Source of the DNA: an uncultured Chloroflexia bacterium
Lineage (GTDB): Bacteria; Chloroflexota; Limnocylindria; QHBO01
Length of the DNA stretch: 64,000 nucleotides
Reading direction: 5' to 3'
NCBI GenBank assembly: GCA_963695195.1
Contig: CAVOGE010000007.1
Coordinates: 408,494-472,493, forward strand
Under the pieces are notes generated by a model, which saw nothing but the letters and a program-made list of their open reading frames with translations, was not told the origin of the DNA and made no database searches. A program made the translations under genes and the position numbers. Position 1 is the stretch's first letter. The number at the start of each line of letters is the position of its first letter. This document shows, in pieces, positions 1 through 64,000 of the stretch.

Positions 1-412
1 TCGCGCGCACCTGGTTGTTCCGCGGATCGTGGGTCAACTCGGCCAGCCCCAGCGCCTCGAGGAGCGGTGGCAGATACATCCCGAAGCGGCCGCGGTACCC
101 CTTGCGAAGGCCGTACCAGCCACCAACCGGATTCGTCTCCGACCGACCCCACGCTTCGACGGTGCCATCCGCGGCGGCTTTCTGTTCATCGGCTGCGCCC
201 AGCGGCATCCAGTCGCCGTGGGCCTTGAGCATGGCATGCAGGTCCTCGATGCAGCGCAGGTGGTACCTCAGCTGCGTCGAGCCCACCTGGCAGACGAGCG
301 CCGGCGGATCGGCCGTCTCGTCGCGCCACATCTGGTACTCCGACGTACCCGGCGCGGTCTTCAGATTCCAGGGATTGTCACGGGTGCCCTCACCCGCGGT
401 TGCGTTGGCCAT
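1..412 (-). CDS. hypothetical protein, 3' end truncated by window edge (begins MANATAGEGTRDNPWNLKTAPGTSEYQMWRDE...)
   Basis: Minus-strand frame stays open from the ATG at 412 to the window start. It is absent from the ORF track because it has no stop. Amino-acid composition is balanced, unlike the Arg/Pro-rich + strand shadow ORFs 15..608 and 29..601. Confidence 0.45.
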   Translation of the reverse strand, partial: MANATAGEGTRDNPWNLKTAPGTSEYQMWRDETADPPALVCQVGSTQLRYHLRCIEDLHAMLKAHGDWMPLGAADEQKAAADGTVEAWGRSETNPVGGWYGLRKGYRGRFGMYLPPLLEALGLAELTHDPRNNQVRA

Positions 413-486
413 CGGCCTGCCCTCCGCTGCTTTCCAGGACGTTGTCGCTGCCCACCCATTGGCACCCGGGATGCGCTGCGCGCCCC

Positions 487-924
487 TCAGACGACGGCAA
501 CGATACCGCAGCAGACGGAGACGGCGAGTGAGACCGGGGCCCAGAGCCGCTCGCGCGGTGACCGAGAGATGGCATTTGCCACGGTGCCGAGCACGAAGTA
601 GCCCGTGACGACCCAGATCGCAGCTCCCAGCAGCGAGGCCGGAAGCGGTGTGGCGGCGATGAGTCGGGCCGCGGCGAGAACGACCCACGCGAGCGCGACC
701 AGCAGGAGCGCCGAAACCCCGCTCGCGATGCGCAGTCTGACCGGCAGCCTCCCCTTACGCCCTCCGCCCCACGCCGCCTCACCCCATGGAGCCCCCAACA
801 GCAGCGCGATCTGGAACAGCACCACGATGCCGATCAGCAAGGCAGCGAGCACGGCGGCAATCTCCACCCCAGGAGTGTAGGTCCGAACCAGCGCGTGTGT
901 ACTGGGATATAGTTGCGCGAACAA
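487..924 (-). CDS. small integral membrane protein (4 predicted TM helices), unknown function
   Basis: 145-aa ORF with hydrophobic helices (LLIGIVVLFQIALLLGAPW, LLLVALAWVVLAAARLI, AAIWVVTGYFVLGTV) and a coherent composition. Confidence 0.5.
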   Translation of the reverse strand: MFAQLYPSTHALVRTYTPGVEIAAVLAALLIGIVVLFQIALLLGAPWGEAAWGGGRKGRLPVRLRIASGVSALLLVALAWVVLAAARLIAATPLPASLLGAAIWVVTGYFVLGTVANAISRSPRERLWAPVSLAVSVCCGIVAVV

Positions 925-948
925 TCATCAAGGGATCACGGGAGTGAC

Positions 949-1407
949 ATGCCCACCCAGTACGTCGAAACCAAGCCAGCAGCCCAGCCTGAGTCCGAGT
1001 GGGAGAAGGCGACACGGATCATGACCGAAGAGATCCGCGAACACGGCCACCCGCTCACAGGCTGGTTCGCCGGCGGGCAGGTGCTGCTGCTCAACACCGT
1101 CGGCGCCAGGTCCGGCACGGCAAGGATGGCTCCCCTCGCCTACACGCGCGACGGGGACCGATACGTCGTGACCGCGTCGAAGGGTGGGGCTCCGACCCAT
1201 CCAGGCTGGTATCACAACCTCGTTGCGAACCCGATTGCCACGATCGAGGTGGACCGCGAGGAGTTCCAGGCCCGCGCGAGCGTGGCCGGGGGTGGCGAGC
1301 GGCAGCGGCTATGGGATCAGCACGTTGCGGTCCACACCGGAATCGGCGATTACCCCAGGAAGACGACACGGATCATCCCGGTCGTCGTCCTTGAGCGGGT
1401 TGCCTGA
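949..1407 (+). CDS. nitroreductase-family deazaflavin (F420)-dependent oxidoreductase (DUF385/PPOX-like)
   Basis: Motifs GWFAGGQVLLLNTVGARSG, YVVTASKGGAPTHPGWYHNLVANP and ERQRLWD are typical of the actinobacterial F420H2-dependent reductase family. Start taken at the internal Met (MPTQYVETK). Confidence 0.8.
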   Translation: MPTQYVETKPAAQPESEWEKATRIMTEEIREHGHPLTGWFAGGQVLLLNTVGARSGTARMAPLAYTRDGDRYVVTASKGGAPTHPGWYHNLVANPIATIEVDREEFQARASVAGGGERQRLWDQHVAVHTGIGDYPRKTTRIIPVVVLERVA

Positions 1408-1453
1408 CGTTGCACATCAGCACGGACCGTGGTAGCTCCAACGGCTGATCTGC

Positions 1454-1826
1454 CTAGCGGCGGCCCGCCTCGAGATCGGCAAGCCGGGCACTGACCAGCG
1501 CCTCGACGAACGCGGCAGGGAGCGGCTTCTCAGGCGTGAAGTGGACGCTCCCCTTGGTGCGATCGAAGCCCTTCAGGGCCTCGGCATGTGCCTCCAGGAC
1601 GGAGCCGCTCAGCGGATAGAGGCTGCAATGCTCCTTCCAGCCGGCAAACGAGACGAGCAGGCGGCCTCGGACCTTGAAGGTGGGCATGCCGTAGCTGATC
1701 GTCTCAACCGCGTCCGGGGCCAATAACCGGATCTGCGTGCGCAACTTCTGGAGCGCGTCACGCTGGCTGACCGGCAGGGTCGCGAGGTAGGCGTCGATCG
1801 GTGCGTCGCTGGTCACGGTGGCCAAG
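1454..1826 (-). CDS. DUF1801 (YdhG-like) domain protein
   Basis: Only the 3' third of ORF 1454..2536 looks protein-like (DAYLATLPVSQRDALQKLRTQIRLLAPDAVETISYGMPTFKV...). The rest of that ORF is antisense to the next gene. Proposed TTG start at 1826 has GAGG 8 nt upstream. Confidence 0.65.
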
Positions 1827-1847
1827 AATACCTCGGCAGGTCCCCGG

Positions 1848-2681
1848 TCAGGCACCGGGATCGTCAACGCCTGCGAAGGCGCCGTCGATCTCGGGGAATG
1901 GGATCCCTCGGGCGAGTCCGGCGAACGTGCCGCGCTCGGCGATCTCCGTGGCGGCCTCGACGAATGCGCCCCAGGCCACCCGCGCGAGTCCCCCGCCCAC
2001 GCTGATTCGGCGGACGCCCAGGTCGGCGAGGGCCGCGACGGTGGTGAAGTCGCTGCCAACAAGGGCATTGACGGGCTTTGGGGCGACCGCGCTGACCACG
2101 GCTGCAATCTCATCGAGGGTCCCCAGGCGCGGTGCGTAGAGGCAATCGGCGCCGACGTCGGCATACGCCCGCAACCGACGGATCGTCTCGGCGAGGTCGG
2201 GGCGACCGACCACGAATCCCTCCGATCGCCCGGTGAGCAGCACCTGACCACCGTGGTCGTCGATCGCCTTCCTGGCGGCCCGGATTCGCGCGACGGACAA
2301 GTCGAAGTCGAGCAGCGGCTCCGATGGGTCACCGCTCGAATCCTCGATCGACAGCCCGGCGATGCCGGTCTCGATCGCCCGCGCCACGTTTGCGGCGACG
2401 CCGTCCGGCTGGACCGCGAAGCCACCCTCGAAGTCGGCATTGACGGGGACATCCACCGATCCAGCAACCACGCGCAGGTGCTCGAGCGCCTCGTCAAGGG
2501 TGACGTGGTTGTCGGACTTGCCCAGCGTCCACGCAAACCCCGAACTGGTGGTCGCCAGGGCCTTGAAGCCCATGCCAGCGAGGAGCCGGGCGCTGCCCGC
2601 GTCCCACGGGTTCGGGATCACGAAGCAGCCAGCCTGATGGAGAGTTCGGAACGTGTCGGTGAGGGGGGTCGGTGCCTGCAT
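1848..2681 (-). CDS. isocitrate lyase/PEP mutase family protein (2-methylisocitrate lyase / carboxyvinyl-carboxyphosphonate phosphorylmutase-like)
   Basis: 277-aa ORF with GCFVIPNPWDAGSARLL, ATTSSGFAW and GLSIEDSSGD motifs of the ICL/PEPM superfamily. Confidence 0.85.
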   Translation of the reverse strand: MQAPTPLTDTFRTLHQAGCFVIPNPWDAGSARLLAGMGFKALATTSSGFAWTLGKSDNHVTLDEALEHLRVVAGSVDVPVNADFEGGFAVQPDGVAANVARAIETGIAGLSIEDSSGDPSEPLLDFDLSVARIRAARKAIDDHGGQVLLTGRSEGFVVGRPDLAETIRRLRAYADVGADCLYAPRLGTLDEIAAVVSAVAPKPVNALVGSDFTTVAALADLGVRRISVGGGLARVAWGAFVEAATEIAERGTFAGLARGIPFPEIDGAFAGVDDPGA

Positions 2682-2944
2682 GGATGGAGGATACCGTTAA
2701 GCACCTCTGGCGGGTGCTCGGTCCAAGGTGGGCCGTCGACGACAGCGAGCTGGTGTGGATCCTGCCCACCGCGACCGATTGGCGTACTGTGGCGAGTGGA
2801 CAAGCAGTCGCTTGGAGGGACCTCGAGGGCCGTTCGTGTTGACCTGAACATCTCTCTGGACGGCTTCGTGACAAGGACCGACCCGACGTCCGAAGACATA
2901 GCCGAGCGCGGCCGAGAGTGCCCAACCACCACAAGGAGTCGGAG

Positions 2945-3607
2945 ATGGCAACGCTGATCGTCGGAACGTTCCTCAGCCTCGACGGCGTCATGCAGGGCCC
3001 AGGTGGTCCGGATGAGGACCCGAACGAAGGGTTCGCGCTCGGCGGCTGGTCCGTCGGCTACTGGGACGAGGCCATGGGGTCGCTCATTACCAAGTGGACC
3101 CAGCAGGCCGCAGCGCTTCTCCTCGGCCGGACCACCTACGAGATCTTCGCGGCGCATTGGCCGAATGTTCCCGAGGACGACCCGGTTGGCAGGGTGCTGA
3201 ACCGGATCCCGAAATACGTCGCCTCCGCGACGTTGCAGGATCTCACCTGGAACAACTCGACCCTCCTCGCCACCCCGATCCCGACCGCTGTCGCCGCTCT
3301 GAAGGAGGAGTGGAGCGGCGAGATCCAGGTCCACGGCAGCGGCCGGCTGTTGCAGACGCTGATCGAGAACGATCTCGTCGATGAGTACCGCATCTGGACG
3401 TTCCCGGTCCTGCTCGGCAGCGGCAAGCGGCTGTTCGGGTCGGGCACGATCCCCGCCGGACTCCAGCTGATCGACAGCCGGTCGTCTTCAACTGGCGTCG
3501 TCATCGGCCGCTACCGCCGCGCTGGCGAGATCCTCGCTGGCTCGTTCGAGGTCGACGAGCGGGGCGGCGTCGAGGCCCTGTGGGCGAGCGACGACAAGGG
3601 TGATTGA
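2945..3607 (+). CDS. dihydrofolate reductase family protein (RibD C-terminal domain, YwjB-like)
   Basis: [21 protein letters not shown]...[18 protein letters not shown] is the hallmark of the DHFR-like/RibD_C family. Start moved to the Met after an RBS-like GGAG. Confidence 0.8.
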
Positions 3608-3774
3608 TCGGAGAGGCCGACGGTCAGGCCGAGGCTGGATGGCTCCATCTCGAAGGACCGCGGACGCTCGAGGTGTGCCGGCCGACTACACCGTACCCTG
3701 ACCGCCGCGGCGAAGGCGCGGAATTGGGACGCGGCCTTCGGGGCCGCCGTCGTCCGCGTGGACGAAGGTCAGTC

Positions 3775-3851
3775 TGGTCGGGGCGAGAGGATTTGAACCT
3801 CCGGCCTCATCGTCCCGAACGATGCGCGCTACCTGGCTGCGCCACGCCCCG
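3775..3851 (-). tRNA. tRNA-Pro (anticodon CGG)
   Basis: Reverse complement folds as a cloverleaf. Acceptor CGGGGCG/CGCCCCG, D-stem GCGC, anticodon stem CATCG/CGATG with loop TTCGGGA (anticodon CGG), T-arm GGAGG-TTCAAAT-CCTCT, 3' ACCA. Confidence 0.85.
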
Positions 3852-3910
3852 ACCGGCCATCACGAGGGGATGGGAGCCGAAGTCTACCAGCCGACCGTAC
3901 ACTGCGCCGC

Positions 3911-5077
3911 ATGGCCCGCTTTGAGGGGACCGATCGGCGCCTGATCGGCCTCACCCTGCTCGTGAAGCTGGGCGTCCTTATGGCCGGTGCACTGGCGTAC
4001 GCCATCTTCACCAACGGCACCATCGCCGGGCCGCACGGGGCGCTGGAGCTTTGGAACCGCTGGGACGCGCCGCATTACCTCGACCTGGTCGTCTTCGGGT
4101 ATCGGGCGGCCGATGCCGGCGACCTGGTGGGCCCGAACGGGTATCGGTCCATCTACCCCGGTGACCTTCCGTTGTACATCGTCTTCTTCCCGCTCTTCCC
4201 GTGGATCTCCACGCTCGTCAATGCCGCCGTCTATGACCCGCTGGTGAGCGCGTTCGCGGTCGCCACCGTGGCTTCCGTCTTCGTGGCGCCGCTGCTGTAC
4301 CGGCTGGTGCGGCACGACGAGGGTCCCGCCGTGGCGATGCGCTCGGCATGGTTCCTGCTCATCTTCCCGACCGCCTACTTCCTGCATATCCCCTACACCG
4401 AGGCGCTCTTCATGGCGCTCGTGCTCGGCTCCTTCCTGGCGGCACGGACGGAGCGGTGGTGGCTGGCCGGCCTCCTCGGGGGGCTCGCCGCCATGACACG
4501 GGTCAACGGCCTGATCCTCATCCCGGCCCTGGCTGCCGAGGCTGTCTGGCAGTGGCTCCAGCGTCCGCCGGAGGAGCGGCGGATCCGTCCGGAATGGCTG
4601 GCGATCGGGCTGGTCGGGGTCGGGTTCGGCGTCTACCTGGGACTCAACCAGGTCGTCTACGGTGACCCGCTCACCTTCATGCGCGTCCAGAACGAGCACT
4701 GGTTCAAGTCACTCGCCCCGCCGTGGCACGGGATCGCGTCGGTCTGGGGCTGGGTCTCGAACGAGAACCTCGATTACGCCCTGATGATCGGTTGGATGGA
4801 GCTCCTCTTCATCGGCATCGGCCTGGCTGGGACGATGCATGCCGCCTTCCGGTTGCGGCCGTCGATGTTCGCCTGGATGGCCGGCAACTGGGTCCTCTTC
4901 GTCTCCACCTCGTTCGTGGTGAGTGTGCCGCGCTACTCGCTGACCTTGTTCCCGCTCTTCGTCTCGATGGCGATGCTCGCCGAGCGCCGATGGGTACTGA
5001 TCTCCCTCTCTGGGGTCAGCCTGGCCGCGATGGCCTACTTCGCCGGCCGCTTCGCCAACGGAGTCTGGGCGTTCTGA
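3911..5077 (+). CDS. GT-C fold membrane glycosyltransferase (PIG-V / DUF2029-like mannosyltransferase family)
   Basis: 388 aa, about 10 TM helices. An aromatic-rich loop follows TM1 ([12 protein letters not shown]), as in polyprenyl-phosphate-sugar-dependent GT-C enzymes. Family assignment rests on architecture and memory of homologs. Confidence 0.6.
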
Positions 5078-5706
5078 TGCGCGGACCCATGCGCGTGCTG
5101 GCTGTCGCCTCGACCCTTGGCCTGCTCTTGGTCGCGTGCGCACCGGCGGGCAGCGGTTCGCGCATTGGGCTCGGAACCGATGGCGGCGGGATCGCCTGGG
5201 GCGATGGCGACTACGGCGTCGTGCTGATCCACGACACCGGCACCGATGCGGCTGCCTGGGACGCGGTCGCCGTCACGATGGCCGAGCAGGGGATGACCGC
5301 GCTTGCGCCGGATGGGACCGACGCCGCCGCCGTGCGAGCGGCCATCGGCTACCTGCGGGATGAGCGTGGCCTTGAGCGCGTTGCGTTGGTCGCAGCGGGG
5401 AGTGGTGGGGCTGCGGCGCTGGTCGTCGGCCGGGAGTCACCCGATCTGGTCGATCAGCTGATCCTCATCTCCGTGCGGGGCGACGCCGCGACCGTGGCCG
5501 AGCTGGGCGACTTCCCAAAACTGTTCGCCGCCTCGTCAGGAGAGGCTGCCGCGGCTGCGGCAGAGGCGATGACCGGCGCCGCGCCGGGCCTGTGGAACGC
5601 CCTCTTCCTGGCCCCGGGATCGGCGAGCGGGCACGCGATCTTCGACTCGGATGGCGGGGACGAGCTCCTGGATGCGGTCCTCCGTCGGCTCGACGAGCGG
5701 CGCTAG
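5077..5706 (+). CDS. secreted alpha/beta-hydrolase-fold lipoprotein
   Basis: ATGA overlap with the upstream gene. Signal peptide and lipobox (LLLVACAPAG). VVLIHDTGTDAAAW and LVAAGSGGAAAL are hydrolase-like elements. Confidence 0.5.
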   Translation: MRGPMRVLAVASTLGLLLVACAPAGSGSRIGLGTDGGGIAWGDGDYGVVLIHDTGTDAAAWDAVAVTMAEQGMTALAPDGTDAAAVRAAIGYLRDERGLERVALVAAGSGGAAALVVGRESPDLVDQLILISVRGDAATVAELGDFPKLFAASSGEAAAAAAEAMTGAAPGLWNALFLAPGSASGHAIFDSDGGDELLDAVLRRLDERR

Positions 5707-5729
5707 CGGGGCTCATCGGCGCCGACCGC

Positions 5730-5850
5730 CACGGGGTGGCTACAACGGCCACCTTTGGGCTGAGCTTGGTCCCTGGACGGCCGATTGGCCACCCGAGGGC
5801 TCCCCGTGGCCACGCAGAGCGGTCATCTTGGCCGTTGTAGCCACCCCGTG
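5730..5850. repeat. perfect 22-bp inverted repeat pair (5730-5751 / 5829-5850) flanking a 77-bp spacer; MITE-like or structured regulatory element
   Basis: CACGGGGTGGCTACAACGGCCA is exactly reverse-complemented by TGGCCGTTGTAGCCACCCCGTG. An inner GGCCAC...GTGGCC hairpin lies in the spacer. Confidence 0.6.
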
Positions 5851-6033
5851 ATTGCGGGCTCGGGGCCACGCCGGGTTGCGTCCACCTCCGACCGGGACGC
5901 TCGACATCGTGATCGGCGGGCAAACGAAAGCCCCGGAGGAACCGCGGCGACCGTTGATGTGATCTCCAGTCGGCCAGCTGCCCCTCCGGGACGAGAGAAG
6001 CATGCCGCGCGGGGGATGCGGCCACAAGAGTGG

Positions 6034-6073
6034 TTATCCACAATCGATTGGACCGATCCCCGAGTTATCCACA
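6034..6073 (+). promoter_or_regulatory. two direct GTTATCCACA boxes (DnaA-box consensus TTATCCACA) 31 bp apart upstream of the cupredoxin gene
   Basis: Exact 9-mer TTATCCACA at 6034-6042 and 6065-6073. An AT-rich 10-mer recurring exactly in a 70% GC background is unlikely by chance. Confidence 0.35.
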
Positions 6074-6144
6074 GGGAATCCGCAGGCGTGCAGCCGCGCG
6101 CTCCACTGCTAGCATCCGCACGGCTGACAGGAAGGAGCCGAGGC

Positions 6145-6666
6145 ATGAGACAGGAAGGTCAGTTCACTCGCACCACGGGACGCCATGCCATTGCGGTCGG
6201 CGTCCTGCTTGCCGCCTCGTTGGTGCTGGCGGTGGCAGCCGGTCCGGCCCGCGCCGCCGATGCGGAGTGGGTGGACATCGTCGACTTCGCTTTCAGCCCC
6301 GCAACGATCACCATCAGCGTTGGCGACACGGTCACCTGGACGAATCGCGACAGCGTGGAGCACACCGCGACGGGCGCGGCCGGCGCGCCACAGCCCTTCG
6401 ACACCGGACTGCTTGGGACCGATCGGGGCGGGTCCGTCACCTTCACGGCTCCGGGCCGGTACGACTACTTCTGCGCCCCGCACCCGACAATGACGGGGAC
6501 CGTCGTGGTCGAACCGGCCGGGGCAGTACAGGTGCCAAACGCGGCATTGCCGCAGCCCCCTGGCGCCGGCGGAGCCGGTACCTACCGTGGGGTCGGCGTG
6601 CTGCTCGTGCTGACGCTGGTTGCGGCGGGGACCGTGGCTGTCCGACGCAGAGGTCGCGCCGGCTAG
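6145..6666 (+). CDS. cupredoxin (plastocyanin/pseudoazurin-like type-1 blue copper protein) with C-terminal membrane anchor
   Basis: GAAGGAG RBS before the ATG at 6145. Signal peptide present. Type-1 copper ligand pattern VEHTATG...YDYFCAPHPTMTG (His, Cys, His, Met). Hydrophobic C-terminal tail. Confidence 0.85.
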   Translation: MRQEGQFTRTTGRHAIAVGVLLAASLVLAVAAGPARAADAEWVDIVDFAFSPATITISVGDTVTWTNRDSVEHTATGAAGAPQPFDTGLLGTDRGGSVTFTAPGRYDYFCAPHPTMTGTVVVEPAGAVQVPNAALPQPPGAGGAGTYRGVGVLLVLTLVAAGTVAVRRRGRAG

Positions 6667-6667
6667 C

Positions 6668-8296
6668 TCACGCGCCCAGCGACCGAGCCTGCAGGGCGCA
6701 CAGCGCCTCGACCGCGTCGGGCGTTGGTAGCGGGATGCTGCCGGCAAGGTGCCCGTCGGGGCGGATCAGGAAGGCGCGGGGTCCGGCCGCCCCGTAGGCG
6801 CGCCGGATCTCGCCGTGCGGGTCGGTGAGCACGGTGACGCCGGCCAGGGCGCCGCTCGCGCCCAGCACCGCCACCCGGCAGCCGGCCGACCACGACAGTC
6901 GGGATGCTCGGACCGCCGCATGTGCTGCCGCCTGCTGATCGTCGAGGACGAGAAGCCCCACGAAGCCGGCCCCGAACAGGTCGCGCAGGCGACTGACCGG
7001 TGTCTCCCCGCTGAGGGCGCCGCACCGGGCGTCGGGCGCCACCGCCCCGTGGACCGGAAGGCGAGCGTCATCCCCCCGACCGGCCACGATCGGCGAGGCG
7101 GCGTAACTGAACGGCTCCGCCAGGTGCCCCGAATTGACCCTGCGTCGCAGGCGCTTCGTGCGCACGCTCCCGCGCAGGATGGCGTTGCGCATCGCCCGCG
7201 CGATCGGCCCGCGCGGGACCATGAAACGCATCGTGGCGTCGGTGACGGCCAGGTTCTCCAGTGCCGCGGCGCGTCGCTCGGCCCCGTAGCTGTCCAGCAG
7301 CGCATCGGGCGCCCGGCCGGCGACCACGGCGGCCAGTTTCCAGGCGAGATTCTCGGCGTCGTCCGCCCCCGAGTTGAGACCGCGCGCGCCGAACGGGCTC
7401 ACCTGGTGGGCGGCGTCGCCCGCCAGGAAGACCCGGCCGATCCGGAATCGGTCAACCAGGCGCTGGTGGAATCGGTACGCGGTCGCCCAGACCAGCTCGT
7501 ACTCGGTGGTCGGACCGATCACCCTGCGGATTCGGCGATCGAGCCTGCCGCTGGACCGCTCGGCGTCAAGATCGGTCCCGGAGGGGACCTGCCAGTCGAT
7601 CCGCCAGACATCATCGGGCTGGGGATGGATGAGGACCTGGCGACCGGGGTTCCACGGCGGGTCGAAGAAGAAGCGCCGCTCGCGCGGGAAGGGCAGCTTG
7701 GCGCGGATGTCGCAAATCAGGAACAGGTCGGGGTGCGAGTGCCCGGGGAACCCCATCCCGAGCAGGTGACGGACCGATGAATGGGCGCCATCGGTACCCA
7801 CCAGGTAGCCGACCCGCAGCGAGGCCGGGCCGTGCGGTGCGTCGCACGCCACCGTGACGCCATCGGGATCCTGGGTGACGGCGGTGACGCGGTGGCCCCA
7901 GCGCAGGTCAATGCTGGGGAGCTCACCCAGCCGCGCGAGGAGCATCGCCTCGACCTCGGTCTGGTTGATGTTGACGAACGGCGGGAAGTGCTCGTCGCCC
8001 GCCCCGGGAAGCCGGATGGCGAACAGCTCGCGGTTGCGGAAGTAGGTCCGCCCCACGTCCCACTGCACCCCGCGCTCCGCGACCGCCTCCCCCACCCCCA
8101 GGCGGGCCCATGTCTCGAGCGTCTCGCGCTGCATGCAGAGCGCCTTGCTCCCCTCGCCGGTGTGGTGCGGATGCTGCTCGAGCAGGACGACCGATACACC
8201 CTGCTGCGCCAGCCGTCCGGCGAGCGTCATCCCGACCGGGCCAGCGCCGACCACTCCCACCTGGGCGTCTACGTCGCTCTGCGTTCCCGCGGGCAC
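6668..8296 (-). CDS. FAD-dependent aromatic-ring monooxygenase (PheA/TfdB/MhpA family)
   Basis: N-terminal GVVGAGPVGMTLAGRLAQQG dinucleotide-binding motif. GTDGAHSSVR and GRVFLAGDAAHQVSPFGARGLNSGADDAENLAWKL motifs. C-terminal thioredoxin-like domain. 542 aa. Confidence 0.9.
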   Translation of the reverse strand: MPAGTQSDVDAQVGVVGAGPVGMTLAGRLAQQGVSVVLLEQHPHHTGEGSKALCMQRETLETWARLGVGEAVAERGVQWDVGRTYFRNRELFAIRLPGAGDEHFPPFVNINQTEVEAMLLARLGELPSIDLRWGHRVTAVTQDPDGVTVACDAPHGPASLRVGYLVGTDGAHSSVRHLLGMGFPGHSHPDLFLICDIRAKLPFPRERRFFFDPPWNPGRQVLIHPQPDDVWRIDWQVPSGTDLDAERSSGRLDRRIRRVIGPTTEYELVWATAYRFHQRLVDRFRIGRVFLAGDAAHQVSPFGARGLNSGADDAENLAWKLAAVVAGRAPDALLDSYGAERRAAALENLAVTDATMRFMVPRGPIARAMRNAILRGSVRTKRLRRRVNSGHLAEPFSYAASPIVAGRGDDARLPVHGAVAPDARCGALSGETPVSRLRDLFGAGFVGLLVLDDQQAAAHAAVRASRLSWSAGCRVAVLGASGALAGVTVLTDPHGEIRRAYGAAGPRAFLIRPDGHLAGSIPLPTPDAVEALCALQARSLGA

Positions 8297-8320
8297 GCTC
8301 CGATGATAGGCGCTAGGCCG

Positions 8321-9280
8321 TCAGCTGGCCGTCAGCTGGTCCCAGACCTCGCGGTCGCGCTCCACCGTCCAGATCCGCGGGTGGTCGATACCGTCGAGTT
8401 CATCCCACGCCCGCTGCACATTGAACGGCATGGTGTGCTCGAAGATCGGGAAGCGGCCGTACCTCGCTTCGAGCGCTTCGCGGGTGGACCGATACGCCTG
8501 GGCCGGCGTGCCGCCGCCATCCTTCACGGCCCGAGTGCCGTCCAGGACGGCCGAGAGGAAGGCGCGGGTGTCCTCGATGGCCCGCTTGACGGCCGATGCT
8601 CCCCGGACAACCGGGCCGCGGCCACCGACGAGCTGCTTGGCGCCGAGCGCAGCCACGGCGTCGAGGGTGGTGCTGCGCCACTCCCCGATGTGCGCGTCAC
8701 CCATGTAGGGAGCCGCCTGGGCCTCGACAAGATCCCCGGCGAAGCAGATGCGCTCGTCGGGCAGCCAGACCACGATGTCGCCGGCCGTGTGGCCCCGCCC
8801 CAGGTACCGCAGTTCGACCGCGCGGCCACCCACCTCCATCGCCAGCACGTCGGTGAAGGTGTGCGTCGGACGCGTCAGGCCGGGGATCGTCTCGGCGCCG
8901 GCAAAGAGGCGTGGCATCCGCGCCGCCTCGCTGGCCCAGTCCTCGTTTCCTCGCTCCTCGATCCATGCGGCGGTGTTGGCGTGGGCGATGATCTTGGGCG
9001 CGTTGAAGGCCGCCGCGCCCAGCACGCGCACGGCGTGGTAGTGGGTCAGCACCAGGTCGCGGAACGGGAGGTCGGTGAAGGTCCGGATCACGTCGATCCA
9101 GCGCTGCGCCATCACCGGCGTGGCGCGCGCCTCGATGGCGAGCAACGCATCGGTCCCGACAATGCACCCGACGTTGGGGTCACCCTGCGCGGTGTAAGCG
9201 TAGACGCCCTCCGCCAACTTCTCGAGGGTGGCCGCCTTTTCCTGGAGATCCGCGGATGAGGCGAAGGGCTTGCTGCTCAC
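8321..9280 (-). CDS. MBL-fold metallo-hydrolase family protein (degenerate HxHxDH motif)
   Basis: YLGRGHTAGDIVVWLPDERICFAGDLVE is an MBL-type beta-strand/metal-site region. The first motif is THYHAVR rather than the canonical HxHxDH. GTG start chosen where the protein-like sequence begins; the upstream part of ORF 8321..9607 is Arg/Pro junk. Confidence 0.55.
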   Translation of the reverse strand: MSSKPFASSADLQEKAATLEKLAEGVYAYTAQGDPNVGCIVGTDALLAIEARATPVMAQRWIDVIRTFTDLPFRDLVLTHYHAVRVLGAAAFNAPKIIAHANTAAWIEERGNEDWASEAARMPRLFAGAETIPGLTRPTHTFTDVLAMEVGGRAVELRYLGRGHTAGDIVVWLPDERICFAGDLVEAQAAPYMGDAHIGEWRSTTLDAVAALGAKQLVGGRGPVVRGASAVKRAIEDTRAFLSAVLDGTRAVKDGGGTPAQAYRSTREALEARYGRFPIFEHTMPFNVQRAWDELDGIDHPRIWTVERDREVWDQLTAS

Positions 9281-9348
9281 GTCGTGATGATACGAGTCGG
9301 TAAGTCGTGGATAACGGCGCGATAACGTGCGGTGCCCATGCTGGCGCG

Positions 9349-9567
9349 ATGGGCAGGCGACTCCGCGACACCTCCCTGACCCTCCGTATCGACCCCGACG
9401 TGGTGCTGTGGGCACGCATGCGCGCTCTTCGCTCGGGCACGAGCGTGAACCAGATGGTGCGACAGTTCCTGGAGGAGTACGCAGCCGTGCCGTCGGGCTT
9501 CTGGGAGGGTCTGCCGCCGCCGTGGGATTCCAGTGAGCAGTCGGCTTCGGCGGCTTCGCCTGACTAG
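9349..9567 (+). CDS. small ribbon-helix-helix (CopG/Arc-like) DNA-binding protein, possible orphan antitoxin-type regulator
   Basis: SLTLRIDPDVVLWARMRALRSGTSVNQMVRQFLEEYA has a beta-strand followed by two helices, the RHH pattern. No toxin partner is visible. Confidence 0.35.
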   Translation: MGRRLRDTSLTLRIDPDVVLWARMRALRSGTSVNQMVRQFLEEYAAVPSGFWEGLPPPWDSSEQSASAASPD

Positions 9568-9596
9568 GACGGCGTCGGCCTGGCCCACCGGCCCTC

Positions 9597-9790
9597 GTCA
9601 GGGGCATTCATGCACCCGTGCAGTCGTGCAGTCGTGCTGCACGAACGGTCCTGACAGTGGCGCCAGGGCGACACCGCCGGCCCGCCGGCTTCTGTCAGGG
9701 GCATTCATGCACCCGTGCAGTCGTGCAGTCGTCCTGCACGAACGGTCCTGACAGTGGCGGGGGCTACCGCCGCCGGCCCGCCAGCCGGCT
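9597..9790. repeat. tandem duplication (2 x 97 bp, ~90% identical) of a nested-palindrome element at the convergent RHH/serA junction
   Basis: Unit 1 spans 9597-9693 and unit 2 spans 9694-9790. Each unit holds GTCAGG...CCTGAC around an inner CGTGCAG...CTGCACG palindrome. Unit 2 ends at the serA stop codon. Confidence 0.7.
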
Positions 9791-11387
9791 ACAGCGCCGG
9801 CAGCTGCACCACGCGCACGCGGATCATGCCGGGCACGGATGCCAGTCGCTCGAGCAGCGCACCCGACACGTCCTGGTCGACGCTGACGAACATCAGCGCC
9901 TCGCCGGCGGGCGACAGCCGCGACAGCTCGAGCGACGAGATGTTGACGCGCGCCTCGGCCAACGCGCTGCCAACGGCACCCACGATCCCCGGCTGGTCAT
10001 GGTGACGGGTGATCAGGATGGTGCCGGCCAGATCGGCATCAGTCTCGAAGCCGTCCAGGCTCGCCAGCCGCGGACGCCCGCGGGAGGTGGAGCCGGCCAA
10101 TCGCACGGCGCCCTTCCCCTCGCCGAGTTCGAGGGTGAGGAGCGAGGACCACGGGTCGGCGACATCGGTGCGGTTCTCGTGGACGGTGAGGCCGCGCTCA
10201 GCGGCGACGAGGTCGGCGTTGACCGCGTTGACCCGCTGATCGGTGATCGGCTCGAGCAGGCCGGCCAGCACCGCGGTGCGCATCGGGGTGCCGTCCCAGG
10301 CGGAGATCTCGCCCGCATAGGTCAGCGTAAGGGTGTCTGCGGGCGCCGGCACGAGTTGCCTGCCCAGGATCGCCAGTCGGCGGGCGAGCTCGACGAATGG
10401 ACGCAGCTGCGGGGCAACGCCAGCCGCGACCGGCGGGGCGTTCACCGCGTACGGCGGCGTCACGCCGGAGAGGGCAAGCAGCACCTGCTCCGCCACCTCC
10501 AGGCCGGCGCGTGCCTGGGCTTCCGCCGTGGACGCGCCCAGGTGCGGGGTCAGCACCGTGTTCGGCGCGCTGCGGAGGGGGTTGTCGGGAGCCATCGGTT
10601 CGGCCGAGTAGACATCGACGGCCGCGCCCGCCAAGCGTCCCTCGTGCAGCGCTTCCGCCAGGGCATCCTCGTCGACCAGTCCGCCCCGAGCCACGTTCAG
10701 CAGGACGGTGCCGGACTTCATGGTCGCGAACTGCGCACGACCGATGAGTCCGCGCGTCTCCGGCGACAGCAGCACGTGGACGGTAACCACGTCCGATGCC
10801 GCCAGCAGCTCCGGCAGACCGACGAGCGTCACGCCCTGCTCTGCCGCTTGCTCCGCGGTGAGAAAGGGGTCGTAGGCGATCACCTGCATCTCGAACGCCG
10901 CAGCTCGCCGCGCGACCGCCTTCCCGATCTTCCCCAGGCCGATAACGCCGAGCGTCTTCCCCCGCAGTTCGGCGCCGATGTAGGTGGCCCGCTCCCACTC
11001 ACCGCGACGGACCGATGCGTCCGCCGTCGGGATGCGCCGCATGAGCGAGAGCATGAGCGCCATGGTGTGCTCGGCCGCCGCAGTGGTGCTTCCGGTCGGG
11101 GCGTTGACCACCATCACGCCGGCGTGGGTGGCGGCGTCCAGGTCGACGCGGTCGGTGCCAACCGATCCCACGCCGACCACCGACAGGCGGGGCGCGGCGG
11201 CCGCCAGCAGCTCCGCGTCCACACGCGTCTGGGAGCGAACGATCAGCGCGTCCCAGCCACCCCCCTCGGATAGCGCCGCGAGCAGCTCAGCGCGGGGCGG
11301 GCGGTTGCGGAACGACGTCTCGTGCGCGGCGGTGAGCAGGTCGATGCCGGCCTGCGCGATCGGCTCGGCAACCAGGATGCGGGGCAT
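9789..11387 (-). CDS. serA: D-3-phosphoglycerate dehydrogenase (long form with ASB and ACT domains)
   Basis: 532 aa. NAD-binding GVIGLGKIGKAVARR. Catalytic region LLNVARGGLVDEDAL...TPHLGASTAEAQ. C-terminal ACT domain (ILITRHHDQPGIVGAVGSALAEARVNIS). Confidence 0.95.
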   Translation of the reverse strand: MPRILVAEPIAQAGIDLLTAAHETSFRNRPPRAELLAALSEGGGWDALIVRSQTRVDAELLAAAAPRLSVVGVGSVGTDRVDLDAATHAGVMVVNAPTGSTTAAAEHTMALMLSLMRRIPTADASVRRGEWERATYIGAELRGKTLGVIGLGKIGKAVARRAAAFEMQVIAYDPFLTAEQAAEQGVTLVGLPELLAASDVVTVHVLLSPETRGLIGRAQFATMKSGTVLLNVARGGLVDEDALAEALHEGRLAGAAVDVYSAEPMAPDNPLRSAPNTVLTPHLGASTAEAQARAGLEVAEQVLLALSGVTPPYAVNAPPVAAGVAPQLRPFVELARRLAILGRQLVPAPADTLTLTYAGEISAWDGTPMRTAVLAGLLEPITDQRVNAVNADLVAAERGLTVHENRTDVADPWSSLLTLELGEGKGAVRLAGSTSRGRPRLASLDGFETDADLAGTILITRHHDQPGIVGAVGSALAEARVNISSLELSRLSPAGEALMFVSVDQDVSGALLERLASVPGMIRVRVVQLPAL

Positions 11388-11418
11388 GCTCCGAGTCTAG
11401 CGGCCCGGTGCGGGGAAC

Positions 11419-12177
11419 CTATGGCGCCCCAACGTAAGTCACCGTGACCTTGACGACCCGCAGGTCGATGCCAGCGGAGCCAGTGAGGGAGCAACGGGCT
11501 TGGTAGGCGTAGATGGCATTGTCGATGGGCGGGCCGCTGATCGTGGTGTCGACGAGCGTGGTGTAGCCGGGGGTGGCGGCTCCTCCGGAGCTCGGGGTGG
11601 AGGCCAGACCTGCCACGACGCCGTCTGACGTGACCCGCTGGAGACTGCACAATGTCCCGTAGGTGGCGGTGTTGTCGTACACGTCGCCCGCGAAGGCGGT
11701 GAGGGTGGCGCCATCGGGCAGGTGCACCGCGCAGGTCAGGGAGTCGATGCCAGAGGTCAGGTAGCGCTCGGCGAAGGTGCCGCCCAGGTAGCCGGTCGTG
11801 CTCATTGTGGGTGCCATGTCGTTGCCGGCGCAGCTGTAGTGCTGGGTCTGGTCCTTGCGCGCAAACTGGGACGAATCGATCCCATCGAGCTTGTCGGCGT
11901 TGACCACCGGGGTCTTGCCCGCAGCCAGCGCACCCAGCCGGTTCATGAAGGCCGCCATCTCGGCGCGGGTCACGTTGCGATCCGGACAGTACTTGCCGCC
12001 ACCACAGCCACTGGTCACCCCGGCATTGGTGATGGCCGCGATGTCAGCGTGGAACGGGTTGGAGTTGGGCACATCGCTGTACTGGTGGCTGGCCAACACG
12101 CCGAGCGGGAAGGCGACCAGGGTCAGGCTCAGGGCCAGTACCGCGACCGCACGACGAGACGAGATGGATCGACGCAT
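11419..12177 (-). CDS. secreted SLH-like domain protein (single N-terminal SLH, variable C-terminal domain)
   Basis: Signal peptide, then YSDVPNSNPFHADIAAITNAGVTSGCGGGKYCPDRNVTRAEMAAFMNRLGA, which matches the SLH pattern (F.D..., I..L...GI..G, VTRAEMA, F..RL). Paralog of 14115..14912. Confidence 0.75.
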   Translation of the reverse strand: MRRSISSRRAVAVLALSLTLVAFPLGVLASHQYSDVPNSNPFHADIAAITNAGVTSGCGGGKYCPDRNVTRAEMAAFMNRLGALAAGKTPVVNADKLDGIDSSQFARKDQTQHYSCAGNDMAPTMSTTGYLGGTFAERYLTSGIDSLTCAVHLPDGATLTAFAGDVYDNTATYGTLCSLQRVTSDGVVAGLASTPSSGGAATPGYTTLVDTTISGPPIDNAIYAYQARCSLTGSAGIDLRVVKVTVTYVGAP

Positions 12178-12282
12178 TCGGACACTCCGCAGTCCGGACA
12201 GGCGCGGGCCGTCGTGGCGATCAGCCGATGGTGACGTCAGGCCGGGATCGTGAGCGTCATTGTGGGGCCCGGGTCAACGTGG

Positions 12283-13989
12283 TCATAGCGCCCGATGCAG
12301 GAAGGCCGCCATCTGCTCGCGGGTGACGTTGCCCAGCGGGCAGTACAGGCCCGGCCCACAGCCGGAGGTGATGCCAGCTGCGCGGAAGGCGTTGATATCC
12401 GCTTCGTGGACGCTCGTCTCGTCATCGCTGAAGTAGTCGGTGGCAGTCGGCGGGAGGTCCATGGCGCGCACCAGGAATGAGGCCATCTGGGCACGGGAGA
12501 CGTTCGCCAGCGGGCAATACAGTCCGTCGCCGCAGCCGGTGGTGATCCCGGCGTCCGCCAGCGCGTTGATATCGGCCTCGTGGATGCTGGTCTCGTCATC
12601 GGGGAAGTAGTCGGTAGCGGTGGGTGGCAGCTTCAGGGCGCGCACCAGGAACGAGGCCATCTGGGCGCGGGAGACATTGGCCAGCGGGCAATAGTAGCCC
12701 CCGCCGCAGCCGGTGGTGATGCCGGCGTAGTAGAGCCAGTTGATGTCGTCGAGGAACGGCGAGGTGGTGACGTCGCCGAACGGCGGCGCCACGACGCGGT
12801 AGAGCGCGCCACCCAGGTGCGTGGCGTACAACTCGCCGCCCTCGCTCTCGCCGAACGAGCTGATGTTGAGCGACACCTGGCGGCGCTCTGTCGCCGCACT
12901 GCCACCGACCGGGATGGTCCACAGGCGTCCCGAGCAGTAGTCGGCGAAGACGTACTCGCCGAGCAGGTCCGGCTGCGTCGTTCCGCGGTACACGAAGCCG
13001 CCGGTCACCGAGCATCCGAGGCTGTGGCTGTACTCGGCGATCGGCAGCGTCAGCCCGGACTGGTTGCACGAGCCCGACGCGTAGCAGTGCGCGCCCTCCA
13101 TGACGTTCCAGCCATAGTTACGCCCGCCGGGATCGGCGAGCGCTTCTCGGTCGATCTCCTCCCAGCTGCCCTGGCCGACATCGCCGATCCACAGTGCCCC
13201 GGTCGATCGGTCGAAGCTGAAGCGCCAAGGGTTTCGGAGGCCGGAGGCCCAGATCTCCTCGAGCTCGGGGCCGCCGACGAATGGGTTGGTTGCCGGGATG
13301 GCGTACGTGCCGAAGGTGCCGTCACCGGAGCCGTCGACGTCGATGCGGAGGATCTTGCCCAGCAGCGTGGCCGTCGACTGCCCGTTGTCATCCGGGTCGC
13401 CACTGCCCCCGCCATCGCCGGTGCCGATGTACAGGTAGCTGTCAGAGCGAAAGGCGAGCTGTCCGCCGTTGTGGTTGCTGTTGGCGCTGTGCTCAATCCG
13501 CATGAGGAACTGCTCCGTCGCGCTGCTCGCCGCGGCAAGCCCGATGTTCGCCGTAAAGCGCGAGACGACCAGGTCGCCATCGGCCCTGGTGTAGTACACG
13601 TAGAAGAACCGGTTCGTCGTGAAGTCCGGATGGAAGGCAAGCCCCAGCAGGCCGCGCTCACCGCCCGCCAGGACGCGGTGGGTGATGTCGAGGAACGACC
13701 CGGCCTGCACTTTGCCGTTGAGCACCACCCGGATCCGGCCAGGGCGCTCCACCACGAAGAGGCGACCCGATCCGTCGCCCGCGTTGGTGACCGCGACCGG
13801 CGATGAGAGGCCTGTGGTGACCAGCTGCAGGTCGAGCTGATTCGCCGCCAGCGCCACCGGGGCGGCGGCGGCGATCGCGGGCTGCGGCTCCGGACGGGCT
13901 GCGACCGCCGGTGGCGTGGCCATCACAAGACCCAACAGCGCGAGCCCGATTGCAGCTTGCGAGCCGGGGCGACTGCCAGTGGGTCTCAT
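12283..13989 (-). CDS. PQQ-dependent soluble sugar (glucose/sorbosone) dehydrogenase beta-propeller fused to three C-terminal SLH-like repeats
   Basis: GSDH-family motifs NHNGGQLAFRSDSYLYIGTGDGGGSGDP and GLRNPWRFSFD. Three repeats of ...GITTGCG.G.YCPLANVSRAQMASFLVRAL at the C-terminus. Signal peptide present. Confidence 0.85.
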   Translation of the reverse strand: MRPTGSRPGSQAAIGLALLGLVMATPPAVAARPEPQPAIAAAAPVALAANQLDLQLVTTGLSSPVAVTNAGDGSGRLFVVERPGRIRVVLNGKVQAGSFLDITHRVLAGGERGLLGLAFHPDFTTNRFFYVYYTRADGDLVVSRFTANIGLAAASSATEQFLMRIEHSANSNHNGGQLAFRSDSYLYIGTGDGGGSGDPDDNGQSTATLLGKILRIDVDGSGDGTFGTYAIPATNPFVGGPELEEIWASGLRNPWRFSFDRSTGALWIGDVGQGSWEEIDREALADPGGRNYGWNVMEGAHCYASGSCNQSGLTLPIAEYSHSLGCSVTGGFVYRGTTQPDLLGEYVFADYCSGRLWTIPVGGSAATERRQVSLNISSFGESEGGELYATHLGGALYRVVAPPFGDVTTSPFLDDINWLYYAGITTGCGGGYYCPLANVSRAQMASFLVRALKLPPTATDYFPDDETSIHEADINALADAGITTGCGDGLYCPLANVSRAQMASFLVRAMDLPPTATDYFSDDETSVHEADINAFRAAGITSGCGPGLYCPLGNVTREQMAAFLHRAL

Positions 13990-14059
13990 GGGGCGCCCAC
14001 TCTACATCCGGGTTGCCAGTTGAAAGGGTCGAGGATGCGGGGGATGCAGCCGATCATCG

Positions 14060-14094
14060 AGAAGGAGCGCCCCCGCGTCGGGAGCGCTCCTTCT
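14060..14094 (-). terminator. stem-loop (11-bp perfect stem, 13-nt loop) immediately downstream of SLH gene 14115..14912
   Basis: AGAAGGAGCGC-ccccgcgtcggga-GCGCTCCTTCT. No U-tract follows, which is usual at this GC content. Confidence 0.4.
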
Positions 14095-14114
14095 CATCGG
14101 GAACCAAAGGCAGC

Positions 14115-14912
14115 CTAGGGCGCCTCTTTCACCGGCTTGGAGGCATCGTGCGGACTCAGGATGATCAGGCACGACAGGAACGGGGTGTTCCCCGCGCCGT
14201 CAAACGGAATGTACTCGACCATCAGGCTCGACTGGAGGATGTTCAGGTCGGCCCCGATGCTCCCGAACTCGAAGTCGACGGTGTAGGTCGCAGCGTCGCA
14301 CACCCGGTAGCCACCGGACGAGTTGCACGTCGTCTCATCCAGGACGGCGCCGCCGGAGACCCACTGGGTATCGACCCATCGATTCGAGCCCGACACCGCA
14401 CTGTTGTCGACCTCGAGCCAGCAGTTGGCGTCGTCGGTTCCGCCGGACGTTTCGTTATAGACGTACGACGTCCCGGTGATCATCAGGTACCCCCAGCCCG
14501 GGGTCGTGATGGTCGTCGTCAAGCGACCGCTGGAAGCCGCATCGCCGTCAACGGTGGTGGTGTTGTTGCTGGTGTAGGCGAGGCGGTTGAGCTCGTTGGC
14601 ACTCCAGCCATCGACCTTGGTGGCATTGACCACCGGGGTCTTGTTCGACGCCAGCGCACCCAGCCGGTTCATGAAGGCGGCCATCTCGGCGCGGGTCACG
14701 TTGCGATCAGGACAGTAGTTGCCGCCACCACAGCCGGATGTCACGCCGGCATTGGTGATGGCCGTGATGTCCCCGTGGAACGGGTTGCTGTCGGGGACGT
14801 CGCCGTACTGGTGGGTCGCCAGGGCCCCCAGCGGGAAGGCGACCAGGGCGACCACCATCGCGAGCGCGGCCAGGGCGCGCGGTCGGCGGCGGGATGGTCG
14901 GGGATCGGGCAT
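14115..14912 (-). CDS. secreted SLH-like domain protein, paralog of 11419..12177 with a different Ser/Thr/Gly-rich C-terminal domain
   Basis: AAGGAGGA RBS before the ATG at 14912. The first ~95 aa are near-identical to the paralog (YGDVPDSNPFHGDITAITNAGVTSGCGGGNYCPDRNVTRAEMAAFMNRLGALA). The C-terminus is unrelated. Confidence 0.75.
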   Translation of the reverse strand: MPDPRPSRRRPRALAALAMVVALVAFPLGALATHQYGDVPDSNPFHGDITAITNAGVTSGCGGGNYCPDRNVTRAEMAAFMNRLGALASNKTPVVNATKVDGWSANELNRLAYTSNNTTTVDGDAASSGRLTTTITTPGWGYLMITGTSYVYNETSGGTDDANCWLEVDNSAVSGSNRWVDTQWVSGGAVLDETTCNSSGGYRVCDAATYTVDFEFGSIGADLNILQSSLMVEYIPFDGAGNTPFLSCLIILSPHDASKPVKEAP

Positions 14913-14984
14913 CGCTGAAATCTCCTCCTTCGTCCGGGCGGCTTGCTGCTTCGCGCAGCGGAGTTGCATCGTATCGTGGCGGGC

Positions 14985-16403
14985 ATGCACGAAGCACCCT
15001 TCTCGCGCAGGTTCCCTGTCCGTGTACTACCGCGCTCCGCGCTGGTGCTGCTCCTCGCCGCGATGGCCGCCGTCGCCGTCGGCGATCTACTCGAGGTCGT
15101 GGCACGGCTGCGCATGGGCCTGGACGCCAGCGTAGGAGGGGGAGGACTCGCATTGACGCTGGCGGCCGTGCTGGCCTCGGCGCTGCTGATCCTGTGGCTC
15201 ACGCGGCGTCCCGTGCGGGATCGTCTCGACCCCGCCGCCCTGCTGGTTGGCCTGGGGCTGTTGCTTGCATTGAGAGTCGTGGCGGTGCTCCTCGTGGACG
15301 CACCCCTGATCGTGGATTGGCGCCGTTATCACGAGCTGGCAGTCAGCATCTCGCAGGGCGGCGACTGGTTCGCCAGTCGACCGAGCGGCTACGCGCTGCT
15401 AGTCAGCGTCGGTTACCGGGTCTTCGGCCCGAGCCCTGCGGTTGGCGAGTGGCTGAACGTGGGGCTTGGATTGGCGAGCGGCCTGCTCATCTACGCTGTG
15501 GCACTGCGAGCGGCGGGGTCCCGTGCGGCAGGCGTGGCCCTGCTGCTGTACGCCGTCGCCCCAGCCGAGATCCTGATGACCCCCGTCCTGGGCACCGAAA
15601 TCGCATACGGAACCGTCCTCGTCGGCGTCGCCTGGGTGCTCCTGGCCGCTCCACTCTCCGTCGTCCGAGCCGCCGTCGCCGGCGCGGCGCTCGGTGCCTC
15701 CCAGTACGTGCGCGCCACAAGCCAGGTGCTGGCACCCGTTCTGGCGATCGGGGCCGGGTGGCTGGCAGCCCCGGGCCGGCGCCTGCTGATCGGCCTTGCC
15801 TTCGCGGCGTCATTCGCCGCCGTGCTCCCACCCGTGGTCGTGACCAACATGGAGCGCGGCTCGGGTCCTTCTCTCTCGACCTCGTCGTTTTCGGCGTGGC
15901 AGCTGCTGATCGGCACCAACCAGGAGCACGACGGGCGCTTCAACCCGGACGACGTTGCGCTGGTGGGCGGAGAAGCGGCCCTGGGGACGGCGGAGGCCGA
16001 GCGCATCGCGCTGAGAGTTGCCCTGGAGAGGATCGGCGAGGACCCGGTCGGCACGCTCGGCCTGGTTGTGCGCAAGTTCCCCGTCGTGTGGGGTGACGCC
16101 CACTACGGCGCTCGCTGGGCGCTGTACGAAGACCCGGCCCAGGAGCCACAGACGACGCAGGCGTTCGTGCTGCTCAGTCAGCTCGCCTGGGCGGTGGTCG
16201 CGGCACTCGCCGCGGTGGGTGCCTGGCGCGGACGCGCCGGCTCGGCGCAGACAGTGGCGCTGCTGGGTGCGATCCTTGCCGTCTTCGTGCTGGTCCATGC
16301 CCTCGGCGAGGCGAATCCCCGCTACCACGCACCGCTGGTGCCGATCTTCAGCGTGCTGGCCGGTATCGGCGCGGCCAACTTGCTGGCGAACCGGGAGAGT
16401 TAG
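14985..16403 (+). CDS. GT-C membrane glycosyltransferase, PMT/ArnT-like (GT39/GT83 family)
   Basis: Multi-TM protein with the first-loop DxxRYxExA motif (DWRRYHELAVSISQG) typical of polyprenyl-P-sugar-dependent PMT/ArnT transferases. The 3' end overlaps the SLH beta-helix gene by 4 nt. Confidence 0.7.
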   Translation: MHEAPFSRRFPVRVLPRSALVLLLAAMAAVAVGDLLEVVARLRMGLDASVGGGGLALTLAAVLASALLILWLTRRPVRDRLDPAALLVGLGLLLALRVVAVLLVDAPLIVDWRRYHELAVSISQGGDWFASRPSGYALLVSVGYRVFGPSPAVGEWLNVGLGLASGLLIYAVALRAAGSRAAGVALLLYAVAPAEILMTPVLGTEIAYGTVLVGVAWVLLAAPLSVVRAAVAGAALGASQYVRATSQVLAPVLAIGAGWLAAPGRRLLIGLAFAASFAAVLPPVVVTNMERGSGPSLSTSSFSAWQLLIGTNQEHDGRFNPDDVALVGGEAALGTAEAERIALRVALERIGEDPVGTLGLVVRKFPVVWGDAHYGARWALYEDPAQEPQTTQAFVLLSQLAWAVVAALAAVGAWRGRAGSAQTVALLGAILAVFVLVHALGEANPRYHAPLVPIFSVLAGIGAANLLANRES

Positions 16404-18649
16404 CGGAAGGCGCGGTGCAGGAAGGCGGCCATCTGGCCACGGGTGACCAGCCCCTTGGGGCAGTAGGTCGTGGCCGTGCAGCCACTGGTGATGCCCGCCG
16501 CTGCGATGGCGTTGATCGCCGCCTGGTGGATGCTCGCGGAGTCATCGGTGAAGAAGTCAGTGGCCGACGGTGGCAGATGCAATGCCCGGGCGAGGAATGA
16601 GGCCATCTGCTCTCGGGTGACCGATGCGGTCGGGCAGTAGAGGCGCGTCCCGCAGCCGCTGGCGACGCCGGCCGCGGCGACGCGGTTGATATCGGCCTCG
16701 AACATGGATCCGTCGTCGTCATCGAAGGCGTCGGGCGCGCTTCCTGCCAGGCCGAGCGCCCGCGACAGGAATGCTGCCATCTGCCCGCGCGAGACCACCG
16801 CGTCCGGGCAGTATCGGTCTGGCGCGCACCCGCTGGTGATGCCGGCGTCGGCGATCCAGATGATGTCGTCCCGGAAGATCGAGTTGGCGATGTCGATGAA
16901 TCCGTCCGCCCATTTGGCGCCAACCGGGGTCCCACCAACGCCTGCGGAGTACTGGAACGAGTTGCTGCCCACGGTCAGGAAGCCAGGATCGGAGGTGAGC
17001 GTGCTCAGGTAGCCAGGCGGCTGGTAGTTCACGGCGGTGGCGCTCGGGCTGCCGAGCAGGTCCGCGCCGGTGTTGCCGTACAGGCCGCTGTGGTCGAGTG
17101 TCGCCGAGTTGCCGGTCACCAGCCAGACGCCGTAGCCACGGTTGCCGGTGACGAGCGTGTGGTTGATGGTGATGCTCGACGGCGCGACCTGGTAGCCGCC
17201 GATCTTGACCCCTTCGGCCCGGTTCCACCAGATCGTGTCGTGGTCGAGCGTCTTGTTGCTCGTCCCACGATCGACCATGACGCCGATCCCGTTGTCCCAG
17301 TACAGATTCCGTGACGACGTGAGGCGGCCGGCGCCGGAACCGTTGTATCCGTCGAACAGGTACAGGCCGAATCGACGGTTTCCCCAGACCTCGTTGCGCT
17401 CGACCAGCGTGTCCTGCACCGCCGGCATGCTCGATGCCTCCTGGGTGACATGGACCCCGACATCGTTGCCCCAGATGCGGTTTTCGCTCACCGTGGTGGT
17501 GCGCGCGCCATTGGCCACCGTGATCCCCGACGCGTTGTTGTAGGCGCTGCCGGTCGGATTGAAGTCCTGGTCGTGGAGGTCGTTGCGGCAGACGAGGTTG
17601 CCGCTGGTCGTACCCGTGTAACTGCTTCCCGAGACGGGGCCCTGCACCTTGATCCCCTGGAGCCCGTTGTCGTGGACGTCGTTGTCGCAGACGGTGGCGC
17701 CGGTGGTGCCCTCGTCGAGCTTGATCGCCTGGAGCGTGTTGAAGGCAGCCTCGTTGCGCTGGATGAGTGCACCGGTCGCAGGGTCAGCGCCCGAGCCTGT
17801 CTGCTCGCCGGAAACGGCCACCCCCATGTACAGGTTGCCGATCAGCCGGTTGTCGGATGCCTCGCCGTTATCGACCCCCTTGGCGAAGGCGATCCCATTG
17901 GCCGAGTGCCGGACCTCGAAGCCGCGCACCGCGACGTTATTGACGGGGTAGCGGCCGTCGAAGTAGAAGGCGTTGCGCACGATGACATCGATCCGATGGC
18001 TTCCCGGATTCGCGGCGGGCACGGTCGAGAGATACAGCTGCTTGGCCGCCGAATCCCACCAGTAGCCGCCGAGGCCGCTCGCCGCCCGGGAATTCAGCGC
18101 GGACAGGCTGGTCTGCTCCCAGAGCCAGGTCGTCTCGTCCTGGAAGACGGCCGTCTTGATCGAGCCGCTCGAGGTCGGGAAGCCGAACGGCGCAGTCGTC
18201 CAGGGCGTCTTCCAGACACCAGCCGTTCCGGTCGAGGACCAGCTCTTGCCGGGTGCCGGGGCGGCATCGGCGCCGGACACGACCGGCCGCGTGTATCCGC
18301 TGCTGGTGCCGTTGTAGCCGTATGCCTCGAATGCAATCGGCGCACTCACGCTGCCATACCGGTCCCAACTGGGCGGCACGGGTCGCTCGCGGTAGACGTA
18401 GTCGGCATAGCCGACAACCTGGATCGTCCAGCCGGCGGCAGACCCCGCCGGCAGGCTGCTGGCGGCTTTGCTGATCGTCTTGAAGGCCGATCCCAGGCTC
18501 GTCCCGGCGTCGCTGTCACTGCCGGTCTTGCCGTCCACGTAGAAGGTGCCGCCGGCAGCTGCGGCCGCGGGGGGCGGTGCAACCGCAAGCAGCGTCGCCA
18601 TCAGCGCGACGGCGGAGAGCAGGGAGACACAACGGCGAACGGCAGCCAT
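16400..18649 (-). CDS. secreted right-handed parallel beta-helix (pectate-lyase-like, PbH1 repeats) protein with three C-terminal SLH-like repeats
   Basis: Signal peptide. Repeated N.(V/I)W.N..G... beta-helix rungs (NRIWGNDVGVHV, NEVWGNRRFGLYL, NLYWDNGIGVMV, TIWWNRAEGVKI). C-terminal 3x ...AGITSGC....YCP..VTR.QMA.FL.RA. Confidence 0.8.
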   Translation of the reverse strand: MAAVRRCVSLLSAVALMATLLAVAPPPAAAAAGGTFYVDGKTGSDSDAGTSLGSAFKTISKAASSLPAGSAAGWTIQVVGYADYVYRERPVPPSWDRYGSVSAPIAFEAYGYNGTSSGYTRPVVSGADAAPAPGKSWSSTGTAGVWKTPWTTAPFGFPTSSGSIKTAVFQDETTWLWEQTSLSALNSRAASGLGGYWWDSAAKQLYLSTVPAANPGSHRIDVIVRNAFYFDGRYPVNNVAVRGFEVRHSANGIAFAKGVDNGEASDNRLIGNLYMGVAVSGEQTGSGADPATGALIQRNEAAFNTLQAIKLDEGTTGATVCDNDVHDNGLQGIKVQGPVSGSSYTGTTSGNLVCRNDLHDQDFNPTGSAYNNASGITVANGARTTTVSENRIWGNDVGVHVTQEASSMPAVQDTLVERNEVWGNRRFGLYLFDGYNGSGAGRLTSSRNLYWDNGIGVMVDRGTSNKTLDHDTIWWNRAEGVKIGGYQVAPSSITINHTLVTGNRGYGVWLVTGNSATLDHSGLYGNTGADLLGSPSATAVNYQPPGYLSTLTSDPGFLTVGSNSFQYSAGVGGTPVGAKWADGFIDIANSIFRDDIIWIADAGITSGCAPDRYCPDAVVSRGQMAAFLSRALGLAGSAPDAFDDDDGSMFEADINRVAAAGVASGCGTRLYCPTASVTREQMASFLARALHLPPSATDFFTDDSASIHQAAINAIAAAGITSGCTATTYCPKGLVTRGQMAAFLHRAFR

Positions 18650-18721
18650 GCACAGATGGTGGACCCCATCGGTGGCAGAGCCAACGGTACAAGGCGGTCA
18701 GCGCGGGTAGGACCGTTGGCG

Positions 18722-19918
18722 CTACCGAATCGGGTGGCCGAGGCCCTCGATCAGGTCGAGCAGCTTGGTCCGCTGGCCCGGCCAGCCCATCTGGTGGGCG
18801 GCTGCACGACCGCCTCGCCGGTACGCGGCGCGGACCTCCGGGTCGGCCATCTCGGCGATCGCGTCGGTCAACTCCTCGACCGACCGGCCGCTGACCAGGC
18901 GCACCTGGTCCGCAAGGTGTCGCCGCAACATGGCCGTCGCGGTCACGACCACCGGGACTCCGAGGGTCACGTACTCGAGCACCTTTGTCGGCAGGCCGTC
19001 CTCGGAGAATGACGAAGGCCGATAGGGCGCCACGCCAACGTCGATCCGCGCCGTGAATGCCTCGAGATCGTCGTGCGAAAAGGTACGCCGGTCGAAGTCG
19101 ATGACGTCTGCCGCCCTCGACTTCGAGATGATCGTCTCCAGCTCGTCCGCGAAGTCGCCGTCCCCAAGGATCGAGAGCGTGACGAGCACGCCACGCGCAC
19201 GAAGGGCGGCCACGGCGTGCACCGCCTGGTCGACGCCGAACCGCTCCACGATCGTCCCGTGGTGCCCGAGGCGCAGCGGCTGATCCACCGTGGGCGGTCC
19301 GGCGGCGTACGGCTCCTCCGCCCGACGATCCCCCACGGGCAGCCAGTCGTCGGCATCGGGCGCGTTCCAGACCCCGACCACGTGGGTGCCGTCGCGTGCC
19401 ATCTCGGCGAGCCGCTCGGCGTAGATGTCGTGGATCGTGATCAGGGCGTCGGCGAACCGCACGCTGCGCCGCTCGATCCGCTCAATGAGCCACCCGGCCG
19501 CCCCCCGACCCCCGAACTTGGCCTGGTAGAGGTCCGATGTCAGGTCGTGGATGTCGAGCACGACCGGCAGCCCACGCATGCGCGCGACGAGGGCGGCGAA
19601 GACCAGAAAGTCCGGAGGGTTATTGACGTAGACCACGTCCACGCGGCGCCGAAGCACCCTCCCGGTCACCGCGCCAAATGCGCGCGTCGTAACGGCGAGA
19701 TACGCAAGCAGGTAGGCAATGCGGCTGGCGCCCCGATACTTGCGAGCACCGAGCGAAACAAGGGTCACGCCATCCCGCCGCGCGGCGTCGACGGAGTGCT
19801 CGTCGACGAGCGCAGCCACCTCCACCTGGTAACCAGCCCCCGCGAGGGCGCGTGCGTGCCGGCGCACCCGTGAGTCACGGGCATAGGCTTCGTAGACGAT
19901 CAGAAGGACGCGTCGCAC
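18722..19918 (-). CDS. glycosyltransferase family 4 (GT-B)
   Basis: GT4 C-terminal motif region (PSSFSEDGLPTKVLEYVTLGVPVVV). Start set at the GTG giving VRRVLLIVYEAYARD, divergent from wecB. The 5' half of ORF 18722..20584 is junk. Confidence 0.75.
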   Translation of the reverse strand: MRRVLLIVYEAYARDSRVRRHARALAGAGYQVEVAALVDEHSVDAARRDGVTLVSLGARKYRGASRIAYLLAYLAVTTRAFGAVTGRVLRRRVDVVYVNNPPDFLVFAALVARMRGLPVVLDIHDLTSDLYQAKFGGRGAAGWLIERIERRSVRFADALITIHDIYAERLAEMARDGTHVVGVWNAPDADDWLPVGDRRAEEPYAAGPPTVDQPLRLGHHGTIVERFGVDQAVHAVAALRARGVLVTLSILGDGDFADELETIISKSRAADVIDFDRRTFSHDDLEAFTARIDVGVAPYRPSSFSEDGLPTKVLEYVTLGVPVVVTATAMLRRHLADQVRLVSGRSVEELTDAIAEMADPEVRAAYRRGGRAAAHQMGWPGQRTKLLDLIEGLGHPIR

Positions 19919-19988
19919 GGGATCTCGAGTATAAGCGCGCCCATGGACCACGCCCTGCTGTGCGCGGCGCAGGGCATACTTCCGGGCG

Positions 19989-21110
19989 ATGACCGACTCA
20001 GCCCCACACCCCATCGCGGTCTTCTTCGGGACGCGACCGGAGGTCATCAAGCTGGCACCGGTGATCCTCGAACTCCGCGCGCGGAAGGCGCCGACCGTGG
20101 TAGTGACCACTGGGCAGCACCGCGAGCTGGTCGATGACCTCCTCGACCTGTTTGGGATCAGCGTGGACGAGGACCTGAACCTGATGCGGCCTCGCCAGTC
20201 GATCGACCACGTGCTGGCCGGTGCGGTGACCGGGATCGGTCGCGCGCTGGAGCGATACACACCGCGCGCCGTCATCGTCCAGGGCGATACGACGAGCGCA
20301 CTCGGCGCCGCGCTCTCCGCGTTCCACCGCCACCTCCCGCTCGCCCACGTGGAGGCCGGCCTCCGATCGAATGACCTGGCCCTCCCGTTCCCCGAGGAGT
20401 TCAACCGGCGGGTGACGAGCCTTGTGGCGAGGTGGCATTTCGCACCGACCGATGCGGCAGCCGAGAACCTGCGACGCGACGGCGTCGGAGGCGAAATCTG
20501 CGTGACCGGCAACACCGTGGTGGATGCGCTGCGCCTGATCGAGGGGCGCGGCGTCCCGATGTCACAGGGAGCGGCGGACTTCATCGGCGACGCCCCCTTG
20601 CTGTTGGCGACGGCTCATCGCCGAGAGTCGTGGGCACGCGGCATTGCGGCCATCGCCGGTGCGCTCGCTGACGTGCTCGACGCGACGCCGGACTTGCGCC
20701 TCGTCTTCGTGACGCATCCAAACCCGGTCGCCCGCCGGCCGGTCGAACAGGCACTCGGGCATCACGATCGGGCGATGGTCGTTGATGCGGTCGCCTACTC
20801 GGAATTCATCGCCCTGCTGCGACGAGCAACCCTGATCGTCAGTGATTCTGGCGGCGTGCAGGAGGAAGGGCCGACGCTCGGCATCCCCGTCCTGGTTACC
20901 CGCGCTGTCACCGAGCGGCCCGAAGGGCTGGATGCGGGAGCGGTGCGGCTGGTCGGCACCGATCGGGCCACGATTCGCGACACGACGCTGGCGCTGCTGG
21001 GCAACCCCGCGGCGCGCGCCGAGATGTCGAATGCCGGCCGTACCGTCTATGGCGATGGCCACGCGGCCGAACGCATCGTCGACGTCCTGCTGGGCAAGGC
21101 GGCGTGCTGA
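19989..21110 (+). CDS. wecB: UDP-N-acetylglucosamine 2-epimerase (non-hydrolysing)
   Basis: [43 protein letters not shown] and the C-terminal YGDGHAAERIVDVL are all hallmarks of the WecB/MnaA family. Confidence 0.9.
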   Translation: MTDSAPHPIAVFFGTRPEVIKLAPVILELRARKAPTVVVTTGQHRELVDDLLDLFGISVDEDLNLMRPRQSIDHVLAGAVTGIGRALERYTPRAVIVQGDTTSALGAALSAFHRHLPLAHVEAGLRSNDLALPFPEEFNRRVTSLVARWHFAPTDAAAENLRRDGVGGEICVTGNTVVDALRLIEGRGVPMSQGAADFIGDAPLLLATAHRRESWARGIAAIAGALADVLDATPDLRLVFVTHPNPVARRPVEQALGHHDRAMVVDAVAYSEFIALLRRATLIVSDSGGVQEEGPTLGIPVLVTRAVTERPEGLDAGAVRLVGTDRATIRDTTLALLGNPAARAEMSNAGRTVYGDGHAAERIVDVLLGKAAC

Positions 21111-22471
21111 ACGAGCCGGCTGAGGGCGATGCACGGGACGCCGAACGCGCCGAGGTCCGCTCGTTCGGGGGTGCGGTCGTCCAGCTGACGGTGGTCCGCA
21201 TCGGTTCGGTGGTTGCCGGATTTCTGGCGAGCGTGCTCGCCGCACGCCTGATCGGTGCCGACGGTCTCGGGCTTGCCGGATCGGCGTTCACCATTGCCAC
21301 CGCCGGTGCGTTGCTGTCCAGCGGCGGACTGAACATCGCGGCCATCTACTTCCTCGGCCGCCGGCCCGGCGAACAGGGGCAGGTCGTCGCACGCACGCTC
21401 ACGCTTGGTGTGGGGGCAGCGGTGCTGGCGGTCCTGGTCGTGCTGGGCGCAGGGCTGGCGTTGCGCACGGTCGTCCTCGGCGAAGCGGACGGCACCGTAT
21501 TGCTGGCTGCCGCCGCACTGGCGGCCACGATCCTGACGTTCGAGCTGATCGGTGGGCTCCTGCTCGGCCTTCATCGTCGCACCGCGTACATCGTGGTCCA
21601 GGCGACCGAGGCGATCGGGTCACTGGCGCTGACCGCATTACTGCTGCTCATCGTGGATCGCTCCGCGGCGAGTTATCTCGCCGCGGCGGCACTCGGCTAC
21701 GCCGGCGGCGCACTGATCGCCTGGGTGGCGATACGCCGTCACGTGGGGCCCATCCGTCCTGACTTCGCGCCCGCCTTCGCGCGGGAGGCGCTGGGCATGG
21801 GTTTGCGCGGACAGGTTGGCAACATCCTCCAGTACCTCAGCCTGCGGCTCGATCTCGTGCTCGTCGCCGCCCTCCTCGACCTGCGAGCGGCGGGGATCTA
21901 CTTCGTCGCGGTGCGCGTCAGCGAGGTGGTGACCCAGGTCGCAACCTCGGCGTCCGCATTCCTCTTCCCGCAGGTGGCGGCGCAGACCGAGCGCCGCTCG
22001 ACGCGCGTCACCGAACAGATCACGCGCCTGACGCTGGTGACGGTGGTGGCCGGCGGACTCATCCTCGCGGCCGTGGCTGAGCCGCTGCTGCGTCTCGCCT
22101 TCGGCGATGAGTTCGCGACCGGCGCCGACGCCGTGCGGATTACGCTGCTCGCCATGCTGCCGTTGACACTCACCCGTCTGATCGCCGGCGATCTGAAGGG
22201 CCGCGGCCGACCCGGACTCGTTTCGTGGGCCGCCTTCGTCGGCCTGGTCGCCACCGTGTCGCTCGACCTCGTCCTCATCCCACGGCTGGGAATCGTCGGC
22301 GCGGCGCTTGCCTCCCTGCTCAGCTACGCGGCCGGCGCCGCGTTCATGCTCGGTGCCTACCGCCGCCTGACCGGTTCACGGATCGGCGCCCTGGTGCCGC
22401 GCCTCGGCGACCTGCGGGTGCTGGTCGATCTGGCCTGGGCCGGCGGGCGTCGTCGAGGTGACTCCCGTTGA
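21104..22471 (+). CDS. oligosaccharide flippase (Wzx/MOP superfamily; CsaA-like)
   Basis: 455 aa, about 12-14 TM helices, polysaccharide-biosynthesis-protein topology. Overlaps wecB by 7 nt and csaB by 4 nt. Confidence 0.8.
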   Translation: MLNEPAEGDARDAERAEVRSFGGAVVQLTVVRIGSVVAGFLASVLAARLIGADGLGLAGSAFTIATAGALLSSGGLNIAAIYFLGRRPGEQGQVVARTLTLGVGAAVLAVLVVLGAGLALRTVVLGEADGTVLLAAAALAATILTFELIGGLLLGLHRRTAYIVVQATEAIGSLALTALLLLIVDRSAASYLAAAALGYAGGALIAWVAIRRHVGPIRPDFAPAFAREALGMGLRGQVGNILQYLSLRLDLVLVAALLDLRAAGIYFVAVRVSEVVTQVATSASAFLFPQVAAQTERRSTRVTEQITRLTLVTVVAGGLILAAVAEPLLRLAFGDEFATGADAVRITLLAMLPLTLTRLIAGDLKGRGRPGLVSWAAFVGLVATVSLDLVLIPRLGIVGAALASLLSYAAGAAFMLGAYRRLTGSRIGALVPRLGDLRVLVDLAWAGGRRRGDSR

Positions 22472-23535
22472 ACGGGCGGGTGCGAGCTGTCGCGCTCGGC
22501 TACCAGGGTTTCGGCAACGTCGGCGACGAGGCCATCCTGGCGGGCATCGAGGAGCTCCTCAGCGACAGCCACGTGGAGGTCGTGGCGGTGGTGGGCGGTC
22601 ATGAGCAGATCCCGGCGTACCCTGCGGCTCGCCGCATCGCGACGCGCCGGATGCGCCCGAACCTCGCTTCACTCCGCGCGCTCAGTCGTGCCCGACTCCT
22701 GCTGGTGAGCGGTGGCGGGCTGCTGCACGACCACTGGGTCACCGTGGTGCCGACCTATCTCGCCTGGATGCTCCTGGCCCGCCTGACGGGGACACGTGTC
22801 GTATGGGTCGGCGTGGGCGTCGGGCCGCTCGACCGACCGATACTGAGGCGCATGGCCGGCTGGGCGCTCCGGCTTGCCGCATGCGTGACGGTGCGAGATC
22901 CCGAATCGGCACTGCTCGTGGCCAGGATCGCACCACGCGTGAAGGTGACCGTCGTCCCGGATCCTGCGCTGCTCATGGCCCCGCCTGCGGCTCGACCGAG
23001 GAGCGGGATCGGCTTCGTGGTGCGCGGGCCGACTCCCGGGCGCGACGGCGAAAGCGACGAGATGATTGGTGGCCTCGCCAGGGCCGCAGCGAACGCGGGA
23101 AAGGGCGATGTCCGTCTGCTCACGTTTGGCGGCCCGCGGGATCGCGCCTTCGCCGACGCGGTTCGAGGACTGGCGGCGCAGGACGGCAGCACCCTGCCGA
23201 TCGAGGAGCTCGGCCCTGACCCGCGCCAGGCGCTGGAGGTGCTGGCTGGGCTGCAAGCGGTCGTAACCGTGCGACTGCATGGTCTCCTGCTGGCGGCGCT
23301 CGCGGGCACCCCGGCGGTCCCGATCGCCTATGACGACAAGGTCGCGAGCATGGCCCGCCACCTGGGCCTCCACGAAGCCTGCCAGCCAGTCACGGGACTC
23401 ACCGGGCACGGCATCACTGCCGCGCTTGCCTCCGTCCAGACCGAAAAGCAACGAGAACTGGTGGCAGGTCGCTTGATCGAGATCCGATCGAACGCTGCCT
23501 TGCTCCGGCGCCTGATCGAGGCGGCAGCCCAGTGA
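22468..23535 (+). CDS. csaB: polysaccharide pyruvyl transferase (PF04230; CsaB family)
   Basis: N-terminus LGYQGFGNVGDEAILAGI matches the CsaB start (GYYGF.N.GDEAIL). Size is 355 aa. Sits directly after wecB and the flippase, as in the Bacillus csaAB arrangement. Confidence 0.8.
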   Translation: MNGRVRAVALGYQGFGNVGDEAILAGIEELLSDSHVEVVAVVGGHEQIPAYPAARRIATRRMRPNLASLRALSRARLLLVSGGGLLHDHWVTVVPTYLAWMLLARLTGTRVVWVGVGVGPLDRPILRRMAGWALRLAACVTVRDPESALLVARIAPRVKVTVVPDPALLMAPPAARPRSGIGFVVRGPTPGRDGESDEMIGGLARAAANAGKGDVRLLTFGGPRDRAFADAVRGLAAQDGSTLPIEELGPDPRQALEVLAGLQAVVTVRLHGLLLAALAGTPAVPIAYDDKVASMARHLGLHEACQPVTGLTGHGITAALASVQTEKQRELVAGRLIEIRSNAALLRRLIEAAAQ

Positions 23536-24704
23536 CGGACGCATCCGCGACACTGCCCACCCGTGTGGACGTGCTGCTGGCGGTCGGCTATGACCCGGAC
23601 GTTCGCGTGCGACGCATCACGCAGGCACTCGCCGGCGCCGGGTGCCGGGTGAGGATCCTGGCCTGGGATCGTGACGGCACGCGCCCCACGGCCGAGGGCG
23701 ATGGGCCAGTCAGTGTCAGGAGGGTTTCAGTGAGAAGTCGCTGGGGTCGCGGCTGGACGCAGGTCTTCGCCCTTCCCCGGCTCTTCATCCGCTACCTCGC
23801 CGCCGTGCGCCGCCGCCGACCGGACGTGCTGCACGCCGTCGACCTGCCGATGCTCGTTGCGGCCGTGCTGATCGCCCCCTTCGCCGGGCGTCCGCGAATC
23901 GTGTATGACGCCTTCGAGGTGTATCGGTTGATGGTCAGCCACCGGCTGCCGACCCCGATCCTGTGGGCGATCGGCCTGCTCGAGCGGCGGCTGCCGCGCC
24001 GGGCTCAGCTGGTGGTTACTCCGGGCGAGCGCCGACGCGCGTACTTCGCCAGGCTCGGCGTCAGTTCGATCTCGATCCCCAACTGGGTCGATCCGCCCCC
24101 AGTCCGACCGGATCGCGCCGCAGCCCGCGGTGATCTGCAGATCCCGCCAGACACCTTCTGCGTGGCCTACGCGGGCGCGCTCAACGAGGCCCGTGACGTC
24201 GACGCCCTGCTGCGCCACGCTCGGCGCAGGCCGGACCACCTGGTGATCATCGCCGGGACCGGGGAAGACGAGCCGCGTCTCCGGACCATGGCTGCGGACC
24301 TGCCGAACGTGCGCCTGGCCGGCTGGCTGGCCGACCCGTCGGGCCTGCTTGCCGCGGCGGATGCGATGTACTACGCGCTGCGGCCAGACCACCCGTATGC
24401 GGCACTGGCGGCGCCGAACAACCTGTACGTCGCCATCGCGCACCAGGTCCCGCTGGCGTATCGCGCGCAGGGTGAACTCGCCGAGGTCGGCGAGCAGCAC
24501 GAGATCGGGGTGCCATTCAGCGACGACGAGTCACTTGATGCCGCCCTCGACCAGCTGGCCGACCCGCAGGTCAATGGTCGCGTCCGCGGCAGCCTGGCAG
24601 AGCTCGGCGAGAGCTACCGCTGGGAGATCGCCGCCGAGCGGCTGGTCCGCGTGTACCCGATGAACGGGAGCGCCGCGAGCAGCGCCACGCCGAAGGGACC
24701 GTAG
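23532..24704 (+). CDS. glycosyltransferase family 4
   Basis: ATGA overlap with csaB. GT-B architecture with a C-terminal E-x7-E-like region. Confidence 0.7.
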   Translation: MTDASATLPTRVDVLLAVGYDPDVRVRRITQALAGAGCRVRILAWDRDGTRPTAEGDGPVSVRRVSVRSRWGRGWTQVFALPRLFIRYLAAVRRRRPDVLHAVDLPMLVAAVLIAPFAGRPRIVYDAFEVYRLMVSHRLPTPILWAIGLLERRLPRRAQLVVTPGERRRAYFARLGVSSISIPNWVDPPPVRPDRAAARGDLQIPPDTFCVAYAGALNEARDVDALLRHARRRPDHLVIIAGTGEDEPRLRTMAADLPNVRLAGWLADPSGLLAAADAMYYALRPDHPYAALAAPNNLYVAIAHQVPLAYRAQGELAEVGEQHEIGVPFSDDESLDAALDQLADPQVNGRVRGSLAELGESYRWEIAAERLVRVYPMNGSAASSATPKGP

Positions 24705-26101
24705 CCGCCGACCGCAAACGATTGGGTGACGGTGAGCGCCAGGATGCCGAGCCACCCGGCGACAAACCAGCCGCGCGGTATGCGTCGCGCTCGCCGGGCC
24801 GCAGCGACCAGGGGGAGCAGGAGGAGAGCACCGAACGCGGTCACGCCCAACGCCCCGGCTTTCAGCGCCACCGTCAGGTAGGCGTTATCCACCCCTGGCT
24901 GCTTGCCGATGGTGTGCGCTCTCGACTCGTTGTAGGCGAATCGAACGTCGACCAGCTGGCCGAAGCCATTGCCAAGCAACGGCGCGTCGGCGATCACCCG
25001 CATCGCGTTGAGGTAGGTCGCGAATCGTCCACCCGAAGCCACCGAGCCGATGATCACCGTGATGTCCGACTGTTCATCGCCAAAGGTGATCCGATCGAAC
25101 GGATCCTCCGGCGTGGAGGAGGACGAGCTTCCGACAACGGTCCAGGTGCGCGGCGTCCCGAGCCTGCTCACGCCGATGCCGCCAACAAACCCGACGAGCA
25201 GCGCCAGGGCCACCGCCGCGGAGGTGCGCCATGGGGGCATGCTCCAGCTTCCGCGGCGCCGACCGTCGAGGAGGTGCGCGGCACCGACGAGCAGCACGAC
25301 CGTGATGGTCACCAGCAGCGAGGTCCGGGTGAGGGTCAGCACCTGGGCCGAGAAGAGGAGCGCAAGCCAACCGACACGCCAGCTGACAGGGTGCCGGAGC
25401 AGCCCCCAGGTCGCGTAACCGACGGCAGGCACGAGGAAGATGCTGTTGCCGAACTGCATGCGCAGGGTGCCGCGGTCGTACGTCAGCGCGGAGAACTTCA
25501 GCCCGCCCTCGATAACCGGCCCGACAGCGGTCGCCACGACGACGATTGCCAGCGCCGTCGCCCCCAACAGCAGGCCGCGCACCAATGCAGCACGGCTCGT
25601 CCCGCTCAATACGGCCAGCGGAGCGGCGGCGTAGAACGCCCACCAGCGGGCGTCGCGCAGCACGTCTCGCATCGCGAAATCGCCGAGTGTTCCACCTGCC
25701 AGCGCAGCGGCACCCACGAGCAGGAGCACGCCGCTGGCAACGACGAACGCAGTGGCGCCGGGGAGCGCAAGGCGATCGCGGATTCGGGCCCGGTCACGTA
25801 CGACCCCAACCGTCGCGCCGGCCAGGGCGAGCCCGATCGCGAGGTCCGGAGGCCGAATCGGAAAGCCGGCCACCAGCCAGGGCGTCACGTCGGCTCCCCG
25901 TCCGTAGGGCAGCGCGATCGCGACAAGCAGGCCAGCAGGCAACCAGCCAAGGCGCCGATCTGCTGCAAGGCCCACGGTGGCCACGCCTGCCAATCCGACC
26001 GCTGGCCACCAGGCTGGCAGGCCCACCACACTTGCGGCAGCCAGGAAGAGAGCAACCCAACCGATCAGGGGCAAACGGGCACGGACAAGTGCGCTGCTCA
26101 T
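24614..26101 (-). CDS. O-antigen ligase / Wzy-type polymerase family membrane protein
   Basis: Polytopic protein with a large periplasmic loop (PF04932-like). Start set at MSSALVRARL (26101). The upstream part of ORF 24614..26416 is junk. The 3' end overlaps the convergent GT4 by ~90 nt. Confidence 0.65.
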   Translation of the reverse strand: MSSALVRARLPLIGWVALFLAAASVVGLPAWWPAVGLAGVATVGLAADRRLGWLPAGLLVAIALPYGRGADVTPWLVAGFPIRPPDLAIGLALAGATVGVVRDRARIRDRLALPGATAFVVASGVLLLVGAAALAGGTLGDFAMRDVLRDARWWAFYAAAPLAVLSGTSRAALVRGLLLGATALAIVVVATAVGPVIEGGLKFSALTYDRGTLRMQFGNSIFLVPAVGYATWGLLRHPVSWRVGWLALLFSAQVLTLTRTSLLVTITVVLLVGAAHLLDGRRRGSWSMPPWRTSAAVALALLVGFVGGIGVSRLGTPRTWTVVGSSSSSTPEDPFDRITFGDEQSDITVIIGSVASGGRFATYLNAMRVIADAPLLGNGFGQLVDVRFAYNESRAHTIGKQPGVDNAYLTVALKAGALGVTAFGALLLLPLVAAARRARRIPRGWFVAGWLGILALTVTQSFAVGGYGPFGVALLAALPFIGYTRTSRSAAISQR

Positions 26102-26108
26102 CTCCGAC

Positions 26109-27266
26109 TCACGAGCCGAACTGCGGCGGGCTTGGCTCCCAGTCGTGATACGTGCCATCTGAGCCCCTCGAGTAGAACCGGATTCCATAGCGTCGGAGCT
26201 CGTTCGCGAGACGCGCTGAGAGGTCGTCGGCGACTCCAGCGACACGGCGACGAGCCGGATCGAAGATCGTCCAGCCGTCGGCCACCGGCGCGCCCACGGC
26301 CTCCATGATCGCCAAGACGCGGCGCCCACCCGGATCGGTTTCCACGGCGGCCTCCGCCGAAGACCCTGCCGCCAGGTAGACGGCACCGGATGTTGCGAGC
26401 GACACCAGCCCCTCACGACTCACCGGCACGGCATCGACGCCGAGGACCTGGGCGTACGCGGACAGGAACGACTCGAAGAACGTCGCTCGGGCCTCGTCAG
26501 AGATCGGCCGTGGATAGGCGTTCTCGCGGATGACCCGGGCCGGAGAACCGGCGGCCAGGGCGCCATCGGGGATATCGGAAGTGACCAGCGAGTTGACTCC
26601 GATGACGCAGTTGCGCCCGATGCGCACGCCCGGGTTGATGGTTGCCCCTGGCACCCAGCTGAAGTCGCCGATCTCGACACCGGCAAAGGCAGCCGGGAAG
26701 CCCTGGAGCCGCGAGGGGTAGGCGCCATGGGTGTAGATCGCGGTTCGCGTCCCCAGGCCGACCTCGTGCCCGATCACCACCGGACGTGCGGTGTTGATCA
26801 GGGCATGGGTACCGATGTGCAGGAAGTGGCCCGCGTCAAGGCGCGAGGCGTTTTCGAATGCGGATCCGCCGCCGATCTTGGCCTGCGGCAACATCCACAG
26901 CTCCTGGCCGATGTGCACCTGCCGGCCCGAGATCTCGCCGCCCTCGCCGACCGTGCCAGAGGCGCCGATTCGCAGCTCGTCGAGCACGCGCATGGTCGTG
27001 TACCGCATCACCCGGACATCGGTGCCGATGCTGATCCCGCCGCCCTCGATCCGTACCGACCGGCCGATCAGCGCTCGGTCCCCAATCGTCAGCCGGCTCG
27101 CACTGATCCTGACCCCGGGCATGGTCCGGAAGTCGTCGGCATCGGAGAATCCGATCCGCGCGCCGGAGCCGATCTCGATCTCGTCGGCCTCGATGACCAC
27201 GTCGTCCCCGAAAACCACATCGGCAGCGATGCTCACCCGGGTTGCACGAATGGTCGGCTCAGCCAT
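26109..27266 (-). CDS. left-handed beta-helix (hexapeptide-repeat) acyl/acetyltransferase-like protein with C-terminal extension
   Basis: Repeated [LIV]G...[LIV]G hexapeptide runs (IGSGARIG, IGDRALIGRSVRI, IGTDVRV, VGLGTRTAIY, RIGRNCVIGVNSLV). Confidence 0.65.
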   Translation of the reverse strand: MAEPTIRATRVSIAADVVFGDDVVIEADEIEIGSGARIGFSDADDFRTMPGVRISASRLTIGDRALIGRSVRIEGGGISIGTDVRVMRYTTMRVLDELRIGASGTVGEGGEISGRQVHIGQELWMLPQAKIGGGSAFENASRLDAGHFLHIGTHALINTARPVVIGHEVGLGTRTAIYTHGAYPSRLQGFPAAFAGVEIGDFSWVPGATINPGVRIGRNCVIGVNSLVTSDIPDGALAAGSPARVIRENAYPRPISDEARATFFESFLSAYAQVLGVDAVPVSREGLVSLATSGAVYLAAGSSAEAAVETDPGGRRVLAIMEAVGAPVADGWTIFDPARRRVAGVADDLSARLANELRRYGIRFYSRGSDGTYHDWEPSPPQFGS

Positions 27267-27286
27267 GGGTCTTCTCCGCGAGCTGG

Positions 27287-27931
27287 CTACATGACAACGG
27301 TCCGGATCACCTCGAAGGCTTCAGCCGCCGGCTGGTCGATCTGCAGGCCGCGAACGGCGGCGAGCGAGGCGATGAAGTCAGGCTGCAGGTACGGGCGAAA
27401 TGCCTGCGATCGATAGGCAGCCGCGTGACGGATCTTCACTTCCATGTGTCGCTCCTCGAGGCGGATGAAGCAGGCGTGCTGGAACGAGATGGTGTTCATC
27501 GGCAGTTCGTAACCGAGCATGGTGGCGTGCTTGAATGCCCGAAGCCCTTCGCGGGCCACGACTTCATGGTCCTGGTGCATGTCCGACATGGCCGGCACGA
27601 AGACGATCTGGGGGTCGATGCGCCGGCGCAGGGTCACGAGCTCCTCGAGGATCTCCTGCCGCCGGGACGGGAAGTGACGCACCTTGAAGTCGAAGAGGGT
27701 GAAGCGCTCCTCGGGGATGCCGAGCACGGCGATGGCATCGCGCACCTCGCGCTTCAGGACGTCGCGGTCCCAACCCTCCGGAACCGACTCCTCGCAGGGG
27801 CTGAAGCAGGCGTAATGGACCTCGGCGCCCGCCTCGACCAGACGGGCGATGGTGCCGGCACAGCCGAACTCGTCGTCGGTGTGGGCGCCGAGTACGAGCG
27901 CCCGGCCGGTGAGATCGATCAGCTGCGCCAC
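27287..27931 (-). CDS. PIG-L/LmbE family N-acetylglucosaminyl deacetylase
   Basis: ALVLGAHTDDEFGCAG and DMHQDHEVVAREG are the zinc-binding signatures of the PIG-L family. Confidence 0.85.
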   Translation of the reverse strand: MAQLIDLTGRALVLGAHTDDEFGCAGTIARLVEAGAEVHYACFSPCEESVPEGWDRDVLKREVRDAIAVLGIPEERFTLFDFKVRHFPSRRQEILEELVTLRRRIDPQIVFVPAMSDMHQDHEVVAREGLRAFKHATMLGYELPMNTISFQHACFIRLEERHMEVKIRHAAAYRSQAFRPYLQPDFIASLAAVRGLQIDQPAAEAFEVIRTVVM

Positions 27932-28003
27932 CTACAGGATGCGGATGCGTGGCCGATGATACCGGAGCCAACGACGCGGCCTGGTCTTCGCCCGTGCTTC
28001 GCC

Positions 28004-28303
28004 TCAGGTCAGGAGCGCGATCACCGTCGTGGCAGCAACGTAGACCAGCGCACCGCCGGCGGTGACAAGCATCCGCAGGCTCCATGACATGCGGGTGTCG
28101 GAGAGGAGCAGATACGACAGCGGACCGACCAGGGGCAGGAACATGACCGCGGCGCCCCACAGCAACCGGTCTCGCTCGGTCATCTCCTCGCGGCGCATCA
28201 GGTCCCACAGCGACAGGACCACCCACGTGGCGTACAGCACGACCGGGTAGGTGGACGTGTAGAAGCTGGACAGGGCGGTGACCGCCTGCTCAAGCAGCGC
28301 CAT
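28004..28303 (-). CDS. small membrane protein with PLD-nuclease N-terminal-like (PLDc_N) motif
   Basis: WVVLSLWDLMRREEMTERDRLLWGAAVMFLPLVGPLSYLLL resembles PF13396 (W..W.D...W....P..G...Y). Confidence 0.5.
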   Translation of the reverse strand: MALLEQAVTALSSFYTSTYPVVLYATWVVLSLWDLMRREEMTERDRLLWGAAVMFLPLVGPLSYLLLSDTRMSWSLRMLVTAGGALVYVAATTVIALLT

Positions 28304-28422
28304 GCCGGTCGTTCCCTCCTATTGCGTGCGAGCTGGCGGCCCGGGCCCGGACAGTAGCACGCCTCCGCGGCGCGTCTTCGGGTTGATCGGCGATCCCAGA
28401 CTGCCTAGAGTGGCAGCACACG

Positions 28423-29829
28423 ATGATCCGACGACACCTGATGACGCTGCGCCTCGCCCTGATGCTCGGCGACGGCGTCAGTGCGGCAGCGGTGTTCCTG
28501 ATCATCTCATTCCTCCGCTTCGGTGACGGGGCGTGGCTGGCGTTCTCCAGGCGCGGCATCGATCTCCGCCTTGCCGCCATCGTGTTCGGTATCGGCTGGG
28601 TGGTCACCCTGTGGTACCACGGGCTCTATCGATTGCGTGTCCGTCTGCAACTCCGGACCGAAGCGAAGGACATCGCGCGTTCGACGGTCATCTTCGCCGC
28701 GATCACGCTCGCTTCCCTCTTCGTGATCCACCGGGACGACGTCAGCCGGCTCTTCCTGCTCGCGATCTTCGTGGTCCAGCCGCTGGTCACCTTTGTTGAG
28801 CGCAGCCTCCTGCGCTTCGCATTCAGCAGCCTGCGTCGACGCGGCCACAACTTGCGCTACATGCTGGTGGTCGGCAGCGGACGGCTGGCGCAGGACTTCG
28901 CGGATCTGGTCGAGGCCCATCCCGGCCTGGGCATCCGCGTGATCGGCCATCTCGCGGTCCCTGGCGAGGGGAGCCCGGTGGTGACACGCCCTATCCTGGG
29001 CAACGTCGCGGAGATCGAGGATATCTTCCACGGCCGCGTGGTCGACGAGGTGGCCGCGTGTCTCGCGCCGGCGTCGGCCGGCCACCTGGAATCGATCGCC
29101 GCACTGGCCGCCGAGGAGGGCAAGACGGTTCGGATTCCGGTCGACCCGCACGCCGGCGCGATCCTGAACGCACGTGAGGAAGAGTTCGAGGGCATGCTCG
29201 TCCGGTCCCTCGTTCACGACGGACATCGCGAGGTGGGGCTCGTGATCAAGCGCGTGATCGACATCGTGGCAGCGGCTGCGGGGCTCATCGTGCTCAGCCC
29301 GCTGCTGCTCGTCACCGCCCTGGTGATTCGGCTGCGCGATGGCTCGCCAGTTCTCTTCCGGCAGACGCGCGTGGGGCTGCATGGACGGCCGTTTACCATC
29401 ATCAAGTTCCGCTCCATGGCTCCCGATGCCGAGCGGCGACTGCATGAGGTGGCGCACCTCAATGAGCGCCGCGGCGCGGCGTTCAAGGCCACCAATGATC
29501 CGCGCATCAGCCCGCTGGGCCGGATCCTGCGCAAGACGAGCCTCGACGAGCTGCCGCAGCTGTGGAACGTGCTCCGCGGGGAGATGAGCCTGGTCGGGCC
29601 GCGGCCGCCGCTCCCGTCCGAGGTGCTCGAGTACGACATCTGGCACCGCCGCCGACTGAGCATGAAGCCCGGCATCACCGGTCTCTGGCAGGTCGAATCG
29701 CGCCACGAGGCGAGCTTTGACCGCTGGGTCGAACTCGATCTCAGCTACATCGACCGGTGGACGCTCTGGCTCGACCTGAGCATCCTGCTCCGCACCATGC
29801 CGAGCGTGCTGATGGCCCGCGGGCGCTGA
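28423..29829 (+). CDS. undecaprenyl-phosphate hexose-1-phosphate transferase (WbaP/CpsE-type priming glycosyltransferase)
   Basis: N-terminal TM domain, central Rossmann-like domain, and the conserved C-terminal sugar-transferase domain (RPFTIIKFRSM...[21 protein letters not shown]...GITGLWQV). Confidence 0.9.
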   Translation: MIRRHLMTLRLALMLGDGVSAAAVFLIISFLRFGDGAWLAFSRRGIDLRLAAIVFGIGWVVTLWYHGLYRLRVRLQLRTEAKDIARSTVIFAAITLASLFVIHRDDVSRLFLLAIFVVQPLVTFVERSLLRFAFSSLRRRGHNLRYMLVVGSGRLAQDFADLVEAHPGLGIRVIGHLAVPGEGSPVVTRPILGNVAEIEDIFHGRVVDEVAACLAPASAGHLESIAALAAEEGKTVRIPVDPHAGAILNAREEEFEGMLVRSLVHDGHREVGLVIKRVIDIVAAAAGLIVLSPLLLVTALVIRLRDGSPVLFRQTRVGLHGRPFTIIKFRSMAPDAERRLHEVAHLNERRGAAFKATNDPRISPLGRILRKTSLDELPQLWNVLRGEMSLVGPRPPLPSEVLEYDIWHRRRLSMKPGITGLWQVESRHEASFDRWVELDLSYIDRWTLWLDLSILLRTMPSVLMARGR

Positions 29830-29923
29830 GGCGCCCTTGGTGTCGGGCTGGGAGTAGCACGCGATCAAGGCGCCCCGGGTCGCTTGCCTCCCTCTGTGTT
29901 CGTGGGACGCACGTTCGGGAGGA

Positions 29924-29947
29924 GTAAGCCACGCCAGCGTGGCTTAC
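29924..29947. terminator. perfect 10-bp-stem/4-nt-loop hairpin (GTAAGCCACG-ccag-CGTGGCTTAC) about 95 nt after the priming transferase gene
   Basis: Seen directly. Flanked by an inverted and a direct copy of the CCCACGAAC motif. Confidence 0.4.
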
Positions 29948-29948
29948 T

Positions 29949-30021
29949 GCGGCATCCCACGAACGCTGGCCTGCGTTTCTGGCTTCGTTACTGCAGAGCG
30001 TGCGCGCCACGAGCTTTGGCC
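29949..30021 (+). promoter_or_regulatory. 73-bp bipartite motif, copy A (box GCGGCATCCCACGAACGCTGGCC, 26-nt spacer, box GCGTGCGCGCCACGAGCTTTGGCC), 3' of the XRE gene
   Basis: Same-length unit with both boxes conserved relative to copy B at 30857..30929. The spacer has diverged. An inverted copy of the second box lies at 29898-29916. Confidence 0.5.
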
Positions 30022-30033
30022 CGGGTGGCCTCC

Positions 30034-30756
30034 TCAGCGCTGTCCGCGCGACCGCCCCACGCGCTGGCGCCCGGCTATCCATCGGGTCCGGCCGGCCGCG
30101 CCGGGCGGAATCCAGAGCAGCCATCGGTGATCACCCGCTGGCGCGCGCAGCCATCGTCGGATTGCGACCGCATCGATCTCGAAGCCGACGAAAAGTGAAG
30201 GGTGCTTTCCGACGCGCTCACGGTTGAGCGATGTGCCCGCGACGGCCAGCAGCGCCGAGATGGCCGCCGGATACCAGCCGCGGGCTCGGGCGATCGATCG
30301 CGCGAGGCGCAGGCGGACATTGAGCGAGCCGAGGAGCTGCTGCAGATCCACGAGATCGGACTTGACCTCGGCGACCACGAGGCTGCGCGTGGCCTGGTGG
30401 AATCCAAGGAGATCGATCCGGCCTCTGTCGCCCGACATGCTGAAGCTCGCCTCTGCCTCGACCAGCCAGCCGGCTCGCCGGAGGAACCCGGCCAGGTGTT
30501 CGACGATGGCCGCGTGCTCGTCGTCAAGGAGGTGCACCACCTCGCCCCCACGCCCGACCAGGCCGATGTCGGCGCGCAGACCGAGTGCGGCTGCGTGGCT
30601 GCGGATCGTGTGCAGGTGGAGCGAGGCGAGCTTGCCGGCCTCGATCCGCGAAATGGTCGATCGCGAGAGCTTCGCTTCGTCCGCCACGTCCTGCTGACGC
30701 AGGCCCTTCCGGATGCGGGCCATCCTTAGGACGCGGCCAGCGACATTGTCGTGCAT
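30034..30756 (-). CDS. XRE-family (Cro/C1-type HTH) transcriptional regulator with uncharacterised C-terminal domain
   Basis: N-terminus GRVLRMARIRKGLRQQDVADEAKLSRSTISRIEAGK is a textbook HTH_XRE. Start set at the internal Met (30756). The 5' half of ORF 30034..31335 is junk. Confidence 0.75.
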   Translation of the reverse strand: MHDNVAGRVLRMARIRKGLRQQDVADEAKLSRSTISRIEAGKLASLHLHTIRSHAAALGLRADIGLVGRGGEVVHLLDDEHAAIVEHLAGFLRRAGWLVEAEASFSMSGDRGRIDLLGFHQATRSLVVAEVKSDLVDLQQLLGSLNVRLRLARSIARARGWYPAAISALLAVAGTSLNRERVGKHPSLFVGFEIDAVAIRRWLRAPAGDHRWLLWIPPGAAGRTRWIAGRQRVGRSRGQR

Positions 30757-30856
30757 GCGGCGAGTCTGTGGGGCGGCCGTTATCGGCTCGTTACCCTCGG
30801 CTTGTGCCCGTGGTGCGCACGCTCCGCGTGGTGCCAGCCTGCGGATGCCCCGCAAT

Positions 30857-30929
30857 GCCGCATCCCACGAACGCTGACCGTGTAGGCGAGCGGGTCTGCC
30901 GGAGAACGTGCGCCCCACGAACGCTGGCC
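30857..30929 (+). promoter_or_regulatory. 73-bp bipartite motif, copy B, in the divergent XRE/ppa promoter region
   Basis: GCCGCATCCCACGAACGCTGACC, 26-nt spacer, ACGTGCGCCCCACGAACGCTGGCC. Ends 1 nt before the first candidate ppa ATG. Confidence 0.5.
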
Positions 30930-30930
30930 G

Positions 30931-31515
30931 ATGGCCAGCCCAACTCGCATACTGCTGGCCATGGCCGATGCGCATCCGATCCCCGTCCCGCGCGACCCGA
31001 TCGAAGTGACCGTCGAGATCCCCTCGGGCAGCCGCAACAAGTACGAGTACGACCACCGCAGGCATCGGTTCGTCCTCGACCGCGTTCTGTACAGCAGCGT
31101 TCACTACCCCTGCGACTACGGGTTTATCGAGGGCAGCCTGGCCGATGACGGCGACCCGCTCGACGTGCTGGTGATCATCAGTGAGCCGACCTTTCCCGGC
31201 TGCGTCGTGCGGGCGCGGCCGATCGGCGTCCTGGACATGAAGGACGACAAGGGCCACGACTACAAGATCCTGGCGGTGGCCAACGACGACCCGCGCTGGG
31301 AGGAGACCGACGCGCTGGAGGACCTGAGCCCGCACCGGCTACGCGAGATCGAGAACTTCTTCCGGACCTACAAGGAGCTCGAGGGCCGCCAGACCGATGT
31401 CTCCGGTTGGCTCGGGGTGGGCGACGCGTGGCGGATCATCAACTCGGCCCTGGAGTCAGGAGTGCGCGGCACCGATTCGGAGGGCGAGGCGGCCAGCCCG
31501 GGAATCTGGCGCTGA
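30931..31515 (+). CDS. ppa: inorganic pyrophosphatase (family I)
   Basis: EIPSGSRNKYEYD, DPLDVLVI and ILAVANDDP motifs. Start may instead be the Met at 30961. Confidence 0.9.
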   Translation: MASPTRILLAMADAHPIPVPRDPIEVTVEIPSGSRNKYEYDHRRHRFVLDRVLYSSVHYPCDYGFIEGSLADDGDPLDVLVIISEPTFPGCVVRARPIGVLDMKDDKGHDYKILAVANDDPRWEETDALEDLSPHRLREIENFFRTYKELEGRQTDVSGWLGVGDAWRIINSALESGVRGTDSEGEAASPGIWR

Positions 31516-31542
31516 GCGTGTGACCGGACGGCGGCCCCTATC

Positions 31543-32673
31543 ATGGCCGCCGTGCAGCCGCGACCGATCCGAATCGCCTACCTGGCGGACCCGAACAGCG
31601 TCCACACCCGACGCTGGATCGGTTTTTTCGCCGAGCGCGGGCACGAGGTGCATCTGCTGGTTGGGACCGATGACGACGTGCGCCCAGGATTGGGTGCGCG
31701 CGTGCGGCTGCACCGATACCGCCGATTCGGCGCGCGGAGGGTCCCCTTCCTGTCGTCGCTCCAGGGCCGACGCGCATTGCAGTCGCTGCTCGCCGCGATC
31801 CGGCCCGACGTGCTGCACGCCCATTACCTGTCGCGGTTTGGATGGCAGGCGCGCCTCTCCGGCTTCCACCCGTACGTGGTCACGCCCTGGGGGTCGGACC
31901 TGTTCGTCACGCTGCCGCGATCGCTGCGTGCCCGGCTGTGGGGGCGCGCGACGCTCCGGGCTGCTGACCTGGTGACCGTGGTCTCGAGGCAGATGCACCA
32001 GGCCGTCCTGACGGCGGGGGCGCGACCCGAGCGCGTGGAGCGTGTCCAGTTCGGGGTCGACACCCGACGATTCTCGCCGGCGCCGGAAGACGTCGCGCGC
32101 CCGGCGAGCGAAGCGATTCCCACGGGCCGGTTCATCTTCTCGCCGCGCACCATCCGGCCCCTGTACCGTCACGAGACGGTGATCGAGGCCCTCGCGGCGA
32201 TCCCCTCGGACGTGCTGGTCGTGATGACCGCTCGGGGGGCCGATCCTGCCTACCGTCAGCAGCTCGAGGCACAGGCGGCGAGCGCGGGCGTCGCCGAGCG
32301 GATCCTGGTCGAGGCGGAGATCGACGACGATCGGATGCTGGCGCTCTATCGCGCGTGTGTCGCGGTTGTCAGCGTGCCGGAGAGCGACGGACTCCCCGTG
32401 ACGCTGCTCGAAGCTATGGCCTGCGGGACCCCGGCGGTGGTCAGTGACCTCCCTGCAGTCCGCGAGATCCTGCAGGACGTGACTCCCCAGTTGATCGTCC
32501 CGGTCGGGGATGCGGCGGCGGTCGCGGCAGCGCTCGGTACAGTCCTCGAGATGAGCGCGGTCGAACGCCGGGCAGTGGGTGACACACTCCGCGGGCTGGT
32601 CGTCGACGAAGCCGACCAGGAGACCAACATGCTGCGCATGGAGCTACTCTACCGGGGACTGGCTGAGGAATGA
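31543..32673 (+). CDS. glycosyltransferase family 4
   Basis: GT-B protein with a PESDGLPVTLLEAMACGTPAVVSD (EX7E) C-terminal motif. Confidence 0.8.
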   Translation: MAAVQPRPIRIAYLADPNSVHTRRWIGFFAERGHEVHLLVGTDDDVRPGLGARVRLHRYRRFGARRVPFLSSLQGRRALQSLLAAIRPDVLHAHYLSRFGWQARLSGFHPYVVTPWGSDLFVTLPRSLRARLWGRATLRAADLVTVVSRQMHQAVLTAGARPERVERVQFGVDTRRFSPAPEDVARPASEAIPTGRFIFSPRTIRPLYRHETVIEALAAIPSDVLVVMTARGADPAYRQQLEAQAASAGVAERILVEAEIDDDRMLALYRACVAVVSVPESDGLPVTLLEAMACGTPAVVSDLPAVREILQDVTPQLIVPVGDAAAVAAALGTVLEMSAVERRAVGDTLRGLVVDEADQETNMLRMELLYRGLAEE

Positions 32674-34019
32674 CGAAGCAGGGCCAGTTCGGCAACCGCG
32701 TGGCCGGCGTCTTCGCCACGCGAATCACGCAGTTCGTGATCGGTTTCGCGACCTCGTTTCTCATGGCGCGCCTCCTCGGGCCGGAGGGCCGCGGGGCGTA
32801 CTACCTGGTGGTGCTGACCCCGGCGATGCTGTTCGCCCTGGGGCAGTTCGGCCTCCCATCAGCGGTGAACTTCTTCGCCGGCCGCGGTCGATCCGGACGC
32901 TCGCTGCATCGGATGTCGCTGCTGCTCGCCGGCGTCCTGGCGGCGGCGCTGCTCGCCATCACGCTCCCCGCTCTGCCCCTGCTGACCGAGTCGATCCTGC
33001 GTGCCGCGCCATCGGACCTCCTCCCGCTGGCGCTCATCTCGCTGCCCCTCCAGTTCGTGGCGGCGTTCGGCGGTGCGCTGCTGATCGGCCGCCAGACGAT
33101 GGCCCGCTACAACGTGATCCTCATCGGACAGTCGATCGGCACGCTGGTGAGCGTCGTGATCCTCGTCGGCGTGATGCGTTTGGGCGTAGCCGGCGCCGTG
33201 ATCGGCAACCTGGTGGTGGCCGGGGTCGGAGCGTTGGCGATCACGCTGGAGGCCCGTCGGGCGACCGCACGCGATCCCGAAGCGCGCCCGGTGCGTATCG
33301 GCGAGCTGGCGGGCTACGGCCTGCGGTTGTACCCAGCCTCGCTGAGCTCATTCTTCAGCTATCGAGCCGACATCTTCCTGCTCGGCGCTCTGCTCGGGGA
33401 CGCAGGCGCGATTGGCCTGTACAGCATCGCGGTCAGCCTCGCGGAGCTGACCTTCTTCGTCCCCGACTCGGTCAGCACCGTCTTCTTCCCGAGGGTCGCC
33501 GCGGCAGCGCGAGCCAGCGCCGACGAGATGACGCCGGTCGTCAGCCGCTTCACGGTGATGGTCACGGCGATCTCGGTGATCGGCCTCGTGCCAGCAGCCT
33601 TCGTGCTCGTCCTCGTCGTGCTGCCGGCCTTCGCGGGCAGCCTTCCGGCCTTCCTCGTCATCCTGCCGGGGATCCTGGCGCTGAGTGTTGCCAAGGTGCT
33701 CTCGAGCTACATCAGCGGCCTCGGCCTGCCGGCGCCGGTGGCCACCGCCTCGGTGATCTCGCTGGTCATCAATGTGGCCGCAAACCTGCTGCTCATTCCG
33801 ACGTGGGGCATCGTCGGCGCATCGGCTGCATCCCTGATCTCCTACACGGTCCAGGCCGTCATCCTGCTCGGCATGGCGACTCGCCTCACCCACCGCGGAC
33901 CGGCCGCCTTCCTGATCCCCGGACGCGAAGAGGTGCGACGCCTCCGCGACGGCATGACCGGACTCCTCGGCACCATGCGACGTCGGAACGCCGACGCGGA
34001 TTCGGGTGGAGACCGATGA
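32670..34019 (+). CDS. oligosaccharide flippase (Wzx/MOP superfamily), second copy
   Basis: 449 aa, polytopic, polysaccharide-biosynthesis-protein family. ATGA overlaps on both sides. Confidence 0.8.
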   Translation: MTKQGQFGNRVAGVFATRITQFVIGFATSFLMARLLGPEGRGAYYLVVLTPAMLFALGQFGLPSAVNFFAGRGRSGRSLHRMSLLLAGVLAAALLAITLPALPLLTESILRAAPSDLLPLALISLPLQFVAAFGGALLIGRQTMARYNVILIGQSIGTLVSVVILVGVMRLGVAGAVIGNLVVAGVGALAITLEARRATARDPEARPVRIGELAGYGLRLYPASLSSFFSYRADIFLLGALLGDAGAIGLYSIAVSLAELTFFVPDSVSTVFFPRVAAAARASADEMTPVVSRFTVMVTAISVIGLVPAAFVLVLVVLPAFAGSLPAFLVILPGILALSVAKVLSSYISGLGLPAPVATASVISLVINVAANLLLIPTWGIVGASAASLISYTVQAVILLGMATRLTHRGPAAFLIPGREEVRRLRDGMTGLLGTMRRRNADADSGGDR

Positions 34020-35359
34020 CGGAGCGCCGCCTCATGGTCGTCACGTACTTCTTCCCGCCGGTCGGCGGGATCGGAGTGCAGCGAACGCTCAAGCACATCA
34101 CCTACCTGCCCGATGCAGGATGGACCCCGGTCGTGATCGCACCCCTGGGAGCCGCCTACCGGGTGATGGACCCGGCGTCGGTGGGCGATCTGCCCGATGG
34201 ACTCGAAGTCCACCGCAGCCTCTGCTACGAACCCGCTCGCTTCCGGGCTCAGCTGCGAAAGGCCCTTTGTGCCGCACGGCGACGCCTGTCGCCGGGCACC
34301 GGGCGAGGTGTTGGGACGGCGGCGGTGGCGGGGGGAGGCCGCCCATCGGGCGGCCTGAACGGCGCCTGGGCCCGCGCAGTCCGCTTTCTCTTCTTTCCGG
34401 ACGACCAGGTGGCGTGGATCCCGTTCGCCGTCCGATCCGCGTTGCGGGCGCATCGCCGGAGCCCGGTGAAGGCGATCTACTCCTCATCGCCGCCCGTGAC
34501 CTCCCACCTCGTCGCGGGACTGGTGAAGCGTCGCATCGGAGTGCCGTGGATCGCCGATTTCCGCGACCCGTGGATCGGCAACTCGTTCGCCCAACCCCTC
34601 GGCTCCGGACATCGGCGGCTCCAGGCGCGCCTCGAACGCTGGATCGTACGCACCGCCGATCGGGTCGTCTTCGCGACGCCGGGCCTGCGGGATCGATACC
34701 GGTCGCGCTACCCGGCGGAAGCCAAACGCTTTGTGGTGATCCCGAACGGATATGACGCCGCGGAACTCGCCGACATCAAGCCGATTCCACGGTCGGACCC
34801 ACAGGTCCTTCGCCTGGTCTATACCGGGAGCGTATACGGGGAACGCGAGATGACCGTCTTCCTGGCGGGACTCGACGCCGCGCTGGCGCGGCGGCCCGAC
34901 CTGCGGGAGCGCCTGCGGGTCGAGTTCATCGGCTGGATGACCGATGCCAACCGGCGGGCCGCGGAGGACGCCGTACCGAGCCTCGCGCCGGTCCTGGAGC
35001 TGTCCGGGCAGGTCCCGCGCGCCGAGGCGCTGGCCCGGCTGCAGGGCGCCGATGCGGCACTCCTGCTGCTGGCCGACGGGGCGGACCGCGACCTGTTCGT
35101 GGGCGGAAAGCTGTTCGAGTACCTCGGCCTCGACCGGCAGGTGCTGGCCGTGGTGCCGCAGGGCGACGCGCGTCGACTGCTCGGCGAGCTGGACTGGGGG
35201 ATCGTCGCCGATCCCGAGCCGGACGCGATCGCCGCAGCCCTCGAGCGGCTCGTGGAGACCCCGCCTCCAGATCGGAAGGCGGATCCGGAGGGTCGCTACC
35301 AGCGACGCGCCCTGGCGGCGCAGCTCGGGACGCTTCTGGATGAGGTGGCGGTCCCCTAG
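34016..35359 (+). CDS. glycosyltransferase family 4
   Basis: MTERRLMVVTYFFPPVGGIGVQRT N-terminus is typical of GT4. Only this part of ORF 32579..35359 is a gene in this frame. Confidence 0.8.
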   Translation: MTERRLMVVTYFFPPVGGIGVQRTLKHITYLPDAGWTPVVIAPLGAAYRVMDPASVGDLPDGLEVHRSLCYEPARFRAQLRKALCAARRRLSPGTGRGVGTAAVAGGGRPSGGLNGAWARAVRFLFFPDDQVAWIPFAVRSALRAHRRSPVKAIYSSSPPVTSHLVAGLVKRRIGVPWIADFRDPWIGNSFAQPLGSGHRRLQARLERWIVRTADRVVFATPGLRDRYRSRYPAEAKRFVVIPNGYDAAELADIKPIPRSDPQVLRLVYTGSVYGEREMTVFLAGLDAALARRPDLRERLRVEFIGWMTDANRRAAEDAVPSLAPVLELSGQVPRAEALARLQGADAALLLLADGADRDLFVGGKLFEYLGLDRQVLAVVPQGDARRLLGELDWGIVADPEPDAIAAALERLVETPPPDRKADPEGRYQRRALAAQLGTLLDEVAVP

Positions 35360-36204
35360 GCGACGCTCGACCAGAGGGCGGCGAGGGCATCGTCGAGGGA
35401 GCGTCGAGGAGTCCAGGCCAGCAGCGTGGCTGCCCGGCGGATGTCTGCGACCTGCCATGGCACCACCTCGGAGCGCGGTGAGCCCGCGGCAACTTCGCGG
35501 ATCGGTCCTGCATAGCCCGCGATCTCAGCCAGGGCCATGACCAGCTCCCGTGCGGTCGCGCCGCGACCGGAGCCGATGTTCACCACCTGCCCGTCGGCCC
35601 CCGGCTTGAAGCACGCCGCGACCACCGCCTCGGCCACGTCGCGGGCATCCACGAAGTCGCGCGTCGCATCGAGTGCGCCGAGTTCCACCTGCCCTCCCGC
35701 GTCGAGTGCGCGGCGGATCAGCGCCGCCGCGTTGCCCGGCAGGCTCGCCGAGGCCATCCCGGCGCCCACCGGATTGAAGACGCGCAGCACCGTGGCAGCG
35801 AGCCGACCCGCACGTGCCGCCGCCAGGACCGCTTCGGTCGCCGCCAGCTTCGTTGTGCCGTAGTCGCTCACCGGGTGCGCCGGATGCTGCTCCGGGATCG
35901 GCGTGCCGGGCACTCCCGCCCCGTACTCCGCAGACGAGCCGATCTGGATCAGCCGTGCGCCGACTCCGCTCATCTCGTCCAGGAGCTGCACAACGAGATG
36001 CAGATTGGCCGCCTCCAGGTCGGGCCGCGTGCCGTGGGTTGCCCCGGCGCAGTTCACCACCGCCGCGGGCGCGGCGCCAAGCAACTGGTCTCGAAGGGGC
36101 GTTGCGCGCCTGAGCACCACCACCTCGTGGCCGGCCGCTGTCAGGCCGCGCTGCACATGGGTGCCCAGGAAGCCACCGGCACCGAGCAGGGCGACCGGCG
36201 GCAT
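35356..36204 (-). CDS. NAD-dependent epimerase/dehydratase (SDR family NDP-sugar modifying enzyme)
   Basis: VALLGAGGFLGTHV Rossmann motif. YGTTK catalytic Y-x3-K. Start at the Met giving MPPVALLGAGG, with ATGA coupling to the upstream gene. Confidence 0.8.
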   Translation of the reverse strand: MPPVALLGAGGFLGTHVQRGLTAAGHEVVVLRRATPLRDQLLGAAPAAVVNCAGATHGTRPDLEAANLHLVVQLLDEMSGVGARLIQIGSSAEYGAGVPGTPIPEQHPAHPVSDYGTTKLAATEAVLAAARAGRLAATVLRVFNPVGAGMASASLPGNAAALIRRALDAGGQVELGALDATRDFVDARDVAEAVVAACFKPGADGQVVNIGSGRGATARELVMALAEIAGYAGPIREVAAGSPRSEVVPWQVADIRRAATLLAWTPRRSLDDALAALWSSVA

Positions 36205-36205
36205 C

Positions 36206-36943
36206 TCAGCCGGTCGGCAGCAGGAGCGAGGCGACCGCGTCGATCTCGTCGTTGGCGCGCTCATAGTCCTCGGGACGGCCGATATCGAGCCAGTACCCGT
36301 CGAATCGGTAGCTGCGCGGCCGCCTTCCCTGTCGCAGCAGGTCGAGCACCAGCTCGTCGAATCCGAACGGCTCGCCGCGAGGGTATCCAGCCAGGGTGTC
36401 GTGCGAGATGCCATACGCGCCCATGCTGACCGCGTAGTCGAGGGTCGGCTTCTCCCGGAACCCGCTCACCTCGCTCCCCTCCAGCTCGAGTACGCCGAAG
36501 TCGACCTCCACTCGCCGATGGAACGTGGCGATCGTCAGGGGTGCGCCCGAGTCGGCGTGATCGGCGAGCACGGCGGCGAAGTCGAGGTCGGTGAGGATGT
36601 CTCCGTTCAACACCAGGAAGTGCTGCGGCAGTTGGTCGAGGATCTGGATCACCGGCCCGATCGTCGAGAGCGGCTTCGCTTCCGCCGCGTAGTCGACCTC
36701 GAGCCCCCACCTCGACCCATCACCGACGAACTCCCGAATCTGCGCGCCCAGGTGGCCGATGGCGATCGTCACCCGAACGAAGCCACGCCGTGCCAGCTGC
36801 CGCAGGAGGATGCCGAGCACCGGCCCTTCGCTACCGATCGGGACAAGCGGCTTTGGCAGCGACGAGGTCAGGGGTCGCAATCGGGTACCCATGCCGCCCG
36901 CCAGCACCACCGCATGGGGCCGGGCGGTGGTCGAAATCGTCAT
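36206..36943 (-). CDS. sugar-phosphate nucleotidyltransferase (NTP_transferase family)
   Basis: HAVVLAGGMGTRLRPLTSSLPKPLVPI is the canonical G-x-G-T-R-L nucleotidyltransferase signature. Confidence 0.8.
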   Translation of the reverse strand: MTISTTARPHAVVLAGGMGTRLRPLTSSLPKPLVPIGSEGPVLGILLRQLARRGFVRVTIAIGHLGAQIREFVGDGSRWGLEVDYAAEAKPLSTIGPVIQILDQLPQHFLVLNGDILTDLDFAAVLADHADSGAPLTIATFHRRVEVDFGVLELEGSEVSGFREKPTLDYAVSMGAYGISHDTLAGYPRGEPFGFDELVLDLLRQGRRPRSYRFDGYWLDIGRPEDYERANDEIDAVASLLLPTG

Positions 36944-36947
36944 CGGC

Positions 36948-37943
36948 TCAGACGTTGTAGGCATCCGGCCGATAGCGGGCCAGGTTCGACGGGTCGGAGA
37001 ACCAGGCGATAGTGACGGCGAGTCCCTCTTCGAGCGTGCGGCGGGGTGTCCAGCCGGTGGCCGATTGCATCGCGCTGAAATCGCAGACAAGGCGCATCAC
37101 CTCGGAGTCGACAGGGCGCATCCGTTCCTCCGCCGCGGCGACCCGCAGCGGGCGCCCCATCTGCGCGGCCACGGCTGCCGCGAGGTCACCGATCGAGATC
37201 TCGCGCCCGGTCCCCGAGTTGAGCACCTGCCCGGCAACTCGCTCGAGCGGGGCGTTCCCGACCGCCACGAATGCCTGGGCGGTATCGGTGACGTAGGTGA
37301 AATCGCGCGTCGGCGCCACCGCCCCGAGCTGCACCTCAGCCTGCCCCGCGGCGAGCTGCGAGATGATCGTCGGGATCACCGCGCGCGCCGATTGGCGCGG
37401 ACCAAAGGTGTTGAACGGTCGCAGGGTGACCACCGGTAGGGCGAAGCTGAGAACGTAGCTCTCGGCGAGCTTGTCGGCCGCGATCTTGGAGGCTGCGTAT
37501 GGCGACTGTGCCTGCAGCGGGTGATTCTCGTCGATCGGCACGCTGCGAGCCGTCCCGTACACCTCGGAGGTCGACGTGTGCACCACGCGTGGCGTGCCAT
37601 GGCGACGCGCTGCCTCGAGGACGTTCAGCGTCCCGCCGGCATTCGTCTCCAGGTACGAGCGTGGAGCGCGATACGAATACGGGATCGCGATCAGCGCGGC
37701 CAGGTGATAGACGACCTCGACGTCGGCGACGAACTCGTCGACCGAGTTCGGGTCTCGCACATCGCCCAGGACCACATCCACCGATCTCATCGCCTCGGGC
37801 GACAGGCTCTCGAGCCAGCCCCACGAGGCGAACGAGTTGTACTGCACCATGGCCCGCACGCGATCGCCGCGAGCGACGAGCGCCTCAACCAGGTGCGACC
37901 CGATGAAGCCTTCAGCGCCAGTGACGGCGACGAGCGTGGGCAG
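36948..37943 (-). CDS. NAD-dependent epimerase/dehydratase family protein (UDP-sugar 4-epimerase/dehydratase-like), probable non-canonical CTG start
   Basis: YAASK catalytic motif. The Rossmann motif VTGAEGFIGSHLVEALV is in frame but lies upstream of the first ATG/GTG/TTG (37859). A CTG at 37943 with GGAG 8 nt upstream would restore a full-length protein. Confidence 0.7.
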   Translation of the reverse strand: MPTLVAVTGAEGFIGSHLVEALVARGDRVRAMVQYNSFASWGWLESLSPEAMRSVDVVLGDVRDPNSVDEFVADVEVVYHLAALIAIPYSYRAPRSYLETNAGGTLNVLEAARRHGTPRVVHTSTSEVYGTARSVPIDENHPLQAQSPYAASKIAADKLAESYVLSFALPVVTLRPFNTFGPRQSARAVIPTIISQLAAGQAEVQLGAVAPTRDFTYVTDTAQAFVAVGNAPLERVAGQVLNSGTGREISIGDLAAAVAAQMGRPLRVAAAEERMRPVDSEVMRLVCDFSAMQSATGWTPRRTLEEGLAVTIAWFSDPSNLARYRPDAYNV

Positions 37944-38019
37944 GGTGGTACTCCGTGATGCTCAGGTTCGGAGGAGGTCCACCTAGTATGCCATCGGCCG
38001 TGCCGCGGGCCCCGGTCGC

Positions 38020-39384
38020 CTAGAAGGCCTCCAGGTAGCGGTCGACCTCCCAGCGGGTCACCTGCATCCGGTACTCGTCCCACTCCTCGGTCTTGGCCTC
38101 CACGAAGCGCTCGAAGACGTGCTCGCCCAGGGCGTCGGCGATGACCGCGTCGTTCTTCAACTCGTCGAGAGCCTCGCGCAGGGTGCCGGGCAGCTGCCGG
38201 ATCTTGCGACTCTCCAGCTTGGCGGCATCGAAGTGGTAGAGGTTCTCCTCGACCGGATCGGGCGGCGTCAGCTTGCGCGCGACGCCATCGAGCCCCGCCG
38301 CGAGCATGCAGGCGAACGCCAGGTAGGGATTTGCGGCGGGGTCGGGGCAGCGCAGCTCGATGCGGGTGCTGTTGAGGTGACCCTTGCTGATCTGCGGGAT
38401 GCGGATCAGGGCGGAGCGGTTGATGCGCGCCCAACCGATGTAGACCGGCGCCTCATACCCGGGGACGAGCCGCTTGTAGCTGTTCACCAGCGGAGCGAGA
38501 ACGGAGATCATGCCGCGCGCGTGCTCCAGCGTCCCGGCGATGTAGCTGCGCGCCAGCGACGACAGCCCGTACGGATCGGTCGCGTCGGCGAACGCGTTCC
38601 TGGCCTTCTTCACGTCCCACAGGCTCTGGTGGGTGTGCATCCCCGAGCCATTGATCCCGAAGAACGGCTTCGGCATGAACGTGGCGTAGAGGCCGTTTCG
38701 CGCGGCGACGGCCTTCAGCGTGGTCTTGAAGGTGACCGCGTTGTCGGCGGTGCGAAGCGCATCGGCGTACTCGAAGTCGATCTCGTGCTGGCCGGTTGCG
38801 ACTTCGTGATGCGCCGTCTCGACCTTGATCCCGAAGGCCTCCAGGTCGTTCATCATCTCTTTGCGGACATCGGTCCCCAGGTCGCTCGAGAGATCAAAGT
38901 AGCCGGCGGCGTCGTGGGGCAGCGCCTCGACCGATCCGTTGCCGCGCTTCAGGAGGAAGAACTCCAGTTCCGGCCCGGTGTTGAGGACGTAACCCAGCTT
39001 CCGGGCTTTCTCGATCTGGCGACGCAGGACCCAGCGCGGGTCGCCGGGGAATGGATCACCGTTCGGGGTGAAGACGTCGCAGATGACCCGAGCGGCTCCC
39101 GTCGCGATCGACTTGCCGGCGGCGTCGAAGCCAGGCTCCCACGGCACCTCGGCGAATGTCGCAAGGTCCGGGACCAGGAACATGTCCGATTCTGCGATCC
39201 GGGCGAACCCCTCGACGCTGCTGCCGTCGAACCACTTCCCGTGCTCGGCCGCTTCTTCCAGTTGGTGCATCGGTACCTGCACCGATTTCACCTGGCCGAC
39301 GATGTCGGTGAACTGCAGGTTGATGAAGCGCAGGTTGCGCTCCTCGGCAAGCTTCAGTGCGGCGGCGAGCTCCTTGGTGGCCAT
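38020..39384 (-). CDS. glnA: glutamine synthetase (type I-like, GlnA family)
   Basis: 454 aa. GPELEFF, NGSGMHTHQSLW and the SYKRLVPGYEAPVYIGWARINRSALIRIP signatures. Confidence 0.9.
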   Translation of the reverse strand: MATKELAAALKLAEERNLRFINLQFTDIVGQVKSVQVPMHQLEEAAEHGKWFDGSSVEGFARIAESDMFLVPDLATFAEVPWEPGFDAAGKSIATGAARVICDVFTPNGDPFPGDPRWVLRRQIEKARKLGYVLNTGPELEFFLLKRGNGSVEALPHDAAGYFDLSSDLGTDVRKEMMNDLEAFGIKVETAHHEVATGQHEIDFEYADALRTADNAVTFKTTLKAVAARNGLYATFMPKPFFGINGSGMHTHQSLWDVKKARNAFADATDPYGLSSLARSYIAGTLEHARGMISVLAPLVNSYKRLVPGYEAPVYIGWARINRSALIRIPQISKGHLNSTRIELRCPDPAANPYLAFACMLAAGLDGVARKLTPPDPVEENLYHFDAAKLESRKIRQLPGTLREALDELKNDAVIADALGEHVFERFVEAKTEEWDEYRMQVTRWEVDRYLEAF

Positions 39385-39501
39385 GGGGACTCCTTACCGA
39401 TGATGGACCTGGGCGGTACGGAGCAGGCTATCGGCCGCCCGGGCTGAGCGCATCCCCCAGGCGGCGGCCCGTCTACGCGACTTGTTGTGCAGTCTGCACA
39501 A

Positions 39502-40536
39502 CTACCTCAGCGGGACTGCGGAGCGCTCCGCATCCGCCAGGATGCGGAGGGCGTCAGCGGGGCGCCGCGGGTCGATCCCCCGTTCTGCTCGAACGGCTCG
39601 GAGACGGTAGAGGACCGTATTGCGGTGAACGCCGAGGGCGCGGGCGGCTGGCGCGATGCGGCCGTTCGCGCGGGCCACCGCCAGCAGGGTCTCGCCAAAT
39701 CGTTCTGCCGGAGCGGCCGAATCGAGTCCGCCCGGTGCCGACGGTCGGTCGGGGACACGAGACCCCGCCCCAGGTGCGGCCCGACGAAGAAGCGCGCGCA
39801 AGGTGATTCCGAGGGCATCCAGCGCGACCTCGTCGACCGCGGCGAACGGGAGGTCGTCGAAGAGCCAGACCGCCGCACCCGACTGAACGCGACGCTCCAT
39901 CAACCAGAGGCCATCCCGGCTGCGGCGGGTGCTCGCGCTGCGAGTCGATGTGCCGCCGAGCAGTCTCGCCTGTGTCGCGGCGAATCGCGCGGCCAGGGCG
40001 CGCCCGGCCGGTCGCGGATGAAGGCTGCGCAGCTCGCCATCCGCGACGATGGCCACGCCGCGACGGATGCGCGCCGCCACCAGGCCGGCGACCGCCGCCG
40101 GATTGGGGTCGGCCAGCGCGACCTCGGCCGATGCCAGGCGCAATGCTGCGCCGAACTGAGCCAGGTGCGTCTGCTCGTCGCCGAGATATGCGACGAGCCC
40201 CTCGGACAGGTACGAGGCCGTCCTGGCGCTGGCGAGGATCGGCAGCCGATCACCGACAGGCTCGGGCCGCGGCGCGGCGTGTCCGCCGGCGAGGAAGAGT
40301 GCCACGGGCGCCAGGCCCGCCGCGTGCAGGGTCCCGAGGAACTCGTCGAGCGGTCGGCCGGCGAGCAGCACGGCGTCGACCACCAGGAGCTCACCGTCGA
40401 CTCGCGGCGGGAGGTGCGGCGCCATCGCTCGGGTTCGTAGAATGCCGCGCACCGGTTGAGCCACCGCCCCCACGGACCCCGAGACGAGCCGCGCCTCGGG
40501 GTCGACCGCACGCCAGAGGTCGATGACGCTGGTCAT
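39502..40536 (-). CDS. PucR/CdaR-family transcriptional regulator (C-terminal HTH)
   Basis: C-terminal ETLLAVARANGRIAPAARALGVHRNTVLYRLRAVRAERGIDP is the PucR C-terminal HTH. Sits beside glnA, as is common in actinobacteria. Confidence 0.7.
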   Translation of the reverse strand: MTSVIDLWRAVDPEARLVSGSVGAVAQPVRGILRTRAMAPHLPPRVDGELLVVDAVLLAGRPLDEFLGTLHAAGLAPVALFLAGGHAAPRPEPVGDRLPILASARTASYLSEGLVAYLGDEQTHLAQFGAALRLASAEVALADPNPAAVAGLVAARIRRGVAIVADGELRSLHPRPAGRALAARFAATQARLLGGTSTRSASTRRSRDGLWLMERRVQSGAAVWLFDDLPFAAVDEVALDALGITLRALLRRAAPGAGSRVPDRPSAPGGLDSAAPAERFGETLLAVARANGRIAPAARALGVHRNTVLYRLRAVRAERGIDPRRPADALRILADAERSAVPLR

Positions 40537-40549
40537 TGGCAGGGCGAGC

Positions 40550-41734
40550 TCAGCGGGCGGCCCCGGCGGCAGCCGCGGCCAGATCGGCGATCAGATCGTC
40601 GGGATCCTCCAGGCCGATCGAGACCCGGACCATCCCGGGGCTCAGCCCGGCGTCGGCGAGCTGCGCGTCATCGAGTTGGCGGTGCGAGGACGAGGCGGGA
40701 TGGCTGCACAGGGTCTCTGCCGAGCCCAGGCTGGTGGCGTGAACCGCCACCGAGAGCAGGTCGAGGAAGCGCTCGCCGGCCGCTCGTCCACCGATCACTT
40801 CCAGGGCCAGCATGCCGCCGGCCATCCCGTCGCGGAGCTCGCGCGTGGCGAGTTCGTGCTGCGGGTGTGATGTAAGGCCGGGGTAGCGGATGCGCTCCAC
40901 GCCGGGCGCCCCTTCGAGGGACTCGGCGACCGCGAGCGCATTGGCGCTGTGGCGGTCCATCCGGAGGGCCAGTGTCTTGAGGCCACGGAGCGCGAGGAAT
41001 GCCTCGAACGGAGCGGCATTCCCCCCGACGTTGATGACGATCTCGCGGGCGGCGGCGACCCTGTCGGCACTGCCCAGGATGGCACCGCCGGTCAGGTCCG
41101 AGTGCCCCCCGATGTACTTCGTGGTCGAGTGCACCACCACGTCGGCGCCGAGCCCCAGCGGGTTGCACAGGTACGGGGATGCGAAGGTGTTGTCCACGGC
41201 GAGGGGAATGTCACGGGCGTGAGCCAGGGTCGCCAGTGCGGCGATATCCGCCATGGCAGTGGTCGGATTGCTGATCGTCTCCGCCCAGACGAGCCCGGTG
41301 CGATCGCTGATCGCCGCAGTGACGGCGTCGAGATCGGTCATGTCCACCGCCCGGACGCTGATACCGGAGCGCGCGAGTACCGTCCGAGCCAGCCCGACCA
41401 TGCCGCCATAGACAGCGCCGGGGATCAGCAGCTCGTCACCGGTTTGCAGGATCGAGAGCACGGCGCCGTGGATCGCGGCCATCCCCGACGCCGTCACGTG
41501 TGCGGCCTCAGCCCCCTCAAGCTCGGTCAGTGTCTCCTCGAGCGCAGCGTGGGTGGGGTTGGAGTAGCGAGTGTACGAATGGCCCGGCCGCGAGAACTCG
41601 AGCAGCTCGGCCAGCTCGAGGGCTGAAGCAACCTCGAAGGTGCTGGTCTGGTAGATCGGGACGTTCACCGGTGCCTGAGGTACCGCAGGCATGCGGCTGG
41701 CAGCGCGAATCGCGCGAGTGGCGAAGCCGGGCAT
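40550..41734 (-). CDS. Cys/Met-metabolism PLP-dependent enzyme (cystathionine gamma-synthase/gamma-lyase family)
   Basis: VNVPIYQTSTF plus VVHSTTKYIGGHSDLTGGA (PLP-lysine region). Confidence 0.85.
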   Translation of the reverse strand: MPGFATRAIRAASRMPAVPQAPVNVPIYQTSTFEVASALELAELLEFSRPGHSYTRYSNPTHAALEETLTELEGAEAAHVTASGMAAIHGAVLSILQTGDELLIPGAVYGGMVGLARTVLARSGISVRAVDMTDLDAVTAAISDRTGLVWAETISNPTTAMADIAALATLAHARDIPLAVDNTFASPYLCNPLGLGADVVVHSTTKYIGGHSDLTGGAILGSADRVAAAREIVINVGGNAAPFEAFLALRGLKTLALRMDRHSANALAVAESLEGAPGVERIRYPGLTSHPQHELATRELRDGMAGGMLALEVIGGRAAGERFLDLLSVAVHATSLGSAETLCSHPASSSHRQLDDAQLADAGLSPGMVRVSIGLEDPDDLIADLAAAAAGAAR

Positions 41735-41780
41735 GATCGGCCGAGTCTAGCAGGGCACCCCGTGGGTCACGCCTGTACGA

Positions 41781-43154
41781 CTAGGGCTGCACCTCCGGCG
41801 GGACCGTCGGCTCGGCGAGCAACGACTCGCCAACGGCGCGGATGGCCTCGAAGTCCGGGATGAGGATGTAGCCCGCGGACGAGAATGGATCTGCCCGCAT
41901 GTACTCGGGCGGCTGCAGGACGATCCGCTCCAGCCGCGACATGTCCGCCTCCTGGACCGCCTGCGCCAGTAGAGCGAAGCGGTTGCCCGGCACATCGGTG
42001 GCGATCGTGTTCTTTACCGCGTCGAGCAGCGCCGGAAGGGTCAGCAGCAGATTGCCCGCTGTCAGCTGCTCCCGAAGGGCGGTCAACAACTGCTGCTGGC
42101 GATCGGCCCGCGTGAAATCGCTGTCGCCGACGCCCTTGCGTGAACGGACGAAGGCGAGCGCCGTGCGGCCGTCCATGTGATACGTCCCGGGCTGGAGGTA
42201 GAACCCGACGCGTTTCCCGTACTCGTCGTTGTAGGTCGGGTCATTGATCGCGCGGGTGACGGTGATGTCCACGCCCCCGATGGCATCCACTGCATCCTTG
42301 AAGCCGAGCAGGTTGATCGCCGCGAAGTAGTGGATCGGCACGCCGAGCAACCTCCCGATGGTCGCCTTGAGCGTCCCGACGCCACCCAGCGGGAACTCGT
42401 CTGGCCGTGCGTCGGCATAGGCCATCAGCGAGTTCAGCTTCCGGTTGTAGGGCTGCCCGCTCGGAAGCAGCACCCCGTACAGGTCGCGGGGGATGGAGAC
42501 CATGGCGGACCGCGTCCCGTTGGTGTCGAGACTGACCACAAGCATGGTGTCAGTTAAGGCGGTTGTCCGCCCGGGCGCGCTGTCCACACCCACCAGGAGC
42601 ACATTGACGCGCTCGCCCGCGTCCACGTCCGGCTGCCCCGACGGCTCGGGCAGCCCCGAGAAGATCGGCAACGCGTGATCGAGGTCACCGCCCGATCCGC
42701 CGAGGGCGACGGCGTCGAGGGTGTCGATCGCCTTCACCGCATACCACGCCGGAACGAGGTGCATGCCGAGCGTGGCTGCCACGAGCAGGCCGGTCATCCA
42801 GGTCGTCCAGTGCCGCCGGGCGGCTCCCGCGTGATGGCCATGCGCCTGCATCACTGCCACGAGGCGCCACCCGAGCAGGGCAAGATCGAGCACGATCAGG
42901 CCGACCAGGAAGCGAATGTCAAAGAGCCGCGCGAGCAGTCCGGACCCCACGACCGCCAACGCGCCAACCACCGCGGCGACCAGCAGGAATGCCGGCGCGG
43001 CCAGAATCCAGGCGAGTCCGGACTCGCCGTTGTACGCCTGGCCGAGCCCCGGGAAGAGAAAGGACAGGAACGCCGCCAGCGAGGCGCGCGGGTTCGCATC
43101 CGGCGACCGCGGATCGAGACCAGTCGTGATTGTCGGTGTCACAGGGAGCGCCAT
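41781..43154 (-). CDS. LCP (LytR-CpsA-Psr) family cell-wall glycopolymer ligase
   Basis: N-terminal TM region, then the LCP core (VNVLLVGVDS...RTDTMLVVSLD...SIPRDLYV...VRSRK...DFTRADRQQQLL). Confidence 0.85.
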   Translation of the reverse strand: MALPVTPTITTGLDPRSPDANPRASLAAFLSFLFPGLGQAYNGESGLAWILAAPAFLLVAAVVGALAVVGSGLLARLFDIRFLVGLIVLDLALLGWRLVAVMQAHGHHAGAARRHWTTWMTGLLVAATLGMHLVPAWYAVKAIDTLDAVALGGSGGDLDHALPIFSGLPEPSGQPDVDAGERVNVLLVGVDSAPGRTTALTDTMLVVSLDTNGTRSAMVSIPRDLYGVLLPSGQPYNRKLNSLMAYADARPDEFPLGGVGTLKATIGRLLGVPIHYFAAINLLGFKDAVDAIGGVDITVTRAINDPTYNDEYGKRVGFYLQPGTYHMDGRTALAFVRSRKGVGDSDFTRADRQQQLLTALREQLTAGNLLLTLPALLDAVKNTIATDVPGNRFALLAQAVQEADMSRLERIVLQPPEYMRADPFSSAGYILIPDFEAIRAVGESLLAEPTVPPEVQP

Positions 43155-43198
43155 GGTGCCACAAGGTCGATGCGCGCAAAGGCGCTAGCATCGGACGC

Positions 43199-44347
43199 AT
43201 GCAACGCCTGCGCTCTCTCGGCCGTGGCCCGATCATCGGAGCAGGCGCGATCCTCGTGGCCGTGATCGCGGGAGCAATCGCGCTCGCGGTGGTCGCGCGA
43301 GGCCCGGGGCCGACGCCGACGCCGAGCCCGAGCTCGTCTCCGCTCCCGACCGCAAGTCCCACCCCGAGTCCGACGCCGGACCCGACTCCAGAGCCCACAG
43401 AGGCACCGCCCGCGGCCCTCTGCCCGCTGAGCGGACTCGGCGTTGCCGACCCGCTCCTGATCGAACGGGTAACGCTCGCCGTATCGATCGACAACCATCC
43501 GGGGGCGCGGCCCGGGCGCAACCTGACCCTTGCCGACCTGATCGTCGAGGCACCCGTTGAGGGCGACTCGACGAGATTCACGGCCCTGTACCTCTGCCAG
43601 CCGACTGCGGGGCTGACCGGGCCGGTCCGAAGCGGGCGCTATTACCACATCGACCTGTGGCAGGACCTGCATGTCCTGCCGGTCTTCTTCGGCGCCAGCT
43701 GGGAGACACTCGCGCGACTGGATGGAACCGGGCTGCCGTACGTCAACGGGATCACCGGGGCGTGGCCGTGGTTCAGTCGCGCCGGTACCCACGTCGCGCC
43801 GCACAACCTGTACCTGGACCTGGAGGCGATCCGCAGCGCGGTGGGATCGAACGTGCGGCTCGGCGTCCTCGCCGCACGCGCGGGGACGCTTCGCCCGCCG
43901 TTCACCTTTGACCCGGCCGTAGTGCTGCCCGTCGGCCGCCCCGTCTCCGACCTCGAGATCCGCACCAGCTCGTACTGGCGTTTCGGATGGAGCTGGGATG
44001 CCGCGCTGGACGCGTGGCGGCGCAGTGACGGGGGGAGGCCGATCGTCGACGAGATCAGCCTCGAGCCGGTGACGGCGGCGCACGTGCTCGTACAACGCGT
44101 CGTGCAGGAGATCGTCTACGACGATCCCGATCCGGGTGGCAATCCCCGGCGCTACCAGCACCTGGTCGGCAGCGGAACGGGCACGCTGTACAGCGGAGGG
44201 CGGGCGATCGACCTGCTCTGGTCACGGCCCGCAGCGGCCGACGGGACCCGCTGGACCTACGAAGAGAGCGGCGACCCTGTGGTGCTCCCCCCGGGCGTTA
44301 TCTGGTGGGAGATCGTGCCGACCGGTGCGGGATTGACTGAGTCCTGA
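43199..44347 (+). CDS. DUF3048 (YerB-like) domain lipoprotein
   Basis: Pro/Thr/Ser-rich linker, then VSIDNHPGARPGRNLTLADLIVEAPVEGDSTRFTALYL, the conserved DUF3048 core. Confidence 0.7.
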   Translation: MQRLRSLGRGPIIGAGAILVAVIAGAIALAVVARGPGPTPTPSPSSSPLPTASPTPSPTPDPTPEPTEAPPAALCPLSGLGVADPLLIERVTLAVSIDNHPGARPGRNLTLADLIVEAPVEGDSTRFTALYLCQPTAGLTGPVRSGRYYHIDLWQDLHVLPVFFGASWETLARLDGTGLPYVNGITGAWPWFSRAGTHVAPHNLYLDLEAIRSAVGSNVRLGVLAARAGTLRPPFTFDPAVVLPVGRPVSDLEIRTSSYWRFGWSWDAALDAWRRSDGGRPIVDEISLEPVTAAHVLVQRVVQEIVYDDPDPGGNPRRYQHLVGSGTGTLYSGGRAIDLLWSRPAAADGTRWTYEESGDPVVLPPGVIWWEIVPTGAGLTES

Positions 44348-44360
44348 TCCCGAGCCAGAA

Positions 44361-45812
44361 CTAGGCGCTGTCGCTGCGCGCGGGGGCCGAGAGAAAGGCG
44401 TCCATCGCGCGGCGAATCTGGTGGTCGGGATCCATGTTCAGCCGCGCCGCGGCGATCTGTCGCCGGACGTCACTCGGGTCGGGCTCAGATTCGTCGTGGA
44501 TCTGCGGCGAGAACTCGAGGGCCGAGCCGTTGTGTGACGGGGCCGCCACCGCGATCGGCTCCCGATCGGCGAGGGCTGTAAGACGGACCGGCTCCACGGC
44601 GAATGTGGGCTCGGGCGGCAATGGCCTGGCAGGTCGCGGTGGTCGAGGGTTGCCGCTCACCTGGTTCTTGCCGAGTGACTTGGCCTGGTACATGGCTCGG
44701 TCGGCGGCGAGCATCAACTCCTCGGCGGTCGCTCCGTCCTCGGGGTAGGAGACGAGGCCGATGCTGGCGGAGGCCTCTGGCTCGCCATTGCGCGAGACGC
44801 CGATCGCCTCCACGCCCTCACGGATCTTCTCGGCCACCACGAAGGCGCCGATGAACTCTGTCTCGGGCAGCAGGACCAGGAACTCGTCCCCGCCGTAGCG
44901 GTAGGCCGAGTCGACCGTCCTGATCGAACTGCGGATCACGCGGGCCAGCCCCCGAAGCACCTCGTCGCCGCGCAGGTGGCCCATCGCGTCGTTGATCGCC
45001 TTCAGCCCGTCGAGATCGACCATCAGCAGGCAGAATCCACGACCGCTGCGGCGTGTTCGCTGGACCTCCTGCTCCAGGGTCGGGTGCAGCTGCCCACGGT
45101 TGAAGAGCCCGGTCATGGGATCCATCTGGGACAGCTCGAGGACGCGCTGGCGCATCCGCCGCTCGCCACTTGCATAGACCCCAGCCACGTAGGCGAGAAT
45201 CCACAGCGACCCAAGATTGATCCCGATGCGGAGCAGATCGGCGCCGACAAATGCGCCGCGCGCCGGGTCGAGCAGTAGCACGCCCAGGTACGCCAGGGAG
45301 GCGGCCGCGGCCACAAGGAGACCGGCCAGACTGCCCAGGGTCAGCGCGACGGCGACGGCGACCAGGTGGTAGCCGAATGCAAAGGGCGACGCGCCGTGTC
45401 CGGTCAGGAGCAGGAGCCCGCTGACGAAGGCGAGGCCACCCACGATCTCAACCAGGACCACCGGACGCGTTCGCCAGTGCGCCGGAACGAGTTCATGAAC
45501 AAGCAGGACCAGGGCGGCCGCGCCACCTCCGAGTCCGAAGATCGCGGCGCGGGTGTCCGGATACGCATTCGTCGTGCCGATCCCGACCAGGATGCCGGCA
45601 ATCGCGACCCACCACGCCACGCGAAGCATCCCGGCATAGCCCGGTTCGGCCACCTGCCTGTCGGCGGGCACAGCGTCGGCCGCCAACGGCACGGGCGCGC
45701 CACGTCGCCCACGCAGGACGGCCACGAGCGCGCCGATGCCGACAAGCGCGGCCGCCGCCGCAGAGACGCTGATGAAGATGATCTCGGGTTCCACGGTCCT
45801 CACATTGGGCAC
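44361..45812 (-). CDS. membrane-anchored diguanylate cyclase (GGDEF domain)
   Basis: About 6 N-terminal TM helices, then MDPMTGLFNRGQL...LLMVDLDGLKAINDAMGHLRGDEVL...RYGGDEFLVLL (GGDEF active site). Confidence 0.85.
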   Translation of the reverse strand: MPNVRTVEPEIIFISVSAAAAALVGIGALVAVLRGRRGAPVPLAADAVPADRQVAEPGYAGMLRVAWWVAIAGILVGIGTTNAYPDTRAAIFGLGGGAAALVLLVHELVPAHWRTRPVVLVEIVGGLAFVSGLLLLTGHGASPFAFGYHLVAVAVALTLGSLAGLLVAAAASLAYLGVLLLDPARGAFVGADLLRIGINLGSLWILAYVAGVYASGERRMRQRVLELSQMDPMTGLFNRGQLHPTLEQEVQRTRRSGRGFCLLMVDLDGLKAINDAMGHLRGDEVLRGLARVIRSSIRTVDSAYRYGGDEFLVLLPETEFIGAFVVAEKIREGVEAIGVSRNGEPEASASIGLVSYPEDGATAEELMLAADRAMYQAKSLGKNQVSGNPRPPRPARPLPPEPTFAVEPVRLTALADREPIAVAAPSHNGSALEFSPQIHDESEPDPSDVRRQIAAARLNMDPDHQIRRAMDAFLSAPARSDSA

Positions 45813-46015
45813 GACCAGCCGCCGGTGTGACGCAGGCGGACCTCAGCCCTCCCGCTCGCCAGTGTAGGGGTCGGGCGACGACATGCGCAAAGGTACTAAC
45901 CACACTCGAACAACCTTCTGGCGCATGGATGCACCACCTTGCTCGGAGGGCCGGAGCGTGCCGTTTGCTAGAATCAAGCCCCGCCAGCCTCCCCGACGTC
46001 CCATTTGCAGGTGCC

Positions 46016-47437
46016 ATGACGGACCGTCCGCGCTCCGCTGCGATCGGCGCTCTCCTCTCGTTCACCTTCCCCGGGCTCGGCCAGGCGTACGTCGGCCAAC
46101 GCCGAGCGGCGTTGCTCTTCGCCGGGCCGACTGCTTTGGTGGTCCTGGGCTCAATCCTCGCAGCGATCGTGCTCGGAGAGCAGTTCCTCAACCAGCTCCT
46201 CTCGGCACCAGTGCTCGTAGGCCTGCTGGTGGCGAACATGGCGCTCATGGCGTGGCGACTCGGCGCCATCGGCCATGTGGGCCTGCGTCGGGACCACAGC
46301 CACGGGACACGACGCGCGATGTCCGTCGTCCTGGTGGTCGCGCTGCTGGCCACCACGGTCGGCATGCACGCGTGGGCCGGGATGCTCATCGGGCAGCTGA
46401 ACGAATCGCTGGGCGAGGTCTTCCCCGGCGGGAACGGCCAGGCGGGTGTGCCGCCCGGCGGTGGCGGCCCGTTGAACCGGCCGACGTATCGGTGGGACGG
46501 AACCGACCGAATCACGTTCCTGCTGCTTGGCATCGACTCGGGTCTGGGGCGCGACGAGGCGCTCACCGACACGATCCTGGTGGTCAGCGTGGACCCGGTG
46601 GCCGGCTCGGCGATCATGGTGTCGGTTCCGCGTGACACCGGTTTCGTGCCGCTCCCGGATCGGTCCATCTACCTCGATGGGCTGTACCCCAACAAGATCA
46701 ACGGACTCTCGACCGAGGCGAGCGGCGCGCCCGAGGTCTGGTGCCCCGGCGAGGTGATCGCTCCCGGCCAATGCGGCCTGCGCACCCTCGAGCGGGCGAT
46801 CGGGCTCTACCTGGGGATCTCGATCCAGTACTACGCCACGGTGGACCTGCAGGGCTTCGCCGACCTGATCGACGCAGTGGGCGGGGTGACCCTGTGTCTG
46901 CCCGGTCCGATGATCGACCCGGAGTACGGCGGTCCAACCTGGACAGGCGTCGGGATCGAACTGCCAGGCGGCTGTGAGCATTACGACGGCGTTCACGCGC
47001 TCGCATATGCTCGTGTCCGGAAGGGATGGATCGAGCTCCCCGACGGCACGCGCGAGTACCAGAACGACTTCCTGCGATCGGAGCGACAGCAGAAGGTGCT
47101 CCTCGAGCTGCGCCGGGAATTGGCGAAAGCCGACCTGATCTTCGAGTTTCCGGCGATCGTGCGCGCCATCGGCAGCACCGTCGAGACCGACTTTCCCCGG
47201 TCGCTTGCGGGCGACCTCGCGAGCCTGCTGCCGCTCATCACCGGGCCCGACATCAAGCGCGTGGTGCTCGGTTACCCCGAGTACGTCGACCCGCCCCTGG
47301 AGCCACTGATCAACTACCTCCTGATCCCTCGCCGTGAAGACGTTCGGGCGGAGATGCAGCGGCTCTTCGGGCAGGAACTCGAGGGCTGGTACCTCGGCAG
47401 CGAAGCCGAAGGCCCGCCCGCCGGCGGCGCCGGCTAG
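46016..47437 (+). CDS. LCP (LytR-CpsA-Psr) family ligase, second paralog
   Basis: Shares the FPGLGQAY N-terminal motif and the LCP core (ITFLLLGIDSG...DTILVVSVD...SVPRDT...ARVRKG) with 41781..43154. Start at the internal Met at 46016. Confidence 0.8.
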   Translation: MTDRPRSAAIGALLSFTFPGLGQAYVGQRRAALLFAGPTALVVLGSILAAIVLGEQFLNQLLSAPVLVGLLVANMALMAWRLGAIGHVGLRRDHSHGTRRAMSVVLVVALLATTVGMHAWAGMLIGQLNESLGEVFPGGNGQAGVPPGGGGPLNRPTYRWDGTDRITFLLLGIDSGLGRDEALTDTILVVSVDPVAGSAIMVSVPRDTGFVPLPDRSIYLDGLYPNKINGLSTEASGAPEVWCPGEVIAPGQCGLRTLERAIGLYLGISIQYYATVDLQGFADLIDAVGGVTLCLPGPMIDPEYGGPTWTGVGIELPGGCEHYDGVHALAYARVRKGWIELPDGTREYQNDFLRSERQQKVLLELRRELAKADLIFEFPAIVRAIGSTVETDFPRSLAGDLASLLPLITGPDIKRVVLGYPEYVDPPLEPLINYLLIPRREDVRAEMQRLFGQELEGWYLGSEAEGPPAGGAG

Positions 47438-48532
47438 ATGCCCAGGTCAGGGCCGGGCGGCGAGGCCGCCACGGTGGGGCGCCCACGGCTGCTGCTGCTG
47501 GCTATGTACCGCCTCGACGACGCTGCGAGCGGTCCGACCGTGCGGATCTCGGCGATCCGTGACGCACTCGCGGAGCGGGTCGATCTCGACGTCGTCTCGG
47601 GGACGCGCGCGGATCGGGCGGGAGCCCTGCTGCGCTATGCCGCGCGCGGGCGGCCGCGGGGCCTGGCAGGCATCTATGTCGAGAGCTCAACGAGCCTGCC
47701 CGGGCCGATCGATCTGACCTTCATGGCCTGGGCACGGACCCGCCGGATACCGGTGCTGACCTACGTCCGCGACGCATACCAGCTCTTCCCGGAGTACTAC
47801 CCGACGACCTCGCTGAAGCGTCGCCTTGCCCGCGCCGCGTTCCGACCGGCGATGCGAGCGCTGCGGCGCGCGTCGACGACGCTGGCGTTTCCCTCGCGCG
47901 GCCTTGCCCGGGTGGTGCTCGGCGCTGGCCCCGAGGCGGAGCGGGCGGTTCTGCTCCCGCCCGGTGCCCGACTGCCGGCCGTCGATCCGGTCGATCCAGC
48001 CGCGCGCGGCGTCCTGTACGTCGGGAGCCTCGCCCACGAATCGAGCGGTGGCTCGGTCCTGCTGGAGGGCGTTCGGCTGGCGCGTGAGCGAGGACACGCG
48101 GTCGAGCTGATCTGCGTCGCGCCGCCCCATGATCGTCCCCCTGGACCGCACCCGGGGTGGCTCAGAATGGTGACGGCCCGCGGGCCCGAGATCATCGGAC
48201 TGCTTCCGGAGGTGCTGCTGACGGTGTCACCTCGGCCGGCGACGGCCTACAACGACCTGGCGGTGCCGATCAAGGTGATGGAGTACCTCGGCTATGCCCG
48301 GCCGGTCGTGGTGACTGATGCGACCGAAACGGCCGCGATCGTGCGCGCCGCGGAGTGCGGACTGGTCGTCCCGGACTCCGCCGCCGGCCTAGCCGATGGG
48401 ATCGGCGCGATCGCCGGAGCGACCGCTCAGCAGATCGAATCGTGGGGAGCGGCGGCCCGACTGGCCGCCACGAACAACTCGTGGGGGGCACGCGCGGAGA
48501 GCGTTCTGCGCGAGCTCGGCGTGGCGGGCTGA
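47438..48532 (+). CDS. glycosyltransferase (GT-B, GT4-like)
   Basis: Starts immediately after the LCP stop. C-terminal half has GT4-like topology (VLYVGSLAHESSGG...PIKVMEYLGYARPVVVTD). Confidence 0.6.
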   Translation: MPRSGPGGEAATVGRPRLLLLAMYRLDDAASGPTVRISAIRDALAERVDLDVVSGTRADRAGALLRYAARGRPRGLAGIYVESSTSLPGPIDLTFMAWARTRRIPVLTYVRDAYQLFPEYYPTTSLKRRLARAAFRPAMRALRRASTTLAFPSRGLARVVLGAGPEAERAVLLPPGARLPAVDPVDPAARGVLYVGSLAHESSGGSVLLEGVRLARERGHAVELICVAPPHDRPPGPHPGWLRMVTARGPEIIGLLPEVLLTVSPRPATAYNDLAVPIKVMEYLGYARPVVVTDATETAAIVRAAECGLVVPDSAAGLADGIGAIAGATAQQIESWGAAARLAATNNSWGARAESVLRELGVAG

Positions 48533-48537
48533 GCGCC

Positions 48538-50001
48538 TTGGTGGGGCATCCGCGGCGCCCGGCAGTCGCGGCACCGCTGACGATCGGTGCGGCCGTCGGA
48601 TTGGCGCTCCTGGTCATCGCAGGGTCGCAGGCCTCGACGGCGATCATGGCCGCCGCGGCCGTGGGGCTGGTCGTGGTGGCGTCGGCCGCGTCCCTTGCAT
48701 GGCCCCGAGCGGTCCTGATGGCTGTCGCGCTTTCGCCAATCCTGGATCGCTACCTGATCCCCGGGCCGTCGTCGCCAGGGGCAGAGATCCTGACCCACTT
48801 CCTGTCAGAGGCCCTGCTGGTCGGCGTCGGCGGCGTACTCATCGTGCAGGCATGGCGGAGGGGCACGCTGCGGACCGCGCTGGCCCATCCGACCATCGGG
48901 CTGGGGCTCGGATTCGTGCTCCTGTCGGTAGGGTCGGCCGTGTTGAACGCGGTGCCCGGCGAACAGGCCGTGGCCGGAATCGGCTTCACCATCGACGCGG
49001 TCGGCCTGTTCGTACTGGCGCGGATCGTTGGTTTCACACCGCTCCAGGCGAGGCATGCGATCGGGTGGCTGGTGGGCATCGCCCTTCTGGCGGCTGTTGT
49101 CACCACGGCGCAGGCAGTCCTCTCACCCCACCTGCTCGGCTTCTCCTCCCTTCAGGGCCGGTACGGCGAGGTCTACCGCCTTGCCGCCTTCTTCGGGGAT
49201 CCGAACACGCTGGCAGCGTTCCTGTCTGCCGCGATCCCGTTCACGCTCTTCGCCGCAACCGGTCTGGGAGCAGCACGCGGCCGCCGCCTAGCCCTGGCCG
49301 GCGCGACGCTGCTGGTCCTGGCGCTATGGCTGTCGTTCTCTCGAGGCGGGTGGCTGGGTGCAGTCGGCGGCTTCGCCCTTGCCTCGTTCCTGCTCGATCG
49401 CCACGCCCTGAGACTCGGGCTCGCCGTGGTGCTGGTCACGCTGGTGGCCGCCATGCTGATGCCCCGGGATCTGCTGTGCGATACCTGCGAGGAGCGCCCC
49501 GACCTGCTCGGCTCCACCTTCGGCCGCCTCGACACCGTTGGTGAGGGGCGTGACCTGCGCACGCTCTTCGCCCTCAACGCGCTTCCGATCATCGGCGACC
49601 ATCCCGTGCTCGGCGTGGGGCCCGGCAGATACGGGGGAGCGGCGGCGGACATCTTCGGGACGCCGGTCTATGCGGAGTACGAAACCGATGAGCTCTTCGT
49701 GAATCCCACCCAGCGCACCGTCGACGACTTCTGGCTGCACCTGGTGGTCGAGGGCGGCGTCGCTGGACTCGTCGTATTCGGCGGGATGATCGGAGCGACG
49801 CTGCGGCCGATGCTGCGCGTCGCCCGCACCGCGGCCGGCTCGCGACGCCTGTTGCTGGCCGGTAGCGTGGGAGCGATCGCGGCGCTCACCATCAACTCGC
49901 TGACCACCATGCTGCTCGAGGCGAACAGCATGGCGTTCCTCTTCTGGCTGCTCCTCGGGATCGGTTCGCTGCTCGCGGTGGTATCCGACCGGGAGGGCTA
50001 G
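48538..50001 (+). CDS. O-antigen ligase / Wzy-like family membrane protein, second copy
   Basis: Polytopic. WLSFSRGGWLG is the conserved Wzy_C-type motif. A TTG/GTG start lies just after the upstream stop. Confidence 0.65.
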   Translation: MVGHPRRPAVAAPLTIGAAVGLALLVIAGSQASTAIMAAAAVGLVVVASAASLAWPRAVLMAVALSPILDRYLIPGPSSPGAEILTHFLSEALLVGVGGVLIVQAWRRGTLRTALAHPTIGLGLGFVLLSVGSAVLNAVPGEQAVAGIGFTIDAVGLFVLARIVGFTPLQARHAIGWLVGIALLAAVVTTAQAVLSPHLLGFSSLQGRYGEVYRLAAFFGDPNTLAAFLSAAIPFTLFAATGLGAARGRRLALAGATLLVLALWLSFSRGGWLGAVGGFALASFLLDRHALRLGLAVVLVTLVAAMLMPRDLLCDTCEERPDLLGSTFGRLDTVGEGRDLRTLFALNALPIIGDHPVLGVGPGRYGGAAADIFGTPVYAEYETDELFVNPTQRTVDDFWLHLVVEGGVAGLVVFGGMIGATLRPMLRVARTAAGSRRLLLAGSVGAIAALTINSLTTMLLEANSMAFLFWLLLGIGSLLAVVSDREG

Positions 50002-50711
50002 AACTGCCGGCCGGTGATGATCTGCCCGAGCGTGCGGAAGATGAGTTGCAGGTCGAACCAGAAGGAGCGCCGGTCGATGTAGGCCAGGTCGAGCGCGACC
50101 CCTTCATCGAAGCTGACCTTCCCCCAGGCGGTCGCCTGCCACAGGCCGGTCAGCCCAGGGATGACCGACAGGCGGCGCAGATGGCGCTCCTCGTAGACCT
50201 CGACCTCGTACGGGATCGGCGGGCGGGGCCCGACCAGGCTCATCTCGCCGCGCACGATGTTGATCAGCTGGGGCAGTTCGTCGAGGTGCGATCGGCGCAG
50301 AAAGGCGCCCAGCCGCGTGACACGCGGGTCCGCCGCGATCGGAACCCAAACCGCCTCGGAGCGTCCAGGACCGGTCGGTTCCATCTCGGCGCCATCGCGG
50401 CGGATCAGGTCACGGACGTGCGCCTGGTGGCTCTGCTGATCCGCAGCAGAGAACATGCTCCGGAACTTGTAGACCGTGAACGGACGTCCACCCAGGCCCA
50501 GGCGCTGCTGGCGGAAGAGGATCGGGCCGCCCGACTCGATGATGATGGCCACCGCGACCGCGACCAGGACCGGCGAGACGAGCACCAGTCCAAGGGATGC
50601 GGCAACGACGTCCAGGGCGCGTTTCGCGGCCCGATAGCCGAGCGGCGTTGGCGCGACCGGCACCGACACCGATGCGTCCGGTCCCCCGCGCACGCGGGAC
50701 TCCGAGGCCAT
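49998..50711 (-). CDS. short-form bacterial sugar transferase (WcaJ/PglC-like polyprenyl-phosphate hexose-1-P transferase)
   Basis: Single N-terminal TM, then [11 protein letters not shown]...[21 protein letters not shown]...PGLTGLWQ. The 5' part of ORF 49998..51053 is junk. Confidence 0.85.
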
Positions 50712-50741
50712 CAGCGCGTGGACTCCTCCATCAATGCGTGG

Positions 50742-50818
50742 TGGTCGGGGCGGCCCGATTCGAACGGGCGACCTCCTGCTCCCAAAGCAGGCGCGCTGCC
50801 AGGCTGCGCCACGCCCCG
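50742..50818 (-). tRNA. tRNA-Pro (anticodon UGG)
   Basis: Reverse complement CGGGGCG-TG-GCGC-AGCCTGGCAGCGC-G-CCTGC-TTTGGGA-GCAGG-AGGTC-GCCCG-TTCGAAT-CGGGC-CGCCCCG-ACCA forms a complete cloverleaf. Confidence 0.85.
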
Positions 50819-51083
50819 CCGTTTCGCGCTCAGTATCGCCGGGTCGCACCGGTGAGCGGGCCGCAATGCTCGCACACCCGCTGCGCTGGCGCTGGATCAG
50901 CCGGCCAGAGGCCTGGGCGCCGGCCAGTTCCCGGTCCACCTGCACGCAGAAGTTGGCGATTGACGCCGGTGGGTGGGCCGCATACTGTCCGCACGTCGCG
51001 CGACTTGCACCGGCGCCGCCAACGGATCTGTTGGGGTGTTCCGCCGTCGCCACGATCGAGCGATGCGGAGGACAGTGTCGACC

Positions 51084-51560
51084 ATGCGCCTTACCCGGTT
51101 CCCGGCTCTCATCGCGGTTCCACTCCTCGCGCTCATGCTGGCAGCCTGCAGCGCCGGAAGCCCCTCGCCCTCAACGGACGATGGTGGCGGCGGCGGAGGC
51201 GGCGAGAGCACGCCGGCAGCCACGCCCGACAACGGTGGCGGGGGCGGCGGCGACGTCGAGCAGGTGGCCGAAGATCTCGTTCCCCCGAACTCTTCGCAGC
51301 TCAGCCAGACGAATTCCGAGGGTGTCATCTGGACCGTGTACGAGTCCACGGACTCACCCGAATCGCTGAAGAACTTCTACGAGAACGCGATTCCCCAAAC
51401 AGGAATGCAGGTCTTCAGCACCTCGACCGTGGAAGACACCTACTCGTGGGTCTTCGCCCAGGACGACGGTTCGTCGTTCGGCGGGTCGGTCACGGTTGGC
51501 CCGGCGTCGGATGGCGGCAGCGGCTCGTCGGTCATCGTGATCGTGAGTGACGGCGGCTGA
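51084..51560 (+). CDS. hypothetical Gly-rich lipoprotein
   Basis: Signal peptide and lipobox (LALMLAACSAG), poly-Gly linkers, and a small C-terminal domain. Confidence 0.45.
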   Translation: MRLTRFPALIAVPLLALMLAACSAGSPSPSTDDGGGGGGGESTPAATPDNGGGGGGDVEQVAEDLVPPNSSQLSQTNSEGVIWTVYESTDSPESLKNFYENAIPQTGMQVFSTSTVEDTYSWVFAQDDGSSFGGSVTVGPASDGGSGSSVIVIVSDGG

Positions 51561-51671
51561 TCGCACCTCGCTTCCCGTAGGGCGCTAACGCCCGGTGGTT
51601 CATCCGCCGGGCGTTAGGTATCGAGCTCGACCCCGTCGCGCCGGTCAACGCCTCCTGCGTTGCGGGCCCGG

Positions 51672-52832
51672 TCACTGCCGCGCCGCGAGTCGCTCCACGA
51701 TCTCCACGTAGCGGGCAGCCTGGGCGACCCAGTCATACGCGGCCGCCTGGCGTCGGGCTTCGCTGCCAAGTGCGGCCGCGGCGCGGGGATCGGCCGCCAG
51801 CCCCACGATGGCGGCGGCCAGCGCGCCGGGATCAGCGCCGGGCACGAACCGCATGGCGTCGTCCGTGAAATGAGCGCGGAAGGTGGCGAGATCGCTGGCG
51901 ATCACCGGCGTGCCCATGGCAGCCAGCTCGAGCAGCTTGGTTGAGAGGGAGTACTGCAGGTACGGCTCGGGGAGGGTCGGCACCAGGCCGACATCCGCGC
52001 CGGCGATCAGTGCCGGCAGGTCGTCCATCGCCACCGGTCCGTTGATTCTCACGCGGTCCGCAGTGCCGGTTCGCGCTACGGATCGCTCCAGCGCTTCGCG
52101 ATGCGGCCCGTCCCCATAGATGTCGAGGCGAAGTGGAAGGGCATCGCCGATGCGGGCGACCGCCTCCACCAGCACCTCACTGCCGTAGATCCGCTGCAGG
52201 CTCGAGTGGTGGATCAGCCGCAGCTCGCCATCCTCCATGAAGCCCCGGCGCGGGTGGCGCGACGGGTCGAAGAGGCGAGGATCGGCGCTATTCATGACCA
52301 CCGAGATCCTGTCCGGCGAAACGCCGCGCCTGATCGACAGCTGTCGCAGCGGCTCGTGCACGGTGATCAGCTCATCGGCAACCGCGGCCGAGGCGCGAGC
52401 GGCCAGGGCAACCAGCGGCAGCAATGCGCGTCGCGCTCCGCTCCCGAAGCGGTCGCGATAGAACTCGGGCATGTCCTCGTGGAGGTCGAGCAGCAGCGGC
52501 ACACCGCCGAGGCGCAACGGCGCCGCCGCAAAGGCAAGGACGTCCGGAACGGTCGCCACCTGCACCAGCCGATAGCGCCGCCGCCGGTGCTCGCGCGCCA
52601 GCCTGACCGCTGCGATCCCGCCAAAGGCCAGGTACTCGGCGAGATGGCCGGCCAGCCCGACGACGCCGCGCCGCACGGGGAGGCGGATCACGCGAACCGA
52701 TTCGATCAGCTCCTCGGCCTCCTCGCCGTCGGCGCGCAGGACGAACAGGTCGACCTCGTGACCGGCACGGACCAGCGCATCGGTCTGTCGACGCAGGCGC
52801 GGATCGCCGGGATAGACCGCGTGGGCGACCAT
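51672..52832 (-). CDS. glycosyltransferase family 4
   Basis: MVAHAVYPGDPRLRRQTDAL N-terminus and a C-terminal GT4 region. The start may instead be the TTG at 52847. Tightly coupled to mazG. Confidence 0.75.
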   Translation of the reverse strand: MVAHAVYPGDPRLRRQTDALVRAGHEVDLFVLRADGEEAEELIESVRVIRLPVRRGVVGLAGHLAEYLAFGGIAAVRLAREHRRRRYRLVQVATVPDVLAFAAAPLRLGGVPLLLDLHEDMPEFYRDRFGSGARRALLPLVALAARASAAVADELITVHEPLRQLSIRRGVSPDRISVVMNSADPRLFDPSRHPRRGFMEDGELRLIHHSSLQRIYGSEVLVEAVARIGDALPLRLDIYGDGPHREALERSVARTGTADRVRINGPVAMDDLPALIAGADVGLVPTLPEPYLQYSLSTKLLELAAMGTPVIASDLATFRAHFTDDAMRFVPGADPGALAAAIVGLAADPRAAAALGSEARRQAAAYDWVAQAARYVEIVERLAARQ

Positions 52833-52843
52833 CGCGAGGCGGC

Positions 52844-53983
52844 TCAACGTGACTTCACCTCGTTCCAGAGCTGGTCCTTCTCGTCGGAGTCGAGCTCGGC
52901 GAGCGCCAGGCCGCGCTCCGCGGCGAGCGCCTCGACGCGGGCGTAGCGCTCGACCCAGCGGTGGTTGGCCGCCCGAAGAGCCTCCTCCGGGTCGAGCTTC
53001 ATCCAACGCGCCAGATTGACCGCCGCGAAGATGACGTCACCGAATTCGTGCAGTCGCTCGTCGCGGCCCGCGTCGCCTTCGGTCGCCGCCGCCTGGTGCA
53101 GCTCGTCGAGCTCCTCCGCGACCTTCTCCCAGACGCCATCGATCGCGGGCCAGTCCCAGCCGAGCGAGGAGGCTCGCTCCTGGATCTCGCGACTGGCCGC
53201 CAGGGCGGGCAGGGCGCGGGCGACGCCGGCGAAGGCGGACGGCTCGTGGCCGGCATCGGTCCGCTCGGCGGCCTTGATCGACTCCCAGTTGCGCAGAACC
53301 TCCTCGGCGCCGCTCACCTCCACGTCCCCGAAGACGTGCGGGTGACGCCGGATGATCTTGGCGCCGAGGGTGCGATAGACATCGGTCAGGTCGAAGGTGC
53401 CGTCCTCCGCGGCGAGCTGCGCGTGCAGGATGATCTGCAGGAACAGGTCCCCAAGCTCCTCGATGAGCTCGGCCGGTCCCCCGTGCTCGATCGCGTCGAC
53501 CAGCTCATACGCCTCCTCGAGCACAAACGGGCGCAGGCTGGCGTGCGTCTGCTTTCGATCCCACGGACAGCCGTTCGGCGCGCGCAGACGCGCTGAGATG
53601 GCGGCCATGCCGTGCGGCGAGGCGAGGTTGTCGACCAGGGGCAGGGGCGGCACCAGCCAGTGACGGGCAGCCAACTCGGGGTCGGCGAGGGCATGAAGTG
53701 GCGAGGTCAACCCCTCCGGCAGGGCGCGCAGCACGTGTCCCGGCGGGTAGAGGGCGGCCAGCACCGCGAGAGCACTGGCCCGTGCATGGCGCCCTGGCAG
53801 AACGGAACCTCGGGCTTCATCCTGCTGCGGCGAGGCCGATGCGTCAGCGGCGAGCAGAACGAGCGGGATCGACGGATCGAAGGCGAGGGCGGACAGTCGA
53901 GCCACCGATACCACCTGGATCCCGTCGGCCGGGTCGAGCCCGGCCGCCGCAAGGAGCTCATCGACGCCGGTTGACGACGTCAC
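52844..53983 (-). CDS. mazG: nucleoside triphosphate pyrophosphohydrolase MazG (two-domain form)
   Basis: EEAYELVDAIE and a second LGDVIFAAVNLARW motif are MazG-type all-alpha NTP-PPase repeats. Confidence 0.8.
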   Translation of the reverse strand: MTSSTGVDELLAAAGLDPADGIQVVSVARLSALAFDPSIPLVLLAADASASPQQDEARGSVLPGRHARASALAVLAALYPPGHVLRALPEGLTSPLHALADPELAARHWLVPPLPLVDNLASPHGMAAISARLRAPNGCPWDRKQTHASLRPFVLEEAYELVDAIEHGGPAELIEELGDLFLQIILHAQLAAEDGTFDLTDVYRTLGAKIIRRHPHVFGDVEVSGAEEVLRNWESIKAAERTDAGHEPSAFAGVARALPALAASREIQERASSLGWDWPAIDGVWEKVAEELDELHQAAATEGDAGRDERLHEFGDVIFAAVNLARWMKLDPEEALRAANHRWVERYARVEALAAERGLALAELDSDEKDQLWNEVKSR

Positions 53984-53994
53984 GCTTCCCGACC

Positions 53995-55722
53995 TCAGGC
54001 GGCGCTGGATGCCGTGAAGTCAGGATCGACCCAGATCTGGGAGCTGGACCGCACCTCGGCGATCCACCGCGTGAAGCCGGACTGGCGCACGCGTTCGATC
54101 TGCTGCTTCGGCACCCAGCGAAGGTCGGAACTGTCGACGAGTTTGAAGATCCAGAACCCGTTGCCAGTCTCGATGACGTCGCTGATCTGATTCGGCGTCG
54201 TCATCTCGAAGATGGCGTGGCTGCGGTCCTCCTCGAGCTGGTACGGGATCACCCACCCGAGTTCGCCGCCCTTGGCGGCGGTGCTGCTGTCCTCGCTCTG
54301 CTCCCTTGCCAGCTGGGCGAAGGCCTCAGGGTCGTCACGCAACTGTTCCACCAGCCTGTCCGCCTGGTCCTGCGCAGTCGTGCGCGTATCGGTGACCTGG
54401 ATGACGTGGTAGCCGAACTGCGTCTTCACCGGCTCGCTCACCTCACCGACTGTCAGGTCGGCGATGGCAGCCTCGAATTCGGCCACGAAGTTGCCGGAGG
54501 TCGGGTCATACCAGCCCAGGTCGCCCCCTTTCGATCGGCTCCCCGGGTCGTCACTGTCGGCGGCGATGACATACCAGTCGGCATCGGGCTCGAGTGCGTC
54601 GTCTCGGAAGCCGTTCGCGCGCGCCAGCGCGGCAGCCCATTGATCCTCGGTCGCCGCGCTCTGGTCATCGGCGCCGGGGATCGGCTGCGCCAGGTAGTGG
54701 CGCACGCGCTGCTTCGGAATCGGGACGCCCTGGTCGGCGGCGATGAAGATCTGGGACACGTTCCGCTGTGGCTGGTAGCGGACCATCACGACATTCTCGA
54801 AGTGCTCGCGGAACTTCTGGCGCAGCAGTTCGCTGCGCACGTAGGCGCGATACTCGGCCTCGGTCACCCCGGCTCCCGACAGCAGATCGATCAGCGGCTG
54901 GTCCGGTCCGGCAGGGCGGCGCTCGTCGAGTCGCAGGATGTGGTAGCCGGTGTCGTCCCTGGTCGGGCCGAGCAGGTCGCCGGCCGTGGCGTTCGCATCG
55001 GTTACTTCGGCGAAGTAGTCCGCATACTGGAAATCGGCCTCCTGGATCCAGCCGATGAGGCCATCAAACGCGGCGGCAGGGTCGTCGGACCTGTCGCGGG
55101 CGACGGTCGCGAAGTCGGCGCCGCCCTGGAGCTCGGCGAAGATGGCGCCCGCCTCCCCCTCGGCGCGCGCCCAGTCAGCATCGGTCGGCGTGTCGCCGGC
55201 CTGGGCGTCGTCCGGCAGCGCGTCCACGCTGACCACCGACAGCTTGATGCGCTCCTGCAGCGATCGCCGGCGTGTGATCTCGGCATCCAGCTCGGCGTCG
55301 GATATGGTCAGGCCGTACTTGCCGGCGGCGTGCTCCAGGGCATTGCCGAGCACGAGCGACTCTGTCGCCGTCCCGGCGAGAGCCTGCAGCTGATCCGTGA
55401 CGACGCTCAGCTGCTGGTTGATGATCGAGTCGCGCGTTCCGCCCAACTGGCCCTGCAGATCAAGGCCGGCGGCCTGGAGCTCCGATCCGATCGCGTCCAT
55501 CCGCTTGGTGAGGTCGTCGACGGTGTAGGCATCGCCGTTGGCATAGGCCACCTGGCGCAGGTGAGCGGCGTAGTGATCGTTCCAGACGGTCGCCCCGAAG
55601 ATGCCGACCGCGACCGCGATGGCTACCGCAAAGCCGCCGATGACCAGCTGCTGGCTGCGCAGCTCGTCCTGCCAGCGCGGACGGTGTTTTCGGTCGAGGA
55701 CCGGTCGGCTACGAAAGGACAT
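53995..55722 (-). CDS. membrane-anchored peptidyl-prolyl cis-trans isomerase (parvulin; SurA/PrsA-like)
   Basis: N-terminal TM, long chaperone-like region, and a parvulin core near the C-terminus (GGDLGWYDPTSGNFVAEFEAA...FGYHVIQV). Confidence 0.8.
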   Translation of the reverse strand: MSFRSRPVLDRKHRPRWQDELRSQQLVIGGFAVAIAVAVGIFGATVWNDHYAAHLRQVAYANGDAYTVDDLTKRMDAIGSELQAAGLDLQGQLGGTRDSIINQQLSVVTDQLQALAGTATESLVLGNALEHAAGKYGLTISDAELDAEITRRRSLQERIKLSVVSVDALPDDAQAGDTPTDADWARAEGEAGAIFAELQGGADFATVARDRSDDPAAAFDGLIGWIQEADFQYADYFAEVTDANATAGDLLGPTRDDTGYHILRLDERRPAGPDQPLIDLLSGAGVTEAEYRAYVRSELLRQKFREHFENVVMVRYQPQRNVSQIFIAADQGVPIPKQRVRHYLAQPIPGADDQSAATEDQWAAALARANGFRDDALEPDADWYVIAADSDDPGSRSKGGDLGWYDPTSGNFVAEFEAAIADLTVGEVSEPVKTQFGYHVIQVTDTRTTAQDQADRLVEQLRDDPEAFAQLAREQSEDSSTAAKGGELGWVIPYQLEEDRSHAIFEMTTPNQISDVIETGNGFWIFKLVDSSDLRWVPKQQIERVRQSGFTRWIAEVRSSSQIWVDPDFTASSAA

Positions 55723-55821
55723 GGGGGCAGCGCGTTCTCCGCAGGGCGGGAGAGGATGGCGTCAACATCGGGCGAGGCGCCATGCTAGCCGAAGAGGGCC
55801 ATTCCTGCCATCGCCGACGCC

Positions 55822-56598
55822 TCAATGGGAGCGGCGAACGGCGTCGCGCATCGCCTCCCAGCGCAGGCGGAGGACGAGCACCAGCGCCTCGCCGACGATC
55901 CCACCGCGCATCTTCGAGCGGCCGGCAACACGCTCCCGAAAGATGATGGGGACCTGGACGATCTTCGCGCCGCGACGGTGCGCCCACCAGGTCGTCTCGA
56001 CCTGGAAGCCATATCCACTCGCGCTCGACTCGCGCAGCCGAACTGCTTCCAGCACCTCTCGACGCCAGGCCTTGAAGCCGCCGGTCAGGTCGCGATATGG
56101 GAGGAGCAGCACCGTCCGCGCGAAGAGCGTGCCGGCCCGGCTGATCAGTTGGCGGTAGAGCGGCCAGCCGACCGTCCCACCGCCAGGCAGGTAGCGCGTG
56201 CCGAGCACCAGATCCGCATCGTTCATGAGCGGCGTCAGGAGGCGCGGCAGATCGGCAGGGTCGTGGCTGAAGTCGGCATCCATCTGCACCACCGCCCGCG
56301 TCCCGGGACGGTCGAGCGCCCAGCGGAATGCGTCGCGGTAGGCCACCGCCAGGCCTTCCTTGGCCGATCGGTGCAGAACCACGACGCGGGGTTCGTCAGC
56401 GGCCAGCGCATCGGCCAGCTCCCCGGTCCCGTCCGGCGAGCTGTCGTCCACCACCAGCACGCTCGCCTCTGGCAGGGCGGCCAGCACGGCGGTGACGAGT
56501 CCCTCCAGGTTCTCGCGCTCGTTGTAGGTGGGCACGACTACGACCACGCCGCTCCCCGCGGCAAGTCCGACGCGACGCTGCACGCCCTCCATGGTCAA
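55822..56598 (-). CDS. polyprenol-monophosphomannose synthase (GT2; Ppm1/DPM1-like)
   Basis: VVVPTYNERENL, VLVVDDSSPDGT and VQMDADFSHDP are GT2 DXD-region signatures of dolichyl/polyprenyl-phosphate mannosyltransferases. Confidence 0.8.
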   Translation of the reverse strand: MTMEGVQRRVGLAAGSGVVVVVPTYNERENLEGLVTAVLAALPEASVLVVDDSSPDGTGELADALAADEPRVVVLHRSAKEGLAVAYRDAFRWALDRPGTRAVVQMDADFSHDPADLPRLLTPLMNDADLVLGTRYLPGGGTVGWPLYRQLISRAGTLFARTVLLLPYRDLTGGFKAWRREVLEAVRLRESSASGYGFQVETTWWAHRRGAKIVQVPIIFRERVAGRSKMRGGIVGEALVLVLRLRWEAMRDAVRRSH

Positions 56599-57869
56599 CG
56601 GCCGATGCCGAGGTAAGCCACGCCGGCAGCCTCGACGCTGGTACGGTCCAGCGCGTTACGGCCGTCGATCAGCAGCTCCAGCTCCGGGATCTCCCGCAGG
56701 TCGATCGACCGGTAGGCGTCGTGGCCGGCCTGCACGATGGCGCCGCGCACCGGCACTGGCGCGCCCAGATCGTACGGCTCGAACCCGAGTGAGCGGATGT
56801 GCTCGTCCGAGAAGTACGGGTCGTGCCCGTAGACGATCGCCCCGGCGGCTCGCAGCTCGTCACGGATCTTGAAGGCCGAGCTGAAGGCATCCTCGCGAAC
56901 GTCAGCGCGATACGCGATGCCCAGCACCAGCACGCCGGTACCGTCGAGGGCGCCGATCCGATCACGAAGCTGGTCGACCGCCCAGCCTCCCATCTCCTCG
57001 TTGATCTGGCGCGCCAGGGGCGGGAGACGAAGGTCGGGCTCGTCGTTGAACAGGAAGTGGGGGTAGACCGGGATGCAGTGGCCGCCCACACCGACCCCGG
57101 GGGCGTGAATGTGGCTGAACGGCTGCGAGTTGGCGGCCGCGATCACCTCGGTGACGTCGATGCCGCGCCTCGCCGCATAGCGGGCGTACTCGTTGGCGAG
57201 CGCAATGTTCACGTCGCGGTAGGTCGTCTCGGCGAGCTTGGTCATCTCCGCGGTCTCGGCATTCGAGACGGCACGAACCTCGGTCCCCTCTGCCAGGGCG
57301 GACCGATAGAACTCGACTGCACGGCGCGTGCCTTCCGGACTCGTGCCGCCCACGATCTTCGGGTAGCGCTGGAGGTCCAGCAGGACCCGACCGACCAGGA
57401 CGCGTTCGGGCGAGAAGGCGAGGTGAAAATCGCGGTCGAGGTTGAGGCCGCTGCCGGCCTCGAGCATTGGGCCGAAGCGATCGCGGGTGGTGCCGACCGG
57501 CAGCGTCGTCTCGTAGATCACGATCGTCCCCGGCTGCAGGCCGGCCGCAATCTCGCGCGTGGCTGCGTCGATCGGCCCGAAGTCGATCTGGCGACGCTCG
57601 TCCACCACAACCGGGACGATGACGACCACGACGTCCGCCTCCCGCACACCCGCAGCGTCATCCGTCGTCGCACGCAGGCGGCCGGCGGCCACGAGCCCGG
57701 GCACCTGTGTCGTCAGTGCGGGCTCATCGTCGTGCGGAGACTCACCGCGGTTGATCGCATCGACGATCCACGCGGCCACGTCACAGCCGATCACGTCGTG
57801 GCCGCGGCCGGCGTACTGGACGGCGAGCGGAAGGCCGATATGGCCGAGCCCGACGACCGCGACCTTCAC
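56595..57869 (-). CDS. UDP-N-acetyl-D-hexosamine 6-dehydrogenase (UDP-glucose/GDP-mannose dehydrogenase family; WbpA/WecC-like)
   Basis: MKVAVVGLGHIGLPLA Rossmann motif and a GGHCIPVYP catalytic Cys region. 424 aa. Confidence 0.9.
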   Translation of the reverse strand: MKVAVVGLGHIGLPLAVQYAGRGHDVIGCDVAAWIVDAINRGESPHDDEPALTTQVPGLVAAGRLRATTDDAAGVREADVVVVIVPVVVDERRQIDFGPIDAATREIAAGLQPGTIVIYETTLPVGTTRDRFGPMLEAGSGLNLDRDFHLAFSPERVLVGRVLLDLQRYPKIVGGTSPEGTRRAVEFYRSALAEGTEVRAVSNAETAEMTKLAETTYRDVNIALANEYARYAARRGIDVTEVIAAANSQPFSHIHAPGVGVGGHCIPVYPHFLFNDEPDLRLPPLARQINEEMGGWAVDQLRDRIGALDGTGVLVLGIAYRADVREDAFSSAFKIRDELRAAGAIVYGHDPYFSDEHIRSLGFEPYDLGAPVPVRGAIVQAGHDAYRSIDLREIPELELLIDGRNALDRTSVEAAGVAYLGIGR

Positions 57870-58912
57870 GCCAGCACCTCCCGCAGCTCGTCGCCGGCAA
57901 CGACACGCCCATCGCGGGCGGAATCGACCATCGCTCGCGCCAGCAGGAGGGCGACCATCGCCTCGTGCGGGTCGACCGGCGGCGGCCCGTCCTCGCGCAC
58001 CGCGCGCGCGAACTCGGACAGCTCCACCACCAGCGGCTCCTGGCGGCGAATCACTCGACGCGTCATCTCGCCCTCCGCGACCGATGCCACGCCTGCCGCC
58101 CCTCCGTTCCCGCTGAGCCGCCGCGCATCTGGATTCGGATAGAAGACCAGATCCTGGGCGAGATAGTCGGCGACGTACATGCCGCGCTCGCCGGTGACGC
58201 TCAGGGTGCGGACCTTGGTCGGCGTGAGCCAGTTGATATCGAGCACGCCGACCGCGCCATTCGCAAATTTCATGAGCCCCACGAAGAGGTCCTCGTGATC
58301 GGTGTGGATGCGCTGCTCGGTCTCGGCATAGAGGCGGACCGGGTCCGAGCCGAGCAGGAATCGCATCACATCGAGATCATGCGGCGCCAGGTCCACCACC
58401 ACGCCGACGTCGCGGATGCGAGCGGGGAAGGGGCCGAGCCGCGTGGCGCGGATCTCAAAGATGCGCCCGAGCTCACCTGCCGCCAACCGCCGTCGCAGTT
58501 CCAGGATCGCCGGGTTGAAACGCTCGATGTGCCCGACGGTCAGCATCCGGCCAGCGCGCCTGGCAGCATCCATCATCTGCTCGGCCTCTGCGCGGCTGGC
58601 GGCGATCGGCTTCTCGACGAGAACGTGGGTGCCGGCTCCCAGCGCCGCGAGCGCAATCGGCAGGTGGAGCGAGGTCGGAGCCACGATGCTCAGCAGGTCG
58701 AGCGACGTGGAGGCAAGCATCTCCTCGGCCGAGGCGTAGCCCTCCGCCGCGCGGCCCTGGGTCGCTCGACGGACTGCCTCCGGCTCAGGATCGGCGACGG
58801 CGACCAGCTCGACCCCGTCGACCGCCTCGTCCCACACGCGCACGTGGTTGCGACCCATCATGCCAAGGCCGACCACGCCGGCCCGCAACGCTCGCGAGCC
58901 AGAGCCGCTCAT
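57866..58912 (-). CDS. Gfo/Idh/MocA family oxidoreductase (WbpB-like UDP-GlcNAcA 3-dehydrogenase)
   Basis: RAGVVGLGMMGRNHVR N-terminal Rossmann motif and an EKP motif (VLVEKPIA). Start at the Met giving [21 protein letters not shown] coupling on both sides. Confidence 0.85.
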   Translation of the reverse strand: MSGSGSRALRAGVVGLGMMGRNHVRVWDEAVDGVELVAVADPEPEAVRRATQGRAAEGYASAEEMLASTSLDLLSIVAPTSLHLPIALAALGAGTHVLVEKPIAASRAEAEQMMDAARRAGRMLTVGHIERFNPAILELRRRLAAGELGRIFEIRATRLGPFPARIRDVGVVVDLAPHDLDVMRFLLGSDPVRLYAETEQRIHTDHEDLFVGLMKFANGAVGVLDINWLTPTKVRTLSVTGERGMYVADYLAQDLVFYPNPDARRLSGNGGAAGVASVAEGEMTRRVIRRQEPLVVELSEFARAVREDGPPPVDPHEAMVALLLARAMVDSARDGRVVAGDELREVLA

Positions 58913-61152
58913 GCCTTGGCCCCGTCGATGGGACCGAGCTTGGCCGCGACCTCGTTGACCGCGGCGATCACCGTCTGCGCCTCCGCATCGGAAAGGGAGG
59001 GATGAACCGGAATCGACACGACCTGGTCGGTCAGCCGCTCGGCCACCGGGTAGTGCTGCTCGCCGTAGCCCAGCGCCACGAACGGCTTCTGATGATGGAC
59101 CGGGATCGGGTAGTAGATGCCTGTCCCGACGCCGCGCTCGCGGAGTTGCTCGACGAACTCGTCTCGGCGGTTCACCCGAATCGTGTACTGATGGTAGACG
59201 TGCGTGACCCCGGGCTTCACCCACGGGGTGATCACGCCGCGCAGTTCGGCGTCGTAGCGCGCGGCGATCGCGCGGCGACGCTCGTTGTAGCCGGCCAGCT
59301 TGGGTAGCTGGCCGAGCCCGATGGAGGCGTGGATATCGGTCATGCGGAAGTTGTAGCCGACCGTGTCATGGTGGTAGCGCACCTTCATCCCGTGTTCGCG
59401 CAGGAGCCGCGCGCGATCCGCCACGTCGCCGTCCGCCGTGGTCAGCATGCCCCCCTCGCCGGTGGTCATGTTCTTGGTCGGGTAGAACGAGAAGCATCCC
59501 GCTCCCCAGGTACCCGAGCGGCGATCCGCGATGGCGGCACCGTGGCTCTGGCACGCGTCCTCCACCACCGCCAGGCCGTGGCGGTCGGCGATGGCGGCGA
59601 TGGCCGTCATGTCGGCCGGCTGCCCATACAGGCTGATCGGCATGATCGCCCTGGTGCGCGGCGTGATGGCGGCCTCGACAAGGGCCGGATCGATGTTGAA
59701 GGTCGTCTCCTGCACGTCGACGAAGACCGGAGTCGCGCCGGTGTAGAGGATGCTGTTGGCGCTGGCGATGAAGGTGAACGGGACGGTCACGACCTCGTCG
59801 CCGGGACCGATGCCGTAGCCCAGCAGGGCGAGGTGCAGCGCGGTCGTGCCCGAACTGGTGGCTACCGCGTGCGGGGTCCCGATGAACTCGGCAAAGCGCT
59901 CCTCGAGCTCGCGGACGCGCGCGCCCTGGGCGAGCGCGCCGGAACTGAGCGCGCTCCAGACCAGGTCCTTCTCCTCGTCGCCCATCTGCGGGCGTGCGAT
60001 CGGGATCACGATGTGGATGCCTCCGTTGGGTGCGACGGGATGCCGACCGGCAGCCGAGCCTCGCGTCGGTGGTGATGTCGTTCGAGAGCTGACACGATAC
60101 GGTCCCGCGGCGTTGCCGTCGCCGAACAGGTCAGGACGTGCCCGCCCGCGATCCATGGCGAGCGCGTCGGCCAGGACCTCCCGCAGCCCGGCCGGATCGT
60201 TACCGATCACGCGATTCCAGCCAGCGGCCACCGTCTCGGGCCACTCGGTCTCGGTGCGCAGGGTGAGGCATGGGACGCCGGCCAGGTACGCCTCCTTCTG
60301 CACGCCGCCGGAGTCGGTGAGGATCGCCGATGCGGAGCGCTCCAGGGCAACCATCTCGAGGTAGCCGACCGGCGGCACCGCGACGATGCCGACCCCCAGT
60401 GCCAGGCCAGCGCGCTCCATGCTCGCGCTCGTCCGGGGGTGCATCGGGAAGAGCACCGACCGGTCGCCCGCCGCCGCCGCGATGCTGTCCAGCCAGGCTG
60501 CGAGACGCTCGGGATCGTCCACGTTCTCGGCGCGGTGGAGCGTCAGCAGCAGGTAGCCGGGTCGGTCACGTGCGGCGGAAGGCACCTGGTCACCTGACCG
60601 GCTCTCGGCCCAGCGATAGGCGTCGACCATCACGTCACCGACGTATTCGGAGCGCGCGGCGAGGCCCTCGACGGCGAGGTGTGCCATCGCCGTCTGGGTC
60701 GGAGCCAGGAGCAGGTCGGCAAGGTGGTCGGCGACGACGCGGTTTCGCTCCTCGGGCATCTCCCGGTTGAATGAGCGGAGCCCCGCCTCGACGTGGGCGA
60801 GCCACGGCCGGGATCCGTCGGGGTACGCGATCTTGGATGCGGCAACCGCGGCGGCCAGCGTCGAGTTCGTGTCGCCGTAGACCAGGACGCCATCGGGGCG
60901 GTGCTCGCCGATGATCGGCTCCAGGCGGCGCAGCATCTCGGCGGTCTGGGCCCCGTGCGACCCGCTGCCGACCTCAAGGTTGACGTCGGGCTCAGGCATC
61001 TCCAGGTCACGGAAGAAGGCCGCGCTCATGGCGTCGTCGTAATGCTGTCCGGTGTGCACCAGCAGCTCGTCGTGCGAGCGCCGCAGCGCGCGACTCAGCG
61101 GCGCCGCCTTGATGAACTGCGGCCGCGCGCCCACGACCGTCAGGACCCTCAT
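58909..61152 (-). CDS. bifunctional fusion: UDP-GlcNAc 2-epimerase-family domain (WbpI-like) + DegT/DnrJ/EryC1/StrS sugar aminotransferase domain (WbpE-like)
   Basis: One stop-free frame. The N-domain runs from [19 protein letters not shown] to [10 protein letters not shown] (Epimerase_2). A ~25-aa Ser/Pro linker follows. The C-domain starts [15 protein letters not shown] and contains the PLP-lysine region ([15 protein letters not shown]). The upstream 200 codons of ORF 58909..61776 are junk. Confidence 0.75.
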
Positions 61153-61754
61153 CCCCCGGCCTCGCCGGCGCGCGGAGGGAAGTGCGTCCCGCAGCGGGGG
61201 CATGGGCCATGGAAAGCCGCGCCGTCCTCTCCATCGCGCAGCGGCTGACCGCACGGGCAGGCGCTCCCGACTCGGCGTGCAGGATTGCCGACGGCCAGCT
61301 CGTAGTCGGCCAGGTCGCGCGTCACCACGCTGCCGGAGCCGACCATCGCCCAGCGCCCGATCGTCACGCCCGGCAGGATGGTGCTGTTGGCGCCCAGGGC
61401 CGCCCCGGCTCGGACCAGGGTGGGGCTCACCTCCCAGTCGGCATCGGTCTTGAGGGTGCCGTCCGGGTTGACCGCGCGCGGCACCTTGTCGTTGGTGAAG
61501 CAGACGTGCGGACCGATGAAGACACCATCCTCCACGGTCACCCCTGCGTAGGCGCTCACGTTGTTCTGGATCTTCACCCGGTCGCCTATGACCACGCCGG
61601 CGTCGACGTAGACGTTCTTGCCGATGACGCAGTCCGACCCGATCTGCGCGCCCTCGCGTACCTGTGCGCCATGCCAGATGCTCGTGCCGCTGCCGATCGA
61701 GGCGGTGTCTGCCACGTCGGCGCTCGGGTGGATGCGCGCAGGACGGTTGTTCAT
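61149..61754 (-). CDS. hexapeptide-repeat N-acetyltransferase (WbpD-like UDP-3-amino-sugar N-acetyltransferase)
   Basis: [43 protein letters not shown] is left-handed beta-helix. ATGA overlap with the fusion gene. Confidence 0.8.
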
Positions 61755-61785
61755 GCGTGCTCCATTGGGGCGGCAATTGTATCCA

Positions 61786-62415
61786 TCAGCCGTGGTCCCC
61801 GGCCACGCCAGGATCATCAAGGAGCTGTCGGAGGCGCGGAAGCGCATCTGCCACTGCGCGGCCGCGATGCGAGATCGCATCCTTCTCCACCTCCGGCAAC
61901 TCGGCCGTGGTGACGCCGCTCGGGAGCAGGAAGATCGGGTCGTAGCCAAAGCCGGCCCGGCCTCGCCGTTCGGTCGCCAATGTCCCCTCGACCACGCCGC
62001 TGAAGAGCTCGACTCGAGGGTCGCGCGGCGTCCCATCCGGGCCTGAACCGGGGACAGCCAGCGCAAGCCAGCAGACCATGCGCGCGCGGCGGTCCACGGC
62101 TCCCGTGACCGCCTCCAACAGCTGGTCCGGGTCACCACCTACTCGGCCGAACCGGGCGCTCCTCACCCCGGGACCCCAGGCGAGCGCCGCCACCTCGATC
62201 CCCGAGTCATCCGCGAGTGCGGGAAGGCCCGATCCGCGAGCGTAGGCAACCGCCTTGGCCGCTGCATTCTCGGCGTAGCTGTCGTGCGGTTCCGGGACGT
62301 CAAGGTGGAGGCCCAGCTGCTGCGGGGTCACGATGCTCCCGGAGATCTCGCCGAGGAGTCGAGCGAACTCGCGCTGCTTGCCGACATTGGTGGTGGCCAG
62401 CAGGAGCCTGCTCAC
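61786..62415 (-). CDS. rdgB: non-canonical purine NTP pyrophosphatase (RdgB/HAM1)
   Basis: [14 protein letters not shown] and FGYDPIF...[16 protein letters not shown] motifs. GTGA overlap with rph. Confidence 0.85.
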
Positions 62416-63146
62416 TCGGACGCGGGAGCCTCGATGGCCGCCTGCTGGAGTGCGAAGAGCTGGCGGATCCCGCCACCCGCGAGGTCGAGGAGCTGGTTCA
62501 TATGCTCGCGGCTGAAGGAGTGCTGCTCCCCGGTCCCCTGCACTTCGATGAATCGGTCGTCGTCGGTCATGACGACGTTGAAATCCACCTCGGCGGTCGA
62601 GTCCTCTGCGTAGTCGAGGTCGAGCAGCAACTGTCCGCCGGAGATCCCCACGCTGACCGCCGCGACCTTGCCGACCAGCAGGTGCCCCATCCCGAACTTG
62701 GTGAGCGCGCGTGCCAGGGCGACGTATGCGCCGGTGATGCTCGCCGTGCGCGTTCCGCCGTCCGCCTGGATCACGTCGCAGTCGAGGGTGATGGTCCGCT
62801 CGCCGAGGCGCGGCAGGTCGATGCACGCGCGCAGCGATCGTCCGATCAGTCGCTGGATCTCGTGGGTTCGACCCCCGATCCGCCCGGTCTGGGCCTCGCG
62901 CTGGCTCCGCTCGGTCCCCGCCCGCGGCAGCATGCTGTACTCAGCAGTGATCCAGCCCTTGCCCTTGCCGCGCATCCAGCCCGGAACGCGATCCTCGATG
63001 GTGGCGGCACAGATGACGCGCGTGTCGCCCACTCGGATGAGGACCGATCCCTCGGCGAACTTGAGGTAGTCGGGCACGATCTTGACCGGGCGCAGCTGGT
63101 TGACAGCGCGCCCCTCGGCACGACGCGATGCGGCGATGGAGGTCAT
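62412..63146 (-). CDS. rph: ribonuclease PH
   Basis: Highly conserved across the full length ([19 protein letters not shown]...[18 protein letters not shown]...). Confidence 0.95.
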
Positions 63147-63225
63147 GACGCCGATTCTACGCGCCGCGCCCCCCGGTGCGGTTCGCCGCGAGGGGCCGGG
63201 GATGCGCTACCGTCAGGCCCGAGCC

Positions 63226-64000
63226 ATGCGTCCCCTTCGCCTGCTGGTCATCAGCGCCCGCTATCCGACATCCGACCGCCCCGCGGCCGGGGCGTTCGTG
63301 CGCGACCGCCTGGCCGATCCTGCGATCACCACCACGGTGATCGCGCCACGCGACTATGCGCACGCGGGTTGGCGCCGCTACCTGTCCATGACCTGGGCAG
63401 CGCTGGCGCGGCGCGGCCGCTATGACGGTGTCGAGGGACACTTCGTGGTGCCCGCCGGCGCGGTGGCCTTGCTGGCGGCCCGGGTCCGTCGCCTTCCGCT
63501 GGTGGTCTTCGCGCACGGCAGCGACGTGCGCGAGATCGCCCACCGCGGCCGGGCAATGCGGTGGCTGGCACGCCGGGTGATCCGCGGTGCCGACGCGATC
63601 GTTGCCAACTCGGAGGACACGGCTGCGCTGGTACGTGCACTCGGTGGCGACCCGATCGTCATCGCGCCGGGCGTCGACCGGGCGCGCTTCCACGTGCTGC
63701 CGCGTCCAGCCACGCGGCGGGTTCTCTACCTGGGCGGCGACCTCTCGTCCAAGGGCATCGAAACGGCCCGCGCACTGGCCGACACCCTGCTCGGACCGGG
63801 AATTCGCGAGGTCGATCCGGCGGAGGTGCCGGAGCTGATGGCGTCACACGACGTGGTGCTGGTCCCATCCCAGGCGGAGGGGTTCGGCCTCGTTGCCGCC
63901 GAGGCGATCGCCGCGGGCCGCTGGGTGGTGGCCAGCGACACCGGCGGGCTGCGTGACGTGGTGCGTGACGGAGTCAGCGGAACGCTGGTGCGCGACGGCG
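63226..64000 (+). CDS. glycosyltransferase family 4, 3' end beyond window
   Basis: MRPLRLLVISARYP start. SQAEGFGLVAAEAIAAGRWVVASDTGGLRD (EX7E region). No stop before the window end, so it is absent from the ORF track. Confidence 0.7.
   Translation, partial: MRPLRLLVISARYPTSDRPAAGAFVRDRLADPAITTTVIAPRDYAHAGWRRYLSMTWAALARRGRYDGVEGHFVVPAGAVALLAARVRRLPLVVFAHGSDVREIAHRGRAMRWLARRVIRGADAIVANSEDTAALVRALGGDPIVIAPGVDRARFHVLPRPATRRVLYLGGDLSSKGIETARALADTLLGPGIREVDPAEVPELMASHDVVLVPSQAEGFGLVAAEAIAAGRWVVASDTGGLRDVVRDGVSGTLVRDG

Follow-up and report, generated by a model that had tools for sequence, protein, structure and literature searches.

A single gene between two tripartite repeat units

The window, a 64-kb stretch of DNA from an uncultured Chloroflexia bacterium, holds within a glycan cluster one gene for an HTH-nuclease protein. 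The gene lies between a sugar transferase gene (Bac_transf), with which it converges, and ppa, from which it diverges, and a repeat unit occupies each of the two gaps. The features of the locus are as follows.

29830..30946, no strand: module (array, gene, array), most likely inserted; absent from the relative L103; right boundary uncertain, within 30946-30989
29880..30021, forward: left repeat unit, 3' of the gene, where it converges with Bac_transf; offset-908 alignment, z 8.5
29898..29916, reverse: left inverted box, GTTCGTGGGACGCACGTTC, with dyad CGTG-N5-CACG; in register with 30806-30824
29924..29947, no strand: hairpin, GTAAGCCACG-CCAG-CGTGGCTTAC, containing two inverted CCACG cores
29949..29971, forward: left box 1, GCGGCATCCCACGAACGCTGGCC
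29997..30021, forward: left box 2, AGCGTGCGCGCCACGAGCTTTGGCC, with dyad CGTG-N5-CACG; core 50 bp past the box 1 core
30034..30756, reverse: HTH-nuclease gene, 240 aa; HTH at about residues 7-60, PD-(D/E)xK domain at about 70-220, basic tail
30047..30070, forward: weak fourth box-like site, GACCGCCCCACGCGCTGGCGCC, within the 3' end of the gene, one more 50-bp step along
30780..30805, reverse: conserved 26-nt element, CAAGCCGAGGGTAACGAGCCGATAAC, -49 to -24 from the start codon
30788..30929, forward: right repeat unit, in the gap from which the gene and ppa diverge; offset-908 alignment, z 8.5
30806..30824, reverse: right inverted box, GCCCGTGGTGCGCACGCTC, with dyad; then another CGTGG core at 30827
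30857..30879, forward: right box 1, GCCGCATCCCACGAACGCTGACC
30904..30929, forward: right box 2, GAACGTGCGCCCCACGAACGCTGGCC, with dyad; lies 32-57 nt ahead of 30961, the likely ppa start

The preliminary description had reported two 73-nt copies, A (29949-30021) and B (30857-30929), each with two conserved boxes around a diverged 26-nt spacer, and an inverted copy of box 2 at 29898-29916. All of this holds: the copies lie at these positions with equal length, box 1 matches at 22 of 24 positions, the box 2 cores agree, the spacers are identical at 9/26 positions as counted on the alignment, and the inverted copy is 95% complementary to 30904-30922. The copies are parts of two ~142-bp units (29880-30021 and 30788-30929) that are offset by exactly 908 bp without indels. 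Each unit contains one inverted and two forward boxes, the forward pair being 50 bp apart. Because the right unit too has its own inverted box (30806-30824), in register with that on the left, each unit is tripartite. CCACG cores fall at 29901 (reverse strand), 29957, 30007 and 30057 on the left and at 30809 (reverse strand), 30865 and 30915 on the right, giving a core phase of 50 bp, with the inverted box 56 bp ahead of the first forward box.

Most of these boxes (4 of 6) are CGTG-N5-CACG dyads. The best 120-nt diagonal between the units has 70 matches, compared with 52.9±2.0 (maximum 59) in 287 other segments of the window (z 8.5). A search with the 16-mer core at 3 mismatches found 3 sites against 2.3 expected, which is not significant alone; all three lie at this locus. 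The left array perhaps has three forward boxes, the last of them the weak site at 30047-30070, which may be partly coincidental because it overlaps codons for the conserved basic C-terminal tail of the protein.

The left unit also folds. The hairpin previously described at 29924-29947 does pair perfectly along its 10-bp stem, around a loop of 4 nt (DNA fold -12.8 kcal/mol, z -6.8), and the inverted box pairs with box 1 to enclose it in an outer stem, giving a two-tier structure at 29890-29975 (-26 kcal/mol, z -4.5). The hairpin would probably act as a bidirectional terminator for both convergent transcripts; a terminator scan found no T-tract terminator there. The significance of this fold, 3' of two convergent genes, could suggest that the repeats work as RNA, as terminators or attenuators within the untranslated regions at the 5' and 3' ends. 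We consider this very unlikely, since folding of the equivalent segment in the right unit falls short of significance (z -1.7), the upstream boxes sit upstream of a conserved promoter-like element, and no Rfam 15 covariance model matches 29700-31100 at E<=1. The occurrence of boxes in both orientations, with helical phasing, also suits recognition of duplex DNA.

The gene product had been described as an XRE regulator. The XRE-type HTH stands, whereas the notion of a simple regulator does not, as the protein has an intact PD-(D/E)xK nuclease domain. Residues 7-60 match HTH_31 at 41 bits (cut-off 27) and HTH_3 at 36.5 bits (cut-off 23). The five-helix HTH can be superposed on XRE operator binders and matches the operator-binding dimers HigA2, HipB and C.AhdI. 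The C-terminal domain has the alpha-beta-beta-beta-alpha-beta core fold of the PD-(D/E)xK nuclease superfamily, and D115 (GRIDLL), E130-x-K132 (VAEVK), E102 and H81 are invariant in 29 aligned family members, down to 35% identity. The protein is thus an XRE-type HTH fused to a PD-(D/E)xK nuclease-fold domain, with putative cleavage activity. Among the nearest folds of the nuclease domain are the element-associated XisH (PDB 2okf; only 17% identity) and R2 endonuclease.

The family comprises at least 823 clusters at 50% identity, and no curated family in Pfam or NCBIfam covers the whole protein. It has no Peptidase_S24 match, its NCBIfam couple_hipB match (37 bits) is under the cut-off of 71.65, and PADLOC and PHROGs searches gave matches only to generic HTH. 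The gene stands alone between its arrays, with no adjacent toxin gene, in the window, L001, L002 and L004, and no linked restriction endonuclease or methyltransferase genes lie near it in the window or in homologous loci. A full-text literature search found nothing describing this HTH-nuclease family or this array-gene-array architecture.

Presence and absence of the module

The whole module is missing from a collinear relative, L103. By blastn, L103 and the window are homologous at 91% as far as 29829, where Bac_transf stops, and again, at 86%, from 30990 onward; comparison of the ppa ATG region by eye (CTGCTGGCCATGGCCG vs CTGCCGCCATGACCG) suggests that homology resumes near 30946. In L103 the Bac_transf stop is 14 bp from the ppa start, with neither the gene nor the arrays between them. 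Because the gene and both arrays are absent together, the whole module is a ~1.1-kb indel. This bears out an alternative raised at the outset, that of a small inserted cassette.

The indel is most likely an insertion, a direction that is favoured rather than proven. No outgroup sharing the Bac_transf-ppa junction came to light; upstream of ppa, other relatives carry different genes, some of them tightly coupled to it, and L109 and L110 have a different inserted ORF at the ppa-upstream junction. The G+C content of the insert, 0.69, equals that of its flanks. In a search for a donor, other loci matched only the coding part of the insert (66-76% nucleotide identity), and no counterparts of the arrays turned up. 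Elsewhere in the family, neighbouring genes of L006 and L013 are 88% identical while the proteins between them are only 51% identical, which hints at cassette replacement.

Restriction-modification genes offer one precedent for such a polymorphism. Their "insertion with long target duplication", reportedly described by Nobusato et al. in 2000, is said to leave one repeat copy at the empty site. The present locus likewise has a nuclease-fold gene and flanking direct repeats of about 100 bp and is polymorphic between related genomes. We nevertheless rejected this mode, since the empty site L103 holds no copy of the repeat unit; for the same reason, the repeats belong to the insert.

Could the module be a compact or decayed mobile element, its arrays serving as end-recognition sites for a nuclease-, transposase- or excisionase-like protein that cuts at or near them? 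We regard this as doubtful. Exactly the array-gene-array segment is polymorphic between genomes with 86-91% identical flanks, only short gaps (about 50-68 bp at the left, about 17 bp at the right) part the arrays from the ends of the indel, and the invariant catalytic residues, the kinship of fold with XisH and R2 endonuclease, the hint of replacement in L006/L013 and the other ORF in L109/L110 all fit. However, the arrays are direct rather than inverted in most loci, the boundaries defined by L103 show no visible target-site duplication or terminal repeats, and nothing at the right end of the insert corresponds to its left 50 bp. The window has a single copy and no second paralogue, family clusters occur on 1-5 contigs each, and no relatives were found in IMG/VR, PLSDB or INPHARED (viral, plasmid and phage sets). 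A DDE, HUH or recombinase partner gene is also absent. Finally, in two synteny groups the gene keeps its site from species to species and can be aligned there, and divergence is weakly congruent, which indicates mostly vertical descent.

Known elements resemble the module in part. Multi-site transposon ends include those of Tn7, with TnsB sites and the PD-(D/E)xK protein TnsA, and those of Mu, with L1-L3 and R1-R3. As in these, several spaced binding repeats would mark each end of a segment that is either wholly present or wholly absent and encodes a PD-(D/E)xK nuclease. Unlike them, the module has direct ends, no DDE transposase and no visible target duplication, and its gene, seen once in the 64 kb, seems to be mostly vertically inherited. 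XisH, the excision-controlling factor of the fdxN element, differs in lacking an HTH and in working with XisI and XisF; it is not known to have flanking repeat arrays.

A bolder proposal along these lines would define a hitherto unreported class of compact modules (~1.1 kb), either selfish or domesticated, in Limnocylindria/Chloroflexota-type soil bacteria. In these, one protein would bind and cut at its own phased end arrays, enabling excision, movement or self-replacement, with box and helix specificity private to each lineage. We think this unlikely.

Arrays and proteins across the family

The same array-gene-array layout recurs in at least 11-16 of 55 non-redundant homologous loci. When 120-nt upstream and downstream flanks were compared along diagonals, 15 of the 55 loci scored above the 99th percentile for pairs drawn from different loci (0.55 expected; Mann-Whitney p 9e-9), and 11 lay above all 110 same-locus controls; this test is ungapped and is passed by only about 20-30% of family loci. 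The remaining loci may have indels, weaker arrays or none. Family-wide, direct 9-mer matches show a sharp peak for distances of 49-51 bp (407 matches in 13-15 loci, vs 20 in gene interiors), with minor peaks at 40, 60 and 100 bp. In family loci with long flanks, the boxes occur only at gene ends. Array orientation varies: it is direct in the window, L037, L055 and L007, and [+][+][-] vs [+][-][-] in L001.

Each homologue has a private box. The box sequences are unrelated: GTGACTG (six times) in L001, GGATAACTTGCAC in L006 and L007, GATTCAC in L037, L055 and L077, and CGCCTAAGG in L040. At syntenic orthologous loci, array regions cannot be aligned between species, yet the paired arrays inside each locus still match. 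The recognition helix groups with the box: SRE[LMS][VI]SR occurs with GATTCAC, SE[ST]..SRIEGG with GGATAACTTGCAC, S.[AS].IGRHE with GCTATCTC.CAC, and GIATVNRGEHG with TTCCACCCGCGG. Phylogeny confounds this covariation, since helix and box alike are shared among close relatives. A different element is held in common. The form [TC]AAGCCG..GGTAA..CGATAA[GC] of the 26-nt element lies at the same distance from the gene in L001, L004 and L034 and is absent from gene bodies and the antisense strand, making it a candidate core promoter or leader of the HTH-nuclease gene.

These comparisons bear on two further explanations. In the first, the units would be the remnant of a neutral duplication, or would be kept alike by gene conversion, with no binding function. 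Their equal length and register without indels could be so explained, and the promoter-like element of the right unit may have a degenerate downstream counterpart, as in TTAGCC-N18-GACACGG of L001. Yet similarity is confined to the boxes, with spacers at background, and recent duplication or conversion is disfavoured because neither produces such a pattern. The boxes are also dyad-symmetric, and at least 11 independent loci show the same bracket with other boxes at the same 50-bp phase. We judge the neutral origin to be very improbable.

The second holds that the boxes are a genome-wide REP- or MITE-type repeat unrelated to the gene. Inverted and direct copies beside a hairpin do resemble REP/BIME clusters, and one outlying box-like pair lies elsewhere in the window (48466-48495). 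However, no other site in the 64 kb carries the 13-16-nt cores. A degenerate 20-mer, run against 185,579 species genomes (596 Gb) among which the source genome is evidently not included, returned 17 singletons in unrelated taxa, about the chance expectation, none of which adjoins a family member. Together with the private box of each homologue, this makes a dispersed repeat extremely improbable.

Candidate binding-site arrays

On balance, we favour the reading that each 73-bp copy forms the core of a ~140-bp array, and that both arrays consist of cognate sites for the HTH-nuclease encoded between them. The earlier suggestion that the boxes are protein-binding sites under selection, with the encoded protein the likely binder, gains from the differing boxes of homologues, the tracking of box by helix, the dyads and the 50-bp phase. 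The presence or absence of the module as one piece, as in L103, also counts for the favoured reading. As judged from these comparisons, array-gene-array is a self-contained module and a family trait, and it probably forms an autoregulatory loop. Because the boxes are about five helical turns (50 bp) apart, bound HTH dimers would lie roughly on one face of the DNA. The protein would bind both arrays cooperatively; its nuclease-fold domains would oligomerise and bridge the arrays, looping out ~0.9 kb that carries their own gene. Bridging would impose tight autoregulation, as CI does in lambda with the tripartite OL/OR flanking cI.

In the lambda immunity region, the CI repressor gene lies between the tripartite operators OL and OR, which engage in long-range looping. 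The module likewise has a gene of XRE/Cro-C1-type HTH between two arrays of about three putative dyad operators, and cooperative binding with array bridging would autoregulate it. Unlike CI, its protein carries a PD-(D/E)xK domain in place of the S24 peptidase/oligomerisation domain. The module's arrays, separated by 0.9 kb, closely enclose one gene, the boxes are 50 bp apart rather than adjacent, and there is no prophage context, the neighbours being a sugar transferase gene and ppa and the family being absent from the phage collections searched. Restriction-modification controller (C) proteins and HigA/HipB antitoxins autoregulate through XRE dimers too; the module differs from them in having no adjacent restriction-modification, toxin or partner gene, in the fusion of its HTH to a nuclease fold, and in its second array 3' of the gene.

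Several considerations weigh against parts of this reading. First, the left array, and with it copy A, sits between the 3' ends of two convergent genes rather than in a promoter, and none would be expected there. Second, a pure repressor model leaves the invariant nuclease active site unexplained. Third, the purpose of a protein that regulates only itself is not obvious. The inconstant orientation of the arrays, the share of only about 20-30% of family loci that pass the ungapped test, the phylogenetic confounding of helix with box and the failure of a promoter scan to detect a sigma-70-like promoter count against it as well.

A dedicated role in the glycan cluster does not fit either: family members occur in unrelated contexts (for example, between Lactamase_B and serA or between ADH and an aminotransferase gene), and the same glycan cluster exists without the module. 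Control of the downstream GT4-flippase-GT4 genes is plausible, however, as a side effect of insertion. Homologues of ppa are 178-184 aa long, which favours its start at 30961 over the ATG at 30931; a promoter scan detected no sigma-70-like promoter in the region. An insertion would have cut ppa-GT4-flippase-GT4 from the upstream operon, so their promoter must then lie in the right array region. Because of this split, the right array would now overlap whatever promoter drives these genes.

The locus provides a concrete case of a one-gene module most likely inserted in a polysaccharide operon. Such an insertion would have changed how ppa and the glycosyltransferase and flippase genes downstream of it are transcribed. 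Its compact, self-bracketing nucleoprotein architecture matches no curated family. If the boxes are the protein's own sites, the family would constitute a natural series of matched recognition helix/operator pairs, which, across its clusters, would help in efforts to read and engineer the specificity of DNA binding. Should the nuclease act on the arrays, the module would represent a new minimal type of mobile or excisable element in a poorly studied phylum.

Paired repeat units around the X gene

The preliminary description of 29898-30929 is confirmed: two 73-nt copies of a bipartite motif, an inverted box and a hairpin lie around a gene in the glycan cluster, between Bac_transf and ppa. Copies A and B are identical at 22 of 24 positions of box 1 and have the box 2 core in common, while just 9 of 26 positions agree in the spacer between the boxes. 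The repeat extends beyond this first account: 29880-30021 (left unit) matches 30788-30929 (right unit) without indels at an offset of exactly 908 bp. The best 120-nt diagonal holds 70 matches, versus 52.9±2.0 (maximum 59) for 287 other window segments (z 8.5).

Features of the module in the window
29898-29916, minus strand: left inverted box, 95% complementary to 30904-30922
29924-29947: hairpin with a perfect 10-bp stem
29949-30021, plus strand: copy A, 73 nt
30034-30756, minus strand: X gene (HTH-nuclease family), the ORF between the units, 240 aa
30806-30824, minus strand: right inverted box, the right unit's own counterpart
30857-30929, plus strand: copy B, 73 nt

Aligned on their CCACG cores (left: 29901 on the minus strand, 29957, 30007 and a weak 30057; right: 30809 on the minus strand, 30865 and 30915), the forward boxes step by 50 bp, and the inverted box lies 56 bp ahead of the first forward box. 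Four of the six boxes take the dyad form CGTG-N5-CACG. Folding is significant for a two-tier hairpin in the left unit (z -4.5) but not for the right unit (z -1.7), making an RNA or single-stranded DNA structure common to both unlikely; the left hairpin is best read as a putative local terminator between convergent genes. No consensus promoter or terminator was found at the module, and its region has no Rfam match.

Nor are the boxes a dispersed, REP-type repeat, the possibility the preliminary description had set against its own reading. The cores occur only at the module in 64 kb, and 596 Gb of species genomes yielded 17 scattered singletons, a chance level, none beside a family member. Separately, a box-like pair, GCCGCCACGAAC-AA-CTCGTGGGGGGCACGCG (forward core plus inverted box), lies outside the module at 48466-48495, 17.5 kb away, within another GT4 glycosyltransferase gene (47438-48532), at its 3' end. 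Outside the module the window has two such hits, with about 0.4 expected; this pair may be a chance occurrence or a target site far from the module.

The encoded protein

The N-terminus of X is a clear XRE-type HTH (HTH_31 at 2e-10). The remainder matches PD-(D/E)xK models only below threshold (YhcG_C; UPF0102 and MmcB-like in homologues). Across 29 aligned homologues, down to 35% identity, H81, E102, G109, R111, G112, D115, E130 and K132 are invariant, and a confident predicted model (pLDDT 91) places D115 and E130-x-K132 on consecutive strands. X thus joins an HTH to a nuclease fold whose active-site signature is intact, and is no plain regulator. No model in Pfam, NCBIfam, PADLOC or PHROG covers the whole protein. 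At the 50% identity level, a profile search at E<=1e-30 returned 823 clusters. Few members have names, and those that do belong to Candidatus Limnocylindria or Chloroflexota, as do the named relatives of the window's ppa. IMG/VR, PLSDB and INPHARED yielded no members.

Arrays across the family

We fetched 85 homologous loci and compared the upstream flank of each gene with its own downstream flank. Many carry repeat arrays at both gene ends, with a box sequence particular to each.

Boxes in homologous loci
L001: GTGACTG-N9-TAAGCC, six copies
L006, L007: GGATAACTTGCAC, up to seven copies
L037, L055, L077, L041, L060: GATTCAC(A)
L040, L065: CGCCTAAGG
L002, L008, L010, L017: GCTATCTC.CAC or GATACSGCTCAC
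L022, L023, L038: TTCCACCCGCGG

In L037, L055, L007, L040, L077 and L078 the two arrays repeat a composite unit in direct orientation, offset by 834-945 bp, as in the window. Among 55 non-redundant loci, 15 lie above the 99th percentile of cross-locus pairs, where 0.55 would be expected (Mann-Whitney p 9e-9), and 11 beat all 110 same-locus controls (flank versus gene interior). Distances between direct 9-mer matches inside flanks, with at most one mismatch, peak sharply at 49-51 bp (407 matches in 13-15 loci versus 20 in gene interiors), with lesser peaks at 40-41, 60-62 and 100 bp, the pattern that sites set whole helical turns apart should give. Where longer flanks were available, the boxes were essentially limited to the gene ends.

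Beside the gene, L015, L020, L067, L076 and L070 carry short tandem repeats with units of 11-13 bp or multiples of these; L015 has seven copies of GGCCGGCCCGTG in its downstream flank, at +13 to +90 relative to the stop codon. These repeats produce the histogram peaks at 11, 22 and 33 bp. An extra L001 box adjoins serA at L001:6681, 1.9 kb downstream of the X gene. Two unannotated genes (325 and 217 aa) intervene, which the syntenic L004 lacks; the downstream array may have been split by a later insertion, or the box may regulate those genes.

The loci include two synteny groups (FAD-monooxygenase/Lactamase_B, X, serA; and ADH, X, aminotransferase). Within them, neighbouring proteins are 72-88% identical and X 46-79%; the X gene can be aligned in place, if at a lower nucleotide identity, and no alignment between species is left in the intergenic arrays. 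The arrays of one locus nevertheless still match each other. That boxes alone are similar, the spacers being at background level, speaks for selection on putative binding sites and against a recent duplication or gene conversion. Recognition helices also pair with boxes: SRE[LMS][VI]SR with GATTCAC, SE[ST]..SRIEGG with GGATAACTTGCAC, S.[AS].IGRHE with GCTATCTC.CAC, and GIATVNRGEHG with TTCCACCCGCGG. Direct recognition would account for such covariation, although shared ancestry confounds it. Between L006 and L013, the neighbouring Lactamase_B is 88% identical, the HTH-nuclease just 51%, and the boxes differ, pointing either to very fast divergence or to cassette replacement at the same site.

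Probable insertion, transcription and a proposed loop

The nearest ppa relative (94% identity) is on contig L103, which has the window's gene order (PIG-L, PLDc_N, Bac_transf, ppa, GT4, flippase, GT4) at 86-91% nucleotide identity and no X gene. There, 14 bp separate the Bac_transf stop codon from the ppa start. In the window, alignment with L103 breaks off at 29829 and picks up again between about 30946 and 30990, so one genome has, and the other lacks, a segment of 1.12-1.16 kb (50-bp leader, left array, gene, right array, short tail). The empty site retains no unit copy, the comparison revealed no target duplication or terminal repeat at the module boundaries, and the insert equals its flanks in G+C. 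The suggestion of an inserted cassette was therefore partly right; no true outgroup was found, and insertion in the window's lineage is favoured by the ppa-upstream junctions of other relatives. In L112, ppa is tightly coupled to a different gene (LytR_cpsA_psr, 31 bp upstream); in the Limnocylindria-like contigs L109 (2636-3796) and L110, a different unannotated 386-aa ORF without a Pfam match lies just upstream of ppa on the opposite strand. The junction may be a recurrent insertion point. At 30931-30990, the first ~10 ppa codons (MADAHPIPVP) lack a counterpart in L103 (MTARTR) and fall within the inserted DNA or on its border; judged by the lengths of homologues, the start is more likely the ATG at 30961 than that at 30931.

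Once co-transcribed with Bac_transf, ppa and the downstream GT4-flippase-GT4 must, given the insertion, now have their transcription start inside the right array or next to it. A conserved 26-nt element, [TC]AAGCCG-N2-3-GGTAA-N6-7-CGATAA[GC] (30780-30805, minus strand), recurs in L001, L004 and L034 between -50 and -24 of the start codon; its distance is fixed, although the four loci otherwise diverge. It may act as the X gene promoter for some sigma factor. GGCTTAC is part of the left hairpin as well.

The main rival reading, that the arrays are ends on which the nuclease acts in excision or movement, fits the indel, the invariant active site and the XisH/R2-like fold but sits less well with direct array orientation, absent boundary signatures, a single copy in the window, mostly vertical descent and a family missing from mobile-element collections; we consider it improbable. 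No description of the family or of gene-bracketing phased arrays turned up in the searchable literature or in curated model libraries. The parts are familiar (XRE HTH, PD-(D/E)xK fold, operator arrays), and we cannot assign their arrangement to any named system.

The earlier proposal of operators for an XRE regulator survives in that the boxes are read as cognate sites, though of an HTH-nuclease; dedicated control of the glycan genes is not supported. We hold with moderate confidence a reading in which the HTH-nuclease would bind both arrays cooperatively and its nuclease-fold domains would bridge them into an autoregulatory loop, likened to lambda CI with OL and OR, with ppa operon control as a side effect. 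Our confidence is higher for cognate binding and lower for looping. The interpretation of these sequences with the best support is that the boxes are cognate, helically phased sites for binding by the HTH-nuclease encoded between the arrays, and that the two arrays and the gene would together make up a self-contained unit.

Follow-up and report, generated by a model that had tools for sequence, protein, structure and literature searches.

The 748-codon open reading frame that appears to join a UDP-sugar 2-epimerase to a DegT-type aminotransferase is very probably two separate genes of a conserved Limnocylindria cassette, merged by one extra base, and not an evolved bifunctional protein. The frame lies within a 64,000-nucleotide stretch of DNA (the window) from an uncultured Limnocylindria bacterium of the Chloroflexota. 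It builds on what is directly observed: the anatomy of the reading frames, the gene arrangement in relatives and the families to which the enzymes belong. In this reading the cassette consists of five genes, for an LbH acetyltransferase, a 2-epimerase, an aminotransferase, a Gfo/Idh/MocA 3-dehydrogenase and a 6-dehydrogenase, with a GT2 gene after them (Table 1), and the genes are translationally coupled through 4-nt start/stop overlaps. The extra base at 60101-60106 shifts the end of the epimerase gene; the open frame then misses the epimerase TGA (60008..60006) and runs in frame into the aminotransferase gene, whose ribosome-binding site, GGAGG, and start codon, GTG (60009..60007), are still present.

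Table 1. Features of the operon, of the epimerase-aminotransferase junction and of a second epimerase gene in the window.
Feature	Coordinates	Strand	Evidence
LbH N-acetyltransferase, WbpD/WlbB-like, 201 aa	61149..61754	-	Pfam Hexapep, E = 5.5e-29
WbpI/WlbD-type UDP-GlcNAc3NAcA 2-epimerase gene (predicted activity)	60006..61152	-	Pfam Epimerase_2 (PF02350), E = 2.1e-87
Single extra base	60101..60106	-	Only gap column against nearest relatives
Epimerase true 3' end, +1 frame, 30-letter tail + TGA	60006..60100	-	Three-frame translation
Shine-Dalgarno-like GGAGG, 10 nt upstream of aminotransferase GTG	60020..60024	-	Read from sequence
GTGA overlap: aminotransferase GTG (60009..60007) and epimerase TGA (60008..60006)	60006..60009	-	Sequence
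DegT/DnrJ/EryC1 sugar aminotransferase, 366 aa	58909..60009	-	Pfam DegT (PF01041), E = 1.2e-126
Gfo/Idh/MocA dehydrogenase, 348 aa, candidate sugar-nucleotide 3-dehydrogenase (WbpB/WlbA-like)	57866..58912	-	Pfam GFO_IDH_MocA and C-terminal domains
UDP-HexNAc 6-dehydrogenase, WbpA/WecC class, 424 aa, GTG start	56595..57869	-	TIGR03026, 316 bits
GT2 glycosyltransferase, polyprenyl-phosphate sugar synthase-like, 258 aa	55822..56598	-	Glycos_transf_2, E = 8.9e-30
Second epimerase, UDP-GlcNAc-type Leu/Gln/Arg (VIKLA, VQGDT, VTERP)	19977..21110		Alignment

The long frame itself, as reported in the first-pass annotation, is real. On the minus strand, 58909..61152 has an ATG start and no stops over 748 codons (747 residues and the terminal stop), and Pfam identifies Epimerase_2 at residues 26-349 and DegT_DnrJ_EryC1 at residues 389-732. 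Its length is poor evidence of fusion, because this DNA is 70% G+C. Without a stop for 955 codons, the frame extends as far as 61776 and crosses the LbH gene out of frame, and the aminotransferase frame is open across the epimerase gene for hundreds of codons in many relatives as well. In the window, a single base inserted at any point of this epimerase gene would thus be enough for a clean "fusion". The case carries a caution: with off-frames open for hundreds of codons at high G+C and 4-nt overlaps between operon genes, a single indel can silently merge neighbouring genes into a plausible "bifunctional" ORF.

Homology to 2-epimerases ends at about residue 349 of the 747-residue ORF, at ...FGDGNAA. 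The Epimerase_2 alignment leaves the last 8 profile positions unmatched (6-339 of 347), and the match to the wecB model TIGR00236 is also incomplete (1-355 of 366). Among the matches listed from a library of 1.84 billion proteins, nearly all stand-alone epimerases align up to query residues 349-351 and themselves run 15-25 residues beyond the end of the alignment. The epimerase gene is 1147 nt long (3n+1), equal to 382 codons and one extra base. At 60101-60106 the window reads GGGACC and its nearest relatives GGAAC, which places the base to within 6 nt. When the whole 5160-nt operon is aligned by blastn with loci L083, L084 and L085, this is the sole gap column; over 55822..63146, about 7.3 kb of coding sequence, comparison with contigs of 86-88% nucleotide identity again gives one gap only, the same extra base. 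A MAFFT alignment with locus L001 has a one-base gap at the same site. The suggested frameshift check at 59990-60090 missed this site by about 10 nt, and on comparative evidence a frameshift does in effect separate the two domains.

Because of the extra base, the final 31 epimerase codons are out of frame, and in the 747-residue ORF 60006..60100 is read as an out-of-frame "linker" of about 31-33 residues. In the +1 frame the tail is collinear with those of L083-L086 and aligns with the final α-helix, Ala350-Lys360, of the Thermus enzyme. The ORF as written lacks this helix in intact form, and a one-base deletion at 60101-60106 restores it. Read in the shifted frame, the first 45 nt past the insertion contain 8 synonymous changes and a single non-synonymous one between the window and L083; read in the fused frame, they contain 0 and 8. 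This comparison was used in place of GC3, for which a hand count over the 96-nt tail gave about 66% versus 58% for the two frames, a difference too weak to use. Selection thus acts on the shifted, unfused frame. Furthermore, the GGAGG before the aminotransferase start is also found in L083-L086 and L001.

The two genes are separate ORFs in all 26 Limnocylindria-type loci that contain the junction (22 from the genome collection and 4 metagenome contigs), and a fused epimerase-aminotransferase occurs in none of the 26. An xTGA overlap joins them in 24 of these loci (20 of 22 from the genome collection and all four metagenome contigs). The metagenome contigs were recovered with a degenerate pattern based on the N-terminal sequence of the aminotransferase; when metagenomes were scanned for the exact junction sequence of the window, allowing a gap of variable length, there was no match. 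The idea that the relatives represent the derived state was rejected, as the helix is in frame in the solved Thermus enzyme and in all distant homologues. The aminotransferase N-terminus, V(M)IPIARPQMG, is that of a separate gene, and the stand-alone homologues P0001 and P0121 (368 residues, 72% identity) begin at the same residue.

Single polypeptides with Epimerase_2 and DegT domains do exist in nature, as a database search proposed in the first-pass annotation revealed (P0011, P0124 and P0007). There are also natural epimerase-LbH fusions (P0083, P0216 and others, 525 residues). WbpI-type residues are present in P0083, P0216 and P0011, and UDP-GlcNAc-type residues in P0124 and P0007. All five differ from the window ORF in carrying the GDGxAxxRI helix in frame before the linker (GERII in P0011, GERIV in P0124 and AQRII in P0007), which the window ORF is without. 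In P0011, P0124 and P0007 the aminotransferase half has an N-terminus clearly unlike that of the window protein and, by eye, resembles other DegT subfamilies. Four further proteins of 770-880 residues from the representative library (P0125, P0127, P0176 and P0265) were considered as epimerase fusions and rejected, being DegT-DegT proteins.

The original proposal was an evolved, selected WbpI-WbpE enzyme that unites non-consecutive pathway steps. It would account for both domains lying on one stop-free ORF, and pathway-enzyme fusions are indeed found elsewhere (P0083, P0216 and P0011, together with a single instance of a DegT-epimerase, P0005). However, such an enzyme would have its conserved terminal epimerase helix out of frame, a "linker" that is conserved coding sequence read in a shifted frame, and an internal TGA/GTG overlap and ribosome-binding site that have been kept; none of the 26 relatives is fused, and selection is seen in the unfused frame. 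We regard this origin as very unlikely. The fusion is not borne out, as one extra base at 60101-60106 leads the frame past the conserved TGA/GTG overlap.

The extra base is somewhat better explained as a consensus or assembly error than as a very recent lesion. GGGACC contains no long homopolymer, which counts against error. Genes in the window were modeled from codon usage and about 45 predicted proteins were searched against Pfam; their matches are unbroken, nearly all extend across the whole profile, and no other split gene was found among them. The assembly is therefore not generally indel-prone and a real mutation is a plausible alternative; the split-gene test gives no help in choosing between the two.

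If the base is real, a 747-residue polypeptide would be produced and some activity could remain. This chimera, created by a recent frameshift, is improbable as the protein that functions in the organism, whether by itself or supplemented by aminotransferase initiated at the internal GTG. The intactness of the other genes among the roughly 45, the lack of a long homopolymer at the site and the complete aminotransferase half are all compatible with it, and a C-terminally tagged Thermus epimerase folded, indicating that C-terminal extensions are tolerated. Yet what is lost is the helix linking domain 2 back to domain 1, its substitute contains prolines, and the ancestral stop, start and GGAGG are still intact. 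Past the insertion, nearly every substitution is synonymous when read in the old frame, so the insertion event has left no evolutionary trace. In addition, the epimerase gene is intact in all 26 relatives, and a consensus error is a likelier cause than a harmful lesion that has become frequent in an environmental population. More doubtful again is a real base whose product is an ~80 kDa, helix-less WbpI-type epimerase tethered to the aminotransferase with both activities surviving. If true, this would be a very young natural fusion of non-consecutive pathway steps, seen before any adaptive change.

Programmed +1 ribosomal frameshifting or transcriptional slippage could in principle restore a normal epimerase from the DNA as written. 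Nothing specific speaks for it, other than an intact downstream frame. Slippage needs a long run of A/T or another homopolymer, and GGGACC is no slippery run. Sites of the prfB type rely on a 0-frame stop or a rare-codon pause, neither of which is present here, and the relatives encode the epimerase in one frame with no shift. With neither a slippery sequence nor a pause element at the site, this explanation was rejected as scarcely credible.

Reading the epimerase and aminotransferase as two genes merged by a single base, we compared the frame-corrected epimerase with solved structures. It scores 336-337 bits against the Thermus UDP-GlcNAc3NAcA 2-epimerase (8SXY/8SXV), with an alignment that enters the corrected tail, and 268 bits against M. 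jannaschii 4NEQ. E. coli WecB (1VGV/1F6D) and B. anthracis 3BEO give 150 and 130 bits, respectively. The enzyme is thus WbpI-type and not ordinary WecB, as first suggested (337 versus 150 bits). Catalytic and binding residues in the Thermus numbering are Lys17, Asp98, Glu120, Glu132, His208 and Arg209 (PMC10622841); in the operon epimerase, Lys15, Asp94, Glu122, Glu134/Glu135, His206 and Arg207 are invariant alignment columns. Specificity for UDP-GlcNAc3NAcA has been attributed to Ala18 (not Leu/Met), Tyr96 (not His/Gln) and Trp307 (not Arg) (PMC10622841). The operon epimerase has Ala, Tyr and Trp (FIKAA, VYGDT and TETEW), so that it shares both the specificity and the catalytic residues of the Thermus enzyme; it differs by a 6-residue insertion, YPDGSRPW. 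These features support a predicted UDP-GlcNAc3NAcA 2-epimerase activity.

The flanking genes were correctly named in the first-pass annotation (LbH, Gfo/Idh/MocA, UDP-sugar 6-dehydrogenase and a GT2 called "ppm1"), as judged by Pfam and NCBIfam. The best solved match of the LbH acetyltransferase is 3MQG/3MQH (144 bits, E = 4.7e-41, residues 6-191), of which we take 3MQG to be Bordetella WlbB; the next is 4MZU with 119 bits. The aminotransferase covers profile positions 2-359 of 360 in PF01041 and carries a lysine at the usual position of the DegT family, presumably the Schiff-base residue. Its structural matches are 7B0D (288 bits), 2OGA (276 bits), WbpE (3NYU/3NU7, 271 bits), perosamine synthetase (268 bits) and QdtB (264 bits), and by these scores it is no nearer to WbpE than to other sugar aminotransferases. 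Every NCBIfam equivalog match falls under its cut-off.

The Gfo/Idh/MocA protein scores 283 bits against NF040723, an archaeal UDP-GlcNAc 3-dehydrogenase model with a cut-off of 450. Its best structural match is 7BVJ (104 bits), followed by 3Q2I (95 bits) and 3Q2K (93 bits), both of which we take to be WlbA. Structures 3OA2 and 3O9Z, presumably WbpB and Thermus WlbA, are not among its PDB matches at E ≤ 1e-10. The 6-dehydrogenase exceeds the cut-off of the general nucleotide-sugar dehydrogenase model TIGR03026 (189.8) and contains all three Pfam domains. The models and structures nearest to it are UDP-ManNAc dehydrogenases, namely NF040825 (265 bits, cut-off 750), 4R16 (226 bits) and Cap5O (201 bits), the latter two being its best PDB matches. 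Both dehydrogenases lie under the cut-offs of all substrate-specific NCBIfam models, and their substrates and the order of steps are therefore taken from gene context. The GT2 protein has weak NCBIfam matches (AglJ, 62 bits; PpgS, 56 bits), and a GT2 gene occupies the same position in L001.

ATGA or GTGA overlaps had been described at every junction, and three of four agree: LbH/epimerase (ATGA), aminotransferase/Gfo (ATGA) and Gfo/dehydrogenase (GTGA). The fourth, dehydrogenase/GT2, does not, as the GT2 gene starts either at a TTG in a TTGA overlap or at ATG 56592, 2 nt past the stop. The LbH/epimerase ATGA overlap is also present in most relatives. An apparent LbH-epimerase read-through appears in the gene list of the contig that encodes P0004. 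A consensus scan of 55500..63400 for promoters and terminators found none.

The closest known systems are those of the UDP-ManNAc3NAcA pathway, namely WbpA/B/E/D/I of P. aeruginosa, WlbA-D of B. pertussis and the five ORFs of Thermus thermophilus HB27 (PMC10622841), and the window cassette brings together the same five enzyme classes. It differs from these systems in its host, an uncultured Chloroflexota class, in an aminotransferase that is not specifically WbpE-like and in the frameshifted 3' end of its epimerase. The host class is taken as single-membraned; if so, the sugar is not destined for an LPS O-antigen. An archaeal version of the pathway is encoded by MMP0350-0353 and MMP0357 of Methanococcus maripaludis. 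The best NCBIfam models for the two dehydrogenases are archaeal (NF040723 for Gfo and NF040825 for the 6-dehydrogenase), all scoring under their curated cut-offs, and many Methanobrevibacter aminotransferases share 49-53% identity with the aminotransferase half. Were the 3-dehydrogenase to use UDP-GlcNAc as its substrate, which the name of the archaeal enzyme suggests, the steps would follow another order than in the Pseudomonas scheme.

The match to the Thermus epimerase, the specificity residues and the LbH/WlbB match bear out the earlier assignment of the locus as a Wbp/Wlb-type diacetamido-hexuronic-acid cassette. We infer that its product is a UDP-2,3-diacetamido-2,3-dideoxy-hexuronic acid, most likely UDP-ManNAc3NAcA because of the epimerase type; the sequence of steps and the polymer that would accept the sugar are inferred as well. 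The positive result is modest: a complete cassette of this type, with fixed order and overlaps, is conserved across Limnocylindria, an uncultured class from soil and freshwater, and its epimerase has the specificity residues recently defined in Thermus. An acidic ManNAc3NAcA-type sugar is accordingly a prediction for the envelope glycans of Limnocylindria, where it would stand apart from the pyruvylated polymer to which the CsaB-like locus and SLH proteins of the window point. The link between this sugar and SLH binding that had been drawn from Geobacillus is not supported: in G. stearothermophilus, the polymer that contains ManNAc3NAcA is not pyruvylated, and the protein region that binds it is N-terminal and lacks SLH domains (PMC4232325). 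SLH anchoring in the window is better explained by the separate pyruvyl-transferase locus at 19977..23535.

The reading frame at 58909..61152 (-) starts with ATG and is stop-free over 747 codons plus the stop. Pfam places Epimerase_2 at residues 26-349 of its product and DegT_DnrJ_EryC1 at residues 389-732, which confirms the two-domain ORF and the neighboring genes described in the first-pass annotation. Three of the operon's junctions are ATGA or GTGA overlaps, as had been stated for all of them; the fourth is TTGA, or an ATG 2 nt past the stop. The length of the 747-residue ORF is unremarkable, being normal for DNA of 70% G+C. The aminotransferase frame is open for 955 codons (58909..61776, -), running through the epimerase gene and then, out of register, through the LbH gene, and in relatives it frequently lacks stops over hundreds of codons of the epimerase gene. 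Wherever it is open, a single base inserted into the epimerase gene in this lineage would therefore mimic a gene fusion.

Features of the window, with the database matches of the operon enzymes
Feature	Coordinates	Strand	Best matches	Assignment
LbH acetyltransferase	61149..61754	-	3MQG/3MQH, 144 bits	WlbB-like
Aminotransferase			WbpE, 271 bits; another transaminase, 288; DesV-like, 276; perosamine synthetase, 268	DegT family
Gfo/Idh/MocA dehydrogenase	57866..58912	-	7BVJ, 104 bits; 3Q2I/3Q2K, 95/93; archaeal NF040723, 283 (below the cut-off of 450)	Putative sugar-nucleotide 3-dehydrogenase
6-Dehydrogenase	56595..57869	-	TIGR03026 passed; nearest are UDP-ManNAc dehydrogenases, all below cut-off	Nucleotide-sugar 6-dehydrogenase
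GT2	55822..56598	-
Four SLH-domain proteins	11419..18628	-
Second epimerase	19977..21110		Full-length Epimerase_2	UDP-GlcNAc type
Wzx-like flippase	21098..22471
CsaB-like polysaccharide pyruvyl transferase	22489..23535
Bac_transf priming transferase	28408..29829
Second Wzx	32670..34019
Sugar-nucleotide genes	35356..37949
Two LytR_cpsA_psr ligases	41781..43118 and 46040..47437
Second Wzy_C	48565..50001

Past the break, the original frame of the epimerase (+1 relative to the fused frame) reaches a TGA at 60008..60006 that overlaps the GTG at 60009..60007 opening the aminotransferase, a GTGA overlap of the same type as the operon's other junctions. GGAGG lies at 60024..60020, 10 nt upstream of this GTG. 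The span 60006..61152 comprises 1147 nt, or 382 codons plus one base; the frame-corrected epimerase has 381 residues and the separate aminotransferase 366. At the site of the extra base the window reads GCCGCGGGACCGTATC. Profile matches of the fused product end early, 8 positions before the end of Epimerase_2 and 11 before that of wecB. It is without the terminal helix described by Thoden et al. (PMC10622841) and has a Pro/Ser/Arg-rich segment instead. In a representative-protein search (library of 1.84 billion proteins), nearly all of the stand-alone epimerase matches listed end at query residues 349-351, yet these proteins run 15-25 residues further, and stand-alone aminotransferase matches start at query residue 383, which is residue 2 of the match (P0121, P0122).

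A scan of the genome collection places the lineage in Candidatus Limnocylindria (Chloroflexota), with 69-81% protein identity. Epimerase and aminotransferase are separate ORFs in all 22 loci where the two genes are adjacent. In 20 of these, the GTG or ATG that opens (M/V)IPIARPxMG is overlapped by the TGA of the epimerase; in locus L003 the epimerase stop abuts the aminotransferase start, and in L008 the two are 5 nt apart. Most loci also have a 4-nt overlap between LbH and epimerase, and the order rph, rdgB, LbH, epimerase, aminotransferase, Gfo, 6-dehydrogenase, GT2, rotamase, MazG is conserved. Two loci labeled "uncultured Steroidobacteraceae" (Gammaproteobacteria; L003 and L022) carry a Limnocylindria-type operon of the same architecture at ~72% identity and are probably mis-binned contigs.

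Closer relatives, at 86-88% nucleotide identity to the window, were found by a degenerate-pattern scan of metagenome contigs (L083-L086). The alignments of L083, L084, and L085 to the 5160-nt operon contain a single gap column each, the extra base of the window. It is aligned at 60101 (GGGACCGT vs GGAAC-GT), with ambiguous placement within 60101-60106, and it is the sole gap in these three alignments across 55822-63146, all of which is coding. In L086, four additional gap columns offset one another in pairs, one pair in the divergent tail and the other where aminotransferase and Gfo meet. Other gaps against the four contigs lie outside 55822-63146, in intergenic or flanking sequence. In all four, the epimerase TGA sits inside GTGA and the aminotransferase begins there; the +1-frame epimerase tail of the window is collinear with theirs and of equal length. 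Over the first 45 nt past the insertion, the differences between the window and L083 comprise 8 synonymous and 1 non-synonymous in the +1 frame, vs 0 and 8 in the fused frame, indicating that selection acted on the unfused frame. With one extra base in the window and separate genes in its relatives, the epimerase-aminotransferase fusion proposed in the first-pass annotation is not a true evolved trait.

Three observations speak for the extra base being artefactual or of very recent origin: the stop, start, and ribosome-binding site are intact, the old-frame substitutions are largely synonymous, and the whole class conserves the gene. None of the ~45 predicted genes of the window is split, and their Pfam matches are unbroken and nearly all whole-profile. 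A single indel in 64 kb fits the residual error rate of a metagenome assembly and fits the normal pseudogene load of a genome equally well. We lean somewhat toward an error over a real lesion, as a matter of judgement rather than measurement; either way, the product is not a bifunctional enzyme that evolved as such. The lack of a slippery sequence or pause element at the site makes programmed frameshifting unlikely.

The frame-corrected epimerase scores 334-337 bits against ten Thermus thermophilus HB27 structures of UDP-2,3-diacetamido-2,3-dideoxy-glucuronic acid 2-epimerase (8SXY, 8SXV, and others), and the alignment extends into the corrected tail. Scores are 268 bits against the M. jannaschii UDP-GlcNAc 2-epimerase and 130-150 bits against the E. 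coli, S. aureus, and B. anthracis enzymes. Three substitutions, Ala18, Tyr96, and Trp307, fit the Thermus enzyme to its bulkier substrate (PMC10622841). All three residues are present in the operon epimerase (FIKAA, VYGDT, TETEW), vs Leu, Gln, and Arg in the second epimerase of the window; with this internal control, the question of a WbpI- or a WecB-type enzyme is settled for WbpI. Just before its HVEAGLRS motif, the operon epimerase has a six-residue insertion, Y-PDGSRP-W (residues 112-117, approximately 60802..60819, -), which is common to the Limnocylindria proteins P0002 and P0122 and absent in Thermus, P0012, P0014, and P0020.

Among the matches of the other enzymes, 3MQG is presumably Bordetella WlbB, and 3Q2I/3Q2K we take to be WlbA; NF040723 is an archaeal UDP-GlcNAc 3-dehydrogenase model. 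The aminotransferase matches other sugar aminotransferases about as well as WbpE and so is not WbpE-like in particular. Together, the set of five genes and the epimerase specificity residues support a pathway from UDP-GlcNAc3NAcA to UDP-ManNAc3NAcA, and thus the WbpA/B/E/D/I-like assignment made earlier: a known pathway type, here in Limnocylindria. For the earlier steps, substrates and order are what we infer, and an archaeal-style order, in which UDP-GlcNAc is oxidized at C-3 before the other steps, is conceivable. The LbH C-terminus (61149..61250, -) bears a four-Cys motif, CPCGQPL...(15)...CPRCG, that looks like a small zinc ribbon and is mostly covered by the tblastn matches in relatives.

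A 2-epimerase, flippase, CsaB-like, GT4, and Wzy genes together with SLH proteins typically mark a pyruvylated SLH-anchoring polymer. The region 19977..25933 (+/-), which also encodes GT4 glycosyltransferases and a Wzy-like (Wzy_C) protein, and the SLH genes look like such a locus, separate from the Wbp-like operon. The G. stearothermophilus polymer with 2,3-diacetamido-2,3-dideoxymannuronic acid is non-pyruvylated and is bound by an N-terminal region without SLH domains (review PMC4232325); the suggested link of the diacetamido sugar to SLH binding is thus unsupported and its rationale incorrect. Possible acceptors are a second wall polymer, an S-layer glycan, and a lipid-linked glycan made via the adjacent GT2. 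The interval 26109..52853 is dense in envelope-glycan genes, including several GT4s and a PIG-L deacetylase, and any of these could use the operon product.

Fusions of these enzymes do recur in databases. Proteins of 525 residues that begin with an epimerase and end with an LbH domain (P0076, P0081, P0083, P0099, P0115, P0120, P0216) look, from their sequences, like true WbpI-WbpD fusions, which would join consecutive steps of the pathway; P0083 and P0216, whose full sequences were read, have WbpI-type residues and the terminal helix in frame (...YGDGNAAGRIAAIL...), then a linker. Epimerase-DegT proteins comprise P0011 (761 residues), with a WbpI-type epimerase and a DegT N-terminus clearly unlike that of the window aminotransferase, and P0124 and P0007, with UDP-GlcNAc-type epimerases; all three have the helix in frame. 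In P0005 (775 residues, one 4.3-kb contig) the order is reversed, a WbpE-like aminotransferase preceding a WbpI-type epimerase. Judging from P0005 and P0011, aminotransferase-epimerase fusions may exist elsewhere. With the helix in frame before the linker, true fusions look different from the 747-residue ORF.

Further apparent fusions in close relatives (P0003, P0009, P0001; L002, L006) come from visibly frameshift-ridden assemblies, and databases built from these contain artefactual multi-domain entries, P0001, P0003, and P0009 among them. L002 and L006 have many broken or merged operon genes and an epimerase split over three frames; in L002, aminotransferase and Gfo are merged, as are dehydrogenase and GT2. 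In two close relatives, represented by P0004 (JGI contig, 576 residues) and P0002 (L001, 6001..7371), LbH reads into the epimerase in one frame and loses the second Cys pair of its C-terminus; both are probably indel-made pseudo-fusions. The L001 assembly has other suspicious gene calls, for example a single product that combines MreC with RNase PH domains, and its LbH is itself split between frames.
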